Shown one piece after another: positions 1 through 64,000 of a DNA stretch of 64,000 bases (within the stretch, counting starts at the first letter, position 1; each line of letters starts with the position of its first letter). The stretch comes from a virus, in the IMG/VR virus record IMGVR_UViG_3300032087_004407, positions 14,890-78,889 of that record; one strand, 5' to 3'. The position numbers and the translations under genes were made by a program. The notes beneath the pieces were generated by a model. The model had not been told where the DNA came from. It saw only the letters and a program-made list of their open reading frames with translations, and did no database searches.

Positions 1-771
1 TTCAAAGATAATCCTTATGCTATTCTTGACGGTGAATTATATAATCACAAATTGAGAGATAATTTTAATAAAATTACAAGTTTGGTTCGCAAACAAAAAC
101 CAGTTCGCACCAAAGATGATACTGATACTTCATTTGTTAAAAAAGTTGATGCGTTTAATGAGCGATGCAAAGAAGCAGAAAGTATAATTGAATATTGGAT
201 TTATGACGCACCAGTAATTGCATCAATAAGTGGAACAACTAAACTTGTCAAAGATGTAGTAACAGTTGATGATAATGTAATCTTTAGAGAAAACGATTCT
301 TTTGTAGAAAGATTCAACGAAATTATAATGTGGTTTTATGGAAAATACGATTGCATTCATCCCGTGCCTACATTTGAAGCAGAAGATAAAGAGCATCTTG
401 ACGATTATTATGGCAAGTATTTGGATGATGGTTTTGAAGGTCAAATGGTAAGGGTTACAGATTCTCCATATCAAAATAAACGCTCAAAGAATTTATTAAA
501 ACGCAAAGAGTTTATTGACGAAGAATTTGAAGTGATTGACATTGAAGAAGGTTCTGGCAACAGAACAGGTACAGTTAAACATCTTGTTTGTAAAAACAAA
601 GACGGCAAGACTTTTAACTCAAACGTCAAAGGTAACTTTGAATACTTGGAAGAAATATTAAAAAATAAAAAAGATTATATTGGCAAGTTAGCTACAATAA
701 AATTCTTTCAATATACTCCCGATGGAGTACCAAGATTTCCATACGCAATAGGGTTTAGAGATTATGAGTAA
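1..771 (+). CDS. lig: ATP-dependent DNA ligase (5'-truncated by window)
   Basis: Frame open from base 1: ILDGELY (motif III), YWIYD, EGQMVR (motif IV), KRSKNLLKRK (motif V), C-terminal PRFP. Confidence 0.9.
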   Translation, partial: FKDNPYAILDGELYNHKLRDNFNKITSLVRKQKPVRTKDDTDTSFVKKVDAFNERCKEAESIIEYWIYDAPVIASISGTTKLVKDVVTVDDNVIFRENDSFVERFNEIIMWFYGKYDCIHPVPTFEAEDKEHLDDYYGKYLDDGFEGQMVRVTDSPYQNKRSKNLLKRKEFIDEEFEVIDIEEGSGNRTGTVKHLVCKNKDGKTFNSNVKGNFEYLEEILKNKKDYIGKLATIKFFQYTPDGVPRFPYAIGFRDYE

Positions 772-930
772 AAAAAGAAAACATAAAGAACTTGACATTC
801 AAGAATTAAGAAAGTATATTAGAAACAACCTCGACACTATGAGCGACCAAACAATTACACGTTTATACGAAGCCGCGACAGGCGAGTTAGTAGCAAGTAA
901 AATCTCAAACAACAAACTACGAATTATTAC

Positions 931-1188
931 ATGATAGAAAATTTAGAAATAAAACATGGACAGATAATCCCGTTCGTAAATTTAGTAAATGAAATATGTG
1001 AAATGGGCATTATTCCAGAACAAGATGTAATAGAACATTGGTTACAACAACCTAGACAATTTTTAGATAATAAAAGTCCACAAGATTTAGTAAACGAAGA
1101 TAACATGGACAAAGTTTGGGACTTGTTAAGATTTATAGAAACTGGAGAAGCGGATATTTGGGAAAATGAAACAAGCACCACAAACTGA
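931..1188 (+). CDS. Stand-alone Xre/MbcA/ParS-type antitoxin C-terminal (DUF2384-like) domain protein
   Basis: WLQQPRQFLDNKSPQDLV...VWDLLRFIETG fits the family pattern WLxxPxxxLxxxxPxxLL...VxxxLxxIExG. Confidence 0.6.
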   Translation: MIENLEIKHGQIIPFVNLVNEICEMGIIPEQDVIEHWLQQPRQFLDNKSPQDLVNEDNMDKVWDLLRFIETGEADIWENETSTTN

Positions 1189-1588
1189 ATTTGAAAAACT
1201 TACTTGGAAAGAAATTTGTATGCGATTACTACATTGCGTAGGCAGCGAAGGTGACGATTGGTTTCATAAACATTGGCACGATTATAATATTGACAAACAT
1301 CATGCAGACATTATCTTGAATCAATATGAAGAATGGACAAAGCAAAACAACATAACGGTAAAAAAGATGGATTACAGCAAATGAAAAAATTAAGTTTACC
1401 ATCAACCGTAGATCAAGTAAATAGTTTACGAACTACCGCATTATTCAATACAACGCTTTTATTGATTATATTATCTTTTTTAGTCAGTATTGCTTTTGAC
1501 AAACAATCGGAAAAGGTAATCGACCCTCAAGTAGAAGAACAATTAAAAGAAATTTTAGACTTTATTAGAAATCCGAATATTACTATAA

Positions 1589-2122
1589 ATGAATAGTGAC
1601 CTAATTACACAAAGAAATAAATACGACAAGACTGGTGAATGTATTCAGTCAGGACTTGGAGCAGAGCAAATTTTTGACCAGATAGCTGAATCAAAAAATC
1701 TTTCAATTAAAAATGCCAAGCGTAGAGAAAATATGCACAAGCATATCGACAAGCACGTTACGCGAGAAGATGGTTCAACATGGTCTGTTGACATTAAAGC
1801 GCGAAAAAAGACTAGCAGAAGCGATTCTAGCGCACAAGACGATTGGATTTGGATTGAATTCCAAAACGTAAAAGGTAATAATGGTTGGCTTTATGGTGAA
1901 GCAGACAATATTGCTTTTGAAACCCAAGACGGCTTTGTAATAGTTGACCGAAATTCTTTGGTTGATTATGTTGAAAATGCAGTTGACATGGGTAAACCAG
2001 TACGCAAATCTTTTTTGGCAAAGTATAAAACGTATCGTCGAGCAGGACGCAACGACCTACTCACAATGGTAGAGTTATCAAAAATCGTAGAAAATTGTAA
2101 TCATTTCGTATGGGAAAAGTAA
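1589..2122 (+). CDS. PD-(D/E)XK-like nuclease, conserved phage protein
   Basis: GLGAEQIF...HID...SVDIK...WIEFQNVKGNNGWLYG pattern. Confidence 0.55.
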   Translation: MNSDLITQRNKYDKTGECIQSGLGAEQIFDQIAESKNLSIKNAKRRENMHKHIDKHVTREDGSTWSVDIKARKKTSRSDSSAQDDWIWIEFQNVKGNNGWLYGEADNIAFETQDGFVIVDRNSLVDYVENAVDMGKPVRKSFLAKYKTYRRAGRNDLLTMVELSKIVENCNHFVWEK

Positions 2123-2487
2123 ATTTAGATAATCGCGTACAACATTTAATAGATTTAAGCGCAAAGCATATTTTTAAAAATTTAAATAAACCTTTACATA
2201 AATCTTGGTTGGCATCATTTAGCGTAAGAAGTCACGATAGAGTTGATAAATGCAAAATACAATTCAAGAATGGATTACCAGAGTTTGTTTACAGTCCTAG
2301 TTGGATGAAAAAATTAATCAATTCAGAAGGCACATTCAATGGTGCAGATGCAATAGATCATATTTGTAAAATTATAACAGATCAAAATGGCAAGCTAAAA
2401 AGCAAACGAGGAAGAAAAAGAAAAGTGCCACTAAAAATTAGTTATCATCCTCCAAGCATCAATGTTTAAAAAAGTTTTAAAAAATAC

Positions 2488-2516
2488 TTGACTTGACCAG
2501 CAGGATAATATATAAT
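2488..2516 (+). promoter_or_regulatory. sigma70-type promoter for the ORF at 2528
   Basis: TTGACT-17-TATAAT. Confidence 0.8.
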
Positions 2517-2794
2517 ACATCCCTCTTATGAAAAAGCAGACCTTAAACAAAGATGGAACACCGCGCAAAACTGGTAGTGGTCGCACCAAAGGTGCAGCAT
2601 CTACAATATTAGTTAAGTTATCAGATGTAAACAAAATTTGTAAAGAAGATGCGTACATTCCAGTTGCAACAAAGTGGGCAAGAACAAACAATCTTGACCA
2701 AGTTAAAATGACAGCAAAAGTTGTTGAATTAAAGCCAGAAGTAGAAGAATCTACAAAGGTAGAATATTCTTTGACAAATTTCGACGATTAATAC

Positions 2795-2823
2795 TTGACA
2801 ACCAAAGCAACCTCTGGTATAAT
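2795..2823 (+). promoter_or_regulatory. sigma70 consensus promoter, leaderless (ATG at 2831)
   Basis: TTGACA-17-TATAAT, then 7 nt, then ATG. Confidence 0.9.
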
Positions 2824-2830
2824 ATCTCCC

Positions 2831-3754
2831 ATGTTTGAAACACTTGTTGGACAAAATTTAGTCAAAAAGAAATTGCAATTCTACAAAGAATCGTATGATA
2901 CATCCAAGAGGATGCCGTTCTTGTTCTTTGTTGGTGCAAAAGGATTGGGCAAAACAGAATTTGCCAAGCAACTTGCAAAAGAAATCAAGAATACTGACGG
3001 TTCTCGTCGTCCCTTTTTGGAGATCAACTGCTCGACACTTAAAAGAGTTGATGATTTTTTTGAGCAAATCTTTTTGCCGCTTATCTACAACAACGAAGTA
3101 ACAGTTTTGTTTGATGAAGCGCATGAACTACCCAAAGGTTTAACCAATGCGTTCTTGACTATATTCAATACAGATCAAGACCATATCAAAGACTTCAACT
3201 TAAATGACCAAGTTTTTACGTTCGATTTCACAAAGCAATCTTTCTTTTTTGCAACTACCGAAAGCGACAAAGTTTTTGCTCCACTAAAAGACAGATTGAT
3301 TACAGTAGACTTTGAACCATATACCAAAAAGGAGTTGTCAGAGATTATTAAATTAAATTGTAAAGATGTTGATTTTTCAGATGATGCGCTATATGAGTTA
3401 TCAAAGATCACCAGAGGCAATGCGAGGGATGCAGTCAAACATTCTCGACAGCACGTTATACCTTATTGCAAGAAAAATCGCATTCAATACTTTGACAAAG
3501 CAGATTTTTTCAAGCTCAAAAATGAAGTCGGCATCAACGATTTAGGCTTGACAAATGCAGAAAAGCAAATTCTACAAATTCTTCAAAGCGTAGGTTCATG
3601 CACGTTGGGTATGTTATCTGCCAAGACAGGATTAAGCAGAACAGCATTGCAACGCGACCATGAAATGTACTTGATTAGAAAGAGTCTTATAGACATAGAT
3701 GGCAAGCGCAAAATTACAGAGGAAGGTTGCAGAATACTAGAGAAAATAGTGTAA
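2831..3754 (+). CDS. ruvB: RuvB-like Holliday junction branch-migration AAA+ ATPase
   Basis: Walker A GAKGLGKT, Walker B VLFDEAH, ATT sensor 1, PLKDR arginine finger, RGNAR sensor 2, C-terminal winged helix (HEMYLIRKSLI). Confidence 0.8.
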   Translation: MFETLVGQNLVKKKLQFYKESYDTSKRMPFLFFVGAKGLGKTEFAKQLAKEIKNTDGSRRPFLEINCSTLKRVDDFFEQIFLPLIYNNEVTVLFDEAHELPKGLTNAFLTIFNTDQDHIKDFNLNDQVFTFDFTKQSFFFATTESDKVFAPLKDRLITVDFEPYTKKELSEIIKLNCKDVDFSDDALYELSKITRGNARDAVKHSRQHVIPYCKKNRIQYFDKADFFKLKNEVGINDLGLTNAEKQILQILQSVGSCTLGMLSAKTGLSRTALQRDHEMYLIRKSLIDIDGKRKITEEGCRILEKIV

Positions 3755-3807
3755 ATTATAGTATAAAATTAAGCACAAAAAAAGTTTTTAAAAATTTAAA
3801 AAAACCC

Positions 3808-3836
3808 TTGACACGCAAGTAAAAACATAGTATAAT
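3808..3836 (+). promoter_or_regulatory. sigma70 consensus promoter, leaderless
   Basis: TTGACA-17-TATAAT, 7 nt, ATG at 3844. Confidence 0.9.
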
Positions 3837-3843
3837 TATCCGC

Positions 3844-6090
3844 ATGATTGCAGAACAAAAGACACATAGGTTGGTTCGTTCACACGACTTTGACGAAGCT
3901 CAATTCGGTATCGACCAAGAGGACATTGGTTTCGTCATTGATCTATTGCGTAACCAAATTTATTCAAACAAGATACTCGCAGTAATACGAGAATATACAA
4001 CAAATGCAGTTGACGCACATAACGATGTTGGTAAAGAAGGTACTCCGATTTCTGTCGGTTTGCCTACTCGCTTTAATCCACATTTTACTGTTCGTGATTT
4101 TGGCGATGGTCTTTCTCACGACGATGTTTGTAATATTTATGTTCGCTATTGTAAGTCTACTAAAAGACAAAGTAATGCGTTTACTGGACAACTAGGAATA
4201 GGTTGTAAAAGTGGATTTGCATACGGTGATTCTTTTACAGTAACTTCGTATCACAATGGCATCAAGTCTACTTATGTCGCTCAAATTGATGAGACTAGCC
4301 AAGGCAAGATTATCAAGATGGATGAGTCAAAGTCCAAGGAACCAAGTGGCATCGAAATCAAGATTGCAGTAGCAGAAGATGACGTTCACACTTTCCAAAA
4401 AGAGGCTTTAGATTTATTTAAATATTTTAAAATCAAGCCCAAGGTAACTGGCAACGATCAACCAATCAAAGATTTCAATAAAACTCTTGAAGGTGATGAT
4501 TGGTACATAGTTGAATCAGAAAAGTCATACGGTTGGCAATATCGCTCAAACAGAGCAATCGCAATTATGGGCAACATTGGTTATCCAATCGACGCTAATG
4601 TTGTCAAAAATTTAACAGAACATCAACAAAGTATATTACAGCATGGAGAACTCCATATACAGTTTGATATTGGCGACTTGTCTATTGCTCCTAGTCGAGA
4701 AGCATTGGAATACACTCGAAAAACCCAAGCGAAGATTAAGGAGAAGGCACAATCAGTCATCAAAGACTTACAGAAGGTTGCATCAGAAAAATTAAAAAAC
4801 TCTGGTGATCTATGGGAGGCAAAAAATAATTATGCAAAAATACACAATGCGTTTGATTATAGTTTGCGCGATATTCTCAAAGATTGTTTTGTATACAAAG
4901 GTGTAAAGGTTGAGGATTCAAGGTTTGAAGTTCCACACACGTTGAATAACTGGCACAACCCTCATGTCAAGATACGAAGGTATGAAATCAACGATACAAA
5001 TGGTAAATTAAAACCAACTAAAGATAGACACATTTATTGTCAAGACAATACCTTGATAGTTGAATCAGATTCTCCAAGTAATTCTGGCTTGACTGCGAGA
5101 ATGAGACACTTGTTCAATGAAGATTCTGATTTGAAGTACGTTTACTTTGTTGACATAGATACACAAAAAAATCGCAAGACTTTTCGCGATCACAATAATT
5201 GGCAACTCTTGGACAAAGACAGAGTAAAAAAGTTGTCGGATATTCCAAAAGCCAAAGTCAATAAAGCGTCAGGTACTACTCAAGGCGTAACGCGATCTCA
5301 CATTGGAGCATTTATATTCGACCATGTAAATAGTGCTACTGGCAGCAATTCTAGTGATTACTGGCAAGATGCAGACAACATAGACCCCAAAAAAGATTCT
5401 GGCATTTATGTTCCATTGTGGAGATATGATTTTACAGAAAAACCAGACAATACATCAGAAGTTGTTTTGTTTAATGCAGAAATCAAAAATGCTTTAGAGT
5501 TTATCAACAAAAATAGAAAGACTCCCGTAAAAGTTTATGGATTTAGATTTCGCGATGAGTCTAAACTCGACAAGTCAAAGTGGACAAGGTTTGATGAATA
5601 TTTCAAGTCATTTGTTCAAAAACACTTCAAAGGACAAAAAGGTAAAGACGCACTACAAGCGATCTCCAACATCTATGAGTTGGGCAAGTATGAAAATAAA
5701 ATTGATGAAATTGAAGGGACGAGCTTGGGTAGGCATCTCGCCAAAAAGTTAGATGAAAAACATAGAATCGTAAAGTTGCTTGACTTCAAAAATATCAGAA
5801 GTGAATTGCAAACAAAGTATGATAAGTATTTATCGTTTTGGACTAACTTTCTCAAGACAGAAGATAAACAAAAAATCTTTGATGTTAAATTACCAAAGTC
5901 AGATTACAATATCACGACATATCGCAAGAGAATTACCGACTTGTATCCAATGATTCCTCATGTAAGTAGTTACAGTTACGGTCACGATGAACAATTAGGC
6001 AAAGATGTAGTTAATTACATCAAAATGGTAGACGAGTACAATAAACAAAACAACATATTTTTACAAGCACAAAAGAAAAAAAGTGCTTGA
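3844..6090 (+). CDS. rIIA: rIIA-like protein (GHKL/HATPase N-terminal domain)
   Basis: IYSNKILAVIREYTTNAVDAH, VRDFGDGLS, STK..SN..TGQLGIGCKS; directly upstream of a rIIB-like gene. Confidence 0.85.
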   Translation: MIAEQKTHRLVRSHDFDEAQFGIDQEDIGFVIDLLRNQIYSNKILAVIREYTTNAVDAHNDVGKEGTPISVGLPTRFNPHFTVRDFGDGLSHDDVCNIYVRYCKSTKRQSNAFTGQLGIGCKSGFAYGDSFTVTSYHNGIKSTYVAQIDETSQGKIIKMDESKSKEPSGIEIKIAVAEDDVHTFQKEALDLFKYFKIKPKVTGNDQPIKDFNKTLEGDDWYIVESEKSYGWQYRSNRAIAIMGNIGYPIDANVVKNLTEHQQSILQHGELHIQFDIGDLSIAPSREALEYTRKTQAKIKEKAQSVIKDLQKVASEKLKNSGDLWEAKNNYAKIHNAFDYSLRDILKDCFVYKGVKVEDSRFEVPHTLNNWHNPHVKIRRYEINDTNGKLKPTKDRHIYCQDNTLIVESDSPSNSGLTARMRHLFNEDSDLKYVYFVDIDTQKNRKTFRDHNNWQLLDKDRVKKLSDIPKAKVNKASGTTQGVTRSHIGAFIFDHVNSATGSNSSDYWQDADNIDPKKDSGIYVPLWRYDFTEKPDNTSEVVLFNAEIKNALEFINKNRKTPVKVYGFRFRDESKLDKSKWTRFDEYFKSFVQKHFKGQKGKDALQAISNIYELGKYENKIDEIEGTSLGRHLAKKLDEKHRIVKLLDFKNIRSELQTKYDKYLSFWTNFLKTEDKQKIFDVKLPKSDYNITTYRKRITDLYPMIPHVSSYSYGHDEQLGKDVVNYIKMVDEYNKQNNIFLQAQKKKSA

Positions 6091-6115
6091 CTTGAACAAC
6101 GAAAGATAGTATAAT
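6087..6115 (+). promoter_or_regulatory. sigma70 promoter, leaderless; -35 overlaps the rIIA stop codon
   Basis: TTGACT-17-TATAAT, 7 nt, ATG at 6123. Confidence 0.85.
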
Positions 6116-6122
6116 ACACGAC

Positions 6123-7169
6123 ATGAACAAAATACCGTACATATTGGGCGAAAATGCAGTAACGCTATTTGTAGATGGCAAGCCTGTCACGGTTCGCAAC
6201 GACGATGCAAACTACTACGAAGTACGCAAGTGCTTGTTGGACGGTCGATACGACGATGTAACAACGTATCTCGACCTTGAAAAGCAAGTAGAAGATTACA
6301 CCGATGGAGACATTTCCATTAAAGACGGTGAAGTTTTCTTTGGAGAGGAAAAACTCAATGGAGTAGTAGTTGACAAACTACTTGAGTTGATGAAAAGTGG
6401 TTTGACTGATAAAAATCCTTTTATCAATTTTCTCAAGAACCTATTGAAGAATCCATCAAAAAATTCAGTAGATCAACTCTACACTTTTTTGTCGAAGCGC
6501 GATATGCCGATTGATGAAGAAGGTTTGGTGATCGGCTACAAAGGTGTAGCGCAAAATTACAAGGACAAGTATAGTGGCAAGTTCGACAATAGTGTTGGGC
6601 AATCCCATGAAATGCCTCGCAGAAATGTCGATGATAATTGTGAGAATCATTGTTCATACGGTTTTCATATTGGCTCATACGATTATGCAAACGATTGGGC
6701 AAGCGGAGACGGTCACTTGATGATTGTCAAGTTCAATCCAGAAGATGCTGTTAGCGTTCCTACTGACTGCGACTTTCAAAAGTTGAGAGTATGCAAGTAT
6801 AGCGTAGTCGGTGAGATTACTGACAGAAAGCAACTCAAGCAACCTTTCTATGATTCGACAGGAGAGTTCTCTGATGAAGATTTTCTCGGTGATATTCACC
6901 TAGAAGATTACGAAAATGATTCATTGGATAATGATTCATACGAAAGTGACGCAACTCGCTTGGCTATTCGCAACTATGTTGAGAACAAGCATGAGGACAA
7001 TACAGAACCTACTGTCAAGCAAATTCAATCACGCATGAAAGGCACAACCTTAACTTCACAAGAAATTGTGGACATTGTGGAAGAATTAGGCTTTGAGGTA
7101 GAATATAATAAAGAGGCACTATCTCGCTCAAGAGTAGTAATCGGTGAAGATATTTCAATTACAAACTAA
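6123..7169 (+). CDS. rIIB: rIIB-like protein
   Basis: IGYKGV, DNSVG...EMPR..VDDN...CSYGFHIG, KFNPEDAVSVPTD..FQKLRVCKY. Confidence 0.85.
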   Translation: MNKIPYILGENAVTLFVDGKPVTVRNDDANYYEVRKCLLDGRYDDVTTYLDLEKQVEDYTDGDISIKDGEVFFGEEKLNGVVVDKLLELMKSGLTDKNPFINFLKNLLKNPSKNSVDQLYTFLSKRDMPIDEEGLVIGYKGVAQNYKDKYSGKFDNSVGQSHEMPRRNVDDNCENHCSYGFHIGSYDYANDWASGDGHLMIVKFNPEDAVSVPTDCDFQKLRVCKYSVVGEITDRKQLKQPFYDSTGEFSDEDFLGDIHLEDYENDSLDNDSYESDATRLAIRNYVENKHEDNTEPTVKQIQSRMKGTTLTSQEIVDIVEELGFEVEYNKEALSRSRVVIGEDISITN

Positions 7170-7486
7170 AATTAATTATATAAAAATATTATGACAACAA
7201 CAGCAGAAGCAGAAAAGTTGAATCTTCAAAATTTTGAAGATGCTATTAGCAAGACAAATGATACCAATATTGATACGCTTTGGGCAATCCTAAAGTACAA
7301 AGAAATTGGAATTTATCGCAAGGTAAAGTGTATGTCCGAGGTTTTGGGCGTTGACTTCGATCAACTCTCAGGAGAGTTACCTACTGATTCAAGTGGTAGG
7401 ATTCTCGATCAAAAATCAAGGCATGGCATTCACGACATTCTTATCAAGTATTCGTAATCGTTAGTTGATAGTTATGTAGACAAATC

Positions 7487-7508
7487 GGGGGAGGGTAAAA
7501 CCTCCCCC
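7487..7508 (+). terminator. GC-rich hairpin after the rII block
   Basis: GGGGGAGG-GTAAAA-CCTCCCCC; no clear U-tract. Confidence 0.5.
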
Positions 7509-7799
7509 ACTTCCCCTAAAACAAAATGAAAAATATTATTAGATATATTGTAAAGGATGCTAAAGGCGAGTACCAAAGCGCATATAGCACCAAGCTAGGA
7601 GTCAAGGATGCGTTCAAATACGCTACCCTTACAGCAAAGGATGTTTATGGAGTAATCTACTCAGTAGACAATAATGGTAACGAAGAACAAGTTACCAGTT
7701 ACCCCAAACCAGAAAAGAAGAAAAAGCCACAAGCAAAAAAATAAATAAATTTTAAAAAAAAGTTTGACTCGCAGACCGAAATTTGTTATAATTACTCCC

Positions 7800-8510
7800 A
7801 TGTTGAACGAGAATGAAACCTTGCAAATGAGTATGTTTAGTCCTTTGGGCTACGAAACACCAACCGCCGATTCTTTTGTCGCTTCGCTCGACAAAGATGA
7901 AGTAGCCAAGTACACCGAGTATTGGCAAAGTATTCAACCAAAAAATCACGCCGATTATTTTCGTCGCTGGTTGTTTTCGCTTATGTCGGTACACACTACT
8001 TGGGAAAGCAATGTGCGTGGATACAACTTCCTCAAAGACTTGTCATGGTTATTCGACAAGGATAAGTTGGCTAACAAGATTGTAGATGCTCGCGTTGGCT
8101 TGCACACAAATCGCATCAAAGCAGTTTGGCAACTATTCGATCAGTTTCATTCAAACGTCGATGACTTTTATCGCAGAGAAGATGAGAGTTGGTCAGACTT
8201 CCGCGATAGGTTAGTTGAAAAAGTTTTTATGTTAGGTTATGCCAAGACTACTTTTCCTATTGGCATGAGCTTTCCGCTTGAGGCAGACATTGTTTGTCTT
8301 GACGTTCACTTTCTTCGACTACTCGGATGGAAGAAAAAGTCAGTTCCCTCCAAGCGCGACTATCACAAGATAGAAAAGTATTGGGTTGACCTTTGCCGCT
8401 CGCGTGACTTTGCTCCTAGCGTTGTTCGTGAAATGTATTGGGACAAAGTACAAGGAGAGGACAATTCACGCTATTGGAGTTATTGCCTCGAAAGCAATAA
8501 TGATGAGTGA
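7800..8510 (+). CDS. HhH-GPD superfamily N-glycosylase/DNA lyase-like protein
   Basis: MLGYAKTTF (HhH Lys) and IVCLDVHFLR (catalytic Asp); leaderless promoter TTGACT-17-TATAAT at 7764-7792. Confidence 0.6.
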   Translation: MLNENETLQMSMFSPLGYETPTADSFVASLDKDEVAKYTEYWQSIQPKNHADYFRRWLFSLMSVHTTWESNVRGYNFLKDLSWLFDKDKLANKIVDARVGLHTNRIKAVWQLFDQFHSNVDDFYRREDESWSDFRDRLVEKVFMLGYAKTTFPIGMSFPLEADIVCLDVHFLRLLGWKKKSVPSKRDYHKIEKYWVDLCRSRDFAPSVVREMYWDKVQGEDNSRYWSYCLESNNDE

Positions 8511-10162
8511 AGTAATTACAGTTAATGGCGCGAAGTTAATTGTTTACGATTTAGATTCCACTTATGAAATTCATATTGTTAAATCAGCGATCAAAGATGA
8601 AATACAAGCGTTGTATATCATCAATTATTTAGCAGATGAAGGATTTTTACCAGAAGAAAAACCAGTAGGAATAAAACTCATACCAGAAAAGTGAAAGCAT
8701 ATTCAGTAATTGACATAAAAAAATCTATCAGTAACCCTCCAAGAGTTACTGAAAAATACAAAGGAACTATGATATACGATCATAAAACTGCTGGTACTCT
8801 ACAAATTATGAGTCCAAATGAATATGATGGTTTCAAAAAAGTAACCAGTAGAAAAGGTCAGAGTTCAGTTTTAAGAAATGTTTTAGATGCAGGAGGTAGA
8901 TTACAATGACAACAAAACAAAAATTAAATTTTATAGCAGAGCAATATCCAGAATCATTAACAGCCGATGGATTTGATGACGCGATAATCGGATTCGACGC
9001 AAGCGGAGGAAATGTTATTTATGATTACACTAAATGCTTGAAAATCTTAATGGAAAGAGATAATATGGATTATACAGATGCTCACGAATATATGGAATTT
9101 AATGTTGTGAGTGCGTATGTAGGAGACTTAACACCTTATTTCATGCACAAGTTATGAAAATTAAAATACCGATTAATTATGATGAGATCAAAAAAGAAGA
9201 AGTTATTGTATTAGCAAATTTACCAGAAGATAAATGCAAAGAAATTTTAGTCGAGTTCTTTGGTAAAATGAAATACAAACAAAGACGCAAATGGCTCAAA
9301 AATAACTTAACAGAAATAGACGTTTACAGATTGGACAATCCCGATGAGTATAACGATGAGTAAAGAAAATTTAAAAAAATTTATTAAAAAGTACAAAGAA
9401 ATTAGTGACTGCGAAATTGCTCCCAATGACTCAAAGATAGGGCATAAAAAGAAAAGCGAGAGAGAATGGCTAAAATACGATAAAGATATATCATGGAAAC
9501 AAGGAGCAGATGAATTGATGGCAGCATTACGAATAGACATAGATTATCTAAAAAAATACAATGAACTTGACCAGTAAACAACAACAAATTTTTGATAAGA
9601 TTAAATCGGTAGACGCTGATTGGGGCGAAAAAGATTTTATTAAATGTTGGAATGATATATTAGATTTAAATAAATTTGTTAGCGTTTCTCAAGGTAAGTT
9701 AGTTTTAGAATTTGACGATGCTAGTTCTGTTCTTATAAAGTTTGTGCAAGATAATAAAGTATTACTTCAAGAGAGAATATATTGGAACGAAAAAATACCA
9801 GTTACATTAGAAGAAAAAAATAATGAAGTTAAACAAGCAGCACAATCAATTAAAATGCTCGCAGACTCAATTATTAATAGTTAATTAAAATGTCTTGGGA
9901 AAGAGATTTCGAGGGAATACCATTACAAGAAAAGCATACAATTTACAGTTTTCTTTTTCGCATTAATGAAACAAACCACACTTACGAAACAATTTGCGAT
10001 AAAGAGTTAACAGCAAAAAGAAGATACGGCAGACATTTAAAAAAATTTGGTGATGCAAAGTTGGCAGAAATAATATCTTTCTGGAAATACGTTTGGGAGA
10101 ATGGAAAATTAGTTGACGATAAAATAATATATCACTTTCGCGGTTTACACGAAGAACAATGA
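8503..10162 (+). other. Run of short overlapping hypothetical phage ORFs
   Basis: Tightly coupled ORFs (8691, 8906, 9154, 9344, 9561, 9890); 8906..9157 has the common phage motif ADGFDDAIIG...YVGDLTP. Confidence 0.6.
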
Positions 10163-10632
10163 CTTTAAAATCTGCAAAAAAATTAGCAAAAGAAATGATG
10201 CGAAAACATAAAGTAGATCACGTTTTTGATTTTAGCTTTATGGATTCCAAAACTACATTTGGTATATGCTATGATTCACCAGATTATTTAATACAATTAA
10301 GTATTCCGTATGTGCGATTAAATGGCAAGAAGGCAGTTCTCGACACGATACTGCATGAGATTGCCCATGCAAGGGATATTTTAAACAGAGGGTACACAAA
10401 GCACGATAAGGTTTGGAAAGAGCTTTGTAGGGACATTGGATGCTCAGAGAAGGCTACGTTTGACTCGCTTGAAGATAACGTGATTATGCCACTAGCACCG
10501 TATGTGGTGATATGTCAAAAATGTGGTTACTGCGAACCCAAGTACAGAAAACCGTCAAAGAAACCAAGCGTATGCCAAGGTTGCGGTTACAATAATGGAC
10601 TTTATAAACTAATCAAACAAAATGACAATTAA
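10159..10632 (+). CDS. SprT-like zinc metalloprotease
   Basis: TILHEIAHA...HDKVWK plus C-terminal CxxC...CxxC. Confidence 0.8.
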   Translation: MTLKSAKKLAKEMMRKHKVDHVFDFSFMDSKTTFGICYDSPDYLIQLSIPYVRLNGKKAVLDTILHEIAHARDILNRGYTKHDKVWKELCRDIGCSEKATFDSLEDNVIMPLAPYVVICQKCGYCEPKYRKPSKKPSVCQGCGYNNGLYKLIKQNDN

Positions 10633-10854
10633 CGAAGCAATCAATAAAGTACAAGATGTATGTATGTCTTACGCACTTGATTTAGAAAAAGAATCAAAAG
10701 AAGTAAAAGACGAAGCTACTGCAAAAGCAATGGATGAAGAATCAAAACAATTAATTAAAGCCACAAGAAAATTAAGGGAATTTATTTCAAATTCTATTGA
10801 TGATGGTAAATAATTTGCTTGACTATTGATATGTGTTTTGCTATAATACTCCCC

Positions 10855-11259
10855 ATGAAAGACATTGATGTACGTTGGGTCGAAAACAGTAAGACCAAAA
10901 AGACTTCCCTCAAGACGATCTCAAGAGAAAAGTACAATGATTATCCAGAAGGGACTGCTACTGTTCAGCTTGAAAACATCAAATCAAAAAACTCAGATGC
11001 AAAAGTCTGGTTTATATTTGAAGGCAAAAATGATGTAGTTACCGAATGGGATTACCAAAAACAAGCAGGAGTATCTCGCGGTATCGTATGGAGAACAACC
11101 GTGCAAGTCGATTTAGTTTACAAAGAAAACATTGACGATTACTATATGTATATCAACTTTCCGAATGGCAAGTACAATGCACCATTACTTAATGGCGAAG
11201 AATTTAGTTCACTTTATCACACGGTTAACAAGATTAAAAATCAACTAAAGTTACTTTGA
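10855..11259 (+). CDS. Hypothetical protein, paralogue of 11982..12341
   Basis: Leaderless promoter 10819-10847; shared MKDI..V.W..N.KT...P.G..TV....I.S....A.V(W/Y)F. Confidence 0.6.
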   Translation: MKDIDVRWVENSKTKKTSLKTISREKYNDYPEGTATVQLENIKSKNSDAKVWFIFEGKNDVVTEWDYQKQAGVSRGIVWRTTVQVDLVYKENIDDYYMYINFPNGKYNAPLLNGEEFSSLYHTVNKIKNQLKLL

Positions 11260-11981
11260 AAATATTTAATTATATAAAAGATGGCATCTGCGAACCAATA
11301 ACAGCAGAAACTCGCAAAGAAGCAAATGAATTGTTTATTGCTACATTTGATGTAAAAATAGACGAAGTTAAAACAGACAACGACAAAGATCAATACAAAT
11401 TTGAGTTTTATGAAACAGCAAAGTAATCGCGAAGATCATCCATACTTTCAAGAATTAAGAAATCCTTATCCTATGAAACAGCAAATTAACAATAAATGTG
11501 TTACATCTTCTACGATCAATGTAGATGATTGGATTATTGAAGCTAAAAGCGCACATAACGATGGATATACTCAATTATATTACAAGACACTACTACGCGA
11601 TTTAAAAGATCGACTTAACTCACTACAATTTTTAAACGAATACAATCATGGCGAAAAAAACGACAAGTAACAACAAGCAAGTTCTAAACGAGAAAAAACG
11701 CAACAAAGGAGTTCACGCAAAGAACAAAACTTCGTGGAACCCAAACAGCAAAAACTATAAAAAAGCATACAGAGGTCAAGGTCGATGAACAGATTAAGTG
11801 AATTAAACATTAGTATCCCTCTTGTAAAGCGAGAGTTTGATCGAACTATCAACAGTATTGCTTCGTGGAAAAACCAATACACAACCAAAATGGAAATTAA
11901 TCTAACCAAAGATTTAATGCGATTAACTGAAAAGTGGGAAAAGAAAGCTCAAAAAGAAGCAGGATGGTAAATTTTAAAAAC

Positions 11982-12341
11982 ATGAAAGACATTAGTAAAA
12001 ACGTATATTGGGAAAGAAATATCAAAACGAGACGCAATCCTAATATTGCCAGCCAAGTTATTCCAAAAACTTCTACTGATAATTTTCCGCATGGTGCGGT
12101 AACAGTACGTTATCAGCATATTACCTCAAGCAGACCAAGCGCGTCAGTATATTTTTATGGCAAATCTTATAACAATGGTTTGAGAAATTGGCCAAGTAGC
12201 AAATTGATTGTTTACATTTCTCCTGCGACAAATGGAGGTTATCACTACAATTATAATGGTCATTCAAAAAGCGATACGTTTTCTTTGCGTGACGTTACTA
12301 ATTACTGCGAGTACATTCAATCAGAAATGGAGAATATGTAA
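11982..12341 (+). CDS. Hypothetical protein, paralogue of 10855..11259
   Basis: N-terminal similarity to 10855 ORF. Confidence 0.55.
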   Translation: MKDISKNVYWERNIKTRRNPNIASQVIPKTSTDNFPHGAVTVRYQHITSSRPSASVYFYGKSYNNGLRNWPSSKLIVYISPATNGGYHYNYNGHSKSDTFSLRDVTNYCEYIQSEMENM

Positions 12342-12843
12342 TGGCAGAAAAACCCAAAGTAAAACCTAAAGCTAAATCTAAACCAAGCAAAAGTAAATCT
12401 ACTGCTGGCAAAGGCGACAATCCTAGAAATTGTTTTTCAGATGATTACAGAGATAATTACGACAGCATAGATTGGTCAAGTGCGAAAAATATTTAAATTT
12501 ATTAAAAAATGGGATTTGATATGGGTAATGTTTCTTGCATTTATAAGTTTGATTTTAGCATCAATACTTATGCTCGCAGTAGCGCATTACATAATTAAAC
12601 ACATTTTTTAGTGTAATTATATGACCATGAAAACAGATGACTTGAAAGACAGAGTAGATGTAATACTCATGGAATTGCATGAATTAGAAAACAATGCTAC
12701 AAGATTAAAGCAATATGCTGCTAAATTAACTAAAAGCATTTATGAAGTTAATAAAAAGTTGCATCAAATTCCAATTCCAAACACTATTGAAGAAGATGAT
12801 AACTCCGAAATGGAGATATTTGGCGAAGAATAAATAACAAATC

Positions 12844-12920
12844 GCGTAAGTCTTTGAATGCCAGAGACTTACGCTTTTTAAATTTCCAAAGTCGTAACTC
12901 TCTTATAATCAATGAGTTAC
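12844..12920. repeat. Two 7-13-7 inverted-repeat elements (IHF-consensus-like)
   Basis: GTAAGTC-13-GACTTAC (12846-12872) and GTAACTC-13-GAGTTAC (12894-12920); AATCAATGAGTTA fits WATCAANNNNTTR. Confidence 0.6.
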
Positions 12921-13555
12921 AATCACCAAAAACACATTTAATGACATACAAAGAATTATTATATAAAATGGCTCAATTGGGTATGCTCACTTTGTCCAAT
13001 GATAAAGATGGCAGAGGTTTGTTTTGGGTAGGTATGGACAACATGAATGCACTAGAAAAAGAGTTCGATTGGAAGGACTTTGAAAATATTCATGTAAAAG
13101 AAAAAGAATACTATATAGATAAACAAGGCAGAAAAATGGAAAAACATACAAACTACGAATATGTTCAACCACTTTTCAGCGAAAAAAATCCTTGACATAG
13201 ACCGTATATTGGTATATAATATTGCCCTCTTGAACATGGAAGAATCATTTGAAACACAATGCAGGTTTTGCGGCGAGTCTCTTAACATACCAGAGGACGA
13301 ACACTTACTCGGAGAAGGTCATATTCACATTGAGTGTGAAATGGATTACGAGGAACTAACCAGTTATTCACCAACAGATTTGTGGTAATATGTATTTAAG
13401 CAGAACAACTTGCGATACAATAGAAAGAGAAATTGCTCGCGAAAAATACAAAGTTGTACGAGATTATAAAGTGAGTAGCTATTGGAATGACCCTGCACAA
13501 CAATGGGACAATCCAGAATTAAGAGCAGAAACGATTGCTAGATTAAACAAAAAAA

Positions 13556-13882
13556 ATGCACAATAAAGAAAATTGCTCTGTCTGCGACAAACCAATCAAA
13601 GGTAAATGGGACAGTCAAATTCACCTAGCCTTGGAAACAGGAGAATTAAAGAAGGATAGTGCGTACAAGCACTTTATACGAGACAAGCACATAAAATGCT
13701 CTCCAAGCCGCGCACAACGCATTATACACCCTCAATTCCCAACCGTTGTAGATAACAGACCACAATTCGATATACGACGAGGTTTACGTTGCTGGACAAA
13801 CGAGGACAGAGAAAAGTGGATAAAGACATATACAGAGGCATGGGTAAGATTACAAGAAAAGTATAACCCTAATTGGAAATGA
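13556..13882 (+). CDS. Hypothetical protein with CxxC motif
   Basis: ORF in operon context. Confidence 0.55.
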   Translation: MHNKENCSVCDKPIKGKWDSQIHLALETGELKKDSAYKHFIRDKHIKCSPSRAQRIIHPQFPTVVDNRPQFDIRRGLRCWTNEDREKWIKTYTEAWVRLQEKYNPNWK

Positions 13883-14148
13883 AAAACATATTAATTATAT
13901 TATTAGTATTCGCGGCTACAATAAGCGCACAACAATTCAAAGTAACATTTTTACCAGATGGCAAGGTTATGATTGCACCAGACTTGCCAGATAACCACAA
14001 TGGCACTTTTACATACTTTGTTTTAAACAAAGAGACACAAAGCGTAGAGAATATGTTTTACAATCATACAGAAGCAATAATGTATAATCAAAAAGTTAAT
14101 GGTAATATACTTGTAACACCAAACATTTATTAAAATTTTAAAAAAACT

Positions 14149-14358
14149 ATGGCACATTTCATTAAATTACATACGGCAGGACAAAACCAAGAGATATTGT
14201 TTAACCTTGATACAGTTGTAAGTATTGAACCATACGGCGAACATTCTACGATTATGACTCGCTGGAGTCACCAAAATGTAAAGGAAAGTTTGGACGAAAT
14301 ACAAAAACTAGCACAAGGACAAGGACAAACAGTTGCTAAATTCAATGATATTGGATAA
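14149..14358 (+). CDS. FlbD/SwrD-like small protein
   Basis: FIKLH...FNLDTVVSIE...TI...VKESLDEI resembles the FlbD family pattern. Confidence 0.5.
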   Translation: MAHFIKLHTAGQNQEILFNLDTVVSIEPYGEHSTIMTRWSHQNVKESLDEIQKLAQGQGQTVAKFNDIG

Positions 14359-15230
14359 TTAGTAATTAGTAATTACAAAATATCTTTTTTGTTATTAGAA
14401 ATTATTATTGTTGTTTTACTATGGTTTATCTTATTAATATACATAAATACATATAGAGAGAATACATACAAAGAATAGAATACATAATAAATACAATAAT
14501 AAAATGAATATTAATAATAATATTAAAATAATAAATAAAATAGTGAAAAAGGTGCGCGACTTAAATATATTTAAATATACCGTTAGTTCCCGTATTCTAC
14601 CATAATCTACCCAACAAGTCAATAAAATAATTAAATGATAATTAATTTCAATATTTTTAAAGTTTTACAAATTTGTTTTTATTTCGGTTTATTTGTCTTT
14701 ATGTATTATCTATTAGACAATAATCCACTAAATAATATATTCTTTTATTTAATGGTATTATGTATGATAGGTATTGATTATACTAGCTATTACAATGGAG
14801 TAATAACAGGAAGCAATAAAGCAATAATTAAATTCATGGAACAAATAAATAAAAGAGAAAATAAATTAAAAGAATTAGAAAGCCGCGAAGTTAATTGAAA
14901 ATAAAAATAAATTAAATTAAATAAAAAAAAATTTAAAGCATTGATAATCAATGAGTTACGCATTCGCCGCAATTTAATTGCAAATAAATTAATTATTAAT
15001 TAAATAAATTAAATAATAAATAATAAAAAAGGCCAAAAAAATTAAGTCATTGATAATCAGTAACTTAGTTTACTTTGCTACCAGTAAAAATACAACTTGC
15101 CGCAAAACTTAATTGCAAATAAAAAAATTAATTATTATCTTTTTTAATTAAATAAAATTTAATTGTTAATTAAAGTATTTAATGTTTTTTATTGAATTTT
15201 AGCTTGACTTGTGTAATTATATATAGTACA
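14359..15230. other. Extremely AT-rich, mostly non-coding region with repeats; candidate replication origin
   Basis: GCCGC-N3-5-TTAATTG(C/A)AAATAAA at 14882, 14966 and 15099 (variant at 15635); IHF-like boxes at 14933-14959 and 15042-15068; leftward promoter 14594-14622. Confidence 0.45.
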
Positions 15231-15980
15231 ATGACTATCGCAAAACAACCTCATTCTACTAATAATGAGAAACAAGCGGCTCAAAAAGATGGTCATGAAT
15301 CCAAGGATTAATCCCAAATAAACAAATACGCCGCTTAGTCGCCAAATATAATGCAACATAAATTCTATTTAATAATAGACAAAAATGTATCAGAATTAAA
15401 AGCAACAAATATGTTTATGAATTGGGTTAAAGATGTTTCAGAGTTTTTATTGCCAAATAATACAGGCACTACTCCAGAAGAGTTTTTCGAGCTAATGAAT
15501 ACAGCAAAAAGAATATCAAATAACGTTACCAGCGTAGAAAGTACTAAACATTATATATATCATACAAAACAATGAAATGCAAAATAAAAATAATTGGATC
15601 AAATAATGATATATTATCGTTGGGAAATGAATATCGCGGCGAGTTAATTGCAAATAAATTAATTGTAAATTCGCGCATTGAACATCATCTTTCATCTGAA
15701 AATATTTGGGAGTTACGAGATCAAGACTACAGTAAAGAATTGACATTAGACATCAAAGATGTTATTATATGCGATCAATACATCCATGTGGATGCATGGT
15801 TTGTAGATGCAGACAGTAATGGAGGAAGAGTAGAAATGGAACTATATTGGGAATCACTTGGATAATAATAGGTAGTATACTAGTATGGATATACCTAGAA
15901 ATAATAAATAACAATAATTGAAAATAAAAATAAATGAAATATAATTAAATAAAGCACAAATATTTGCTTAAAATATATAG

Positions 15981-16032
15981 AACTCTCACAAGGCAGGCCA
16001 AATACAGGTACGACCAAGTGAGAGTTTTTTTA
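15981..16032 (+). terminator. Stem-loop with T-tract ending the rightward block
   Basis: AACTCTCAC...GTGAGAGTT followed by a T-run; the loop is long. Confidence 0.45.
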
Positions 16033-16082
16033 TGCAATTGTAAATTAGAAACTGATAAATAATAAATAAAGAAATAATTTGC

Positions 16083-16164
16083 TTGACAGCGGCGGAATTT
16101 TTTGGTAAAATGTTATTGAGTCTCAGTCTCAACGGGGCCCCTAGGGCCCCCCCAGCATGTCAAG
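16083..16164 (+). repeat. GGGGCCCC element A, with sigma70 promoter and 7-1-7 box
   Basis: TTGACA-17-TAAAAT, TGAGTCTCAGTCTCA, GGGGCCCCTAGGGCCCC, TGTCAAG. Confidence 0.8.
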
Positions 16165-16170
16165 AAAAAA

Positions 16171-16245
16171 TGGTGGGTCGAGTGAGGTTCGAACTCACAA
16201 CCAATAGCTTAAAAGGCTACTGCTCTACCGTTGAGCTACCAACCC
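16171..16245 (-). tRNA. tRNA-Lys (UUU), CCA encoded
   Basis: Cloverleaf: acceptor GGGTTGG/TCGACCC, anticodon arm GTAGC-CTTTTAA-GCTAT, TTCGAAC T-loop, ACCA end. Confidence 0.95.
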
Positions 16246-16249
16246 ATGA

Positions 16250-16324
16250 TGGACGCGCAGGCTGGAATCGAACCAGCTCAAAAGACTTTTGCAGAGTCCC
16301 GCCTTACCATTCGGCCACTGCGCG
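16250..16324 (-). tRNA. tRNA-Cys (GCA), CCA encoded
   Basis: Acceptor CGCGCAG/CTGCGCG, anticodon loop CTGCAAA, T-arm GCTGG-TTCGATT-CCAGC, U73 discriminator. Confidence 0.95.
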
Positions 16325-16332
16325 GTTAATGG

Positions 16333-16611
16333 CTACCAATCGCAGCAGCCACCGTAGTCTTCATCAGTTCCCCAGCCAGCACTTGCCAACGCATCAGCAT
16401 CAGCTTCGGCATCGCTGTTAAACTGATCTTCGTTCCATGTGATCTCGACATCGTCGATAGACCACACAGTCTCAGCAACATCGTTATGCTTCCACACAAC
16501 ATCTGTGCAATTTTCCCATGCGCATTCAATCGCATCCTCAAGTCCTTCGTGAGACTTTGGAAACTCGCGGAATGTTCCGCCCTCTTCTATAACTTGGTAA
16601 CAGTTATCCAT
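16333..16611 (-). CDS. Small acidic protein, paralogue of 21707..22000
   Basis: Shared FNSDAEADADALASAGWGxDEDYGGC tail; own promoter TTGACT..TATACT at about 16621-16648. Confidence 0.8.
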   Translation of the reverse strand: MDNCYQVIEEGGTFREFPKSHEGLEDAIECAWENCTDVVWKHNDVAETVWSIDDVEITWNEDQFNSDAEADADALASAGWGTDEDYGGCCDW

Positions 16612-16644
16612 AACTTCTTTAGTATAACAAATTTTTCGGTAAAG

Positions 16645-16875
16645 TCAAGCACTAAAGTGTGCTAAAAGACTTTCTGCAGATTCCGCATCGCGGCTTATCG
16701 TACGAGCGTTTTCCAACTCTTTTATCGCAGAGGTTAAGATGCGCCTGATATCGTCCGTTTCACACCATTGTGTTTCTAGGTTGTCAACGACCCACTCAAG
16801 AGTACCTTCGACTCCTGCAATCTCCATACGCGCTTCTGTTTGCGTTGGCTTTTGTAGATATGCATTCTCTGACAT
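16645..16875 (-). CDS. Hypothetical protein (MSENAYLQ...)
   Basis: Promoter TTGACA..TATACT immediately upstream; its stop codon lies in the next -35. Confidence 0.7.
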   Translation of the reverse strand: MSENAYLQKPTQTEARMEIAGVEGTLEWVVDNLETQWCETDDIRRILTSAIKELENARTISRDAESAESLLAHFSA

Positions 16876-16936
16876 AACGAGGACAGTATAGCACGCTTTT
16901 TGCCATGTGTCAACATCTTTTTTACACATATTTTTT

Positions 16937-16967
16937 GCTTGACTTTCGAGGGGCCCCCCTGTCAAGC
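16937..16967. repeat. GGGGCCCC element B
   Basis: GCTTGAC-TTTCGA-GGGGCCCC-CCT-GTCAAGC, between divergent blocks. Confidence 0.85.
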
Positions 16968-17129
16968 TTTTTCTGTGTAAATTTAATTGAACTTTTTTCT
17001 TGCAATGTTTTCCAAATGTGATATAATTATACGCGTCAAAGGGGAAAGCTACCTGAGACAACCAAGCCAAAAAAAAGTTGAATTTTTTGCTTGCAATCGG
17101 AAAAAGTTTTTGTTATAATTATCGGACTT

Positions 17130-17897
17130 ATGAAAGGACTAATGTTACATTGTGGCGCACACGCAGTAGAGCGTGAGCAAGTTGCTGAGGTTAACACTCC
17201 CCAGCGCACGGAGACTTGGACTCCAATTTCTCACGAGTACTTGATCGATGAGGTCAGTCGTACTCTCAACGCCTCTCGCATGAATATTGCAGAGGAATCA
17301 CACGCCTTGACCCGTGATGGTCAACGCTACTTCGGGTTGTTTCGCATCGAGTCACAGGACTTGGCAAACAAGGACTACTCCACCGTGATGGGTCTACGCA
17401 ATGCACACGACAAGTGTTTTCCTGCTGCCATCGCATTTGGTGCAAGCGTTTTCGTTTGCGACAACCTATCGTTCTCTGGTGAGACTCAATTGGCTCGACG
17501 CCACACCAAGAACATCTTCCGCGATTTGCCGCAGGTCATTTCGCGCACCATTGGCCAACTTGCTGACAAGTGGTCATTTCAGGACAAGCGTTTCGACGCT
17601 TATCGTAACACGGACATCTCCGACAAGGAGGCTTGTTTCTTGGTTCGCGAGGCTTATCGTGCTGGTGCTTGCAAAAAGACCGACGCGATGGACATTCTCG
17701 ACCAATGGGAAAAGCCCAACCATCCTGAGTTCGAGGATCGCAATGCTTGGAGTCTCTTCAACGCATTCACCGAGGAGTTGAAAGGCAACTTGATTGCCCT
17801 CCCCAAACGCACACAAGCTCTTCACGGCTTGCTTGACGGTCACTGCGGTGTTCTTTCCGCAGATGAGTTACCCGCCACCAACGTCATTAACAATTAA
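17130..17897 (+). CDS. DUF932-family protein
   Basis: TWTPISH, RYFGLF, GLRNAHDK, VFVCDNLSF, RRHT, WSLFNAFTE; promoter TTGCAA-17-TATAAT at 17091-17119. Confidence 0.75.
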   Translation: MKGLMLHCGAHAVEREQVAEVNTPQRTETWTPISHEYLIDEVSRTLNASRMNIAEESHALTRDGQRYFGLFRIESQDLANKDYSTVMGLRNAHDKCFPAAIAFGASVFVCDNLSFSGETQLARRHTKNIFRDLPQVISRTIGQLADKWSFQDKRFDAYRNTDISDKEACFLVREAYRAGACKKTDAMDILDQWEKPNHPEFEDRNAWSLFNAFTEELKGNLIALPKRTQALHGLLDGHCGVLSADELPATNVINN

Positions 17898-18168
17898 TCG
17901 AAAGGATTTTTTGATATGGTACATCATCACCTAAAGAGCGTGCTTAATCGCACCAAAGGTCGTTTCACCAGTTTCTTGGTGAAGGATGGTTCTCGCCTCG
18001 GCTTGAGCGTATACAGCGCCAAGCACGTGAGCGCAACTCCTAAGTCTGTAGTGTTTGAAGACACGAACGGCGCAGGACGCAAGCGCATCGCTCGCGAGAA
18101 TATCTTGGTCGCTCAAGTAGCGAACGACGTATTCTACCGCAAGTAGAATCAGGGACATTCCCAAAGCA

Positions 18169-18200
18169 CCCGCTCACACTTGTTGTGAGTGGGATTTTTT
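18169..18200 (+). terminator. Intrinsic terminator
   Basis: CCCGCTCACA-CTTGT-TGTGAGTGGG-ATTTTTT. Confidence 0.8.
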
Positions 18201-18238
18201 GCTTGACACGATCGGGGGGGCCCCTCCCAGATGTCAAG
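18201..18238. repeat. GGGGCCCC element C
   Basis: CTTGACA...GGGGGGGCCCC...TGTCAAG. Confidence 0.85.
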
Positions 18239-18296
18239 TCTTTTCTTTGCTGATTTTAACGCTTGACTTTTTCCGTCAGTCTGCTATACTGTTCAC

Positions 18297-19186
18297 ATGA
18301 ATGAGGGATTTATTGCTTACACTAAAGACAACATCAACCTTTTTAGGTTGTTATCATTGCGCAGTGCGTTAAAACTAGAGATAGTTGGCATGAAAAAGCG
18401 CGGACGTTCAGCTTACAGCATTATCAAAGAAGAGTTTGGATTTAAAGGTAGCAAAGAATCAGTATTGGCAGACTTGCAAGAGTTAATCGCACAAAAAAAA
18501 GATGAAAACACTACAAGCGTACAAAAAGATAAGAAAGCCGCTTCCTCCCCCTTCATTCCCCTTGCCGAGCAAAAAAACTTACTCAAGGAAGAAAAAGTTC
18601 AAAAAAGGGGTTGACATAGGAGAATAGGTGTGCTATAATTATCGCGTTGTTTGAGAGAAGTATGAAGACTGTTGAAATGGAAAACTACTTGGAAGACATG
18701 GCTCAGGTTTTATTCGGCCGTGGTCGCAAGGTTGCAATGGACAACCAACTGTGTGTGATGTGCGGAGGTGACGCGAATTACTTCGCGGATGAGCTTTCCC
18801 GCAAAGAGTATGGCATATCTGGTATGTGCCAAGAGTGTCAGGACAAAACTTTTGCTTGACATACGACAAAAACTCTGGTATAATTTACGGACTTTATGAG
18901 AAAAGAAGTTGCTATAAGCGAAGGTCAGTTGTACAAGTTCAAAGGTGCAACGGTGCGTGTGGTGAAGCCAACCAACAACGATATGTGGTTGGTAACTGGT
19001 AAAGGACAGCTTTGGGGTTTCGCCAAAGACAGTCAGTTGGGCAAAGCGTCCAACAGAGAGAAGAGAGCTTACGAAGGTAAGCCAAGTTTAGTGGATCGAT
19101 TTTTAGGTGCATCAGAAGCACTTGGTGCGAAAGTTGGCCTATTATCCGTAGCATTGGTTATCGCAACGATAGCCGTTCTCTCATAA
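18297..19186 (+). other. Three small single-promoter ORFs (18297..18614, 18647..18859, 18896..19186)
   Basis: Each has its own sigma70 promoter (18263, 18611, 18856); 18647 ORF has CxxC...CxxC. Confidence 0.7.
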
Positions 19187-19192
19187 CAAACA

Positions 19193-19470
19193 AGTCAGAC
19201 TGGGCTGACTATAAACAACCCAGAAAATTTTCTCGTTCGACGGAGCGAGATAGGTGTGGCTGAATAAATCTTCGCCTAGAGGATTAAGGCACGCTTAACA
19301 GAACCAACGGCCAAGTGGCAGAGGAACTGTTGGGTGGTTTGAGTAGAGATCACTGAACTTGATCTAGGACTCGAAAGATGCAGGTAATCAATGAATCCTG
19401 TCACCATTTTTAATTTTGAGTTGGCGAGTTAAACACGCCTCCATCGCCCCCAAGGGACAGGGATGGTAAG
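19193..19470 (+). ncRNA. Structured non-coding RNA region: H-type pseudoknot plus multi-stem RNA (possibly manA-motif-like)
   Basis: No ORF; successive stems with G-U pairs at 19231-19250, 19251-19297, 19304-19333, 19341-19372 and 19380-19401. Confidence 0.6.
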
Positions 19471-19518
19471 ACATTTTACGCTTTATTGCTGGTGGCGCGG
19501 CAACAACTCATTTTTTTC

Positions 19519-19556
19519 CTTGACTTTTTGAGGGGGGCCCCCCACCCATGTCAAGC
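19519..19556. repeat. GGGGCCCC element D
   Basis: CTTGAC...GGGGGGCCCCCC...TGTCAAG. Confidence 0.85.
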
Positions 19557-19617
19557 TTTTTCTTTGCTGCTTTTTCTTATTGACTTATTTTTTGAATGTG
19601 CTATAATGTTCCCCGTT

Positions 19618-19761
19618 ATGAGAGAACAGATTGAAGAAAAAATTGCACAATGGGTTGATGACCTCGAACGCACTCCGCATTATCCATACCTCGACAAAAT
19701 TGTCACAGATGAGGACGTCGAAAAACTTTGCGAGGTTGTAGAAAAAATGTTTGACAACTAA
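19618..19761 (+). CDS. Small hypothetical protein (MREQIEEK...)
   Basis: Promoter TTGACT-16-TATAAT at 19580-19607. Confidence 0.6.
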   Translation: MREQIEEKIAQWVDDLERTPHYPYLDKIVTDEDVEKLCEVVEKMFDN

Positions 19762-19789
19762 CCCTGTATCTGCTATACTTTTTCCCGTT

Positions 19790-20536
19790 ATGACAAACAA
19801 CTTGCTAAAATTCGGATTTGAGAACGCTAAACTAAAAGGCATTTGGCATTTCAGCTTGCCAAGTGGTTGGACTTGCCCCGCTGCCACGGTGTGCATGACA
19901 CGCGCAGACAAAACCACAGGAAAAATTTCTGACGGTAAAAACCAAGAGTTTCGTTGTTATGCTGCTATGGACGAGGCACGTTATCCCACAGTCCGCAAAG
20001 CGCGTTGGCACAATTTCGATTTGCTAAAGAATTTGACCAAGGATGAAATGGTCGAGCTTATCTCGGACAGTTTACCCGCTGGCCTTCGTCGTGGTGGTTT
20101 GCTTCGTGTGCATATAGGTGGCGACTTTTTCAAGGCAGATTATTTTCAGGCATGGAAAGAGGTTGCGGAGAAGTTTAAGAAGATTACCTTTTACGCTTAT
20201 ACAAAAAGCCTTCACATTTGGGAGAAGTTCGTCAACGTCATTCCCGACAATTTCATTCTCACCGCATCCAAAGGCGGGAGATTCGACGAGAAAATCGAAT
20301 TGCTTGGCTTAAAAAGTGCCGAGGTTTTCTTGAGCGAAGAAGAAGCGACTATGGCAAACCTTGAGATTGACCACGACGACAGCCATGCTTGGGAGGGCAA
20401 AGAGTCTTTTGCCTTGCTTATACATGGACAACAAAAAGCTGGCAGCAAAGCCAGCGAAGCCCAAAAAGCCTTGAGGAAAAAAGGCATTCACGGCATCAAG
20501 CAACACAAAAAAAAGGAGGTGACTGTTGCCGCTTGA
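19790..20536 (+). CDS. GP88-family protein (radical-SAM-related fold)
   Basis: FSLPSGWTCP..C...CYA, RVHIGGDFF, FYAYTKS; promoter TTGACA-17-TATACT at 19751-19779. Confidence 0.7.
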   Translation: MTNNLLKFGFENAKLKGIWHFSLPSGWTCPAATVCMTRADKTTGKISDGKNQEFRCYAAMDEARYPTVRKARWHNFDLLKNLTKDEMVELISDSLPAGLRRGGLLRVHIGGDFFKADYFQAWKEVAEKFKKITFYAYTKSLHIWEKFVNVIPDNFILTASKGGRFDEKIELLGLKSAEVFLSEEEATMANLEIDHDDSHAWEGKESFALLIHGQQKAGSKASEAQKALRKKGIHGIKQHKKKEVTVAA

Positions 20537-20596
20537 TATCATTATCTTAGGAGCATTGTTTTACGGTAGTTGGTTAGTAGTTAATGATATAAAAAA

Positions 20597-21028
20597 ATGA
20601 GTAAAAAGAACTTGATAAGAACGTGGCTAGATCACCCCCCAAAAGGTAGGGTGCAGGTATACTACAACTTGCACAAAAAATGTTTGTCAATTAGGTACAA
20701 AGGAAAAGTAATTGAACACGCTCGCGAAGTTACGTTGACTGATGCGCGTTTTCATGTTCAACCCGCAGGCCGTGCGCGCGTACTTCGTGAAAAGAAAAAG
20801 AACGTGCACGCTTACGTTTCGGGAAAGCTAAAAGAAAGTTTTTGGTTCACGCAAGCACCCGCCTACGTTTGGACTGCTGAAAAGCGCGTGACATACAACC
20901 CATATAAAAACGAAACTTTCGTTGATAAATCAAACAACGAAATCGTAACCAGCGCAGAGGTTGTACATATTGCAGACAAAGTTATAACTGCTGGACAATT
21001 TGATCAAAAAAATCGTCGAGCTTGGTAG
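20597..21028 (+). CDS. Conserved phage hypothetical protein
   Basis: VYYNLHK..LS, GRARVLREKKKNVHAYV, VTYNPYK motifs. Confidence 0.7.
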   Translation: MSKKNLIRTWLDHPPKGRVQVYYNLHKKCLSIRYKGKVIEHAREVTLTDARFHVQPAGRARVLREKKKNVHAYVSGKLKESFWFTQAPAYVWTAEKRVTYNPYKNETFVDKSNNEIVTSAEVVHIADKVITAGQFDQKNRRAW

Positions 21029-21127
21029 GTCGAATTGCAATACAATTAAATAGCAAATCAATAAATAGTAAATACAAAACCTCAAGCACTATGTAAACAA
21101 TTATTAAAAAAATTAAATTTCATAATC

Positions 21128-21164
21128 GGCAGGGGCCCCCCTCCCCCAGCACGAACCGTGCCAG
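21128..21164 (-). repeat. GGGGCCCC element E, fused to a sigma54-like box
   Basis: Minus strand CTGGCACGGTTCGTGCT-GGGGGAGGGGGGCCCC; at the convergence point of the two blocks. Confidence 0.8.
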
Positions 21165-21323
21165 TTACTCGCCAGTCCAGCAAGTATCACCAGCCCAGCC
21201 GAAGTCCTCTGTGTAGACCTCCTCCAACTCCACCTCACCAGCGAAGTCGTGCTGCTTGGCCTCACGCGTCAGAGCCGCGTCCTGCTCATTCATCCAGTCG
21301 ATATGCTTATCCTTTTCACTCAT
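21165..21323 (-). CDS. 52-aa acidic protein (MSEKDKHIDW...), not in the ORF track
   Basis: Translated by hand; own promoter TTGACT..TAAACT. Confidence 0.7.
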   Translation of the reverse strand: MSEKDKHIDWMNEQDAALTREAKQHDFAGEVELEEVYTEDFGWAGDTCWTGE

Positions 21324-21368
21324 AACAAAAACAGTTTAACAGAATTTAAAAAAAAGTCAACTAAAAAA

Positions 21369-21560
21369 TTAACCCGCCATGGAATCATCCCAGACGACCT
21401 CACCCTTGAACGTGACGCACGCGCCATTGTCAAAGGCCAACTTGATGGCTTTTTCAAGACCATCGTGAGAACGCGGAAAACCAGCAGTGCCAAGCTCCCA
21501 CTCCACCTGATACATATCAGCCAACATTTCGTCGAACGAGTTCAGTTTCATATCTCTCAT
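21369..21560 (-). CDS. Small protein sharing the SH(D/E)GLExAI motif with the acidic paralogues
   Basis: FPRSHDGLEKAI vs FPKSHEGLEDAI; own promoter. Confidence 0.7.
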   Translation of the reverse strand: MRDMKLNSFDEMLADMYQVEWELGTAGFPRSHDGLEKAIKLAFDNGACVTFKGEVVWDDSMAG

Positions 21561-21638
21561 AACGGAAAACAGTATATCACACTTTCAGATAATTGCAAGC
21601 ATTTTTTTGCATTTTTATTTATTTTTTTTACACGCAAC

Positions 21639-21691
21639 TTGGCACGACATCTGCTGGGGAGGCGGGGCCCCCGTGATGATAAAATTACAAT
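21639..21691 (+). repeat. GGGGCCCC element F (sigma54-like box; near-identical to G)
   Basis: TTGGCACGACATCTGCTGGGGAGGCGGGGCCCC...GATGAYAAAATTACAAT. Confidence 0.9.
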
Positions 21692-21706
21692 ATTTTTATA
21701 CGGCGA

Positions 21707-22000
21707 TTAGTACTCGCAATCGTAGCATCCGCCGTAGTCCTCATCCATACCCCAGCCCGCGCTGGCCAACGCATCCGCGTCAGCTTCCGCGTCAGAGTTG
21801 AAGCCGTCCCACGGCTCGTCTGCATCAAAAGACCCAGAATCCTCAAACGACCAGACCAACTCGGTCTCACCGTCACGCTCACACATAACGTCAGCACCAA
21901 TTTCATTGGCAGCTTCAATCGCGTCCTCAAGCCCGTCATGGCTTACGTCAAACATACGGTGCAAACCGTCCTCGTCAATTACATAGTACATATTACTCAT
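21707..22000 (-). CDS. Small acidic protein, paralogue of 16333..16611
   Basis: 29 D/E in 97 aa; shared C-terminal motif. Confidence 0.8.
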   Translation of the reverse strand: MSNMYYVIDEDGLHRMFDVSHDGLEDAIEAANEIGADVMCERDGETELVWSFEDSGSFDADEPWDGFNSDAEADADALASAGWGMDEDYGGCYDCEY

Positions 22001-22033
22001 AACAAAAAAAGTCTACCAGAATTTTAAAAAAAG

Positions 22034-22189
22034 TCAAGCACATTCAGGGCATGACTCAAAAAACTTACACCAGCACCGATCATCGGCCTCGTCTTCGACA
22101 TTGTCGAAACCGTTCGGGACGGTCACACCAGCGACCCATGCATCGGACTCCATCTCAAACACCTCTTCACAAGTAATCATATCTCTCAT
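22034..22189 (-). CDS. 51-aa acidic Cys-rich protein (MRDMITCEEV...), not in the ORF track
   Basis: Translated by hand; own promoter TTGACT..TATACT. Confidence 0.7.
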   Translation of the reverse strand: MRDMITCEEVFEMESDAWVAGVTVPNGFDNVEDEADDRCWCKFFESCPECA

Positions 22190-22288
22190 AACGAAAAACA
22201 GTATATCACAATTTCCCGAAAAGTCAACACTAAAAACAAACTTTTTTTCAAAAAATTAACTTTTTTTTCAGTATAAAATCGCTGACAT

Positions 22289-22342
22289 TTGGCACGACAT
22301 CTGCTGGGGAGGCGGGGCCCCATGCGATGACAAAATTACAAT
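22289..22342 (+). repeat. GGGGCCCC element G
   Basis: First 33 bp identical to element F. Confidence 0.9.
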
Positions 22343-22401
22343 GTTTTTTTCTTTCATTTAGGAAGGCGGCTAGGATTAACCTAGCCACCTTCCATCGAAC
22401 C

Positions 22402-22611
22402 CTACATGATGTTGATGCCTTGGCGTTTGAACCATCGGCGCAACTCGTGTATCGCCTTTTCGCTCGGGTGAGCGAGGTACGGCGTAACCTCTGGGTTTGG
22501 GGAAAAGTAGAACGTGCCTTTCCTTGTAGGCTCGAGACGAAAGCCCAGCTTTAGTGCTTTGCGCTCGATTTTTTTGTAGGTAGAAGATTGATGCTTGTTT
22601 GCCATACTCAA
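22402..22611 (-). CDS. Small basic protein, possibly HicA-like fold
   Basis: LKLGFRLEPTRKG.FYFSP...HPSEKAI..LRRWFKRQG; hairpin 22361-22393 downstream. Confidence 0.35.
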   Translation of the reverse strand: MSMANKHQSSTYKKIERKALKLGFRLEPTRKGTFYFSPNPEVTPYLAHPSEKAIHELRRWFKRQGINIM

Positions 22612-22629
22612 TTATTCTTTGTAACATTA

Positions 22630-23493
22630 TTATTTGCCGAAGTAGTCGTGATCTTCGAAGATGTTGTCAATTCCGATAACCTCCCACACGTCGCCGTTTG
22701 TCCATTCGTTATTGAACTGCTCGGCCTTAAACAGTTTGTCCATGTCCTCTAGTCTTGTTTCGATGGGAAACGTGGTGTGAACTCGGGTGCAGCCTGCGTG
22801 GATGTGCTGGCCTGTAAACTCAGGGTTTCTGCGTGTCTTGAACACTACCTTCCAGAATGTCTTTCTTTCTCTCATAACTTCAAACAGTCTATCACAATTT
22901 TCTCTAAAAGTCAACTCTTTTTTTCAACTTTTTTACCATTCCACAACTCGGAACCATTCGCCCTTTACGCGCCTATTTAATGGCGTGTAACTTGTCCACT
23001 CTTTCAAGGGAATCTCTTTGACTGTCCGCACTCCATCAACCCAAGGTCCCATGACCTTAACCGTTTTTTCTTTCATATTCTTATCTCTCATAACTTCAAA
23101 CAGTCTATCACAATTCTTTTCAAAAGTCAACACTTTATTTCATCTTTTTTTTCATGTGGTCAGCCCATTCTTTGGCTCGCCTTTCGCGGTCTGCGATTGC
23201 CAACATTGGAAAATCTTTGTCCTTTTGTGTTGGTGGTAGTGTGAACATTCCGCGTTTGAATTGTTCCCACGTTGGGCGGTCGATTGGGTGAATGTTTTCC
23301 CATGCTCGTTTCAGTTCTTTTCGTTGTTCTATTTCTCTCATGTCGGTTTCTAGTATACAGATTTTTTTGATAAAGTCAAGTCTTAAAACGGTATTTTGTT
23401 GACTAAAAAGTCCACCGCTTTTTCGATGAATTCGTTCGTGGCATCAACCGCCTTTTCGATTTTGTCATTTAGAGCGTCTATCACGTTCAACAT
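22630..23493 (-). other. Four tiny single-promoter ORFs (22630..22875, 22933..23091, 23135..23341, 23383..23493)
   Basis: Each has its own TTGACT promoter and a very short leader; the 32-bp promoter/start unit is duplicated at 22868-22899 and 23084-23115. Confidence 0.7.
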
Positions 23494-23568
23494 GCGTATA
23501 TTAAACCACAGATTGGCCCGAAAGTCAAGAGTTAATTTCACTTTTTTTTCTTTTTTTTTATCTGATAA

Positions 23569-23620
23569 TGAGACACAGTCTCAACGCGGCGGGGCCCCGC
23601 CCGAGGGCGGGTGTGTCAAC
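23569..23620. repeat. GGGGCCCC element H, with 7-1-7 box
   Basis: TGAGACACAGTCTCA-ACGCG-GCGGGGCCCCGC-CCGAGGGCGG...TGTCAA. Confidence 0.8.
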
Positions 23621-23626
23621 TACTTT

Positions 23627-24142
23627 TTATAGTTTATAAAAAGCGTGCTGACCGATCACCTTGACTGGCTTCTGTCCTTTTGCCCAGTACGGTTTCTTTT
23701 TCATCCACGTTGCGTGGTAGTGGTTAGCGTAGCCAATGAAGTCACGTGACAAACTCTTGACGTTCTTCGCCACGGTGATGGCGTACTTCGCCTGTGGTGT
23801 CTTGAGTAGATGCTCAAGATCTTTAACACTCTTGCCATTCCAGCAACTGAACTGCCATTTCTTAAGACAAACTTCTGTTGGTGTTTGTTTACGTTCAAAC
23901 GCTCGCTGCGCTATGCACGCACCAACCGCATACATACCAGCCTCACCTTCACCCCTAGCCTCTGCTAGTATAGTGATGGCAACCACCTTAACCTCATGAG
24001 TTAACTGATGATTTTTATGTGTGTGATTAGCTTGTGCGCTAGTCCACCACAACAAGCAACTGCTTACAGTCAACGCCGTGGCGCAAGTACGTGGCATCTT
24101 GTAACCTATCTTGATTAGCTTCAACAAAACCTTGGGAAACAT
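23627..24142 (-). CDS. SleB-like cell wall hydrolase (Hydrolase_2) with a probable signal peptide
   Basis: AITILAEARGEG, WQFSCWN, ANHYHA, PYWA, IGQHAFY. Confidence 0.85.
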   Translation of the reverse strand: MFPKVLLKLIKIGYKMPRTCATALTVSSCLLWWTSAQANHTHKNHQLTHEVKVVAITILAEARGEGEAGMYAVGACIAQRAFERKQTPTEVCLKKWQFSCWNGKSVKDLEHLLKTPQAKYAITVAKNVKSLSRDFIGYANHYHATWMKKKPYWAKGQKPVKVIGQHAFYKL

Positions 24143-24234
24143 AGTAATTCTTTTTTTTAAGTTTATGATTTTTTTTATCTACTAAAGCGAAGGCGGGAAT
24201 GTCTCCGCTTACCATTGTCAACAACCAACCGAGG

Positions 24235-24495
24235 TCAGAGGATGTCGTCATCCTCCTCCTCGTCGTCGGTGTACTCGTCGTATAGCTCGCGGAAGGCGGG
24301 AGACAATGCGCTCATGTCGCAAGTGTTCTCGTCGCGCTCGTCGAACCAATCGTCATCTGGCGTAGTGCCAAGAATGTCGCGTTCGCAATCTACCTCGTCC
24401 TGTGTCGCGTACGTCACGGCGAAGTCCTCGATGGGGTCAATGTTATAGTCGTCCATAACTTCGTTTAATGTACCAGAAAAATTGTCCATTGTCAA
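24235..24495 (-). CDS. Extremely acidic small protein
   Basis: 31 D/E versus 3 R in 86 aa. Confidence 0.7.
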   Translation of the reverse strand: MTMDNFSGTLNEVMDDYNIDPIEDFAVTYATQDEVDCERDILGTTPDDDWFDERDENTCDMSALSPAFRELYDEYTDDEEEDDDIL

Positions 24496-24505
24496 CCTTT
24501 TATTT

Positions 24506-24679
24506 TTATTCTTCCAAGTATTTCACGCAGTCCTCAACAGACCAATCGTTTCTCATGGCCCATTCAACCGCACCTTCAACGTCGCAGTATTGGCGCACTT
24601 CGTCGCACACCAAAGACTCAACTTCAGCCAAGAACTTCTGGGAGTTCAACTCGTTCATCGTATGTGGATTATCTCTCAT
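24506..24679 (-). CDS. 57-aa acidic protein (MRDNPHTMNE...), not in the ORF track
   Basis: Translated by hand; own promoter TTGACT..TATACT. Confidence 0.7.
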   Translation of the reverse strand: MRDNPHTMNELNSQKFLAEVESLVCDEVRQYCDVEGAVEWAMRNDWSVEDCVKYLEE

Positions 24680-24733
24680 AACGGGAATCAGTATATCAGA
24701 TTTTTTTTAAAAGTCAACCTTTTTTTAGTTTTT

Positions 24734-24916
24734 TTATCCCCAGTCGCCTTGCTGGCGGCGCTTTTGGGTGAACCAGAACATTTCCGCATTAGCTTTGCGC
24801 TTGCGCTCAGCTAGCTCGACCTCCTGTGCCTCGATGGCATCATTCTGCCACTCATCACACATTGCATTCAACTCGAAGATCTCTTCACAACTCAGGTTAT
24901 CAAACGTAGTATTCAT
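24734..24916 (-). CDS. Small hypothetical protein, first gene of the leftward block
   Basis: Promoter TTGACT..TTTAAT at about 24962-24990. Confidence 0.6.
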   Translation of the reverse strand: MNTTFDNLSCEEIFELNAMCDEWQNDAIEAQEVELAERKRKANAEMFWFTQKRRQQGDWG

Positions 24917-25033
24917 TTTTTTATTCGTTAGGCGGTGGGCTTTCCCTCACTCGCTGGAAACATTAAACCATGGATTGAGGAAAAAGTCAACACCTAAAAC
25001 AACTTTTTTTTATTTTTTTTTCGTGCGTCGCAG

Positions 25034-25050
25034 AGCACGTGCCGTGCCAA
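25034..25050 (-). promoter_or_regulatory. sigma54-like -24/-12 box
   Basis: TTGGCACGGCACGTGCT (GG-N10-GC). Confidence 0.55.
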
Positions 25051-25275
25051 CACACCCCGTTTTTTCAAAAAAATTGACGCGTCAGGTGGGGCTACGCAGG
25101 GGTACGGCCTATTTTTCAATATCGACTAGAGTTTCCCACAAACCAAATAAATCTAAACAAAAAAAATAACCCAGCCCAAATCCCCAGAAACCAATTAAAT
25201 AAATTAAAAAATAAAAAGGAAACAACCCGCCGCGAATACTCTAGAATTTCATATTTTTAAATATATTATTAAATT

Positions 25276-25983
25276 ATGGATTGTAAAACTTGTAAAACGT
25301 GTGGAGTAGAAAAATCATTAAGTGAATTTTATAAAAGTAAAAAGTATAAAAATACTCAGTATTATAACTCTTACTGCAAATCATGTAACAGCAAACAAAA
25401 ACAACAATATTATCAAAAAAAAAGAGAAGCAATACTAGCCCGCCAGAAAGAATATGCTGCCGATCCTAAAAATAAAGAGGCAAAACTAGCCTACATGAAG
25501 GAATATAACGCTGATCCCAAAAACAAAGAAAGGCGAAAGAAATATGACGCTGACCCTAAAAACAGAGAAAAAATAAGGGTGCAGCAAAGAAAATGGCACA
25601 AAGAAAGAAGACAATCTGATCCTTTGTATAAGTTAGTATGCAACATAAGAACTCGCATTAGCGTAAGTATCACAAATGCAGGATTCAAAAAAAACAGCAA
25701 AACACACAAAATTTTAAATTGTTCTTTTGAAGAATTTATGTCACACCTTGAAAAACAATTTAACTCAGGAATAACATGGGAAAATTATGGAAAATGGCAT
25801 TTAGATCATATTGTGCCTGTATCATTAGCTTCTACAGAAGAAGAAATAATAAAACTAAATTATTATAAAAACTTTCAACCTATGTGGGGTCCAGAAAATG
25901 AATCTAAAAGCAATAAAATTATGCATGAAATGATAACCCCTGAACTACAAGAAAAATACAAAGAAATACTACAAAGAGTTTAA
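25276..25983 (+). CDS. HNH endonuclease with N-terminal Zn finger and internal K.Y.ADPKN repeats
   Basis: CxxC...CxxC; TWENYGKWHLDHIVP...NFQPMW..EN..KSNK. Confidence 0.8.
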   Translation: MDCKTCKTCGVEKSLSEFYKSKKYKNTQYYNSYCKSCNSKQKQQYYQKKREAILARQKEYAADPKNKEAKLAYMKEYNADPKNKERRKKYDADPKNREKIRVQQRKWHKERRQSDPLYKLVCNIRTRISVSITNAGFKKNSKTHKILNCSFEEFMSHLEKQFNSGITWENYGKWHLDHIVPVSLASTEEEIIKLNYYKNFQPMWGPENESKSNKIMHEMITPELQEKYKEILQRV

Positions 25984-26020
25984 TTGTAGAAATTAACAAC
26001 TTTTCAATATATTATTTTCT

Positions 26021-26380
26021 ATGTCAGATAAATGTTTTGAATGTGGCGCTCCCGCAGAATGTAATCATCATGTTGTACCAAGAAGCCTTGGAGGAACTCA
26101 AACAATACCATTGTGTTTAGTTTGTCACGGAAAAATACATGATAAAGATTTTGTTAAAGCAAAGCGACTGCAAAAAATAGGGTTCGCTAAGGCAAAGGCA
26201 GCAGGCAAACATATAGGCAGATTTTCATCTACCAATGAAGCCCAGGATCGTGAAATAGTTAAAAGATATCAAGACGGCGAAACTTATGAGGAAATTGGGA
26301 AAAAATTCAACATTAGTCGTATGAGTATTTGGCGCAGACTAAAAAAAGCAAATGCAATAAAAGATTCGCAACCTGCGTAA
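26021..26380 (+). CDS. HNH-like zinc domain fused to a resolvase-type HTH
   Basis: CFEC..HHVVPRSLGG...LCLVCH; AKAKAAGKHIGR followed by HTH. Confidence 0.65.
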   Translation: MSDKCFECGAPAECNHHVVPRSLGGTQTIPLCLVCHGKIHDKDFVKAKRLQKIGFAKAKAAGKHIGRFSSTNEAQDREIVKRYQDGETYEEIGKKFNISRMSIWRRLKKANAIKDSQPA

Positions 26381-26421
26381 AAAACAACACGCAAAACTTC
26401 AAAAACCCCAGTAAAATTCAC

Positions 26422-26438
26422 TTGGCACAATATTTGCT
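26422..26438 (+). promoter_or_regulatory. sigma54 (RpoN) promoter of amt
   Basis: TTGGCACAATATTTGCT matches TGGCAC-N5-TTGC; 14 nt before ATG at 26453. Confidence 0.75.
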
Positions 26439-26452
26439 AGTATATTTTGCAT

Positions 26453-27667
26453 ATGACTGAGCTAAAATTCATGGTAGATAATCTTTGGATATTAATCTCT
26501 GCATTATTGGTATTTATAATGCATCTAGGATTTTCTACTTTAGAAGTCGGACTAACAAGACAAAAAAATACCGTCAATGTTTTGTTTAAGAATATGTTTA
26601 TTATAAGCATCGGGTTAATTACATACGCGCTTGTAGGTTTTAATACTATGTATCCTGGTGAATTTAATAACATATTAAGTATCGGCGGTCCAATAGGATT
26701 TGTTGATGCAACTAAAAATCTAACCCATGAATATGGTGATTATACATATTACAGTGATTTTCTGTTTCAAGCAATGTTTGCAGCCACAGGAGCAACAATT
26801 GTATCTGGAGCAGTAGCTGAACGAGTAAAATTAAGTAGTTTTCTTATTTTTGCTGCGTTGTTAGTAGGATTAGCATATCCCATTGCAGGAGCATGGAAAT
26901 GGGGTGGAGGATTTTTAGATGATATGAATTTTTATGATTTCGCGGGCAGCTCTGTAGTTCACGCTTTTGGAGGATTCGCGGCTTTAGCGTGTGCGTGGCT
27001 TTTGGGTGCGCGTGCAGATAAGTATAAAAATAATAAAATAAACGCTCTCAACGGTCATTCTATGCCATTAGTGGCTATCGGAGTGTTCTTGTTGTGGTTT
27101 GGATGGTATGGATTTAATGGTGGCAGTGTTTTATCTGCTGATCCAGCTTCTGTTTCTTTTGTTTTTGTTACAACTTCATTGTCTGCAGCATGTGGAGTAT
27201 TATCTGCAATGTTTATTTCATGGTTTAAAAACAAAAAACCAGATTATACTATCACAGCTAATGGTGCATTAGCAGGTTTAGTAGGTATAACGGCAGGTGC
27301 AGATGTTGTTTCTATATGGTCTGCATGTGCAATCGGATCAATCTCAGGTATACTACTTGTTTTTGGCAGTGATTTAATAGAAAAAATCTTAAAAATTGAT
27401 GATCCAGTTGGTGCAATTACTGTTCATGGTATTTGCGGCGTTTGGGGAACAATCGCGGTTGGTATTTTCAGTGCTGAACACAGCATTTTAATACAAACTG
27501 CAGGATCATTGATAATCAGTGTGTTTGCTTTTGTTTTTTCTTTTGTTGTTTTTGGTGCCCTCAAGAAAACTTTGGGTGTCAGAATCAATGGCGAGCTAGA
27601 ACAAAAAGGTTTAGACATACTAGAACATGGTCATACAGCTTACCCCGACTTCCAAACAAGCTCGTAA
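26453..27667 (+). CDS. amtB: Ammonium transporter (Amt/AmtB family)
   Basis: FQAMFAA, SGAVAER, DFAGSSVVH, WFGWYGFNGGS, IDDPVGAITVHG (twin His), GLD..EHG..AY tail. Confidence 0.95.
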   Translation: MTELKFMVDNLWILISALLVFIMHLGFSTLEVGLTRQKNTVNVLFKNMFIISIGLITYALVGFNTMYPGEFNNILSIGGPIGFVDATKNLTHEYGDYTYYSDFLFQAMFAATGATIVSGAVAERVKLSSFLIFAALLVGLAYPIAGAWKWGGGFLDDMNFYDFAGSSVVHAFGGFAALACAWLLGARADKYKNNKINALNGHSMPLVAIGVFLLWFGWYGFNGGSVLSADPASVSFVFVTTSLSAACGVLSAMFISWFKNKKPDYTITANGALAGLVGITAGADVVSIWSACAIGSISGILLVFGSDLIEKILKIDDPVGAITVHGICGVWGTIAVGIFSAEHSILIQTAGSLIISVFAFVFSFVVFGALKKTLGVRINGELEQKGLDILEHGHTAYPDFQTSS

Positions 27668-27695
27668 TTGTTACAGTGTGTCAAAGGGGGCGCTT

Positions 27696-28124
27696 TTAGC
27701 GCCCTCTTATTAACCAACTGCTACTTTGTACTTTTTCCCCCAAGCCATAAACAGATGTTATACCCAATTCTTCACATATTTTATGTTCTGGAGTATTTTC
27801 GCCATTGGTACGATCACCACCATTGCAAAACATAATTTCTTGGTATGTGTTTTTTTGATTATCATAAATATTTTGTAATGTACGACACACAGTATCATCG
27901 GTATCTGCACACGGTATAACTTTGTCAACACAATAAATAGATTCTACAATACGCATTCTTTCTGCAAATGGCATAAATGGCTTGCCTTTTTTACGAATTA
28001 AAAATTGGTCATTGTTCACAATGACAAAAAGACGGTAGGCTAGTGATTTCGCGCGTTCAAACAATTCTAAATGACCAACATGCAACGGATCAAATCCGCC
28101 ACTTACTATAGAAAGTTTGATCAT
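27696..28124 (-). CDS. Cytidylyltransferase-like (HxGH) nucleotidyltransferase
   Basis: SGGFDPLHVGH, FCNGGDR, KVQSSS. Confidence 0.85.
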   Translation of the reverse strand: MIKLSIVSGGFDPLHVGHLELFERAKSLAYRLFVIVNNDQFLIRKKGKPFMPFAERMRIVESIYCVDKVIPCADTDDTVCRTLQNIYDNQKNTYQEIMFCNGGDRTNGENTPEHKICEELGITSVYGLGEKVQSSSWLIRGR

Positions 28125-28212
28125 TTAGGTTTTAAATCTTTATAAGCATATTTTGGTTTGATAAAAATGTCTTCTTGTAAATCTTCTTTGCTCTTTACGC
28201 CTAATATCTTTT

Positions 28213-28689
28213 TTAAAAGTTTAAATACCATATGCTTTCCTTTTGTTTTTTTGATAAATTTAAATAATCGCCGCCGTCTGGCTCAAAAAATAATATTTCG
28301 TCATCATTTCCTATAACCATATTGATTGCATGTGCAGATCTTGCAGAATTATTATAAGACATAACACCAACAGCTACAGCTTCTGCATCAGTAGCATTTT
28401 TATTTTCAGAATTAAATGTTTGTTTAAAAGCAAGTGAGTTTTCGCGGGCATGGAGAATGTTTAAAAATGTTTTAAAAGTTTGTGAAAAGTTATCGCAATC
28501 CCAATTTGTGCGCCATTTAGTAACTCCAGCAAAAGACAGCCACTTATAATATGCTGGATACGCTTCTTTTTTCAGCCAGTCAGTGTCTAAAACAACATAT
28601 GACTTATCATTCAAGTGAATACTACATTCTTCACTAAAATTTTGTGCTTCTAATAATTTTTTTAGTTTTGTTTTTGTATAAGTTATCAT
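28213..28689 (-). CDS. Papain/transglutaminase-fold Cys protease-like protein
   Basis: WDCDNFS...HAIN...FFEP putative Cys-His-Glu triad. Confidence 0.5.
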   Translation of the reverse strand: MITYTKTKLKKLLEAQNFSEECSIHLNDKSYVVLDTDWLKKEAYPAYYKWLSFAGVTKWRTNWDCDNFSQTFKTFLNILHARENSLAFKQTFNSENKNATDAEAVAVGVMSYNNSARSAHAINMVIGNDDEILFFEPDGGDYLNLSKKQKESIWYLNF

Positions 28690-29450
28690 ATCATGTTAAG
28701 TTTCTTTTTTGCTTGATTAATACGCCAACGATCTTTTTCGTCTAAATTGCCTTTTAAATGATTGTCTATTTGAGCCAGCATAGGGCTTTTCTCGCCTTGA
28801 TGGTCGTTTCGGATACTCTGTATACCTTTTACTAATTTAAGCAGCGTAGAAGTAGCTCCAGAGGCTGGCATTGCAAAAGGCGCGATTACTCCTGTTACTT
28901 TGATAGCAACACCCGCAAGTCCGATTAATATTACACCACCAACAATCCAATATACTTTTTGCATCAAGCTTTGGTATTTAGTAGCCATCAATGCATTTTC
29001 TTGATTGGTAGCTTCTAATTTTGCTTGTGCAGAAGATAATTTACTTTCTAGCAGTTTGTTTTGATTTTGTACCGCGACTAACTGTGAGTCAAGTTGTTGT
29101 AATAACTTTTGACCTTCTTTTTCTTGCTTTGGATCTTCAGATAACAAGTCGTCTACTACTTTAGTGGACTTTATTGCATTTTCTGCTTGTGGAGGCCCTA
29201 AGGCAGTAATTCCACGAGTAGTCATTTGTTTTGCTACTTGTGAATGTTTTGAAGGAGTTGGATCTTTTTGTAACGCTTGATCTGCAGCATATACAAAAGT
29301 TCTGCCGCTTTCAATTTCTTTTTCTTTGTTTTTGTCTATATTTTGACTTATGCCTGTAACAACATCTTTTTGTTTATTAAACTTGCCCAACGGAGTCGAA
29401 CAACCAGCCGCGATTAATGCTACACAAACATATGTAATTTTATTGGACAT
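28686..29450 (-). CDS. Lipoprotein with coiled coil and C-terminal TM helix (u-spanin-like topology)
   Basis: Lipobox LIAAG-C, heptad-rich middle, TM VYWIVGGVILIGLAGVAI. Confidence 0.5.
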   Translation of the reverse strand: MSNKITYVCVALIAAGCSTPLGKFNKQKDVVTGISQNIDKNKEKEIESGRTFVYAADQALQKDPTPSKHSQVAKQMTTRGITALGPPQAENAIKSTKVVDDLLSEDPKQEKEGQKLLQQLDSQLVAVQNQNKLLESKLSSAQAKLEATNQENALMATKYQSLMQKVYWIVGGVILIGLAGVAIKVTGVIAPFAMPASGATSTLLKLVKGIQSIRNDHQGEKSPMLAQIDNHLKGNLDEKDRWRINQAKKKLNMI

Positions 29451-30558
29451 ACTCTTTGGGAACCCATTGAGCAAAGTCAAACCATTCTTTTGCTGGCTTT
29501 AGTCCGCCAATTACAGTATATACTGCAATTCCTGGTTTGTTCGACGTATAAATACCACGATGAACCATACTATCTTTTTCCAACAACCTGTTAAGTTGTT
29601 CAAAGCCATGTTCTAACGCTTCTTGTGGTACGTTATCCATCAATTCATTATTTACTACCATCACACAAGCTGCTACATTGCCAGTAGAAATATCTGCACC
29701 TGCTAAAATATTACGTTTTAAATTGTCACGTATTGCTTTGCTGATGTCTGTATCGTTTGCTTGCTCTGTTTTGATTGGTGTAGCTCCAAAAGTGATAATT
29801 CCAGAATTTAATACTGTGTCAAGGTCTGCCTTGTCAAAAGTAGTATACGAGCTATCTTGTGCAGAAATCTTATTAAACAAGTGAAACAGCGAACAAACAC
29901 TATTGTTGGCTGTACTCCAAAATTTATTAACAGATAATCCTGGATATAATTGTTTTATTTTTTCATTGTTCAAAACAATAAGTGGTGATAAAATACCATC
30001 TTTGGCATATTCAACCACTTTTTGCATTGTTCTTTTTGTATTTTTCGCCACTTGGTTTCCTTCTGCATTGGTTGGCAAAGCAGAAATAAAACCTACTGTG
30101 GCATCAGTATTTTCTTGTGCAATTTTAAATACTACTGGCGCTCCTCCTGCGCCTGTGCCACCTCCCGCACCAGCACAGACCAGCACTCGATCATATGTTG
30201 TGCCTAATTTTGCACGAAAAAAGTCACAAATCTCTTCTGAGTTTTCTTGGAAAATTCTTTCTGCGGTTTCAGGATCTTTACCTGCCCCACCATGGTCGAG
30301 TAGCAATTTTCTGTCCTCGGGGATATTGATATATTTTAAATCCTGCTTTGCGGTATTAATTACGCAAACTCTTCTGTATCCTAAATTCCAGAACGTTTCT
30401 GCTATTCTAGATCCACCTTGACCCACGCCAATAATTGCAAATTTGTAAGCACCCTCAAATTCGTCCTCAATTTCTTGAGTTTGAGCGTTTTCGTCGGGCA
30501 TGGGAATGTCTGGCAAATCAATTCCAATATCATCTATGTTTGAAATATCGTCTTCCAT
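29440..30558 (-). CDS. Tubulin/FtsZ-family GTPase
   Basis: IIGVGQGGSRIA, INTAKQDL, GAGKDP, signature GAGGGTGAG, T7 loop TFDKADL; start MEDDIS follows a GTGTAA motif. Confidence 0.9.
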   Translation of the reverse strand: MEDDISNIDDIGIDLPDIPMPDENAQTQEIEDEFEGAYKFAIIGVGQGGSRIAETFWNLGYRRVCVINTAKQDLKYINIPEDRKLLLDHGGAGKDPETAERIFQENSEEICDFFRAKLGTTYDRVLVCAGAGGGTGAGGAPVVFKIAQENTDATVGFISALPTNAEGNQVAKNTKRTMQKVVEYAKDGILSPLIVLNNEKIKQLYPGLSVNKFWSTANNSVCSLFHLFNKISAQDSSYTTFDKADLDTVLNSGIITFGATPIKTEQANDTDISKAIRDNLKRNILAGADISTGNVAACVMVVNNELMDNVPQEALEHGFEQLNRLLEKDSMVHRGIYTSNKPGIAVYTVIGGLKPAKEWFDFAQWVPKEYVQ

Positions 30559-30649
30559 GATATATATTATTACACATAATACTAAATTTTTCAAAAAATA
30601 AAAAAATATGTGTATACTACATTTAGGGTCCAACCAACAATAATATACT

Positions 30650-30946
30650 ATGGCACAAGATAACAAACCAAAAATCACATTTGCTGATCTGGACAACTTT
30701 TTAAAAATAGCACCAATAATCGGCTTAGCAATTTTAGCTTATTTACAAACACTTTTTCCAAGTAAAACTGAATTTAAAGAAATACAAACTCAGTTGATAC
30801 AGATGGACAAAAAAATAACGGAAATGACTGTTTTACAAAAAGCTATTACAAGTAATACTTCAGACTTGAAACAAATAGATCAACGTCTTAGAATTTTAGA
30901 GCTTGAAGTCGCACGGCACAACGCACAAAAAAACGATGTTAAATAG
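30650..30946 (+). CDS. Small TM plus coiled-coil protein (holin-like?)
   Basis: One hydrophobic helix followed by heptads. Confidence 0.4.
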   Translation: MAQDNKPKITFADLDNFLKIAPIIGLAILAYLQTLFPSKTEFKEIQTQLIQMDKKITEMTVLQKAITSNTSDLKQIDQRLRILELEVARHNAQKNDVK

Positions 30947-32186
30947 GCGCAAATTTCTGGGCGGCATAGGATTATCATTCATGTTGCCAAACTTAGAAGC
31001 TTTAGGAAATATTAAGCCAGACGTAAAACGCTTTGCTGCAGTATATGTTCCTAACGGAATCAATATGCACCATTGGACTCCAAGCTATCAAGGAGATTTA
31101 ATTGATTTGCCTGGTACTTTGTCTCCAATGCAAGATCATATTAACAATATGCACATCTTGTCTGGATTGACTCATGACAAAGCAAGAGCAAATGGGGATG
31201 GCGCTGGAGATCATGCAAGAGCTTGTGCAACTTTTCTTACTGGTGTTCAAGCACATAAGCATGAATCTTTAATACGTTCTGGAAAATCTGTTGATCAATA
31301 TCTCGCAGATAAATACAACGGAGTCACAAGATTCGACAGTTTACAATTTACAGGCTCAAAAGCTAGAATTATTGGTAAGTGTGATTCTGGCTACAGTTGT
31401 GCGTATCAATACAATTTATCATGGAAGTCTGCATCTCAACCAATGGCGTCCATGTATGATCCTAAAGACATTTTCAATAGATTGTTTAAGGTTGAAAAAC
31501 TTGAACAAAAGAAAAAACTATATAAAAAATCAATTTTAGATTTTGTTTTAGAAGAAAGCAAATCTTTGTCTCACAATATATCGTCAAAAGATAAAGCTAA
31601 ACTTGACGAGTATATGTATTCTGTTCGTGAAGTAGAATTAGAGCTAGAAAGGCGCGATCAATTTAATTTATCAAATAATTTTGAATTTAACTTTGATACA
31701 GAACAAAAGTCTGATAAGTTTAGATTAATGTATAGTTTGATGCATTTAGCATTTTTAACAGATACAACTCGCGTAATAACATTTTTAACTGCACATGATG
31801 GCTATAATGGTCCTCATAGAGAAATAGGCGTCAATGAAGGTCATCACAGTTTATCGCATCATCAAAAAGATGAAAAAAAATTAGCAGCGCTTGCTAAAAT
31901 TGATTTGTTCAATGTTAGATTATTTTCTGAATTTATTGACAAACTCAAAAAAGATAACTTGCTAGAAAATACAGACATTATTTACGGCGCAGGAATATCT
32001 GATGGAAATAGACATAATCACGATGAACTTCCATGTTTATTAGTTGGTGGTAAAAATCGCAGAAAACACATACGAGTAGAAAAAGAAAAACCAATGTGTG
32101 ATTTATTTGTTAGCTTATTACATAAACATGATATTGAAGCAAAACATTTCGGTGACTCTACAGGTGAATTTAACATAATTACTTAA
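30936..32186 (+). CDS. DUF1552-family protein with a Tat-like N-terminus
   Basis: NRRKFL..., YVPNG, GDGAGDHAR, SVDQ, CDSGYSCAY..NLSW, TDTTRV.TF, HHSLSHH, DGNRHNH..LP, FGDSTG. Confidence 0.85.
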   Translation: MLNRRKFLGGIGLSFMLPNLEALGNIKPDVKRFAAVYVPNGINMHHWTPSYQGDLIDLPGTLSPMQDHINNMHILSGLTHDKARANGDGAGDHARACATFLTGVQAHKHESLIRSGKSVDQYLADKYNGVTRFDSLQFTGSKARIIGKCDSGYSCAYQYNLSWKSASQPMASMYDPKDIFNRLFKVEKLEQKKKLYKKSILDFVLEESKSLSHNISSKDKAKLDEYMYSVREVELELERRDQFNLSNNFEFNFDTEQKSDKFRLMYSLMHLAFLTDTTRVITFLTAHDGYNGPHREIGVNEGHHSLSHHQKDEKKLAALAKIDLFNVRLFSEFIDKLKKDNLLENTDIIYGAGISDGNRHNHDELPCLLVGGKNRRKHIRVEKEKPMCDLFVSLLHKHDIEAKHFGDSTGEFNIIT

Positions 32187-32190
32187 TAAA

Positions 32191-33039
32191 ATGCCAATAC
32201 CTCCAAACATAAACAACGCTTATAAAGTTTCTCCATCAAGAAATAATAATATTAATTTTAATTATATCTGGGACGAAGGTAATCAATACTGGAGCCCTAA
32301 AGGTGAAAGCTCTTTGAGTTATCATGCGGTAGTTGGCTATGCAGCAGATTTTATTCACAAATTTGGAAGTAATCCTGACGTTTCTAACTCTGTCAGTAGG
32401 ATTGATCCAGAAACTGTTTGGGACGGTTCTACAGAGTATGTTTTTCCTCCTGATTCAGGAACAGGTATACAAATTAAATCTTCACAAACAATTGATAATC
32501 AAGAATTTGTTGTTCAAGGACTTGATGAAAATTTTCTACAACAAAATTGGACAGGTAATTTAAATGGTCAAACAGAAGTTAACATAGATGGAACTTGGTC
32601 AAGGGTTTTTAGAGCATTTAATAACGATAGTACATATATATCTGGCAATATAAATATTCATGCTAGCGGAGATGATTCAACAAGCTACGCTCAAGCTTTA
32701 GTAGGTAATGACCAAACAATGATGGCAATTTATACAATTCCTGCTAATTTTACTGGATATTTGACCGAATACCACATGAGCGCCAGCAACCCTGGAAGTT
32801 CTTCCTCGATAGATTATACAGTTCAAATCAAAACAAGAGAATACGGAAAAATCTTTCGTGTCCAAGAGGTTACTTCCGTAGGCACTACTCATAATGTTGG
32901 ACAAATACTTCCTTTTCCTAACTTTTTAAAACCTAAAACTGATATTATGGTATGCGCAGTTGATGCAAACGGAGGAGGAGGCACACTTAACGCTGACTTT
33001 GACGTTGCCCTGCATCAAGGCGCGGGAAAAACTATTTAA
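32191..33039 (+). CDS. Phage protein, probably virion-associated
   Basis: KFGSNPDV..ETVWDG, VQGLDEN, LNGQT, QTMMAIYTIPA..TGY, beta-rich. Confidence 0.5.
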   Translation: MPIPPNINNAYKVSPSRNNNINFNYIWDEGNQYWSPKGESSLSYHAVVGYAADFIHKFGSNPDVSNSVSRIDPETVWDGSTEYVFPPDSGTGIQIKSSQTIDNQEFVVQGLDENFLQQNWTGNLNGQTEVNIDGTWSRVFRAFNNDSTYISGNINIHASGDDSTSYAQALVGNDQTMMAIYTIPANFTGYLTEYHMSASNPGSSSSIDYTVQIKTREYGKIFRVQEVTSVGTTHNVGQILPFPNFLKPKTDIMVCAVDANGGGGTLNADFDVALHQGAGKTI

Positions 33040-33379
33040 GTTTACCCCAAAACTTATGCTCATAATCTGGAGTATTTTCTTGTATTAAAGCTTGTCTCCA
33101 TTCCGCTTTAGAATATTCAGAAAGTAAAATATGATTACCTGTATTAGTGTCTTCAGACGGTATCCATCTTTTAGCAAGTTGATACATTTGAGCTTCCTCA
33201 TAACCCAACATATTAGTTAAGCTGGCAAACTTTTTTAATAAAGTTTTTTTAGGAGGAGGATTTATTCCTCTCTCTATCTTGCGCCACATAGATTTTTCTA
33301 CCCCAATTATCTTACAGAATTTTTCAAGATTCTTGAAATATTTTATTCTTTGCTGTTTGATGTACTCGTTAAATTTCAT
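33032..33379 (-). CDS. XRE-family HTH regulator
   Basis: LEKFCKIIGVEKSMWRKIERGINPPP. Confidence 0.7.
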   Translation of the reverse strand: MKFNEYIKQQRIKYFKNLEKFCKIIGVEKSMWRKIERGINPPPKKTLLKKFASLTNMLGYEEAQMYQLAKRWIPSEDTNTGNHILLSEYSKAEWRQALIQENTPDYEHKFWGKLK

Positions 33380-34067
33380 TTTAAAAGTTCATGTATAACA
33401 AAACAAATAAATCCAGCTATAGTAGCTTTTATTATATCATAAGCTATTTTACTATTTCTTCTTAATATTGACATTTATAGGTTCGTGTTGTTTAGTTGCG
33501 TAAATATGATGCAATTCGTCGTACGCTTCGTTGTAATTCCACCTTGGACATTTAAAAGACATTGTTTTATGCTTGGGATAATCTTCTTGCCATACCCAAG
33601 TACCGCTGCAGCCAGTAGAAAGAAAAAGAAGAAGCAAACATAAAATTAACCCACCAACAGGGATATATAAAGTCCACGTTTCTAAAAACTTTATTTCTTT
33701 GTCAAGATCCATATTTATAACTCTAATAATAGTTTTTTCATTTTTTAAATTTAGATTTGAATATATCTATAATATATCTTGGGATAATCAATATCCAACC
33801 TAAAAATATAAACAATATCTCTAGAACTTTTTGAAGTTTATTCATTTTTACGTTTTCTTTAGAAATTAATTTATTTATCGCTTCTAAAGATTCTTTGTCT
33901 GCACTCCATCTTTCATCCTTCCATGAAATACAATATATCTTCATCGAATACCAGAACCTACTTTTTCAAATGTTAAATCACTTTCCTGAATATTGCCTGG
34001 GGCTTCACATGATGAAATACATACTGCTGTTATAAAGATAACTCCTATGATGTATAGAATACGTTCT

Positions 34068-34592
34068 TTAGTTTTTTGACTCATTTTCTACATATTGTTT
34101 TTGACTGATAACTGGCGAACTGACGAACTTGATTATCTTTAAAGTTCCTACGCCAACGTTTTTTAACAAGCCGACTGTAGCCATAACTGTGCCTTTACCA
34201 CCTTCTGCCGCGGAACCCACGGCCATGCCAACTGGGACTATCGCAGCTTCTGGATGAGCCTTTACAGCTTTGTAAGTATCTTTAAATTTAAACAGTTGGA
34301 TAACTTCTTTTGCAGGAACTTTTTCTCCAGACTTAGCTGCGTCTTTTAATTTTTTCCAATCAATCTTTATGATTGAATCAGTTACTTCTTGTGAGCCCTG
34401 CATATAATGTCGCACATAATTTCTTTTAAACCAAGTTTTAGGTTTTTTTAATTTCCATTCTGGTTCTTCGGGATTGACCCAACTACCATTTTCATGGATA
34501 ATTGTTTTACCTAGAAACTTTAATTCTTGAGAATCTTCTGCGATTGCATTGAATGCGCAGAAAAACGATAGTGTTAATATTAGTTTTTTCAT
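34068..34592 (-). CDS. Secreted/membrane hypothetical protein
   Basis: Signal peptide MKKLILTLSFFCAFNAIA; starts right after the cyclase stop. Confidence 0.55.
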   Translation of the reverse strand: MKKLILTLSFFCAFNAIAEDSQELKFLGKTIIHENGSWVNPEEPEWKLKKPKTWFKRNYVRHYMQGSQEVTDSIIKIDWKKLKDAAKSGEKVPAKEVIQLFKFKDTYKAVKAHPEAAIVPVGMAVGSAAEGGKGTVMATVGLLKNVGVGTLKIIKFVSSPVISQKQYVENESKN

Positions 34593-34593
34593 T

Positions 34594-36147
34594 TTAATTA
34601 AATTCTGCTTTCTTCGTTCCCCTCCAGTCGGGAAACTCTGTTCTTCCAAAGTTTGGTCCGTAAGCTGTCCACATATGTACAGTCGAGCCGTGCTTGACTA
34701 TAACAGGACCCCAGTCATCAAATTTTAATCCTGGAATATCCATTTGATTTACATATTGATGAACGCCATTGGATATTAGTATATGATCATTGTCACCTGC
34801 ATCCATACATCTTTGCGCCATGTTTATTCCTGCGCCACTAACATTTGGATTATCATTAATATCTTTTACTGGGACAACGGGTCCAGAATATACTCCGTTA
34901 CGTAATCCTATTTGGGGATGTTTGTAAGTCTTTTTACCTACGTCAACAGCACACTTGAATGCAGCATGCACAGAATTAAAGAATACGAGCGCCATGCCGT
35001 CTCCTGTGGGCAATATTATTAGCTTACCCTGTCTATTTGCCTGCTGAAAACCTTCAGTGCCTTTAACGTAAGATATAAGCTCATCTGTAACTCTTTTCTG
35101 TTCGGCCGTACTCTTGTTTGAGTATCCTACAATATCCATAAAATATGTGTGAGCTTCGCAAGGGCTATCATAAACTAGTGACTCGCCTTTTAATTTAAAT
35201 GGATCTTCTCCCCACTTCCATTTAATAACTCGTTGTCTTTTTTTCTTTTCTTCCTCTTGTTGAATTTTTTTTCTAACTTCAGCAGCTTTATCTTCTTTTT
35301 GTTTCATTTTTGCCGCCGCTGCTTCTAGCCTTTTTATTTTATCAGATTTAGATTCAAATAGTTTACCTAATAGTCCATCAGGTTCTTTAGGGACATCTTC
35401 ATATTCATAACCCTTAAATTCTGGCTCGCTATCACCACCAACTTGAACTTGATCTATAGATTGTTTGTATTTGACTTGGCCTCTAGTAGAATGTTTCATT
35501 GCGCCTTTAGAAACCAAATACTTTAACATTTCCTCATTCTCATTATCATTAGCTATTTCCCAAGGATTTAGTTGATCGAGTTCTGGCTCAAATGTAGATC
35601 CATTAACATTAGCTTTGTTTTCGAGTAATAATTTTACTATTTCAAGATTGTTCATTTCAACTGCGTAATGTATTGCCATCCACCCTCTAACGTCTCTTGC
35701 GTTTATTTTTATAGAATCGTCTTCTAACAAACACTCTATTTCATCAATATCTTGCATTTGCACCGCTTGATGCAAGTTTAAGTCTTCGCCGTAGAACTTG
35801 CCGCCTTTTTTAATTAAATTGTTTATTATTTTTGTGCGATTAGGGCCTTCCGCAACGTCCATTGGATAAACTATTGGAGTTTTGTCTGAGTTATCTTCTT
35901 CAAGAGCAAGGTTCCAGTCGTTTTGTTTTTTCTTTTCTGGAGGCACGCTTTTGATGTTTGGCGTAATTCCAGCATCTAACATTAATTGCACGATTTTAGC
36001 TTTACTGTGGTGAGAAGCGTAGTGCATTGCACTCCACCCCAGCTCTTTATCTGGAGATAAAAAAACTTTTTTATTAGTCATTTGGGATAACGCTTTTTTT
36101 ATACCCTTAATGTTACCGTTGATAGCTAAATTGTGTATTTCTCCCAT
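34594..36147 (-). CDS. Ankyrin-repeat plus class III nucleotidyl (adenylate/guanylate-type) cyclase
   Basis: GWSAMHYA and GWMAIHYAV ankyrins; FMDIVGYS, PTGDG, LRNGVYSGPV, GAGINMAQR, ILIS, VKHG. Confidence 0.9.
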   Translation of the reverse strand: MGEIHNLAINGNIKGIKKALSQMTNKKVFLSPDKELGWSAMHYASHHSKAKIVQLMLDAGITPNIKSVPPEKKKQNDWNLALEEDNSDKTPIVYPMDVAEGPNRTKIINNLIKKGGKFYGEDLNLHQAVQMQDIDEIECLLEDDSIKINARDVRGWMAIHYAVEMNNLEIVKLLLENKANVNGSTFEPELDQLNPWEIANDNENEEMLKYLVSKGAMKHSTRGQVKYKQSIDQVQVGGDSEPEFKGYEYEDVPKEPDGLLGKLFESKSDKIKRLEAAAAKMKQKEDKAAEVRKKIQQEEEKKKRQRVIKWKWGEDPFKLKGESLVYDSPCEAHTYFMDIVGYSNKSTAEQKRVTDELISYVKGTEGFQQANRQGKLIILPTGDGMALVFFNSVHAAFKCAVDVGKKTYKHPQIGLRNGVYSGPVVPVKDINDNPNVSGAGINMAQRCMDAGDNDHILISNGVHQYVNQMDIPGLKFDDWGPVIVKHGSTVHMWTAYGPNFGRTEFPDWRGTKKAEFN

Positions 36148-36207
36148 ATATTTATTTTACACGATTTTTATGCAAAAAAGTGTATATATAATCAAAGGGC
36201 AAGCAAA

Positions 36208-38715
36208 ATGGCAAGAAACAGGACAATTTATTCAAATGAAATTTTGATGGTAGCTCCATCAGCAACAGGGTCACAACATCTAAATGACGGAGGCGCAGGA
36301 GAAAGCTTAATCAGGCAGCTAAAGCGAGTCCAGAATGTTAATTATGGTTTTTCTATCAATCGAACTGATACTCATCAGTTTGGTCAATTAGCTAGAATAG
36401 ATTCTGCAGTCTTATCTGCACCAACTGTTTCTTTAGACTTTAGTTATTACCTCACTGATGGCCAAAACGAAAATCTGCTGGGATTCGACAATACTGAAAA
36501 TTCTAATTTTTTATCAGAAAGTTTTATAAACGACCAAGATGGTAGAAATTTTTATATTTATACTGCAGATCAAAAAAATGATGCCATAGGATCAATTTCA
36601 GATTTAGAAGCTCAATCAGACGATAATAAAAGCGTTATTGGAATTGGAAACTGTTATGTAACAAATTATTCCGTAAATGCTTCAGTTGGAGGGTTGCCAA
36701 TTGCTTCAGTTTCTGCAGAAGCCTTTAACATAAAAGTTGATGCTGGCAATAAAGCTGGAGACAGCCCAGGAATTAACATAAAAGATGGCACAAAATCTAC
36801 CGAAACATATGTTATACCAAATGAATATATAAGCACTGGAGACGGTGTAGCGCAATTATTACCAGGCGACATTGAGGTTGACTTTGGCACTGGCGCTTTA
36901 TTAAGTTTAATATCTGATAGTGCTGGTGCAAATTCTGCTCATATACAAAGTTTTTCTATTGACGTGCCATTAGGAAGAACGACTTTGCAAAGAATTGGTA
37001 ATTCGTTTGGGTACTCAAAAGTTTTAGATACTCCAATTACTGCATCTGTCAGCATTTCTGCTATTTTAGCAGATCGCCCAGATGAAACAAGATCTTTATT
37101 TGGAGAAATCTACGCTAATAATAAAAATGATATTAAAATAACAATGCATAAACCTTCTAGTGCTGGAGCAAAGCAGGGAGACAAGTCTATTGTATATATA
37201 TTAAAAAATGCTACATTGGAAAGCGAATCTTATGGTATGTCCATTGGTGACAACAGAAGCGCTGATTATACTTTTACGGCACAATTAGGTGATCCTAAAA
37301 ATGTAGCAGATGGCTCTTTGGGTGGATCATTTACAATGAATTCTTCTGGAAATTATGAGCAGTTACAAGTAATTGAAACAGGAATGTCAACAGACACAAA
37401 AACTGATGAGGGTCGTGGCCCATTTGCTTTTGGAAGCGCTGTAGCAGCGAATGACGACTTTTTGGTTGTCGGTGCAAGCGGATTTCTTGGCGGGGGTGAC
37501 ACATTCGAAAATGGTGCAGCATATATTTATAAAAAAGAAAAAGGTTTCTACAAGCAAATCCACCAAACAAGCGGAGAAGCAGGAATTAGACAAGCTGGAT
37601 TAAGTAATACTGCAAAATTACCAGATGATAGCAGGCATCATAATTTTGGCGCCGCAGTGGCCGTTAGCCCTAGTGGATTGATTGCAATTGCAACCCCAGA
37701 TGCGGCTGGAGATGATGGATCAGTTTCAATTTTTGAGCCCAATGATGCTAAAAACTCTTTTACAATTAATACTGTTTTAACTGATGCAACAAATAACATC
37801 AGATACTCAGACGATATTGCTTTTGACAAATCTGTTAGTGGTGACGGTCAACAGCTCGGAGTTATAGGTGCGCCACATCAAACTGTCGGTAGCACTGGAA
37901 ATCATGGGGCGATATATTTATTTAAAGGAACAGTTACAAACGGATATAAAACTTCTGCAGTTGATGCGTTTACTGAGGCCCAGATAGGAACAGCCAGTTT
38001 AGACTTAGCTGGCCAAATTTTCACAGCAGGCCAAAGATTGGGGCATAGTGTAGCAATGCATAAAGGTGTTATTGTTGCTGGTGCGCCTGAAAATAATATT
38101 CTAGCAGGCACGCACCCTTCGGGATCTGCACTGGTTTATGTTGCGACACAGGGAGGTGGTGACGCAATCGGAAACTATAGAGTTGTTGCAAATTTAACTG
38201 GCACTAAGTACGGATCAACCGAAGGCGCAAGTCAAAATTCAGCTTTTGGCACTGACGTAGACATTTTCGAAAATACTATTGTAGTTGGCGCTCCTAGTGG
38301 CGATCACAATGGAACTTCTAATGCTGGAGCAGTTTTTGTATTTACAGGATTTAACGACGCGGCAAGTGACGCAACAAATTACAAGTCTAAGCCGACTCGA
38401 TGGAAATACGCAGCTACGCTTAGTCAAACTGCTGCTGCAGCAAACGATTTATTTGGCTACACTGTATCAATGCCAACCGCTCATAAAATTGTTGTGGGCG
38501 CGCCAGGCAGAGGTGATGCTAATAAAGGCGCTGCTTACGTGTTTACTGGAGAAGGTTCTAGCTGGACCCAGACGCAAGAAATACAATATTCTGGAGTTGG
38601 AGGCACTGACAAACATGGAAGGCCAGAAACCGCATTAGCCGCAACCGAAAAAGAAATTTTTATTGGCGGACCAGGAAACACTGTTTCAGAAGAGGTAATT
38701 CGTTATAGAATATAA
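36208..38715 (+). CDS. Tail-tube-like domain fused to an FG-GAP/integrin-type beta-propeller
   Basis: N-terminal ~380 aa parallel to 52482..53717 (MARNR.IY, RVQ..NY.F.INRTD..QFGQLARID); C-terminal FG..VA...VVGAP...GAAYVF repeats. Confidence 0.75.
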   Translation: MARNRTIYSNEILMVAPSATGSQHLNDGGAGESLIRQLKRVQNVNYGFSINRTDTHQFGQLARIDSAVLSAPTVSLDFSYYLTDGQNENLLGFDNTENSNFLSESFINDQDGRNFYIYTADQKNDAIGSISDLEAQSDDNKSVIGIGNCYVTNYSVNASVGGLPIASVSAEAFNIKVDAGNKAGDSPGINIKDGTKSTETYVIPNEYISTGDGVAQLLPGDIEVDFGTGALLSLISDSAGANSAHIQSFSIDVPLGRTTLQRIGNSFGYSKVLDTPITASVSISAILADRPDETRSLFGEIYANNKNDIKITMHKPSSAGAKQGDKSIVYILKNATLESESYGMSIGDNRSADYTFTAQLGDPKNVADGSLGGSFTMNSSGNYEQLQVIETGMSTDTKTDEGRGPFAFGSAVAANDDFLVVGASGFLGGGDTFENGAAYIYKKEKGFYKQIHQTSGEAGIRQAGLSNTAKLPDDSRHHNFGAAVAVSPSGLIAIATPDAAGDDGSVSIFEPNDAKNSFTINTVLTDATNNIRYSDDIAFDKSVSGDGQQLGVIGAPHQTVGSTGNHGAIYLFKGTVTNGYKTSAVDAFTEAQIGTASLDLAGQIFTAGQRLGHSVAMHKGVIVAGAPENNILAGTHPSGSALVYVATQGGGDAIGNYRVVANLTGTKYGSTEGASQNSAFGTDVDIFENTIVVGAPSGDHNGTSNAGAVFVFTGFNDAASDATNYKSKPTRWKYAATLSQTAAAANDLFGYTVSMPTAHKIVVGAPGRGDANKGAAYVFTGEGSSWTQTQEIQYSGVGGTDKHGRPETALAATEKEIFIGGPGNTVSEEVIRYRI

Positions 38716-38780
38716 CAAGTTTTAGTGTAATATATTATGGTGATAACACCAAAACTAAGCACTAAAATTTTTATAAAACA

Positions 38781-39605
38781 ATGGCTAGAAAATCTGCTAT
38801 CAAGGCGGTGTCTAATGCTGACGTTATTTGCGAAACTGACGAAAACAACATAATAGATTGCATGTCTTCTTTGAAAAAGAAAAAAATAAAATTAAACCCA
38901 GTAAAGTTTACTGAAAAACAAAAACAATTTTTAAAATTATCGATTGCTAAAGATACGAAAATGATGTTTGTACGCGGTCCCGCTGGAACAAGCAAAACTT
39001 ATTTGGCTGTATATACTGCACTTCAACTTTTCAATATTAACAACGATTATGATATTATGTATGTTCGTACTATTGCTGAGAGTGGCGAAAAAGGTTTGGG
39101 CTCGCTTCCAGGAGACGTTAATGAAAAGTTTAATCCTTTTATGATGCCACTAAATGATAAGCTTGAAGAAATGATAGCCTCACAAGAAAGAAGCTTTTTA
39201 GAACAAAAGAAAATCATAAATGCTATGCCCATAAATTACTTGCGCGGCTCAAACTGGATTAATAAAATTATTATTGCAGATGAATCTCAAAATTTCACCG
39301 CAAAGGAGTTAACAACTCTAATAACAAGACTAGGAGAAAATAGTAAATTATTTATTTGCGGCGATCCTATGCAAAGTGACATTAATGGTAAAAGCGGCTT
39401 TAAAACTATATCAAATCTTTTTAATGATAAAGAATCTAACGAAAAAGGCATATATTGTTTTGACTTTTACAAGGAGGATATTGTAAGAAGCGAGATACTT
39501 AAATTTATTGTTGGTAAGCTCGAAAAACTACAAGAAACTCCTGCTCCAGCTAAAAAAAGAGCCACAAGACAAAATAAAAGTGTAAACACTAAACGTTCAA
39601 GTTAG
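38781..39605 (+). CDS. phoH: PhoH-family ATPase
   Basis: GPAGTSKT, LGSLPG, YLRG, DESQN, TRLGENSK, GDPMQSD, DIVRS. Confidence 0.9.
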   Translation: MARKSAIKAVSNADVICETDENNIIDCMSSLKKKKIKLNPVKFTEKQKQFLKLSIAKDTKMMFVRGPAGTSKTYLAVYTALQLFNINNDYDIMYVRTIAESGEKGLGSLPGDVNEKFNPFMMPLNDKLEEMIASQERSFLEQKKIINAMPINYLRGSNWINKIIIADESQNFTAKELTTLITRLGENSKLFICGDPMQSDINGKSGFKTISNLFNDKESNEKGIYCFDFYKEDIVRSEILKFIVGKLEKLQETPAPAKKRATRQNKSVNTKRSS

Positions 39606-39635
39606 AAATATTTTAAAAAATATATAAAATAAAAT

Positions 39636-40025
39636 ATGCCATTTAGATACTGTACACAATGTGGTTTTAAAAACGTTTACACTTTAAACGAGGCAAAATT
39701 TTGTGCTGGTTGTGGGCAATCACTGAACCAGGCGACAGCAGGCAACGAACCACAAACCACAAACGCACCTCACCTGCAATCAGCACAAGCTAATTTAGAA
39801 GAACCAACAGACATTCCAAATATTTCAAAATTAGAATACTCTGTTGATGTTGGCGCCAATAACAAAACGACTATTGGTCAACTTATAAATTCAAAACAAT
39901 CTTCATCTGAAGGTACGAGGATCTCAAACACTAGTCAAGCTTCAAAAAGAATGACTCGAGAAGAAATTGAAGCTGAAACTATGAGAGAATGTCAAAGTGC
40001 TCGTAACAGACCTTTAGATGATTAA
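39636..40025 (+). CDS. Zinc-ribbon protein
   Basis: YCTQCG...FCAGCG. Confidence 0.7.
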   Translation: MPFRYCTQCGFKNVYTLNEAKFCAGCGQSLNQATAGNEPQTTNAPHLQSAQANLEEPTDIPNISKLEYSVDVGANNKTTIGQLINSKQSSSEGTRISNTSQASKRMTREEIEAETMRECQSARNRPLDD

Positions 40026-40741
40026 TGCCTCGCAAAAAGAAATATAAGTACGAAGACAAAGTCGAAATTATTGACGCAGAGCTTCAAAAAAGAAAACACA
40101 AGTGGCATTTAAATGCACTTGCATGGTTTGACTTCGAAGACGTTGAGCAGATCATAAGATTTCATATTTTTAAAAAGTGGGATCAATGGGATCAATCAAG
40201 AAATCTTGAACCATGGGTTAACAAAATCATCTCTAATCAACTTAAAAACATTCTAAGAAATCATTATAGTAATTTTGCGCGGCCATGTTTAAACTGTCCA
40301 TTCAACGAATCAGAAGAAGAAGGTGGCGGCGAAAACAGTTGCTCGTTCACACCAAGTAAAAAACAATGCTCTGAATGCAAGCTTTATGCTAAATGGGAAA
40401 AAAGTAAAAAACATGCGTATGATATAAAGTTACCACTAGCACTTGAAAATCATCAACAAGAAGTATTTGCTATTTCAACAACAGAGTTTAATTTTGGCGA
40501 CTCTATAAAAAAACTACACATTGAAATGAAGATGGTATTGAATACAAAACATTACAAAGTTTACGAAGACTTATTTATTAAAAATTTACCAGAAGATGAA
40601 GTTGCAAAAGATCTTGGTTATACCACTAATGAAAAAAACAGAAAAGCTGGATACAAGCAAATCAAAAACTTAAAAAAAATGTTTAAAGAAAAAGCTATTT
40701 TGATTATTAAGGAAAAAGATATTATAATAACAAATGAGTGA
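40025..40741 (+). CDS. Phage sigma70-family factor with a Cys-rich insert (probable late sigma)
   Basis: Region 2-like FEDVEQ..RFHIFKKWDQWD..RNLEPWVNKIISNQLKN; region 4-like EDEVAKDLGY. Confidence 0.65.
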   Translation: MPRKKKYKYEDKVEIIDAELQKRKHKWHLNALAWFDFEDVEQIIRFHIFKKWDQWDQSRNLEPWVNKIISNQLKNILRNHYSNFARPCLNCPFNESEEEGGGENSCSFTPSKKQCSECKLYAKWEKSKKHAYDIKLPLALENHQQEVFAISTTEFNFGDSIKKLHIEMKMVLNTKHYKVYEDLFIKNLPEDEVAKDLGYTTNEKNRKAGYKQIKNLKKMFKEKAILIIKEKDIIITNE

Positions 40742-41786
40742 ATTAACTGACGAACAAAAAAAGTTAATTGCAGAAAACTACAAATCTATACCAGACTTAA
40801 CACGGCTAACGCAAATAGTATCGGGTGACGATACCATTGATGGTAGAAGTAAGATTGGTCGAGCCATTAGAAAATTCATGGTAGATCAAGGGTTAAACTA
40901 TCAAACTTCTAAACATTCAAAGGTTGAGGAAATAATTTTAACAGATGAAGAAAAAGAATTTTTAAATTCACATGCTGGTCAAGATATGTCAAGTATACAA
41001 TTAGCAGAATTGTTGTGGCCAAACAAAGAAATCAAAAAACTTTCAAAAGAACAAAGAGTTGTTGCAGACTACATTAAGAACCATCATCCAGACTTTGTAA
41101 AATCGGAAGAAAGTGCTGTGGGCACGAGATACAGTCCGCCAAAAGCTTTGTCAAGGTCAATCAAAAAGATAAATGACTTTGCAGGTAAAGATCTTGATGA
41201 AAACAAACTGCAAATGCAAGATAGAAAAGCTGCAGAGAGCTTAATGAACTTTTTATCAAGCCCTAGATTTTTACAAGTGATCAACAACTACGGCTCACAA
41301 GAAGACAGAGAATTATTTGAGGCAGAGTTTGTAAGATGTGTTTGGGATAAACCAGATTTAACGTCTGACGAAATTAACTTATACATCAATGTGTGCATGG
41401 ATTATATAAATTTAAAACACATTGAACAACAAAAGGCTAAGTTAAACATGATGTTTGATGACGCTCAAGATCAACAAGAATTTACGATCCGCTTAACGGA
41501 AATTTTAAAAACCAAGAGCGAAGAATATAATCAATGTGCATCACGTATGGACAAGTTGATTACTAAATTAAATGGTGATCGCGCAAAACGTGTCGCATCT
41601 AGGAATCAGCAGAACGCTAGTATTTTAAATATTGTTCAACTTTTTCAAGAAGAACAAGAGCGTGGCATTATGGTTAAGATGGCAGAAATGCAAAAGAAGG
41701 TTGTTCGCAAAGAGGCGGACGAACTTGAGTCCATGGGCGAATGGAAGTCAAGAGTTTTAGGAGTGAGAAAAGACGATGTCATTTAA
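40734..41786 (+). CDS. Conserved hypothetical protein in the packaging operon (possible small terminase)
   Basis: Position; helical/coiled-coil C-terminus. Confidence 0.4.
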   Translation: MSELTDEQKKLIAENYKSIPDLTRLTQIVSGDDTIDGRSKIGRAIRKFMVDQGLNYQTSKHSKVEEIILTDEEKEFLNSHAGQDMSSIQLAELLWPNKEIKKLSKEQRVVADYIKNHHPDFVKSEESAVGTRYSPPKALSRSIKKINDFAGKDLDENKLQMQDRKAAESLMNFLSSPRFLQVINNYGSQEDRELFEAEFVRCVWDKPDLTSDEINLYINVCMDYINLKHIEQQKAKLNMMFDDAQDQQEFTIRLTEILKTKSEEYNQCASRMDKLITKLNGDRAKRVASRNQQNASILNIVQLFQEEQERGIMVKMAEMQKKVVRKEADELESMGEWKSRVLGVRKDDVI

Positions 41787-42762
41787 CTGTAAAGAATGTG
41801 GTAAAGATTTTGGATCTGAGGCGGCACTTCATCGCCATCTAAAAGGCCATGACATGACACTTGCGGATTACTATACAAAACATTTTCCAAGAAAAAATTT
41901 ATTGACTGGTGATCTTTTACCATTCAAAAACAAGAAGGATTATTTTGCAAAAGATTTTTCTACATACAGTCAACTTTTAAAATGGTGCCACCATTCAGAT
42001 GTTGATGAAGTTAAAAAATATACTTTAAAAAAACTAAAAGAACGCATACAAGAAAAAGAGTTAAAACTTGGCCCAACACATCTTGAGCTTTTACTAAGTG
42101 ATTTACCAACAATAGACATTTACAAAAAGTTTTTCACAAGTTATTCTCATGCTTGTAGTCAAGCTGGAGTACGCCCAATGCTATATAGAAACTTGGACGA
42201 AAGCTTTTTTACTCAAGAAGGTTTTGACAACTTAGAAATAGTTATTGACACACGCGAAAACAATCCACTACCTTTTAAAAATACTAAAAAGTTTGCATTA
42301 GACTTTGCAGATTATACTGCAAGTGGCACTAAATATGATTATACATTTGTAGAAAGAAAAAGCGAGTCAGATTTTAAATCTACAATGTCGTATAACTTTC
42401 CGCGGTTTAGAAAAGAAATGGCAAGAGCAAAAGCAATGGACAGTTATGTGTTTGTTGTGGTTGACAGCAGTATACAAAAAATTAAAAAGCAAAATCACTT
42501 TTCTCCACATCCCGCAAACTTAAAATTTATTTTTCACAATATGAAAGCATTATGCCACGAGTTCCCAGAAACATGTCAATTTGTTTTTTCTGGTAATAGA
42601 ACTTCTTCAATGGATTTGATTCAAAGAATTTTATATTTTGGAAGAAAGATATGGTATTGTGATTTACAATATCATATAGACGCAAGAAATTATGGCTTGG
42701 CAAGAAGGCAATCAAAAAAGAAGACTCAGCAAAACCCGCGATATAAACAAAGAGCTTCTTGA
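41776..42762 (+). CDS. C2H2 zinc finger plus ERCC4/XPF-type nuclease
   Basis: CKECG..F.....LHRHLKGH; IDTRE, ADY, VERKSESD. Confidence 0.75.
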   Translation: MSFNCKECGKDFGSEAALHRHLKGHDMTLADYYTKHFPRKNLLTGDLLPFKNKKDYFAKDFSTYSQLLKWCHHSDVDEVKKYTLKKLKERIQEKELKLGPTHLELLLSDLPTIDIYKKFFTSYSHACSQAGVRPMLYRNLDESFFTQEGFDNLEIVIDTRENNPLPFKNTKKFALDFADYTASGTKYDYTFVERKSESDFKSTMSYNFPRFRKEMARAKAMDSYVFVVVDSSIQKIKKQNHFSPHPANLKFIFHNMKALCHEFPETCQFVFSGNRTSSMDLIQRILYFGRKIWYCDLQYHIDARNYGLARRQSKKKTQQNPRYKQRAS

Positions 42763-44563
42763 AGGTGATCTTGGTTTCTTAGAAGAAAAAGAAGCCAAGC
42801 TTTTACTGTATAAGTTCTTGCGAGAAAATACAACTTTTGCAGCAGACTTGTTGATGGGTATAAAACTTTTTCCGTTTCAGCATATGTCCGTGAAGGCTAT
42901 GTTTGAAACAGATTATTTTATGGGCGTGTGGTCTCGTGGTATGTCAAAGTCTTTTACAACCGCTATATTTGCCGCGCTTGATGCGACGCTTAATCAAGGC
43001 GTTGAAATAGGAATACTTTCTAAATCGTTCAGACAGGCAAAAATGATCTTCAAGAAAATAGAAGATATTGCGGCAAAACCTGAAGCAGCTTTATTTGCTC
43101 AATGCATTACAAAGAAAAGTAAAAGCAATGATGAGTGGTTACTAGAAATTGGTAGTTCGAGGATACGAGCATTACCATTAGGTGATGGTGAGAAGCTGCG
43201 TGGTTTTCGTTTTCATAGAATAATCATTGACGAATTTTTGCTCATGCCAGAAAGAATTTACAACGAGGTGATCGTGCCGTTTTTATCTGTCGTGGAAAAT
43301 CCAACACAACGTGAAGATTTATACAACCTTGAAACAGATTTAATCAAGCAGGGGAAAATGACCGAAGAAGAAAGATATGTTTGGCCAAACAACAAACTTA
43401 TAGCACTTTCTTCTGCGTCTTACAAATTTGAGTATATGTATAAATTATATAGTCAGTTTGAAAATTTAATTTTTAATCAAAATTCAAAAGACACCGCTCA
43501 TAGAACAATTATGCAATTTTCATACGACTGCGCTCCTAAACAGTTGTATGATCAAAACTTAATTAATCAAGCAAAAGCAACCATGAGTGAGTCTCAGTTT
43601 GATCGCGAGTTTGGCGCAAAGTTTACAGACGATAGTAGCGGATATTTTAAAATATCAAAAATGGCAGACTGTACTATACCAGACGGAGAAGATCCTTCTG
43701 TGGAAGTTGCTGGTGAGCCTGGAGCAGAATATTTGCTAGCCTTTGATCCAAGTTGGGCAGAAAGTGAAAGCTCTGATGATTTTGCAATACAAGTTTTAAA
43801 ATTAAATAAAGAAAAACAAATTGGTACCGTGGTTCATAGTTATGCGCTGTCTGGTGCAAACATGAAAGATCACATTAGATATTTTCATTATCTTCTTACT
43901 AACTTTAATATTGTGATGGTTGTAGGTGACTATGCTGGTGGTGTGCAGTTTTTAAGCGCATGCAATGAGAGCGAAACATTTAAGAAGGATAAAATAAATT
44001 TAGGAATTATAGATGTTCCATTTGAGCACTCTGAAAGTTACAGACAAGATTTACAAAACGCAAGAAATTCTTATAACATAAAAGAAAAAAAAATTTGCTA
44101 TTTAAGAAAACCTACAAGCAATTGGATTAGACAAGCTAACGAGTTATTACAATCTAATTTTGATCACAAAAGAATATTTTTTGCGTCGAGAGCTATTGAT
44201 GACTCATATCAAAATCAAAAAAGAAAACATATACCAATTGACACGTTAAAATATCTGCGTGCTGGCGATAACGAGAAAATGGGCAGAGAAGCAAAAATGA
44301 TTGATTTTATTGAACATCAAACAGACATAATTGATTTAACAAAAGTAGAATGCGCACTTATACAAATAACCACAACTTCCCAAGGCACGCAAACTTTTGA
44401 TCTTCCGCCTAATCTAAAAAGGCAGTCTGGCAGAGATAAAGCTAGAAAAGATAGCTATTCAGCTTTAGTATTAGGCAACTGGATGGTAAAAACGTATTTT
44501 GATATGATGAACTTTAAACAAGAGTCTGTTCAATCTACTTTTACTCCCATGTTTATAAACTAA
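42692..44563 (+). CDS. terL: Terminase large subunit
   Basis: LFPFQ, SRGMSKS Walker A, LRG.R, IIIDE Walker B, RNase H-like AFDPS...DDFA...KDSYSA. Confidence 0.9.
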   Translation: MAWQEGNQKRRLSKTRDINKELLEGDLGFLEEKEAKLLLYKFLRENTTFAADLLMGIKLFPFQHMSVKAMFETDYFMGVWSRGMSKSFTTAIFAALDATLNQGVEIGILSKSFRQAKMIFKKIEDIAAKPEAALFAQCITKKSKSNDEWLLEIGSSRIRALPLGDGEKLRGFRFHRIIIDEFLLMPERIYNEVIVPFLSVVENPTQREDLYNLETDLIKQGKMTEEERYVWPNNKLIALSSASYKFEYMYKLYSQFENLIFNQNSKDTAHRTIMQFSYDCAPKQLYDQNLINQAKATMSESQFDREFGAKFTDDSSGYFKISKMADCTIPDGEDPSVEVAGEPGAEYLLAFDPSWAESESSDDFAIQVLKLNKEKQIGTVVHSYALSGANMKDHIRYFHYLLTNFNIVMVVGDYAGGVQFLSACNESETFKKDKINLGIIDVPFEHSESYRQDLQNARNSYNIKEKKICYLRKPTSNWIRQANELLQSNFDHKRIFFASRAIDDSYQNQKRKHIPIDTLKYLRAGDNEKMGREAKMIDFIEHQTDIIDLTKVECALIQITTTSQGTQTFDLPPNLKRQSGRDKARKDSYSALVLGNWMVKTYFDMMNFKQESVQSTFTPMFIN

Positions 44564-44621
44564 AAGTAACTTTTTTAACTTTTAAAAGTTAACATTCATA
44601 ACTTTCGTGTAACTAAAACAA

Positions 44622-46628
44622 ATGGCCTCTAAAAGAAAATATACAAAGAAATCGGAATATTGGAATAAATTTGGTAAAGCTAGCTCTATTGAAGAAACTT
44701 TAGCTAATAATCCTTTGTTGCAAAATAGTACGTATTCTCCTAGTATTGAAGGAGAACCGTATATTGGTTCAACCGCAAAAGCTTCTTATGTTAGAGGAGG
44801 AGGCAATCCAGAGGTTAGAACTCGTTCAAATAGAATTCATAGGGTTCCTCAAAGAGATCAATACACAAATATTCGTGATGGACTATTGCCATACGATTAC
44901 GCTGTTAGCGGTATCAATGTCAGAGAGGCTATCGAGCTTTGCCAAAAAGCATATGCAAATGTAGCTATTTTTAGAAATGCTATTGACATCATGGCAGAAT
45001 TTTCTAATGCAGATCTTTTCTTGGATTCTGGCAGTAAAAGATCAAGGGATTTTATTGAAGCTTGGTTTAGAAAAATTAAGATCTGGAAATTAAAAGATCA
45101 ATATTTTCGCGAATATTATAGATCTGGTAATATTTTCTTTTACAAGATCGACGGTAAATTCAATACTGAAGATTATGTTAAGATGCTAAAAACTTATGGA
45201 TCAAATGGAGTATCTTTAAATAAGTTGCCAGTGCGATATATTATGCTTAATCCTTTTGATGTAGTAGCAAGAAGAACTACTGGGTTTGAAACCACAGGAG
45301 TTTATGCAAAAGTTTTAAGTGAGTATGAAATTGAAAGATTAAAAAATCCAAAAAATGATTATGATCGCGAGGTCTACGAATCTTTGCCGCAAGAAATGAA
45401 AGACAACTTTAGTAAAAATGGATATTTTCTTGACGGAGCTAAACTTGAGTTAGAGCCAGAAAGGCTAAGATATTCTTTTTACAAAAAGCAAGATTATGAG
45501 CCTTTTTCTGTGCCATTTGGTTTTTCAGTTTTAAAAGACATTAATATGAAGCTTGAGTTTAAAAAGATTGACCAAGCCATTGTCAGAACTATTGAAAACG
45601 TAATTTTGTTGATTACAATGGGCAATGAGCCTAACAAGGGAGGTATTAATCATAACAACCTTGCGGCAATGCAAGAACTGTTTAGAAATGAAAGTGTCGG
45701 TCGAGTCTTAATATCTGATTATACAACTAAAGCTGAATTTTTAATTCCTGATATGAACAAAGTATTGGGATATGAAAAATACAGAATTGTTAACGAAGAT
45801 ATCAAGGAGGGTTTACAAAATATTGTTGTTGGCAGCGAAAAATATAGTAACACTGCAGTAAAAGCAGAAATCTTTTTAGAAAGATTAAAAGAAGCTCGAG
45901 AAGCTTTTATCAATGATTTTCTACAACCTGAAATTAAACAGGTATGCAAAAATATGGGCTTCAAAAATTATCCAATTGTAAGATTTAAAGAAGTTGATAC
46001 TAAAGATGAGACTCAATTGCAACGTGTGGCGACACGACTTATGGAGCTTGGTTTAATGACCCCGCAACAAGGCATGGATGTTATAAACAAGGGAGTATTC
46101 CCAAATTCAGAAGAAGTTGACAAAAGTCAAGAAAAATTCATCGAGCAGCGTAAACAAGGATATTACAATCCGTTGGTTGGTGGCGCGCCCATGATGGATC
46201 TAGATGATGACTTAGGCGAGCCAGAGAAAACTAAGCAAACCGTACCAGGAACTCCTGGTCGACCAAGTGGCACTACAGGTATTCCACAAGAAATTGCACG
46301 TTCAGAAATATCTGCTAAAAACATTACAAATGTTATCCATGCAAGTGAAAAATTAGAAACTTTTGGCAAGAAGCAGGCAAGAAAACACTACAAGATCAAA
46401 AGATTGTCAAAGATACAAAATGAAACAGTCAATGATTTATGTAAAAAAGTGATTATGGCTAGTGATATGGAAGACTGGGAAAATCAGATCAGCAAATGTT
46501 TCGAAGACTCAAACTCTATACTCGGACTATCGACGATGGAAGAAATTGAAAAAACTGCAGAAGAACATCATTTAACTGATTACAGCGCAGCATTGATTTA
46601 TCATTCGAAAAATTTCTCAAACGAATAA
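44622..46628 (+). CDS. Portal protein
   Basis: Directly after TerL; FRNAIDIMAEF, EYYRSGN, KKQDYEPF..PF motifs; size. Confidence 0.75.
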   Translation: MASKRKYTKKSEYWNKFGKASSIEETLANNPLLQNSTYSPSIEGEPYIGSTAKASYVRGGGNPEVRTRSNRIHRVPQRDQYTNIRDGLLPYDYAVSGINVREAIELCQKAYANVAIFRNAIDIMAEFSNADLFLDSGSKRSRDFIEAWFRKIKIWKLKDQYFREYYRSGNIFFYKIDGKFNTEDYVKMLKTYGSNGVSLNKLPVRYIMLNPFDVVARRTTGFETTGVYAKVLSEYEIERLKNPKNDYDREVYESLPQEMKDNFSKNGYFLDGAKLELEPERLRYSFYKKQDYEPFSVPFGFSVLKDINMKLEFKKIDQAIVRTIENVILLITMGNEPNKGGINHNNLAAMQELFRNESVGRVLISDYTTKAEFLIPDMNKVLGYEKYRIVNEDIKEGLQNIVVGSEKYSNTAVKAEIFLERLKEAREAFINDFLQPEIKQVCKNMGFKNYPIVRFKEVDTKDETQLQRVATRLMELGLMTPQQGMDVINKGVFPNSEEVDKSQEKFIEQRKQGYYNPLVGGAPMMDLDDDLGEPEKTKQTVPGTPGRPSGTTGIPQEIARSEISAKNITNVIHASEKLETFGKKQARKHYKIKRLSKIQNETVNDLCKKVIMASDMEDWENQISKCFEDSNSILGLSTMEEIEKTAEEHHLTDYSAALIYHSKNFSNE

Positions 46629-46669
46629 AAACTGTGTAACAGGTTAATAGGTACCAACAGTTTACGTAC

Positions 46670-48286
46670 ATGTATAAACACACAACAACATTCCTACAGC
46701 CAATTATTGCATCAGCAGATATTGATCAAGACAGCCTGCAGATTTCTCAAGCATCACTAGACAGCCTAAAAACATTAATGCCCGAGTCGATCGACTTGGA
46801 TAAAAATATTGATTTAGTTGGCGTTGCTTTTAACGCTGCTGTTGTTAATAAATTTAACAGAAATCATGATGGCATTGGCACTGAGACAGCTTTAGCGGTT
46901 AAAGACTATTTTGTTCACAAGCCTACCAACATAGAACATAAAAAACAAAGAATTGTAGGCCACATTGTTTCTTCTGCTTTTTCTAGTTATGGAGATAACG
47001 AATTAGTTTCTGACGAAGAGTTAAGAGAAACAAAAGATCCTTTTAACATTGCATTAGGTGCAGTAGTTTACAGAATGGTTGATAAAAAGTTTGCAGAATT
47101 AATTAATCAGTCAGTTGATCCAGAAAGCCCATTGTACAATCAAGTTTCTGCAAGTTGGGAGATAGGATTCAATGACTATCAAATTGCTTTAGGCAGCGAA
47201 GACTTATCTGAAGCAGAAATAATCACTGACGAAAAGCAAATTAAAGAATTAAGTCAGTATCTAAAAGCTGCAGAAGGCAACGGTACTATGAAAGATGGTA
47301 CATTGGTGCGAAGACTTGTAGTTGGTAATGTTTATCCTTTAGGAATAGGGTTTACTGCTAATCCAGCAGCCGATGTAGAAGGCGTTGTTTTAACAGAGAA
47401 AGATAGCGTTTCCTTTAACGATGAAGATGACGCATCAGTTATTGCTCCAGAAAAAGCTGACAAAATATTAAAAAATATTTTAAATTTTAAAAATAAAATT
47501 TCACAAAGTGAAAAAAACACTGTAAAAAATCAACAAGAAAGTAATTCAAGCATTATGAATACAGAACAACTAATCCAAGAGATTAAATCTGTGCTAGATG
47601 AAAAGCTTTCTTCTGAAAAAGTGTCTTCGGACAATTTCGCAGAAGAGTCTGTGGCTTCCATTTCTTCTATTGTGAATCAAGCGATTCGCGAAAAGAATGA
47701 AGAGTACAAAAATGAACTCTCGAAGGCACAAGAAGAAAAAGCTCAAGTCGAGGCTCAGCAAAAAGAACTCACCGCGTCAGTGGAGACTCTTAGCGAGAAG
47801 CTCCAAGCGGCCGAAGACAAAATTCGTCAATTCGAAGAAGATATCAGCCGCCAGCAGGCAGTTGCTAGATTCGACGCTCGTATGGAAACAATCGAGCAGG
47901 GTTACGAATTAAACGAGGAAGACCTTAAGATCGTTGCATCTGAGGTAAAAGACCTAGAAGAGTCTGATGAAGCTTTTGCTTCGTATCAGGAAAAGCTTGG
48001 TGTTATCTTCGCTCATAAGAGCAAAGATTATATCAAAGCTCAGCAAGAAAAATTTGACGCAGCTGTGGCTGAGGCGGTAGAAAAGAAAGTTTCTTCTTTG
48101 GAAGAATCTAAAGCTTCCACTGAAGAGGCCACTGCAGAAGTAAATTTAGAAGAGGTTTTAGATGAAGCTCAAGAGACAACTCCTGAGATTGCTAATACCA
48201 ACGAAGCTTCTTCTGGAGAGGCGGAAACTCTGAAATCAAAGTTCCAATCCGCGTTTAGCAAAGAAAACATTAAAATAACCTACTAA
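46670..48286 (+). CDS. Prohead protease fused to a coiled-coil scaffold
   Basis: NRNHDG, KPTNIEH..IVGH, SASWE, GIGFTANPAA; acidic coiled-coil C-terminal half. Confidence 0.75.
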   Translation: MYKHTTTFLQPIIASADIDQDSLQISQASLDSLKTLMPESIDLDKNIDLVGVAFNAAVVNKFNRNHDGIGTETALAVKDYFVHKPTNIEHKKQRIVGHIVSSAFSSYGDNELVSDEELRETKDPFNIALGAVVYRMVDKKFAELINQSVDPESPLYNQVSASWEIGFNDYQIALGSEDLSEAEIITDEKQIKELSQYLKAAEGNGTMKDGTLVRRLVVGNVYPLGIGFTANPAADVEGVVLTEKDSVSFNDEDDASVIAPEKADKILKNILNFKNKISQSEKNTVKNQQESNSSIMNTEQLIQEIKSVLDEKLSSEKVSSDNFAEESVASISSIVNQAIREKNEEYKNELSKAQEEKAQVEAQQKELTASVETLSEKLQAAEDKIRQFEEDISRQQAVARFDARMETIEQGYELNEEDLKIVASEVKDLEESDEAFASYQEKLGVIFAHKSKDYIKAQQEKFDAAVAEAVEKKVSSLEESKASTEEATAEVNLEEVLDEAQETTPEIANTNEASSGEAETLKSKFQSAFSKENIKITY

Positions 48287-48294
48287 CAAGCATT

Positions 48295-49011
48295 ATGGCA
48301 TATAGATTATTACCATTCAGACAATACGACGAAAACGACGTCATTAATCTGTTCGCCAATGATACGTCGGACGCTAAGCCGACTACCAATGGGAACGGAA
48401 GTGCAGGAGTTTTTGTTAGTGTTAAGAGTGGTGGAGGAAACTTTAGTAAAGACCCCATCACTTACGTTGATCGCACGGAGCTTTCTGCTTCTTACGATCA
48501 TGTTAAGAACCAGTATCCTGAAGTTCAGTTAAAAGTTACTGCAGCAGCTGCAGGCGCTTTTGCTGGTGAGGTGCTCGGTATTACATTGAAGCAAACCCTC
48601 GAAAAAGACGAGAACGAAGAGAAACTTCTCTACAATCCCGTCAAGAGAGACGAGCTTCAAGCTGTACTTTCTGGCCAGGCAGTGCCTATCGCCACGAAAG
48701 GTATTTTCACTTTGACAAGTGACGCTTTTGACAACGCTAACAACGGTACTCCATCTTGTGTGCCTGGCACTGCAGCAGTTATTTCTCCTGCAAACGCTGG
48801 TAAAGTAAGTGGTGTAGCTTTCTCTAGCTTGTATGGCGGCTTAGCTACTTCCGTAACTGGTTTGGCTCACGTTGGCCAGGGCGGAACTGTTGTGAAGTAT
48901 ACGACTGATCACGTTGTTGGTACTTGGATTGGTTCGGGTACAAGAACTTCTGTCGGTCCTGTTACTGATGTACACGCAGGTGCTTATGGCGTCTTAAAAC
49001 TTAACGTCTAA
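48295..49011 (+). CDS. Head decoration/minor capsid protein
   Basis: Between scaffold and MCP; Gly/Ala/Val-rich. Confidence 0.6.
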   Translation: MAYRLLPFRQYDENDVINLFANDTSDAKPTTNGNGSAGVFVSVKSGGGNFSKDPITYVDRTELSASYDHVKNQYPEVQLKVTAAAAGAFAGEVLGITLKQTLEKDENEEKLLYNPVKRDELQAVLSGQAVPIATKGIFTLTSDAFDNANNGTPSCVPGTAAVISPANAGKVSGVAFSSLYGGLATSVTGLAHVGQGGTVVKYTTDHVVGTWIGSGTRTSVGPVTDVHAGAYGVLKLNV

Positions 49012-49040
49012 TCTTAGAGTATAGAAAGGAAATAAATACA

Positions 49041-50195
49041 ATGAATATTACCTTAAAAAGAACAAATGAACAGCTTGAGTTAGTTCAGGCAATGGCCTCT
49101 AAGAACAGAGATGTTGCTTACGAAGCTCAGGTTGCTTTAGCCGAGTTTATCGGCCCAGTGATTAACGAAGTGGTTAACAACGCTCCTACTTTGAGCAACT
49201 TGTTCACCCCGCTTCAGTTTAATGCTGATGACAACCCCAGCATCCCCTTGGATGTTTATTACGATGTAGCCGACGAAGACTACATTAACGTTTACAGCTC
49301 ACACGCTCCAGGTGGTCTTCCCACCAACCAAGTTACTCCTTCTCACAACGAAGTGAAGTTGGCTACTTACAAACTCGACACCGCAGTTTCTTTTGACAAG
49401 AAATATGCTTCTCGTTCGAGAATGGACGTAGTTAGCAAAAGTTTCACTCGTGCTGCCCAGGAAATTCTTCTGAAGCAGGAGAGAACTTCTGGTAACTTGT
49501 TATTGGGTGCATTAGCAAACGCTTCTACCACCATTGATGGTGCAACTAAGAAGCATACATTTGCTAGCAACCAGGCTGGCCGCTTCTTGTTGGATGACCT
49601 TAACGCCTTGTTGACCTTGGCCAAGAGAATTCGTCCTTCGTTTGCTGGCGGAACTCCTGTGGCTGGTAGCGCTGGTATCACGGATCTTATCGTTTCTCCT
49701 GAGACTGTTGAAGATCTTCGTGAGATGGCCTACAACCCAATCAACACTAGAGATGCTGACGGCGCCGTCGCTGCTTCTGCGGACAACTTAATTGCTGCTC
49801 CAGATTCAGTGCGTGCTGGCATGTACACTAGCGCTGGTATCCCTGAGTTCTACGGCGTAAGCGTAATGGAAATTCACGAGCTCGGTCCAAACAAGAAGTT
49901 CACTAAGATCTTCGCTGGTTTGGCTGGTTCTGCTCAGATGGATGACAACCCGAACGGTGGCGACAGCGCCTTCGATCATGGTGATGCTGATGACTTGGTT
50001 ATCGGTATTGATCGTAGCCGCGATGCTTTTGTTCGTGCAATCGCAGTTGACAGTGAGACTGGTTCTGAGTTCAGCTTAGTTGCTGATGATCAGTACAGTG
50101 TGCGTCAGCAGAAGATTGGCTACTATGGTTCTATTGAAGAGGGTCGCGTGGTCCTCGACGACAGAGCTATTGTTGGTGTTGCAATCGATCTGTAA
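49041..50195 (+). CDS. Major capsid protein
   Basis: Position, 384 aa, biased codon usage, HK97-like TDLIVSPE..., strong terminator downstream. Confidence 0.8.
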   Translation: MNITLKRTNEQLELVQAMASKNRDVAYEAQVALAEFIGPVINEVVNNAPTLSNLFTPLQFNADDNPSIPLDVYYDVADEDYINVYSSHAPGGLPTNQVTPSHNEVKLATYKLDTAVSFDKKYASRSRMDVVSKSFTRAAQEILLKQERTSGNLLLGALANASTTIDGATKKHTFASNQAGRFLLDDLNALLTLAKRIRPSFAGGTPVAGSAGITDLIVSPETVEDLREMAYNPINTRDADGAVAASADNLIAAPDSVRAGMYTSAGIPEFYGVSVMEIHELGPNKKFTKIFAGLAGSAQMDDNPNGGDSAFDHGDADDLVIGIDRSRDAFVRAIAVDSETGSEFSLVADDQYSVRQQKIGYYGSIEEGRVVLDDRAIVGVAIDL

Positions 50196-50216
50196 TCCAT
50201 ATCGACACAAACTCTT

Positions 50217-50248
50217 AACCCGCTCCATTTGGGGCGGGTTTTTTATTT
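50217..50248 (+). terminator. Intrinsic terminator after the MCP
   Basis: AACCCGCTCC-ATTT-GGGGCGGGTT followed by T-run. Confidence 0.9.
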
Positions 50249-50312
50249 CTATTTTTAACTTAAAAAGTGTAATAAGAATAGAATTCAAAGGTATAAGGAA
50301 ATATTATAAAAT

Positions 50313-50732
50313 ATGAAAAAGACTACTTCAAAAAGAAAAGCTTCTGCTAAGAAGCCTAGAAAAAAGACGGTTGCTAAAAAACAGTCTGAGTTGGAACAAC
50401 TTAATTTAATGGACGGAAAACTAGAAGTTGATAAAGTTAGAGAACTTGAAGAGCTTCTAGGCGTGGATCAAACAACAGTATTTAAAACTAATGATTTAGA
50501 AGTTTTTAAGGATGATTTGTCAAATATGACTTTAACAGATATGCAAGCTTTGGCAGTAGAAGCTGGAGTATTTCCATCTGGTAACAGGTCAGCTCTTAAG
50601 CAAAAGCTAGTAAAAGAATTTGTCAGTCAAACAAAAGGCCGCAGATATGCTACTGGCGAGCAAAAGCCAATTATTGATCCAAATGATCCGCAGTTCGATA
50701 AAGTAAAAAAATTAATGTCTGAAGGTTTCTAA
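50313..50732 (+). CDS. Hypothetical protein with a basic N-terminus
   Basis: ORF preceded by GTGTAA. Confidence 0.6.
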   Translation: MKKTTSKRKASAKKPRKKTVAKKQSELEQLNLMDGKLEVDKVRELEELLGVDQTTVFKTNDLEVFKDDLSNMTLTDMQALAVEAGVFPSGNRSALKQKLVKEFVSQTKGRRYATGEQKPIIDPNDPQFDKVKKLMSEGF

Positions 50733-51238
50733 TGAACGAATTTAAAGTATTAGCTAATAGTGTTTTTGTCAATGAATTTGACAGTGATACAGACATGGCC
50801 ACTCTGAGCCAAATTTCAGGGTGGTTTGAAAATAATATTGGTGAGCTAAATACTTTAATATTTACTTCATTTAGCGGTTCTGGTATTGGTGTTACGGATA
50901 ATATTAAAATTGTCCCAGAAAATAAATTTGGCTACGAAGAAAGTGGAATATTTAAACAATTATATTTAAAACATTTTTATCGTAAAAAGGCTAGAAATGT
51001 ATTAAAAGGCATTGATAGCAGTGTAGATTTTATTTCTTTGCGTGAAGGTGATTCTATGATTACTCGCACAAACAAAAACGAAATTGCTAAAACATATCGC
51101 GGGTTAGCAAAAGACGCAGAAGAAGAGTTAGAAAAACAAGTTTATGCTTATAATTACTATCAAGCTCAACCAAGGCAAGTTGCAGGAACTGATGTTCGAG
51201 TAGCTCCAGTAACAGGTAACCGCGAGAATATAGTCTAA
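50732..51238 (+). CDS. Probable head-tail adaptor
   Basis: Position and size; SLREGDS.I motif. Confidence 0.45.
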   Translation: MNEFKVLANSVFVNEFDSDTDMATLSQISGWFENNIGELNTLIFTSFSGSGIGVTDNIKIVPENKFGYEESGIFKQLYLKHFYRKKARNVLKGIDSSVDFISLREGDSMITRTNKNEIAKTYRGLAKDAEEELEKQVYAYNYYQAQPRQVAGTDVRVAPVTGNRENIV

Positions 51239-52414
51239 TTAGTCCCCCACGTCCGCTGCAAGGCCACTAAATAAGAATCCCTTACTGGCACTGCACTCAA
51301 ATGAGAAAGTCGCGTTAAAAGACATATTTGAGCCAATTGTTTGATTTATAGACTGCGCAACTATTTTAGCGTCTTGAAATTTTGTTAAAACCGTGTCAGT
51401 GGCATTTGTTGGCGAGCTAGATTTTTTAAACAACAATTCCATTTGATAAACATCATCTTTAGAAAATATGGTATCAGTTTGTCCAGTAACAACATTTGTT
51501 GCAGTGGCGGATATTTCTATTTGTCCTAATGTTGGATATTCTGCCCTTCTGTCGTAAACATATTTAGATCCAAAACCGTATAAATCAGTTCTGTTTACTG
51601 GAACGTTTATTGAAACAGATTGTACATGCATTTTTTGTGAACCACTTAAACGTATACCTCCTATATTGGGGTTTGAAAATTCTACGTGAATGTCTCCAGG
51701 TTCTATAAATTTAGTATCTCCAGTGTGAAATACTCCACCCAAAGACGATAATGTTTCTTGTGTGCTACCGCCTTTTACTACGTATCCAAAGTTGTCAAAA
51801 TCAGTTGCTAGTGTTCCGTTATCTCTATCTACAGCGGGAATAATTCCAGAAGCATAAATATTATCATATTTAGGGTTACTATGACTAGGATTGTAAGTTC
51901 CGCTTGTTTGGTCAAATCTTACATTAGACGCGGAATAATCTAATGACACAGTTGGTAATGCGCCCACAGAAGCTTCCAAAGAATAGTTATTTACATAACA
52001 ATTGCCAAAACTTAAAACACTAAGATCGTTAAATCCACTTTGTAAATTAAAATCTGTTTGTTGATTTTTAGTAACAAACAAGAAGAAGTTTCTATCATCA
52101 TTGCCAGTTACCCCACTTAAAAAAGAAGTATTACCAGCAACATTAAAACCTAATGTTTTTTCATTTATTCCATCTGTTAATAAATAAGTGAATCCTAAAG
52201 CAACATTCGGCTGCAAAACGGGCTGTCTTGCGGCCAGCGTATTCCCCCCGATTTGTTTAACTTCAGCGCGATTTATTCCAATATCAAAACTTGCTGCTTG
52301 AACTAAGTTTAATGCGGTTAACTTTGAAGAGCCATCAGATCCACTATGAACTTGATATGCTGGAGATGGTCCAGTTAATAATCCTACGTTTTGATATGCT
52401 ATCCTGTTCCTCAT
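51239..52414 (-). CDS. Tail-tube paralogue
   Basis: MRNRIAYQ, INRAEVKQIG, FGNCYVNNYSLEASVGALPT, shared with 52482..53717. Confidence 0.7.
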   Translation of the reverse strand: MRNRIAYQNVGLLTGPSPAYQVHSGSDGSSKLTALNLVQAASFDIGINRAEVKQIGGNTLAARQPVLQPNVALGFTYLLTDGINEKTLGFNVAGNTSFLSGVTGNDDRNFFLFVTKNQQTDFNLQSGFNDLSVLSFGNCYVNNYSLEASVGALPTVSLDYSASNVRFDQTSGTYNPSHSNPKYDNIYASGIIPAVDRDNGTLATDFDNFGYVVKGGSTQETLSSLGGVFHTGDTKFIEPGDIHVEFSNPNIGGIRLSGSQKMHVQSVSINVPVNRTDLYGFGSKYVYDRRAEYPTLGQIEISATATNVVTGQTDTIFSKDDVYQMELLFKKSSSPTNATDTVLTKFQDAKIVAQSINQTIGSNMSFNATFSFECSASKGFLFSGLAADVGD

Positions 52415-52481
52415 GCCTATATAAAATTACACCACAATCAAAAGACTGTGGTGTAAAATATAACTTATATTTAATGGTATT

Positions 52482-53717
52482 TTATTCTGAACCTCTAATA
52501 GCATTAATTCCGCATTGAATTCCAGAGATAAATAGCCCGTTGGTTGTATCTTGTGGACCACCAATAGTAGCGGTAAATGATAAATCAACAGATTTGTTAT
52601 CTCCAATGCTTGAGCTAAATGATTCGCTGTCAAGTGTTGCATTTTTAAGTATATATGCCAACTGAGCTTCACCTTGAGTAGCGCCTGCGGTTGATGGCCT
52701 GTGCATTTTTAATACAATATCATGCTTATTTGTCGTATAAAGCTCATCAAATAGATTGCCCGCTTTTAAATCTGCAACTGTTGCAGAAATACTAGCGCTT
52801 ACTTGCACTGGGAAGTCGATTTCTCTGGCAAAGCCAAAAGAATTTCCTAATCTTTGTAATACGCTTCTGCCTAATGGCAAATCAATTGAAAAACTATTAA
52901 TATGAGCAGCGGTTCGGCGGTCAGCATCTACTAATTGTGTTAATAATCCTGTGCCTTGTGCGCCAGCAGATCCTATAAATTCAACTTTAATATCGCCTGG
53001 CCTAATTATTTGATCAACATCTCCAGTAACTGGAGCAGGTAATCCAAATGTCGCAGTACCCTGTGTACCAGCGTCAGGGTCAATCGCTGGAGTGGTCATT
53101 AATGCTGCGCCGCTTTGAGCGGTAATATTTAAGCCCTCGACGGAAACACTAGCTGTTGGAACCGCACCAACTGACGCGTTAACACTATAGTTAGTAATAA
53201 AACCATTTCCAATTGAAATTACAGTGCTGTCTGAAGAAGCCTGCAAAGATGAGTTATTTGCATCAGATCCTTCTTTTACCGTTAGAATATGATAGTTTCT
53301 ACCAGAAATATTTGAAAGGATCCCAGAAATGGCAGAAGTTGTTACTGTTGTTGCATCGTTTAAATTTGCAGGATCAACACTAATTCCTAAAGCGTCTTCG
53401 TTTACGCCATTCGTTACTAAATATGTAAAATCTAGTCCTACCGTTGGGGCATCAATTACAGCTGTGTCTATACGAGCTAGCTGTCCAAATTGATTAATGT
53501 CAGTTCTGTTAATTGCAAAATTATAGTTTGCACTTTGAACGCGATGAATTTGGTGCATTGCTTTCGCTGGAATATGTGCGTGTGTACCAGCAAAGTCAGG
53601 AGCTGCGCCGCCAACGCCACCGCATCCATTAGTTACTAAGTCGATTGTTTGGTTGCCAGTATATTGATGGGTCACAAACAACGCTTCACTTTGATAAATT
53701 ACTCTGTTTCTTGCCAT
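52482..53717 (-). CDS. Major tail (tube) protein
   Basis: Follows the neck/terminator genes; beta-rich; paralogous to two other ORFs. Confidence 0.7.
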   Translation of the reverse strand: MARNRVIYQSEALFVTHQYTGNQTIDLVTNGCGGVGGAAPDFAGTHAHIPAKAMHQIHRVQSANYNFAINRTDINQFGQLARIDTAVIDAPTVGLDFTYLVTNGVNEDALGISVDPANLNDATTVTTSAISGILSNISGRNYHILTVKEGSDANNSSLQASSDSTVISIGNGFITNYSVNASVGAVPTASVSVEGLNITAQSGAALMTTPAIDPDAGTQGTATFGLPAPVTGDVDQIIRPGDIKVEFIGSAGAQGTGLLTQLVDADRRTAAHINSFSIDLPLGRSVLQRLGNSFGFAREIDFPVQVSASISATVADLKAGNLFDELYTTNKHDIVLKMHRPSTAGATQGEAQLAYILKNATLDSESFSSSIGDNKSVDLSFTATIGGPQDTTNGLFISGIQCGINAIRGSE

Positions 53718-53828
53718 GATATTTAAAAAGGTTTAAGGTTATTGTTGTTTACAACATTTCTACTGTAATGTGAAATTTTTTCTAAACTTATATAAAGTTA
53801 AAAGTCAACTTTATACTTTACTTTACAC

Positions 53829-54752
53829 TTAATTTGCTCTAGGCGAACGATATTTGTGTATTTCAAAATCAATAAATCCTACAAAAATGTTAGGATTCAC
53901 GCGCTTTTTGACACGATCACTTAATTTTGAAACGTCTACAGACTCAATATGAAACAAACTGTCAGATGCGTCACTTTCTACTTGATTGTAGCTGTATCCT
54001 GTAGGATAAGTTGCTGACTTTATATCACCAAACTCTGTTGTAGGAAAATCTTCAAAGTCAACTTGCACAAAAGATCTTTTTTGAGCGTCCGCTGCTAATG
54101 ACAATACACAATCTAAACAATATAAATCACTAGTCATAACAACAGCTTTTACGTTTGTTTTTGTAATATCTAATCCGCCAAAAGCAAATGGTTCATTTTG
54201 CACACTTTCAGAAGTAACAAAAACTGCTGGTAAAACTTGATCATAAGGTTCTACTCCAGTTGTGTTAATAGCGCCAAATCTATCATTTGTTTTAAATTTT
54301 TCAATAACCAAATCTTCTTCTGTTTGGTTTGTCATATATATATTAAAGTCTTTTACCGCGAATTGACCGCTCAAAGATAAATCATTGCCAGGCACATTTC
54401 CAGAATCGTCACCAGTAAAAAATACTCTACCGTTATCATAATCTATTGTTAAACCACTTGTTCCGCGAGGTATTTCAAAAGCTGTGCCATCTTCTCTTTG
54501 GCCACTGACTCTGTCGAGAACTATTGCACCTTGAGTTCCTTGTGAATTTACAACTCCGCTATGCAAGCCACTATCAAATATAAATTGTTTGTATTGTGAC
54601 GAATAAACATTATAGTCACTTGACAATCTATCATCGGTCATATTATAAAATACGCCAGTTTTGTTTTTGTAAGCTTCTCCATACTTTTGCAAATAGTTGT
54701 CAAACCAAAGAAAAAAGCTGGTCATTAATGTATGTTGAAATTGTGGTTTCAT
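53829..54752 (-). CDS. Tail completion/terminator-like protein
   Basis: Position; LPAVFV...EPFAFGG. Confidence 0.45.
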   Translation of the reverse strand: MKPQFQHTLMTSFFLWFDNYLQKYGEAYKNKTGVFYNMTDDRLSSDYNVYSSQYKQFIFDSGLHSGVVNSQGTQGAIVLDRVSGQREDGTAFEIPRGTSGLTIDYDNGRVFFTGDDSGNVPGNDLSLSGQFAVKDFNIYMTNQTEEDLVIEKFKTNDRFGAINTTGVEPYDQVLPAVFVTSESVQNEPFAFGGLDITKTNVKAVVMTSDLYCLDCVLSLAADAQKRSFVQVDFEDFPTTEFGDIKSATYPTGYSYNQVESDASDSLFHIESVDVSKLSDRVKKRVNPNIFVGFIDFEIHKYRSPRAN

Positions 54753-55330
54753 AGTTTTAGTTTGTTGACTTTTATAATAAAGTTATTTAGTATTTCTGAT
54801 ATATATTTCGTATTTTTAAATCTTCCTCCGCGAACTTGTGATTGACTTTGTATACCTCCTCCAGACCTACTGGCATCTGATTCAATATTTAAATATCTGC
54901 CAAGACCAGACAATCCTGTTTCTATGCCTTTTAACCAGCTTCTACCCGTGGCATACGGTAATGGAGTTGCGTCAAAAAGTTCGTCTTTTGATGGATAATA
55001 TACTTTGAAATCTACAATAGCTCCTTTTGTTCTTATAAATGCTATATACGACGTTTTAAGCATTTCTCTTACAACTGTAATTGGTTCATCGTTTTGATTA
55101 AAACCAATAAAACCAAACAAACTTCCCACACTAACAAAAGAGCTAGGATCTGCACTGGTTTTTTGTTCAAGTTCGCGAGTTACTGGATGATTGTTAAACT
55201 CAGACAACATTTCTCGTTTTAAGACTTCGAACTCTTTTATTAGTCGCGACTCGACATCTTTTCTTAAAAATTTACCAGTCTGCTGGTAAACAATGTCTAT
55301 TGCTCCTGCTGGAACTACAACATTACTCAT
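54749..55330 (-). CDS. Neck protein
   Basis: Position in the head-tail joining operon. Confidence 0.4.
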   Translation of the reverse strand: MSNVVVPAGAIDIVYQQTGKFLRKDVESRLIKEFEVLKREMLSEFNNHPVTRELEQKTSADPSSFVSVGSLFGFIGFNQNDEPITVVREMLKTSYIAFIRTKGAIVDFKVYYPSKDELFDATPLPYATGRSWLKGIETGLSGLGRYLNIESDASRSGGGIQSQSQVRGGRFKNTKYISEILNNFIIKVNKLKL

Positions 55331-55775
55331 CGATCGGCTTTAAATAATAAGTATAAAATCTCGCATCAAAAAGTCCGTGCGGCCTATAATCACTAAAAAT
55401 AGTAAACCTTCTGCCATCCAGTTGGACACGTTTTGCATCTTTTAAATAACTATGTGCATCTCCAGAAACCTTGATTCTTACGCTACCTGCAGGCATTTTA
55501 ATTTTTAATTGAGAGTCAAGTTGAGAGTCTGCAAAATATTCTTCGTTTTGATTCATATATTGAACTCTCGCTTTGTAACTGCCAGATTGTGTTACATTTA
55601 CAACACTTGTTGTTGATCCAGCGGTTCCGTAAACGGAGTTAAACTCTGAACTAGGAGTTGTAACTGTTTTTGTGGCTTCTTTGATTATCTGGATATCGCG
55701 TGCAAAAGTATCATGGAGACTGTCCATGACATCATTCAATGCTGATTTATCCGCAGCTGTAAGTAAACTTGCCAT
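55323..55775 (-). CDS. Head closure-like protein
   Basis: Size, beta-rich, position. Confidence 0.45.
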   Translation of the reverse strand: MASLLTAADKSALNDVMDSLHDTFARDIQIIKEATKTVTTPSSEFNSVYGTAGSTTSVVNVTQSGSYKARVQYMNQNEEYFADSQLDSQLKIKMPAGSVRIKVSGDAHSYLKDAKRVQLDGRRFTIFSDYRPHGLFDARFYTYYLKPIDE

Positions 55776-56143
55776 GCTTTTCTTTACACTTTTTATTGTT
55801 TTTTGTGTAATATAATTTAGGTTTAAGGTTTAAATTATGGACGCAAAAGGATTATTAGGCGATTATTATGGTCGTAATACTAAGAAATTATTTAAGACAT
55901 TTTTAATTTTATTAGAAGATTTAAAAACAGACCATGACATTCATTTTTGCAAACTTCGCAAAAATTTACCCAATCATAAAGAATTAATCGAACAAGCTGA
56001 TTATTTCGACGAAAAGAAGATGCAATATCTTCGTAAAAAAGTATTAGATATGGGCAATGAAAATATTCGCAATAATGACGATGATTTAGACAAGTTCACA
56101 ATAGAATTTCAATTTAAAAATTAATATAATAAAGGTACAAGGT

Positions 56144-56908
56144 ATGAAGGAAATATATAGTTTTTCGGTAGATTTAGAAACAAAGACTACAAAAGAAGTC
56201 GAAAAGACTATTGTAGACAAAGAAACGGGCAAGGAAGAAAAAGTAAAAGCAGAAGAAGAAGTCGTAACATCTGAACCTGTCCGCATTATTCTAAAAGAGC
56301 CAAATCGTCGACAAGTTGAAGAAGCTGACATGGAGTACAGCATTGAAATGAGTCAATGCGTAAAACGCGGCATTCTTACAAAAGCTATGCTGGCAAATAA
56401 ATATACCGACACTGGAGGACTTGTTGCAGAAGAAGACGCCAAGAGTTTAGCAAAATCATATGGTAAGCTTGGAGAAATACAATCCGAATATACTCGACTT
56501 TCTACAAAAACTGGCAAAAAGACAAAAGAAGATGAAGAAAGGTTGGCTGAACTTTTAGAAGATATCGCCGCATTAAGAAAACATATTGTCGATACTGAAA
56601 CTGCATATGCTTCTTTGTTTAACCACACCGCCGACACAAAAGCTCAAAATCGCGCGATTATGTGGTACGTATTGAATTTAACATATGTCATGCGCGAAGA
56701 AGATGAAGAGCCACAAGTATTTTTCAAAGGAGAAACTTTTGAAGAAAAAGAAAATCATTATTTTGAACTTGATGAAAAAGAAGATCCACTGTATCTCTTA
56801 ATTCAAGGCAAGATTGCAACATTTATTAGTTATTGGTATTATGCAAGCGCCATTACCAAAGAAGACTTTCAAAAATTAGATCAAGATATTGAAAACGGCG
56901 ATGTATAA
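56144..56908 (+). CDS. Tail assembly chaperone-like protein
   Basis: Acidic, upstream of the tape measure gene. Confidence 0.45.
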   Translation: MKEIYSFSVDLETKTTKEVEKTIVDKETGKEEKVKAEEEVVTSEPVRIILKEPNRRQVEEADMEYSIEMSQCVKRGILTKAMLANKYTDTGGLVAEEDAKSLAKSYGKLGEIQSEYTRLSTKTGKKTKEDEERLAELLEDIAALRKHIVDTETAYASLFNHTADTKAQNRAIMWYVLNLTYVMREEDEEPQVFFKGETFEEKENHYFELDEKEDPLYLLIQGKIATFISYWYYASAITKEDFQKLDQDIENGDV

Positions 56909-57909
56909 TGAAGTCGTTAAAAGTATCTGTATTAAAGCGAATACTACGTGACGTAGCGCAAGGCTACAGCATTTCTCATTTTAGAGATAAAAGAATTTAT
57001 ATTCGTCATTTAGGCTTGATTGATCAAGTAGATATTGACGATTATAGAGAAGAACACTACAACAAAGCTAAAAAACGCGGAATACCAACTGAAGCAGAAA
57101 GCTTAGAAATATTGTTTCAAGAAGGTGAGTGGTCAAAAAAAGAAGAAAAAGAAATTGAAGACAAACAAAAATATATAGATTCTTTGATAGAAAACAAATC
57201 TGGTTTATATCTTCAAAGTCAATTAGACAATCAAGACAAACTTATTGAAGAAGCTCGTAAAGAGCTTATGGATAAATTGGTAGTCAGATCTGCATTACTT
57301 GGAAACACTTGTGAAAAATACGCAGACAAACGATGTATTGATTTATACATTATCAGAAGCTTTCATCATGATAGAGAATTTACAAAAAGAGTATTTACTC
57401 AAGATGAATTTGATGAATTAGTACAAAGTGAATTAGATATTGTAACTGGTATATACGATGAAATATTTATAACATTTAGCGACGAAAACTTTCAAAAATT
57501 AGCAATCGAAGATTTTTATTCTACATATTTACAAGCATGTGAAAAACCAATAGACTTTTTTGGTAAAGCAACATTACAGCTAACAAATTATCAATTAAAA
57601 TTATATTCATATACAACTTTGTTTAAAAACATATTTAGTTCTGGAGAAGAAATACCTTTTCAAATACGCAAAGATCCGCAAAAGATACTTGATTGGGCAC
57701 GAAATCCAAAAGGCCGTGAAAAAGCTAAAGAAGTTATGGAAAAGGCTGGAGACGGCGGAGCAGGCTTATTTGGCGCTACAAAAGAAGATCTTGAGGCATT
57801 GGGTGTTGAAACCAAGGGGGCTGGCACAGTTTCGCTTGAAGATGCCGCTAAGAAAAAAGGCGGCACCCTTAATATGCAAGATTTAATGAAATTAAGTGGA
57901 ATGGGCTAA
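56908..57909 (+). CDS. Second pre-tape-measure chaperone-like protein
   Basis: TAATG-coupled to the previous ORF; immediately before the tape measure gene. Confidence 0.45.
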   Translation: MKSLKVSVLKRILRDVAQGYSISHFRDKRIYIRHLGLIDQVDIDDYREEHYNKAKKRGIPTEAESLEILFQEGEWSKKEEKEIEDKQKYIDSLIENKSGLYLQSQLDNQDKLIEEARKELMDKLVVRSALLGNTCEKYADKRCIDLYIIRSFHHDREFTKRVFTQDEFDELVQSELDIVTGIYDEIFITFSDENFQKLAIEDFYSTYLQACEKPIDFFGKATLQLTNYQLKLYSYTTLFKNIFSSGEEIPFQIRKDPQKILDWARNPKGREKAKEVMEKAGDGGAGLFGATKEDLEALGVETKGAGTVSLEDAAKKKGGTLNMQDLMKLSGMG

Positions 57910-57946
57910 TTTTTATGTGTAATTGCATATAAGGATAATTGGACCC

Positions 57947-60900
57947 ATGGCCAGAGCAATAGAAGTACCAGTAGTAGCAAAGAAAGGAACGCTTGCAAGA
58001 TCGATAGAAGGCGAGGCAGCAACGGCGTTTAGAAACTTGGGCAGATCGTCAGGAGCAGTAGCTCCGTTGGGCAGAATGCTTGGAAAAATACGAGCAGACG
58101 CAGATGAATTCACAAAATCTATTGAAGCTTCTAACGCACGTGTTATTGCATTTGGTGCTAGTGTTGGAGTTATTAATGGTATTTCTAACGCCTTCAAAGA
58201 ATTAGTCAGAGTCACTGTTAGCGTAGAAAAATCTTTAACTGATATTAATGTCGTTTTAAATGCTAACCAAAGTCAGTTAACAAAATTTGGTGATGGATTA
58301 TTTAAAGTTGCAAAAAATACTGCACAAAGTTTTGATGTTGTTGCGGAAGCTGCTACTGAATTTGCTCGTCAAGGTTTAAGTATTGAAGAAACATTAAAGC
58401 GCACAAATGATGCACTTATTCTTACTCGTCTCACTGGCTTAAAAGCTGCGGAGTCTGTAAAAGGTTTAACTGCTGCTACAAACGGTTTTGCAAAAGCTGG
58501 TCTTAGCACTACTCAAATTATCAATAAACTTGCAGCAGTTGACGTTAAATTTGCTGTTAGTGCAGATGATTTGATAGCAGCGTTGAGCCGAACTGGTGCT
58601 GTGGCTCAAGAAGCTGGACTCAGCATGGATGAATTAATTGGTATGGTAACTGCCGCACAGCAAGTTACTGCACGTGGTGGCCCCGTTATTGGTAACGCTT
58701 TTAAAACAATTTTTACAAGAGTACAAAGGCCCGAAACTTTAAAAACTTTAAGAGAATTAAAAATTGCTGTAGAAGACACATCTGGAGCTGCTTTACCAGC
58801 CAGTAAAGTTTTACAAAATTTAGCAACCTCTTATGATGGACTGTCACGATCTGCAAAAGATGCAGTAAACCAGCAGGTCGCTGGAGTATTCCAAATCAAT
58901 ATTTTAAAAGCTGCTATTGGAGATTTACAAAAACAAAATAGTATTGCCGCAAGAGCAACTGCAGTTTCTGCAAGCGCAACCGATCAAGCGGCAAAGAAAA
59001 ATGAAATGCTCAACCAAACTATTGCGGCGCTGTCAACCCAAACAGGTTTAGCGTTAACAGAGCTCGCAAAGAAAATTGGAGACATATCAATAGCTCCTGG
59101 AATGAGAGATTTAATCGGCAGCTTTAAAGCTTTGGTCGAAGGAACAACTGGAGTATTAGATGGCGAAGGAACTGGTAGTGATTTTGCCAGAGGTTTGCTG
59201 AAAGGCATTGGCAATGTCTTGACTGGACCAGGATTAATTGTTATAGGCGGAGTATTTATAAAACTGTTTAAAGATCTAACAGTGTTTGGCATGAGCAGTT
59301 TAAAGAACTTGCTTGGCTTAAATAACGCTGCAAAACAACAAGCTGCGCTGCAACAAGGTATTGGCACTTTATTACAAACAAATGCTGCTTATCAAACACA
59401 AATGGCCGCAGCCACAGGCAATGTAAATAAACAAGCGGCAATAACACAAAGATTTTTACAGCAAGAAATAACTTTAAGACAGCAAGCTGCAGCTTTAACA
59501 GGCGGAATGGCAGGTGCAGCTTTTATGGGTGGATTCAGAGTTGACAAAGCTGGCGACGTTGTCAAAAAGAAAAGAGGTTTAAGAGGTATGGTTCCTGGTC
59601 TTGCGCCAACAGAGGTGCCAAACTTCGGCTTTAGAGCATTTAATCCAAGAGTAACAAAAGCGGGCGGTACAGCAGTAGGCAGTAGTCCATTTCAATTTAC
59701 TTCATCTTCTATGCTTGGCACTTCAGAAAATTATCGAGGCACCTTTAATTTAAATGCTTCAAAGGCCGCTTTGGCAAAAGAGCTTCCTGCTGGTCTTGCT
59801 GACATTGTAAAAAACTCAACTATGTCAGGCTTTCAAATGCAAACAAAAATGGCTGGATTTAGCCCAAGGCAGCAAGAAGAAATGATTGGGCGAATGAGAA
59901 ATGCAGTATCTACTGTGCCTGGGTTGTCAGATCGCGCAAGAGAAGCACTGATTACTGCGCACACTGGGTCAAAAAGTTTGATTGAGGTCAACAAGGGAAT
60001 CAACCGCGCGCTAAAAAGAGAGGACATATCTAAAAAAGAGCGTGGTGCTTATGATCAGCATATGGGAGAAGTCACGGAAAAATACTTTAATAAAACTTTT
60101 GGAACAGTCGGAACTGGCGGTAGGCAGGGAGCAGACTATGCGATAGATGCAATTCGATATCGCAGAGGACGTACAGATCCAATGGAATTAAAGAAATTAG
60201 CAGGATTCACAACTGGCGATGCGACAACTATTGCTAGCGCTATAAAAAAACAATTAGTCTCTGGCCATAATCCAGCTTTACGAAATCGCCTTCGAGAAGA
60301 GGCTCAAAGGCAGGGAAAATTAGAAAAATTCGAACAAGCTATGCTTGAAAGATTTGCCCAGGAATATCGCGCTTATGTAATAAATAATCCAGGTGGGCTC
60401 AGAGGTCGCGGGGCCTTCGGCAAGGAGTCCTATTTTACTGGGCTTAGCAGAGATCAAGTAAAAAAAGGTAATTTAGCAAATCTTAGCCCAGAACAAAAGC
60501 AGCACATACAAGACGAGGTACTAAGGTATAACCGTCAAGTTTTAAACTTTGCTCCAATAGGAGATGCAATCAAAAGAGAAAAACTTCAAGTAGGCGGCTT
60601 ACTCGGAATCAATCCATCCCAAGTAAAAACAAAAGTAATTCAAAACACTGCACTAAGAAGTTCATTTAATCCTGGCGGCTTTGGAGTTATTTCTCCCACG
60701 ATTGGACAAAACAACTTTGCAGATGCGCGAAGAATGCACAAAGGAGAAGATTTAAGAACTGCAAACTTGCCAAACTTTGCGTTGCCTGTTCCTGGAATTG
60801 ATCCTAAACGCCCACCTTTGTCAATGACCCCTACGGGATACAGTGATACAATTAAAGCTATTATCACTGGAGTAGAAGATGAACCTGCGAAAAAACTTGG

Positions 60901-63900
60901 CACATCAACTGCAAAAGCATTAACAAGGCCAACAAGCCCAATGGCAACTGGTTTAAGTAGAGATGACATTTTAGCAACAACACGAATGCGTGCTGCAGAA
61001 AAAGACTTACTAGGTAGAGCTGCAATTGGACCAGGCGGACTAGGTAACACAGCTATGAATGCGTTTATGGCTTACTCAGCGGGAACCATGCTAGATCCAA
61101 CTTTTTCTGAATTTACTGGCAGCGCACCAGGAGCTTTAACTGGCGGTATAACAGGAGGATTTTTGGGCGGCAAAGCTGGCGGAGCTGCTGGCAGAGCGAT
61201 CGCAAAAAGAACGGGAGCCATGTCCAAACTTACTAGATTTTCTAGATTTGGCGGTATACCTGGCATGGTGTTAGGTGGTCTCGGAGGTGCAATGCTGGGT
61301 AGCTCTGGTGGCTTTATGAATATTTCTAAAATGGGCGCAAATGAGAGTGTCGTTGATACGCTTGGAGCGCTTGTGAAAGGACCATTTTCTCCAGAAGAAG
61401 GAATACCAGAAGCCCTAAAACAAAAAGGCGAAATATTTAGAAGCCAAATCAACGAGCAAAGAAGGGCAAGTCTAGAACGCATGACCACCGCTAAAGAGAG
61501 AGCGTTTGCCACAGCAAGAGAAAGAAATCTAGTGTCACTTCGTGATGCTGGAGTATTAGCTAGACAAAGGGGAAGCGGCGCTTTTTCTAGTTTAGAATTA
61601 GAAAAAAAAGCTACTGAAATAAGACGTAGAGACGTTAGGGTAGAACAAGCGAGAAAACGACAAGAGTTTATAAGCGACGCGGGATCTGGATTAGTTCAAA
61701 ACATGGGGAACATTTCATTTGCAGGTGGAGGAGCAGGAGAGTTAATGACAAGAAATTTGATAAGATCTAATATTGAGGCTGGTCAATTTGATGTGCTTGA
61801 CAAATTTTTTAAAAGCGCGGCAGAAGGCAAAGCTGATCTTAAGGATTTGCAGGCTGGCGCATTGGGAATAGAGCGTAAAGATTTAAGATTTATATCTGAT
61901 AATCAAAGAGCTGACCTTAGGTCCATATCACATGCTGGTTTTTTTGAGAGAGGATTAGTAGATGAACAAGGTAAACTTACTAAAGATGCACTAGCCGAAA
62001 CTGACGTGGCTAAAACTAATATAAATAAAATTCTTGAACAAGATGATAAATTTAAAGCTTTAGGCATTAACGTACAACAAACTGCAGAAAATTTTAGAGA
62101 ACTAGAAAATAGTATGAAGTTTTCCGAAGACGTTGAACAGCTAAATGACGAACTTAGAGAAACTGCGGCAGCAATGGAAAATGTAAATCGTTTTACTTCT
62201 GGATTTAGTTCTTCTTTTGCTACAGCTTTTTCAAATATTACCACTGGCGCATCTTCTGCTAAAAATGCAATGATGGACTTTGGCATTTCTGTTTTTGGTG
62301 CAATCAACAAAATACAGTCAGAACGTATTGCTCAAAGTTTAACTGGAGCACTATTTCCAGAAGGCGGAAAGAGCCAAGGTTTTCTTAAAGGATTATTCGG
62401 CGGAAACCAAAAAGGTGGTTTAATAAAAGCTCAAAACGGAATGTACATTTCTGGTGGTCGTACGGGTGACAAAAATCCAGCATTACTAGAAGACGGCGAA
62501 TACGTATTAAACAGAAACGCTGTAAAAGCTTTGGGTGGGCCAAGCGCAATTGATGGCTTAAATTTTGGCATAGCTCCAAGGTTTCAGAGTGGCGGTAGAC
62601 TTGCTTCTCCAATTGCATCGGCAGGAGTAAAATCAAGTGCTTTAAATAAAATAATTGAAGAAAATGAATTTTTACCTCCTGTTGCAGGTATGGGCAGCGC
62701 ACTAGGTGGCGGTGGCGCATCTGTTCGTTTAGGAATAACAGATCCAAGATTAAGTGGCTTTGCTCATGCTAACGACCCAATATTGCAAAACGTAAGGGCT
62801 GATATACAAAATTATCACGAAAAACAAAGACAAAAGAAATTTGCATCTCAAGCTAAAAAAGACCAATTAGTACAAACAATTGTTGGAGCCGTTGTAAGCA
62901 GTGCGGTAGCGTTTGGAGTGGATAAGGCGAAAGGAGCTTTTAGTAAACCAACTGCTACCCAAGACCAAATGGACTTTACTTCTGGAATATTTGGTTTTGA
63001 AGATCCAGTAATGGGGCCTGCGCGCGGACCAAACACAGGACTCGCTCCTGGGTACAATATGATACCTGGAGCTTCAACGGCTCCACCTGTACGTATGCTT
63101 CAGCCTGGGCAGCAAGCGGGAATGATGAAACCAATGCCCGCACACGCACGTAGTCACATGAACGCCTTGGCCGAATCAAGAAGAAGATTATTGGCTGGCG
63201 AAAAATTCCGAGGCGCAGTTTCACCAATGGGCCCGCATGGCGGTACTCCTGGGGCAATCATGGACACTATGAGAAAGCGAGGTATAAAAGGTGGAGACAG
63301 AAAGTCTATGGGGTCATTTTTCCAAGGCCTGGTCGACTCAATCGCCAATAAGTTTGGAATTATTGGTAGTCCTAATGTTCCTGCAAGTGCTGGCCGTTCG
63401 GGTTTTACTCCGTCACAGGGAATGATTGATGCAGCGGGAGGTTATGGACATGGAAATCAAGCACCTGGTGCAAGAATGGGTAATACTAATCAAGGAATTA
63501 TCAATATGCTTAACAGAGGAAGAGGTCTACATGACAAATTCAAAGGCGATGCTACATTAATTGACGCCATTGAGAATCGTAAACCTAGGAAAATTCAAAA
63601 AGATAAAAATGGCAACGTTATTATTGAATACCAAAGTGGCGGCTACATCGACAACATTCCTGCAATGCTGACTGGCGGAGAATTTGTAGTAAATCCATCA
63701 ACTGTACGCAGGCACGGCAGCGCATTCTTTAGCAAATTAAATCGCGGCGGAAGAATCGGCTATCAAACTGGCGGGCTAGTTGGCGACCAACAATTTGTTC
63801 CAGCACAAGGCGACACACAAAACAATAACAAAACAGAAACATCAAACAACAATGCCACAAGCAACACAACTGTTAACATCACAGTCAACACAGGAACAGG

Positions 63901-64000
63901 CGAAGCAAACGTTGACGGAGGAAACGCTGGTACAGAAGATAGAGAAATGGCAACAAGATTACGCGATGCAGTTTTGTCAGTTCTCAAACAAGAAAAACGA
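57947..64000 (+). CDS. Tape measure protein (at least 2018 aa, runs off the window)
   Basis: Open frame from MARAIEVP; Ala/Gly-rich TP901-like core (EFARQG, IGNAFKTIFTR); C-terminal PAMLTGGEFVVN motif. Confidence 0.9.
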   Translation, partial: MARAIEVPVVAKKGTLARSIEGEAATAFRNLGRSSGAVAPLGRMLGKIRADADEFTKSIEASNARVIAFGASVGVINGISNAFKELVRVTVSVEKSLTDINVVLNANQSQLTKFGDGLFKVAKNTAQSFDVVAEAATEFARQGLSIEETLKRTNDALILTRLTGLKAAESVKGLTAATNGFAKAGLSTTQIINKLAAVDVKFAVSADDLIAALSRTGAVAQEAGLSMDELIGMVTAAQQVTARGGPVIGNAFKTIFTRVQRPETLKTLRELKIAVEDTSGAALPASKVLQNLATSYDGLSRSAKDAVNQQVAGVFQINILKAAIGDLQKQNSIAARATAVSASATDQAAKKNEMLNQTIAALSTQTGLALTELAKKIGDISIAPGMRDLIGSFKALVEGTTGVLDGEGTGSDFARGLLKGIGNVLTGPGLIVIGGVFIKLFKDLTVFGMSSLKNLLGLNNAAKQQAALQQGIGTLLQTNAAYQTQMAAATGNVNKQAAITQRFLQQEITLRQQAAALTGGMAGAAFMGGFRVDKAGDVVKKKRGLRGMVPGLAPTEVPNFGFRAFNPRVTKAGGTAVGSSPFQFTSSSMLGTSENYRGTFNLNASKAALAKELPAGLADIVKNSTMSGFQMQTKMAGFSPRQQEEMIGRMRNAVSTVPGLSDRAREALITAHTGSKSLIEVNKGINRALKREDISKKERGAYDQHMGEVTEKYFNKTFGTVGTGGRQGADYAIDAIRYRRGRTDPMELKKLAGFTTGDATTIASAIKKQLVSGHNPALRNRLREEAQRQGKLEKFEQAMLERFAQEYRAYVINNPGGLRGRGAFGKESYFTGLSRDQVKKGNLANLSPEQKQHIQDEVLRYNRQVLNFAPIGDAIKREKLQVGGLLGINPSQVKTKVIQNTALRSSFNPGGFGVISPTIGQNNFADARRMHKGEDLRTANLPNFALPVPGIDPKRPPLSMTPTGYSDTIKAIITGVEDEPAKKLGTSTAKALTRPTSPMATGLSRDDILATTRMRAAEKDLLGRAAIGPGGLGNTAMNAFMAYSAGTMLDPTFSEFTGSAPGALTGGITGGFLGGKAGGAAGRAIAKRTGAMSKLTRFSRFGGIPGMVLGGLGGAMLGSSGGFMNISKMGANESVVDTLGALVKGPFSPEEGIPEALKQKGEIFRSQINEQRRASLERMTTAKERAFATARERNLVSLRDAGVLARQRGSGAFSSLELEKKATEIRRRDVRVEQARKRQEFISDAGSGLVQNMGNISFAGGGAGELMTRNLIRSNIEAGQFDVLDKFFKSAAEGKADLKDLQAGALGIERKDLRFISDNQRADLRSISHAGFFERGLVDEQGKLTKDALAETDVAKTNINKILEQDDKFKALGINVQQTAENFRELENSMKFSEDVEQLNDELRETAAAMENVNRFTSGFSSSFATAFSNITTGASSAKNAMMDFGISVFGAINKIQSERIAQSLTGALFPEGGKSQGFLKGLFGGNQKGGLIKAQNGMYISGGRTGDKNPALLEDGEYVLNRNAVKALGGPSAIDGLNFGIAPRFQSGGRLASPIASAGVKSSALNKIIEENEFLPPVAGMGSALGGGGASVRLGITDPRLSGFAHANDPILQNVRADIQNYHEKQRQKKFASQAKKDQLVQTIVGAVVSSAVAFGVDKAKGAFSKPTATQDQMDFTSGIFGFEDPVMGPARGPNTGLAPGYNMIPGASTAPPVRMLQPGQQAGMMKPMPAHARSHMNALAESRRRLLAGEKFRGAVSPMGPHGGTPGAIMDTMRKRGIKGGDRKSMGSFFQGLVDSIANKFGIIGSPNVPASAGRSGFTPSQGMIDAAGGYGHGNQAPGARMGNTNQGIINMLNRGRGLHDKFKGDATLIDAIENRKPRKIQKDKNGNVIIEYQSGGYIDNIPAMLTGGEFVVNPSTVRRHGSAFFSKLNRGGRIGYQTGGLVGDQQFVPAQGDTQNNNKTETSNNNATSNTTVNITVNTGTGEANVDGGNAGTEDREMATRLRDAVLSVLKQEKR

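Follow-up and report, generated by a model that had tools for sequence, protein, structure and literature searches.

Promoter-early stem-loop (PeSL) cassettes are known from T4-type phages (Arbiol et al., 2010, PMC2839356; Comeau et al., 2014, PMC4122927). A PeSL consists of a sigma70 promoter, an AT-rich stretch and a polyG/polyC stem-loop; it was reported to have terminator activity and to bound indels between relatives, and in one case the crossover lay within the loop (PMC2839356). Morons of lambdoid phages are promoter-gene-terminator units added to a phage genome (Hendrix et al., 2000, summarised in PMC2839356). The closest known system to the locus described here is the PeSL, and the elements of the locus are a variant of it. 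A sequence-only reading of this DNA had called the array an undescribed modular system with an architecture that PeSLs lack. Of its two alternative inferences, shuffling sites or protein-loading sites, the former is supported in that the elements bound exchangeable cassettes, but the published PeSL description (PMC2839356) leaves both statements on novelty unsupported; given the match to that description, "undescribed" fails.

The source is an uncultivated marine phage represented by a 78.9-kb contig (33% GC overall; ∼57% complete), and the window, the whole stretch of DNA analysed, covers 64,000 nucleotides. Eight copies of the octamer GGGGCCCC are real boundaries between small self-promoted gene cassettes (Table 1). 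As the sequence-only reading had reported, all eight are intergenic, with gaps of 532-1598 bp, and the window holds no ninth; shuffling gave on average 0.10 copies per window and at most 2. Elsewhere in the 78,889-bp contig there is no additional copy. The three strand switches, at ∼16.1, ∼16.95 and ∼21.1 kb, each coincide with an element. All cores of the contig are confined to a 9-kb island (16.0-25.1 kb) of 36-255-aa ORFs with a GC content of 44-46%, the flanks being at 25-38%. A megablast search of the island against phage GenBank records gave no match. The phage is not T4-type: although it encodes rIIA and rIIB, its structural proteins gave no T4-like match, those of portal and capsid size matched nothing in Pfam or PHROG, and its tape-measure protein is longer than 2000 aa. 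The neighbouring amt gene is preceded by a perfect sigma54 box, so sigma54 is probably in use.

Table 1. Boundary elements and cassette cargo of the island (window coordinates; z, folding relative to shuffles).
Feature	Coordinates	Strand	GGGGCCCC at	Description
Element 1	16115..16164	+	16134-16141	Left arm, palindrome TTGAGTC-TCA-GTCTCAA; second run GGGCCCCCCC; right arm ends GTCAAG; promoter 16083-16111 (+) on one side, tRNA-Lys 3' end on the other
tRNA-Lys(UUU) and tRNA-Cys(GCA)	16171..16324	-		First-block cargo
Two mini-genes	16333..16875	-		92-aa acidic protein, paralogous to 21707-22000, and 76-aa protein, one promoter each
Element 2	16937..16973	+	16950	Hairpin GCTTGAC..GGGGCCCC..GTCAAGC, T-run; z = -3.2; divergent promoters around it, 16913-16885 (-) and 17000-17027 (+)
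DUF932 protein and 76-aa ORF	17130..18146	+		DUF932 protein of 255 aa
Element 3	18201..18246	+	18217	Hairpin GCTTGACA..G7C4..TGTCAAG, T-run; z = -3.8; classical terminator 18169-18193 before, promoter 18263-18290 after
Three mini-genes	18297..19186	+		105, 65 and 96 aa; consensus promoter before each
manA RNA motif	19231..19411	+		Rfam RF01745; score slightly under gathering threshold
Element 4	19518..19563	+	19534	Hairpin CTTGAC..G6C6..GTCAAGC, T-run; promoter 19580-19607, 38 nt past core
Cassette C0	19618..21028	+		47-aa ORF, GP88-family (248 aa), Phage_L5_gp82-family (143 aa)
Element 5	21132..21164	+	21132	Convergence point of plus and minus gene arrays; without T-run; right arm with small hairpin and sigma54-like TGGCACG-N4-GTGCT (minus strand)
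Array of ∼13 mini-genes	21165..24916	-		36-171 aa; most with own promoter; -10 to ATG 9-11 nt
Element 6	21638..21671	+	21664	Left arm TTGGCACGACATCTGCT (sigma54-like -24/-12, one mismatch), then core; promoter 21598-21571 (-), 65 nt distant
Element 7	22288..22321	+	22314	Copy of element 6; 33 nt identical between both
Element 8	23567..23620	+	23591	Left arm, palindrome ATGAGAC-ACA-GTCTCAA; core; CCCGCCC/GGGCGGG hairpin; GTCAAC
SleB-type cell-wall hydrolase	23627-24142	-		Within minus-strand array

A first pattern scan of viral contigs returned mostly chance matches in high-GC prophages; 128 elements with a G-run followed by a C-run were counted in 39 related marine contigs. The octamer, taken as the unit by the sequence-only reading, is real at its eight sites, but the conserved unit is GnCm, with runs of 3-8 G and 3-7 C at equivalent places in the relatives. 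GnCm forms the apex in 128/128 elements, whereas the arms differ. Where the promoter on the right is a plus-strand one, the arms were CTTGAC and GTCAAG in 31/31 distinct elements. The distance between arm and core is variable (2 to 30 nt), and all elements have one absolute orientation in common.

Nearly every mini-gene carries its own promoter of the form TTGACa-N16/17-TATAaT, consistent with the earlier claim, and 35 promoter-like sites were counted (16 expected). The elements stand upstream of their promoters. In 59/70 distinct elements a near-consensus sigma70 promoter, scoring 9-12 of 12, was located at a distance of 32-65 nt from the core. On the plus strand the -35 box begins 32-55 nt past the core, a distance that grows to 133-142 nt for divergent promoters; the spacers between core and -35 box are T-rich on the plus strand and A-rich on the minus strand. 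Only ∼1 promoter in 3 bears a stem-loop, and the exchange unit thus consists of several promoter-gene units.

All 32 two-armed elements can form a hairpin closed by the CTTGAC/GTCAAG arms with the G/C tract at its apex (dG -9 to -28 kcal/mol), and in 31 of them a (C)TTTTTCT-like tail follows directly. By its sequence, the plus-strand hairpin CTTGAC..GnCm..GTCAAG(C) with its T-run has the shape of an intrinsic terminator. The closing stem is identical in 32/32 and shows no covariation, which points to a sequence-specific constraint and not to pairing alone. The idea that all eight island elements form one and the same kind of hairpin, as RNA or DNA, was rejected, since only elements 2, 3 and 8 folded better than shuffles, the z-scores of elements 4-7 being unremarkable. 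A restriction or methylation target was likewise rejected; the "methyltransferase" PHROG match is a serine hydroxymethyltransferase, and GGCC occurs at the expected frequency. A host repeat family of the REP/BIME type was rejected as no multi-copy genome was present among 185,579 species genomes, in which the two-arm pattern gave 67 scattered matches, one site per stretch and mostly in high-GC taxa, consistent with chance.

Alignment of relatives, the check suggested in the sequence-only reading, placed breakpoints of cassette gain and loss exactly on the cores. In one relative (R1, ∼90% identical) two of three large indels run core to core. R1 lacks window positions 21671-22350, the gap starting at the last base of core 6, and with it the 650-bp unit spanning core 6 to core 7; at core 8 it carries a 310-bp unit inserted exactly core to core. 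The element 8 site also bears exact insertions of 299-bp and 473-bp cassettes in relatives and exists in at least three states (no insert, 299 bp, 473 bp). Junctions are nucleotide-precise and the core is duplicated upon insertion. Identity between relatives extends to the base immediately preceding the G-run and stops directly past the C-run. The 39 contigs contain 94 complete core-to-core cassettes in 39 clusters, arranged in a conserved order on the left and combinatorially on the right. Among 58 left-arm types, 17 occurred with two or more right arms, in a few cases as G/C-run-length variants only. Homology ends are ∼3-fold enriched near cores, but ∼85% lie away from them, and 72-nt promoter repeats flanking 22933-23076 exemplify exchange breakpoints outside cores. 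Inversion breakpoints at cores, part of the same suggested check, found little support. No inversion occurred among 1086 between-contig matches and inverted cassettes were rejected, which leaves the strand-switch positions as its sole support.

The elements resemble PeSLs in their strong, near-consensus sigma70-like early promoters, the AT-rich stretch upstream of the -35 box, the stem-loop with a polyG and then a polyC tract, and the terminator-like placement among clustered small non-essential ORFs of a hyperplastic region; in both, the elements also delimit what close relatives have inserted, deleted or replaced. Unlike in PeSLs, the G and C runs are contiguous and leave no loop of their own between them, invariant inverted -35-like boxes close the stem, some arms are sigma54-like or a 7-3-7 palindrome, an exchange unit holds several promoter-gene units, and elements of the minus half do not follow the orientation of their genes. 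Breaks in identity fall within the 8-12-nt core and are not spread over ∼100 bp. The present phage is also not T4-type, a trait that concerns where PeSLs occur and not how they work. To our knowledge, PeSLs were previously described only in T4-like phages, mainly in a few isolate pairs. The PeSL logic, in which a promoter and a G/C stem-loop make small genes exchangeable, is now present in an unrelated clade of uncultivated marine phages. The 128 elements, 94 complete cassettes and 39 cassette types are enough to narrow the junction down to the G/C tract of 8-12 nt, and this makes a question about PeSLs testable, namely whether exchange is a by-product of general recombination or involves a factor that recognises GGGG...CCCC. 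Morons are similarly independent added units with a base composition unlike the rest of the genome, but they have no conserved flanks or defined junction, whereas a conserved core is present here at every boundary.

We favour, with moderate confidence, the explanation that the elements are composite PeSL-type modules marking boundaries within a hyperplastic island of early genes, acting in termination and in exchange via the general recombination machinery. Each module would comprise a G-run/C-run stem-loop, an AT-rich stretch and a strong sigma70 promoter, in this order. For transcription, the sequence suggests that the hairpin and T-run of the plus half end the upstream unit right before the next promoter; for evolution, the comparison shows that the G/C junction is the point of cassette gain, loss and replacement, a cassette being one to five promoter-gene units. 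Exchange would proceed through the phage's general replication and recombination machinery, with homology supplied by the short common core, the common right arm and the T-run, or alternatively through a template switch at the hairpin. A circle that carries a single core would be able to integrate again at any of the others; terminal repeats were found in 0/53 metagenome contigs, and no circular contig corresponded to an excised cassette. In our view a dedicated recombinase would be unneeded. The variable G/C run lengths and arm-core spacing point to annealing or slippage and away from a fixed recombinase site, and the lack of inversions fits pairing via the asymmetric shared flank. We count against this explanation that elements beside minus-strand cassettes are rarely terminator-like for their own genes, that elements 4-7 fold unremarkably, that the closing stem is invariant and that most homology ends lie away from cores. 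With 8-12 bp the core also offers little length for homologous recombination, so that a helper protein may be involved.

Dedicated site-specific exchange, in which a phage or host enzyme would recognise the GnCm junction with its TTGAC arms or hairpin and cut and join there, appears unlikely. It would amount to an undescribed integron-like system of self-promoted cassettes in a clade of marine phages, with its enzyme encoded either by the host or in the unsequenced remainder of the phage genome. The nucleotide-precise junctions with core duplication, the several states at the element 8 site, the invariance of the CTTGAC/GTCAAG arms without covariation, and the single absolute orientation with no inversion despite a palindromic core are all consistent with such an enzyme, and the PeSL authors brought up the same possibility for GGGG...CCCC (PMC2839356). 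However, run lengths and arm-core spacing vary, unlike those of a recombinase site, and the sister clade L009 keeps homologous arms with heterogeneous GC cores. The earlier statement that no recombinase is visible holds for tyrosine and serine types in the ∼50 scanned proteins of the ∼57% complete contig, among which HUH types were absent too. However, an endonuclease VII/HNH-like ORF adjoins the island, and the phage also has genes for a ligase and an ERCC4-like nuclease as well as a TnpB-like gene. A link to the TnpB-like gene was rejected; the 14.9 kb upstream, with this gene and repeat units, share only chance 12-14-mers with the island. Integrons themselves (attC/attI, IntI) share with the island an array of small cassettes in combinatorial order, imperfect palindromes between them and a crossover core duplicated by insertion. 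Integron attC sites were rejected, as the arms, read from sequence, do not conform to the R''/R' consensus; the island has no R''/L''/L'/R' organisation and its crossover falls in the middle of the palindrome, whereas that of attC is at the end. Instead of promoterless co-oriented cassettes next to IntI, it has self-promoted cassettes on both strands, and no integrase was found in the scanned proteins.

It is still less probable that the elements are terminators or insulators only, whose boundaries coincide with breakpoints as viable exchanges move whole transcription units, the core giving no stimulus to recombination. The plus half of the island agrees with this, as it does with the favoured explanation, having a canonical hairpin and T-run: 27 of 31 plus-strand elements qualified on the plus strand in a scan for terminator-like sequences, and elements 2-4 and their homologues have the Rho-independent shape of a GC-rich hairpin with a U-tract. 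All elements also sit closely upstream of promoters, and many breakpoints are elsewhere, as at the 72-nt promoter repeats. The minus side is left unexplained: of 28 elements beside minus-strand cassettes, 2 were terminator-like for the strand of their own genes and 13 for the opposite strand, and elements 1, 5, 7 and 8 lack the Rho-independent shape in the direction of their genes. Termination also leaves unexplained why identity breaks within an 8-12-nt apex, given intergenic spacers of 100-200 nt, and why every apex is GnCm when the arms differ. Very improbable is a role as protein-loading or decoy sites, in which half-promoters (an UP-like AT tract with a -35 box, or sigma54 -24/-12 boxes) facing an unmeltable GC clamp would retain host RNA polymerase or some other factor and serve as roadblock, reservoir or insulator, perhaps on the DNA that enters first; inward-facing TTGAC boxes with AT-rich outer flanks and no -10, a GG-N10-GC spacing beside the core retained in four different arm types and the probable use of sigma54 fit this, but it is purely sequence resemblance, the arms differ among element types, and core-precise cassette exchange is left unexplained.

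The cargo, comprising DUF932, L5 gp88/gp82 families, acidic mini-proteins, tRNAs and the manA RNA, is a pool of early genes with probable host-takeover or anti-defence functions, the turnover of which the PeSL-type elements would account for. DUF932 (25-52% identity) and GP88 (46-50%) relatives in other viral contigs were not accompanied by GGGGCCCC arrays; the elements therefore belong to one clade and not to the cargo genes. Paralogous cargo in different blocks, noticed in the sequence-only reading, was borne out for 16333-16611 and 21707-22000, which are 79% identical over 86 nt and have a C-terminal peptide in common. The manA RNA belongs to cassette C3, and in other relatives cassette C8 stands in place of C3.

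As the sequence-only reading had noted, the core sequence GGGGCCCC occurs at eight sites (elements 1-8) and nowhere else in the window, where shuffled sequences averaged 0.10 copies; nor was it found elsewhere in the whole 78,889-bp contig. The observation holds up and greatly exceeds chance expectation. All copies lie within a 9-kb island (~16.04-25.13 kb) of 44-46% GC in a genome of ~33% GC. The island encodes tRNA-Lys, tRNA-Cys and ~23 open reading frames (ORFs) of 36-255 aa, and Pfam recognises DUF932, GP88-family, Phage_L5_gp82-family and SleB-type hydrolase proteins among their products. Gene direction is leftward between 16913 and 16171, rightward between 17000 and 21030, and leftward again between ~25000 and 21140; elements 1, 2 and 5 do occupy the three strand switches, and the promoters claimed for the blocks are present at almost every gene, each near-consensus for sigma70 (35 promoter-like sites against 16 expected). 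These promoters group into repeat families of 37-72 nt. As read from the sequence of ~20 promoters between 16600 and 24920, the ATG mostly stands 9-11 nt past the -10 box, so that the mRNAs would be nearly leaderless. Most mini-genes have no Shine-Dalgarno sequence, and many ORFs begin with ATGAGAGA (Met-Arg-Glu/Asp). One sigma70 promoter (11/12, TTGACA-17-TAAAAT) reads into element 1 and then antisense to the two tRNAs, an arrangement kept in the relatives L078 and L129; its product could be a small RNA or an antisense transcript.

Coordinates of the elements and associated features (window positions unless stated otherwise)
Feature	Position	Strand	Remarks
Elements 1-8	16134, 16950, 18217, 19534, 21132, 21664, 22314, 23591		
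sigma70 promoter	16083-16111	+	
manA RNA motif (Rfam RF01745)	19231-19411	+	51.9 bits, gathering score 55.2; E = 3e-11; full model length
sigma54 box, core 5	21148-21163	-	one mismatch
sigma54 boxes, cores 6 and 7	21640, 22290	+	one mismatch
sigma54 box, right island edge	25034-25049	-	one mismatch
sigma54 box before amt	26423-26438	+	perfect consensus, TGGCAC-N5-TTGCT
Insert missing in R1	25192-26399		
Endonuclease VII/HNH-like ORF	25276-25983		PHROG 1035; in the insert
119-aa ORF	26021-26380		sigma70 region 4-type HTH, weak HNH match; in the insert
ORFs upstream of the window (L204, contig positions)	2051-3241, 3386-4810, 6071-7264, 8130-9101, 11600-12328, 13279-14373		

A close relative, IMGVR_UViG_3300030090_005624 (R1), was found through the neighbouring amt gene; it is ~90-97% identical to the window (~90% for window 19222-25243) and has five cores. 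MAFFT alignment of the two gave three indels >100 bp. Window 21671-22350 is missing in R1: the gap opens on the final base of core 6 and comprises the 650-bp core 6-core 7 unit plus a replaced right arm. R1 in turn has an extra unit (R1 3760-4069, 310 bp) at the place corresponding to window core 8, its two ends coinciding exactly with cores. The third indel lies outside the island, between it and amt, and is a 1.2-kb AT-rich insert in the window that is probably a free-standing homing endonuclease insertion.

Scanning metagenomes with the GP88-family protein as query yielded 53 marine contigs. Elements were present in almost all contigs in which this protein was 68-99% identical and in none at <=51%. 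The window, R1 and 37 others together hold 80 GGGGCCCC sites, 70 of them distinct, and the same 39 contigs hold 128 sites under a G3-8 C3-7 core definition; the conserved unit is therefore a G-run followed by a C-run (GnCm). Cutting all contigs at GnCm yielded 94 complete core-to-core cassettes in 39 clusters, each of narrow length range. Cassette order is fixed in the left half (clusters C5, C2, C3 or C8, C0), and beyond C0 on the right many combinations are found. Three states exist at the place of window core 8: empty, a 299-bp cassette (R1) and a 473-bp cassette (L078). More than one right arm is joined to 17 of the 58 left-arm types, a few of these being G/C-run-length variants only. Identity extends as far as the final base ahead of the G-run and disappears immediately past the C-run. 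BLAST homology ends were ~3x enriched 5-30 nt from cores, with ~85% of ends elsewhere, some of them at promoter repeats (e.g. the replaced gene 22933-23076). Comparison of the contigs shows exchange of cassettes, the junctions lying within the GnCm tract, and this natural variation supports a cassette reading. The check proposed earlier, whether breakpoints fall at cores, is borne out for cassette gain and loss; for inversion it finds no support beyond the position of the strand switches, as no inverted cassette was seen (1086 same-strand and 0 opposite-strand matches). The manA motif, which lies upstream of element 4 in 320 nt of non-coding sequence, is part of cassette C3, in place of which several relatives have C8.

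The eight elements differ from one another and are not copies of one repeat. Elements 2-4 read GCTTGAC(N6-9)GnCm(N3-8)GTCAAGC, then TTTTTCT. Elements 6 and 7 are identical over 33 nt, their left arm TTGGCACGACATCTGCT matching the sigma54 -24/-12 consensus with one mismatch, and a comparable box is found at element 5, on the opposite strand. In elements 1 and 8 the left side is a 7-3-7 palindrome (TTGAGAC-N3-GTCTCAA), with GTCAA(G/C) as the right arm. Only elements 2, 3 and 8 folded as RNA better than shuffled controls. A perfect sigma54 consensus stands directly before amt; the one-mismatch boxes by cores 5, 6 and 7 and at the right island edge point into the minus-strand array, and GG-N10-GC spacing is kept by four different arm types in relatives.

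Among the 70 distinct elements, those with a plus-strand promoter to the right (24, plus 7 between divergent promoters) always have the arms CTTGAC and GTCAAG; their -35 box begins 32-55 nt past the core. In all 32 two-armed elements these arms close a hairpin (dG -9 to -28 kcal/mol), followed directly by a T-run in 31, which is the architecture of a predicted intrinsic terminator. Since the closing stem is invariant there is zero covariation, and conservation acts on sequence. The 28 elements with a minus-strand promoter to the left, mostly 53-65 nt away, mostly have GTCAA as the right arm and the 7-3-7 palindrome or a sigma54-like box as the left; they are terminator-like on their own strand in 2 cases and on the plus strand in 13. 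This pattern of arms and terminator strands implies one absolute orientation for all elements, whatever the gene strand.

PeSLs, promoter-early stem-loop cassettes, are motifs that recur in the hyperplastic regions of two phages, RB49 and phi1; their parts include a sigma70-consensus early promoter, most RB49/phi1 indels adjoin one, and the authors speculated that GGGG...CCCC is possibly the target of a recombination protein (PMC2839356). A second paper extended them to T4/PST and KVP40/nt-1 (PMC4122927). The view that PeSLs lack the present architecture is incorrect by the published description (PMC2839356), and 'undescribed' does not apply either, since all sequence-testable PeSL features are found here, bar residence in a T4-type phage, with terminator activity predicted. 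Unlike in PeSLs, the G-run abuts the C-run, inverted -35-like boxes that never vary form the closing stem, some arms are of other types (sigma54-like boxes, 7-3-7 palindrome), junctions do not extend beyond the core, and all elements share one strand polarity. A further difference is that a stem-loop stands at only ~1/3 of promoters, so that several genes make up one exchange unit. The system is a PeSL-type variant, new in a new phage lineage, and not an undescribed kind. The IMG/VR viral contig (78,889 bp; CheckV completeness ~57%) encodes rIIA, rIIB, the large terminase subunit, a tape-measure protein of >2000 aa, PhoH, DNA ligase and a clamp loader; its portal- and capsid-sized proteins had no match in Pfam or PHROGs, which indicates an uncultivated lineage, not recognisably T4-type.

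Exchange could be carried out by the phage's general recombination/replication machinery, which would use the core, the shared right arm and the T-run; template switching at the hairpin would be an alternative route, and a circle with one core could re-insert at any core, duplicating it. The variable G/C run lengths, the variable arm-to-core spacing and the zero inversions argue for general machinery, as does the lack of any tyrosine, serine or HUH recombinase among the proteins scanned from the contig (~43% of the genome unseen). A dedicated enzyme exchanging cassettes at the elements is still in play, as junctions precise to the nucleotide, invariant arms, a short shared core and the same unseen ~43% would suit it. 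Of the ligase, ERCC4-like nuclease, UvdE endonuclease and TnpB-like protein that the contig encodes, and the endonuclease VII/HNH-like ORF beside the island, none could be linked to the elements. A host repeat family was rejected because the two-arm pattern gave only scattered matches in 185,579 species genomes, one site per stretch and mostly in high-GC bacteria.

In a more distant phage, the sister-clade contig L009 (133.8 kb; amt 83% identical), the arms are homologous and the GC-rich cores heterogeneous. Its inter-cassette elements (L009:800-3850) have ctgataat...acttac inverted repeats and the cores GGGCCGCGGCCC, GCGCGGCGC and GCGGCGGGC. Distant cargo-gene homologues in other phages lack the elements.

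The contig upstream of the window (1-14889; L204) encodes PurT-like and PurM-like enzymes, serine hydroxymethyltransferase, a spermidine synthase-like protein, the UvdE UV endonuclease and the 474-aa TnpB/Cas12f-like protein, together an auxiliary metabolic gene set unusual for a phage. CCGG occurs 0 times in the 78.9-kb contig against ~90 expected from base composition; GGCC is at its expected level (95). CCGG is also absent from R1 and occurs ~1 time in 160 kb over the element-bearing contigs combined, and its counts are normal in the sister clade (L006-L009). Its absence suggests that a CCGG-specific host restriction system has exerted strong selection, and its avoidance may be the reason for the cores being a G-run then a C-run, never the reverse. 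Several TTGAC..GGGGCCCC..GTCAAG sites were also seen in an unrelated 116-kb viral contig, IMGVR_UViG_3300031800_000001 (L032, L199), which may be another phage with the same element type.

Follow-up and report, generated by a model that had tools for sequence, protein, structure and literature searches.

Conserved sigma-54-type boxes at early-gene cassette borders in a marine phage clade as candidate docking sites for the host sigma-54 holoenzyme

Canonical enhancer-dependent sigma-54 promoters are exemplified by those of amt and glnK in many bacteria, and phages are known to redirect or inhibit the sigma-70 polymerase. Our literature search found no description of a phage that itself bears conserved sigma-54 sites. 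In E. coli and Salmonella, sigma-54 often has sites inside genes or antisense to them (Bonocora et al. 2015, PMC4591121; Samuels et al. 2013, PMC3844500), and the early regions of T4-type phages contain PeSL (promoter-early stem-loop) cassettes (Arbiol et al. 2010, PMC2839356; Comeau et al. 2014, PMC4122927). The locus described here shares features with all of these systems.

Within the 64-kb window, i.e., the whole stretch of phage DNA that was analysed, an earlier note had located four -24/-12 boxes of the sigma-54 type, and all four strings were found exactly where it had placed them: box A at 21148-21164 on the minus strand, B at 21639-21655 and C at 22289-22305 on the plus strand, and D at 25034-25050 on the minus strand. 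The pattern TGGCACG-N5-TGCT matches four times in the window against 0.01 expected (100 shuffles), while the 17-nt extended sigma-54 consensus YTGGCACR-N5-TGCW matches six times against 0.09 expected; its matches besides A-D are the box of amt (26422-26438) and a site in the interior of the tape-measure gene (60897-60913). Since B and C are copies of one repeat of ~65 bp, the four boxes amount to three independent sequences. Five good sigma-54 sites fall within ~5 kb of phage intergenic DNA, and the same box pattern has only five matches in a 3.9-Mb genome (G005). Neither an exact search of IMG/VR for a box with its GC clamp nor megablast against cultured phages returned a match; relatives were gathered by protein-based searches, and ~40 related marine phage contigs were compared. 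The terminase is common to >588 IMG/VR contigs, and the clade is widespread across ocean metagenomes.

Homologous sites were extracted by flanking anchors, the presence of a box not being required, and the box was intact at every one (B-type 8/8, A-type 6/6, D-type 6/6, amt 4/4). The exact GG-N10-GC spacing noted earlier is thus kept in the relatives, and the assignment to the sigma-54 type holds. The related loci contain 405 distinct TGGCAY hexamers; a TGC stands behind them at the sigma-54 spacing in 55 cases, and at each other spacing in 2-23. Positions left free in the search also follow the sigma-54 consensus, with T before TGG in 42 of 51 boxes, a purine after TGGCAC in 50 of 51, and T or A after TGC in 39 of 51. 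Immediately before TGC, where proteobacterial sigma-54 promoters normally have T, the base is free to vary here (T in 15/51). Across homologous sites the box is kept while spacers, flanks and even orientation vary: the A box is inverted in three relatives (G001, L118 and L132), and the B-type 19-mer is identical in boxes B and C and in G001 despite diverged flanks. The substitutions seen are TGGCAC to TGGCAT, G to A after the hexamer, and changes in the spacer and in the base before TGC, with none at GG or TGC. Among relatives the A module has two alternative forms, and at homologous positions the box is sometimes replaced by other bricks. Two complete relatives (G002 and G003, 71-74% TerL identity) have almost no boxes, and the boxes are therefore dispensable for the wider clade.

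These patterns bear on an explanation without sigma-54, which we regard as rather unlikely, in which the boxes are arms or small hairpins belonging to terminators or boundary structures, or are bound by an unnamed phage or host DNA-binding protein; the likeness would then stem from the GCA...TGC symmetry of the consensus, and the boxes would be retained chiefly as patches of homology by which cassettes are shuffled. Being partly palindromic, the sigma-54 consensus is mimicked by hairpins with GGCAC stems, and GGCAC or GCACG stems do occur in A, D, the extra box of G001 and many boxes of distant relatives, a point against sigma-54 docking. Box A can also fold into an 8-pair hairpin. In B units of the G001 type, a TGTCAAG arm on the opposite side, with a T-tract behind it, pairs with the TTGGCA of the box, and a hairpin arm may thus be the origin of the box; an arm of a further element, E1, resembles the B box less a short insertion, and the exchange of boxes for other bricks fits the same explanation. 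However, of the four boxes only A and D have hairpin potential, and B and C, which have no usable stem, are the best-conserved boxes. Structural stems should vary as the GC cores do, but TGGCAC (save for the TGGCAT variants) and TGC stay constant, and the agreement of the free flanking positions with the consensus, the recurrence of the motif at a conserved distance from the amt start codon, and the change from TTGACA to TTGGCA (A to G), which weakens the hairpin on the transcribed minus strand, likewise speak against it. In G001, the A box has lost its hairpin potential and matches the consensus better, and the stems of both the D and A boxes are broken. The 5-bp stems with 3-nt loops of A and D also recall N4 early promoters; hairpin promoters of this type for a virion RNA polymerase are, however, highly improbable and were rejected, since the giant ORFs encode a tape-measure protein and tail fibres, neither B nor C has a hairpin, the stem is broken in the two G001 boxes, and a giant RNA polymerase was not found in a genome of which ~12 kb is unsequenced by the CheckV estimate.

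The boxes accompany an array of 13 leftward mini-genes, each with a TTGACT-N16/17-TAtACT promoter, of which all ten that were scanned are ORFans. Box A begins immediately behind the last leftward early gene (21165-21323), adjoining its stop codon, at the convergence point of the rightward and leftward gene arrays. Box B is antisense to the leftward genes, and the divergent early sigma-70 promoter 21598-21571 has its -35 at a distance of 41 bp. For C, the repeat copy of B, the distance to the -35 of its divergent early promoter, 22227-22200, is 61-62 bp. Box D is co-oriented with the leftward array; it is followed 3' by an A-tract and then by the sigma-70 promoter 24989-24961 of the first early gene (24916-24734), the -35 of which is ~45 nt away. 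The distance to the early sigma-70 -35 is exactly 41 bp for the B-type boxes and the extra box of G001; box position relative to the early promoters is constant, while orientation varies. The boundary units, with a strong sigma-70 early promoter and a stem-loop, sit between small early genes and bound indels between close relatives. A two-gene cassette on the minus strand (21674-22288; genes 21707-22000 and 22034-22189) is bracketed by the B and C repeats; it is present in the phage under study and in L095 and absent from the other seven of the nine phages carrying the site, in which a single B/C unit stands at this place. The sequence of the boxes, their conservation, their position and this indel are matters of direct observation.

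The sequence downstream of A, B and C is antisense or part of the convergence zone and contains no conserved ORF; small plus-strand ORFs after B and C were rejected as genes because the G001-type units do not conserve them. The earlier proposal that the boxes drive no gene thus stands for A, B and C, which face none, and needs correction for D, which may drive genes, being co-oriented with the early array and close to its first sigma-70 promoter. A start codon at promoter distance follows the amt box alone, which lies on the plus strand 14 nt before the ATG of amt (26453-27667) with AT-rich sequence downstream. This box is kept in four lineages at 12-14 nt from the start codon, though both flanks differ, which bears out the canonical sigma-54 promoter already ascribed to amt; as judged from its sequence, it is an ordinary sigma-54 promoter. 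The reading of A, B and C as intrinsic terminators of the leftward genes was rejected because the leftward strand carries no T-tract there, and a terminator scan gave no terminator-like minus-strand sites near the three boxes.

Directly 3' of A, B and C, and not of D, lies a G-rich run with GGGGCCCC. These GC-rich palindromic runs occupy 21130-21147 after A (with GGGGCCCC at 21132-21139), 21656-21673 after B (core 21664-21671) and 22306-22321 after C (core 22314-22321). The window holds eight copies of GGGGCCCC against 0.10 expected, all inside 16134-23598. The GC palindrome occurs five times without a box, as a hairpin tip, and D and the amt box have no GC palindrome; the GC clamp that had been described as fused to the box therefore does follow A, B and C directly but is a separate brick, each of the two occurring alone. 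Element E1 (16116-16164), adjoining two tRNA genes, combines GC palindromes, one TTGACA arm and a GAGAC hairpin. E2 (16937-16967) is a terminator-like hairpin without a box, with inverted TTGAC arms, a GGGGCCCC tip and then a T-tract; hairpins of the same type are found at E3 (18201-18239), behind the canonical terminator 18169-18193, and at E4 (19519-19555). In E8 (23570-23620), a GC palindrome stands between two small hairpins, one of which is replaced by the extra sigma-54 box in the homologous unit of G001; in the same relative, a GC element lies upstream of the inverted A box. In the rightward array, hairpins with T-tracts occur and boxes do not, and E2-E4 join a hairpin to a T-tract, in contrast to A, B and C, which have no T-tract on the transcribed strand. 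The arms of the GC-core modules in the phage under study are sigma-54 boxes or TTGACA hexamers rather than 25-bp palindromes, and three distant relatives (L130, L145 and L172) combine GC-core palindromes with a sigma-54 box.

In the 14 nt after the -12 element, the predicted melting region, A-C have a G+C fraction of 0.86, against a mean of 0.44, 12 points below the local value, for 25 cellular boxes upstream of amt homologues. The GC-richness of the would-be melting region noticed earlier is thereby confirmed, and it favours a non-firing docking of the host sigma-54 holoenzyme as the putative role of A-C. High-GC bacteria, on the other hand, have promoters that fire despite GC-rich start regions. 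It is unlikely, though a serious candidate, that the boxes are working enhancer-dependent sigma-54 promoters that tie early expression, like that of amt, to host nitrogen or stress status. A host activator, possibly acting from solution, would then let B and C make RNA antisense to the 3' ends of the cassettes upstream of them, A fire across the convergence zone, and D serve as a second, sigma-54-driven entry to the early array. Box quality equal to that of the conserved amt promoter, the co-orientation of D with genes, and the frequency of intragenic and antisense sites in E. coli and Salmonella support such promoters; in distant relatives, moreover, boxes of the canonical TTGC type point the same way as the sigma-70 promoter and gene that come next, and the hairpins that follow these boxes contain G-U pairs on that strand. 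Against them stand the GC palindrome in the start region, unlike cellular boxes, the inversion of the A box between relatives, which switches the target strand, and the start codon at promoter distance for amt only. No conserved upstream activator site or dyad was seen at the boxes, and no bEBP (PF00158) was found in the phage under study or in G004, which adds ~47 kb of near-identical phage; PF00158 matches in G002 and G003 were rejected as phage-encoded bEBPs because they are ClpB-type ATPases. A host bEBP could conceivably supply the activator.

The reading that we prefer, if tentatively, is that the boxes are selected sigma-54-type bricks of cassette-boundary modules, which most likely dock the host sigma-54 holoenzyme, probably in a closed state at A-C. 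The modules would separate the small early-gene cassettes of this marine phage clade, with the box as one interchangeable brick beside TTGACA arms, GC palindromes and small hairpins. Host sigma-54 RNA polymerase holoenzyme would dock at the boxes; at A, B and C it would probably remain in the closed complex, because the GC palindrome there covers the start site and the stretch that would have to melt, and it may act by position rather than by direction. The docked complex would mark or insulate the place where a cassette meets the UP element and promoter of its neighbour, at those borders that have no hairpin-plus-T terminator for leftward transcripts. Box D, co-oriented and free of a GC block, may be a real auxiliary promoter, and the boxes, as conserved patches, may double as recombination seams for cassette gain and loss. 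Holoenzyme binding, the closed state and the insulating effect are what we infer here, and the sequence data fit an orientation-independent docking at cassette borders. The roadblock, sponge or anchor proposed earlier is a putative function of such docking. We are not aware of any experiment in which a closed sigma-54 complex was shown to halt an elongating polymerase. It is doubtful whether this clade of abundant marine phages goes so far as to exploit the activator-dependence of sigma-54, with high-affinity boxes fused to unmeltable GC palindromes parking stably closed holoenzyme as an insulator or roadblock between early transcription units and, on replicated DNA, as a sink for the small sigma-54 pool of the cell.

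In a host without sigma-54, such as SAR11 (PMC12113158), the docking reading would fall. Two host-like genes, amt and a DUF1552 gene, point to a putative host among the Planctomycetota or Verrucomicrobiota; DUF1552 has matches in both phyla and none in the Bacteroidota genomes searched. Five genomes with a close homologue of amt were checked, and rpoN was found in each; it was also found in 100 of the 101 genomes sampled from one candidate host phylum, that of G005. A host sigma-54 is plausible in view of the conserved amt box, these occurrences of rpoN, and the DUF1552 matches. The composite of box and GGGCCC was not found in the 201 Verrucomicrobiota genomes searched and was rejected as a host-type architecture. 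A Bacteroidota host was rejected because the early promoters are classical TTGACA/TATAAT and DUF1552 has no close match in 201 Bacteroidota genomes, and an Actinobacterial host because no WhiB was found and the amt genes of Ca. Actinomarina use Shine-Dalgarno sites. Leaderless starts and two mycobacteriophage Pfam families were observed as an Actinobacterial hint. G004 is labelled a provirus; the part of it that does not overlap contains giant structural genes alone, without flanking host DNA.

If the boxes bind holoenzyme, they would represent a natural use of sigma-54 closed complexes beyond starting a gene, would bear on the role of the many non-promoter sigma-54 sites in bacteria, and would provide a further kind of brick for the PeSL-type modules by which large phages shuffle their cassettes. 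Through amt and its conserved sigma-54 promoter, infection would be linked to the nitrogen status of the host.

Compared with canonical enhancer-dependent promoters, the boxes share GG-N10-GC and the extended YTGGCACR ... TGCW consensus, and the phage has one such promoter at amt; they differ in that A, B and C face no gene, the GC palindrome covers -11 to ~+6, the T before TGC is not conserved, and neither a recognisable activator site nor an encoded bEBP was found. Like the E. coli and Salmonella sites, they are conserved candidate sites for the sigma-54 holoenzyme, not upstream of genes and possibly transcriptionally inactive; those sites, however, lie inside cellular genes at low density, whereas the phage sites are intergenic and number five in ~5 kb. 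As in PeSL cassettes, short conserved regulatory units separate the small ORFan early genes of a hyperplastic region, each unit pairs a stem-loop with a strong early promoter of the sigma-70 type, and the units bound insertions and deletions between close relatives, here the B-C cassette. Unlike the PeSL-bearing phages, this phage is not T4-like, having a giant tape measure and no cultured relative, and in its clade some units carry a sigma-54 -24/-12 box and GC palindrome instead of or beside the stem, with box orientation varying from phage to phage.

Four sigma-54-type −24/−12 boxes, which keep the GG-N10-GC arrangement, are present at the places and with the sequences described in the earlier note: A (21148–21164, minus strand), B (21639–21655, plus), C (22289–22305, plus) and D (25034–25050, minus). 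The motif TGGCACG-N5-TGCT occurs four times against 0.01 expected, and the 17-nt extended sigma-54 consensus six times against 0.09 expected, the matches beyond A–D being the box of the ammonium transporter gene amt (26422–26438, plus) and a perfect match inside the tape-measure gene (60897–60913, plus), which runs in the direction of that gene at a place where relatives diverge. The GC-rich palindromic element GGGGCCCC is found in eight copies against 0.10 expected, exclusively in the island that holds the boxes; three of these follow boxes A, B and C immediately, and B and C are two copies of a single ~65-bp repeat. The observation is real and stronger than could be known when it was first made.

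The linear IMG/VR record (78,889 bp, of which the window covers bases 14890–78889; completeness 57% by CheckV estimate) derives from a tailed phage encoding rIIA/rIIB, a large terminase, a tubulin-like gene, its own sigma-70-family factor, amt and a tape-measure ORF of more than 2,000 aa. No cultured relative was found, the top terminase match being only ~26% identical; the uncultured clade is very large, with more than 588 terminase matches in IMG/VR, and one island gene has homologues across many ocean metagenomes. The 9-kb island (~16.1–25.1 kb) has a G+C content of 44–46% versus 33–38% elsewhere, and its gene arrays converge, a rightward array (17130–21028) facing 13 leftward mini-genes (24916–21165). 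Almost every island gene is preceded by a near-consensus sigma-70 promoter, TTGACT-N16/17-TAtACT, with the ATG 6–11 nt past the −10 in nearly all and 22 nt past it in one. Shine-Dalgarno sequences are absent from every gene of the phage, and its mRNAs look essentially leaderless. In early genes (15900–25000 and 2831–8510) the short gap between −10 and ATG often ends in GTT-ATG; late genes carry a GTGTAA motif 10–15 nt ahead of the ATG, which is perhaps read by the sigma-70-family factor of the phage (40025–40741). All ten mini-proteins scanned are ORFans, and two early ones (24734–24916 and 22034–22189, minus) share an N-terminal CEE(I/V)FE motif (LSCEEIFELNA and ITCEEVFEME). A strong 14-pair hairpin (22359–22392) lies 10 nt past the stop of gene 22402–22605 with no U-tract after it; owing to a G-U pair, its stem is fully paired on the minus (mRNA) strand only, and it may be a 3′ stabilizer or a U-tract-independent terminator.

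Homologous islands occur on ~40 marine metagenome contigs, and the core genes of a close relative (G001, 38.5 kb) share 96% identity with those of the phage, against 84–90% for the island. When homologous sites were extracted by flanking anchors, without requiring a box, the GG-N10-GC conservation proposed as a check was borne out in 8/8 B-type, 6/6 A-type, 6/6 D-type and 4/4 amt sites. Changes are confined to positions tolerated in sigma-54 promoters, i.e., C to T at the hexamer end, G to A after the hexamer, the spacer and the base before TGC; the last is unconstrained, and is likewise relaxed in the cellular boxes that precede amt homologues of Verrucomicrobiota. Of the 405 distinct TGGCAY hexamers present in related loci, 55 have a TGC at the sigma-54 spacing, versus 2–23 at each other spacing, and positions left free by the search pattern match the consensus: the base ahead of TGG is T in 42/51, the one behind TGGCAC is a purine in 50/51, and the one behind TGC is T or A in 39/51. 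Three relatives (G001, L118 and L132) have the A box in the opposite orientation with respect to its flanks, so that the GC palindrome lies upstream; the inverted box matches the consensus more closely and its hairpin is lost. Together, spacing, free positions and inversion indicate that selection tracks the bipartite sigma-54 pattern rather than a stem, and support the view of the box as a bipartite, sequence-specific site. On this comparative evidence, the boxes are probably recognized by sigma-54 holoenzyme. That they are instead a structural or protein site unrelated to sigma-54, with a coincidental likeness, is unlikely; pairing of the box does occur in G001-type B units, where its TTGGCA pairs (one G-U) with a TGTCAAG arm preceding a T-tract, so that the box takes the left-arm place of a box-less hairpin.

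Such box-less units bear on the earlier description of the boxes as fused to GC clamps, which holds for A, B and C, but the GC element is a building block in its own right, with five copies lacking a box, and boxes D and amt lack the element. Three of the five, all in the rightward array (16937–16967, 18201–18239 and 19519–19555), sit at the tips of hairpins that have inverted TTGAC arms and a T-tract behind them; these hairpins are, by sequence, terminator-like. Across related contigs, GGGCCC starts 0 nt after TGC in 6 cases and 7–11 nt after it in 17, and is absent in 27, and the same modules in other relatives carry GAGAC hairpins or ~25-bp palindromes. In distant relatives (L148 1548–1650; also L130, L145 and L172), one or two ~25-bp palindromes centered on a GC core come after the sigma-54 box, one palindrome of L148 being flanked by two convergent boxes; G-U pairs in this group favor hairpin formation in RNA of the strand that carries the canonical TTGC-type box. 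Contig L003 (19345–20100, minus), from a distant phage and located via a GP88-like gene, has two intergenic repeat copies, each with a good box, TGGCAT-N5-TTGCT, which suggests that sigma-54 boxes may exist in other phage groups.

The amt box is identical or nearly so in four lineages despite differing flanks on both sides, and lies 12–14 nt before the ATG every time, a distance consistent with the leaderless layout of the other phage promoters. Two HNH endonuclease genes (25276–26380) are inserted ~12 nt upstream of the intact amt box, between it and box D; both are absent from G001, in which D and the amt box are divergent neighbors ~205 bp apart. The conservation of the amt box, undisturbed by this insertion, argues that the host would possess sigma-54. 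The nearest cellular amt genes (55–66% identity) belong to Latescibacterota, Verrucomicrobia, Spirochaetota, Pirellulaceae and Flavobacteriaceae, and RpoN is encoded in 5/5 checked genomes with close amt homologues. A DUF1552/HXXSHH gene (30936–32186; Pfam E 1e-81), from a family that is multi-copy in Planctomycetota and Verrucomicrobiota, serves as a clue to the host and may be an auxiliary gene: homologues 44–48% identical occur in 60/201 Planctomycetota and 12/201 Verrucomicrobiota genomes, and in 0/201 Bacteroidota genomes at E 1e-60 or better. In the phylum of a 3.9-Mb cellular genome (G005), rpoN was found in 100/101 genomes. The gene is absent from SAR11 LD12 (PMC12113158); neither host-like gene (amt, DUF1552) points to SAR11, an abundant, low-GC host candidate.

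Every box is placed immediately upstream of an A-tract (UP-like) region belonging to an early sigma-70 promoter; the distance to the −35 is exactly 41 bp for B-type boxes and an extra G001 box, 61–62 bp for C and ~45 bp for D. The 13 genes of the leftward array are partitioned by GC-core modules into sets of 4, 5, 2 and 2, and box A lies at the convergence point that ends the array; on the minus strand, the terminator scan detected nothing terminator-like near A, B or C. The earlier claim that the boxes drive no gene, with three of them antisense to their neighbors, fits A, which faces no gene, and B and C, which diverge from the adjacent early promoter; D is co-oriented with its own and may drive genes. 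Working antisense or auxiliary sigma-54 promoters are a doubtful reading of the boxes: a start codon at promoter distance is found at amt only, and no gene for a sigma-54 activator (bEBP) was found in the phage or in G004, a fragment adding ~47 kb of near-identical phage, in which the extra DNA consists of giant tail-fiber genes only (18697–29568 and 2587–10755; 3,623 and 2,722 aa), G004 reaching past the right end of the window. PF00158 matches in complete relatives were rejected as activators, being ClpB-type ATPases. The proposed GC-rich melting region is confirmed: the G+C fraction of the 14 nt after TGC is 0.86 in A–C, compared with 0.64 for D and 0.21 for the amt box. The 25 cellular boxes examined ahead of amt homologues average 0.44 over this stretch, a value 12 points lower than their local G+C, and a search of 201 Verrucomicrobiota genomes for the composite of box plus GGGCCC gave no match. 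In high-GC bacteria, promoters with GC-rich start regions are able to fire. The boxes hold a constant position but vary in orientation, and in A–C a GC palindrome covers the start site; this pattern is more easily reconciled with docking that is independent of orientation than with directed transcription, and non-firing docking of sigma-54 holoenzyme at cassette borders is tentatively put forward as the candidate role.

Literature searches returned no description of such sigma-54 sites in phage genomes. Only this phage and one related contig (L095) carry the two-gene cassette that lies between B and C, while seven other relatives have a single unit in which the left flank of B is joined to the right flank of C. 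Promoter-early stem-loop (PeSL) units of T4-type phages bound cassette indels between relatives (PMC2839356), and gain or loss of the B–C cassette at such units is the behavior described for PeSLs (PMC2839356); on this likeness, the boxes would belong to phage boundary modules of the PeSL type, in a variant with sigma-54 boxes built in.
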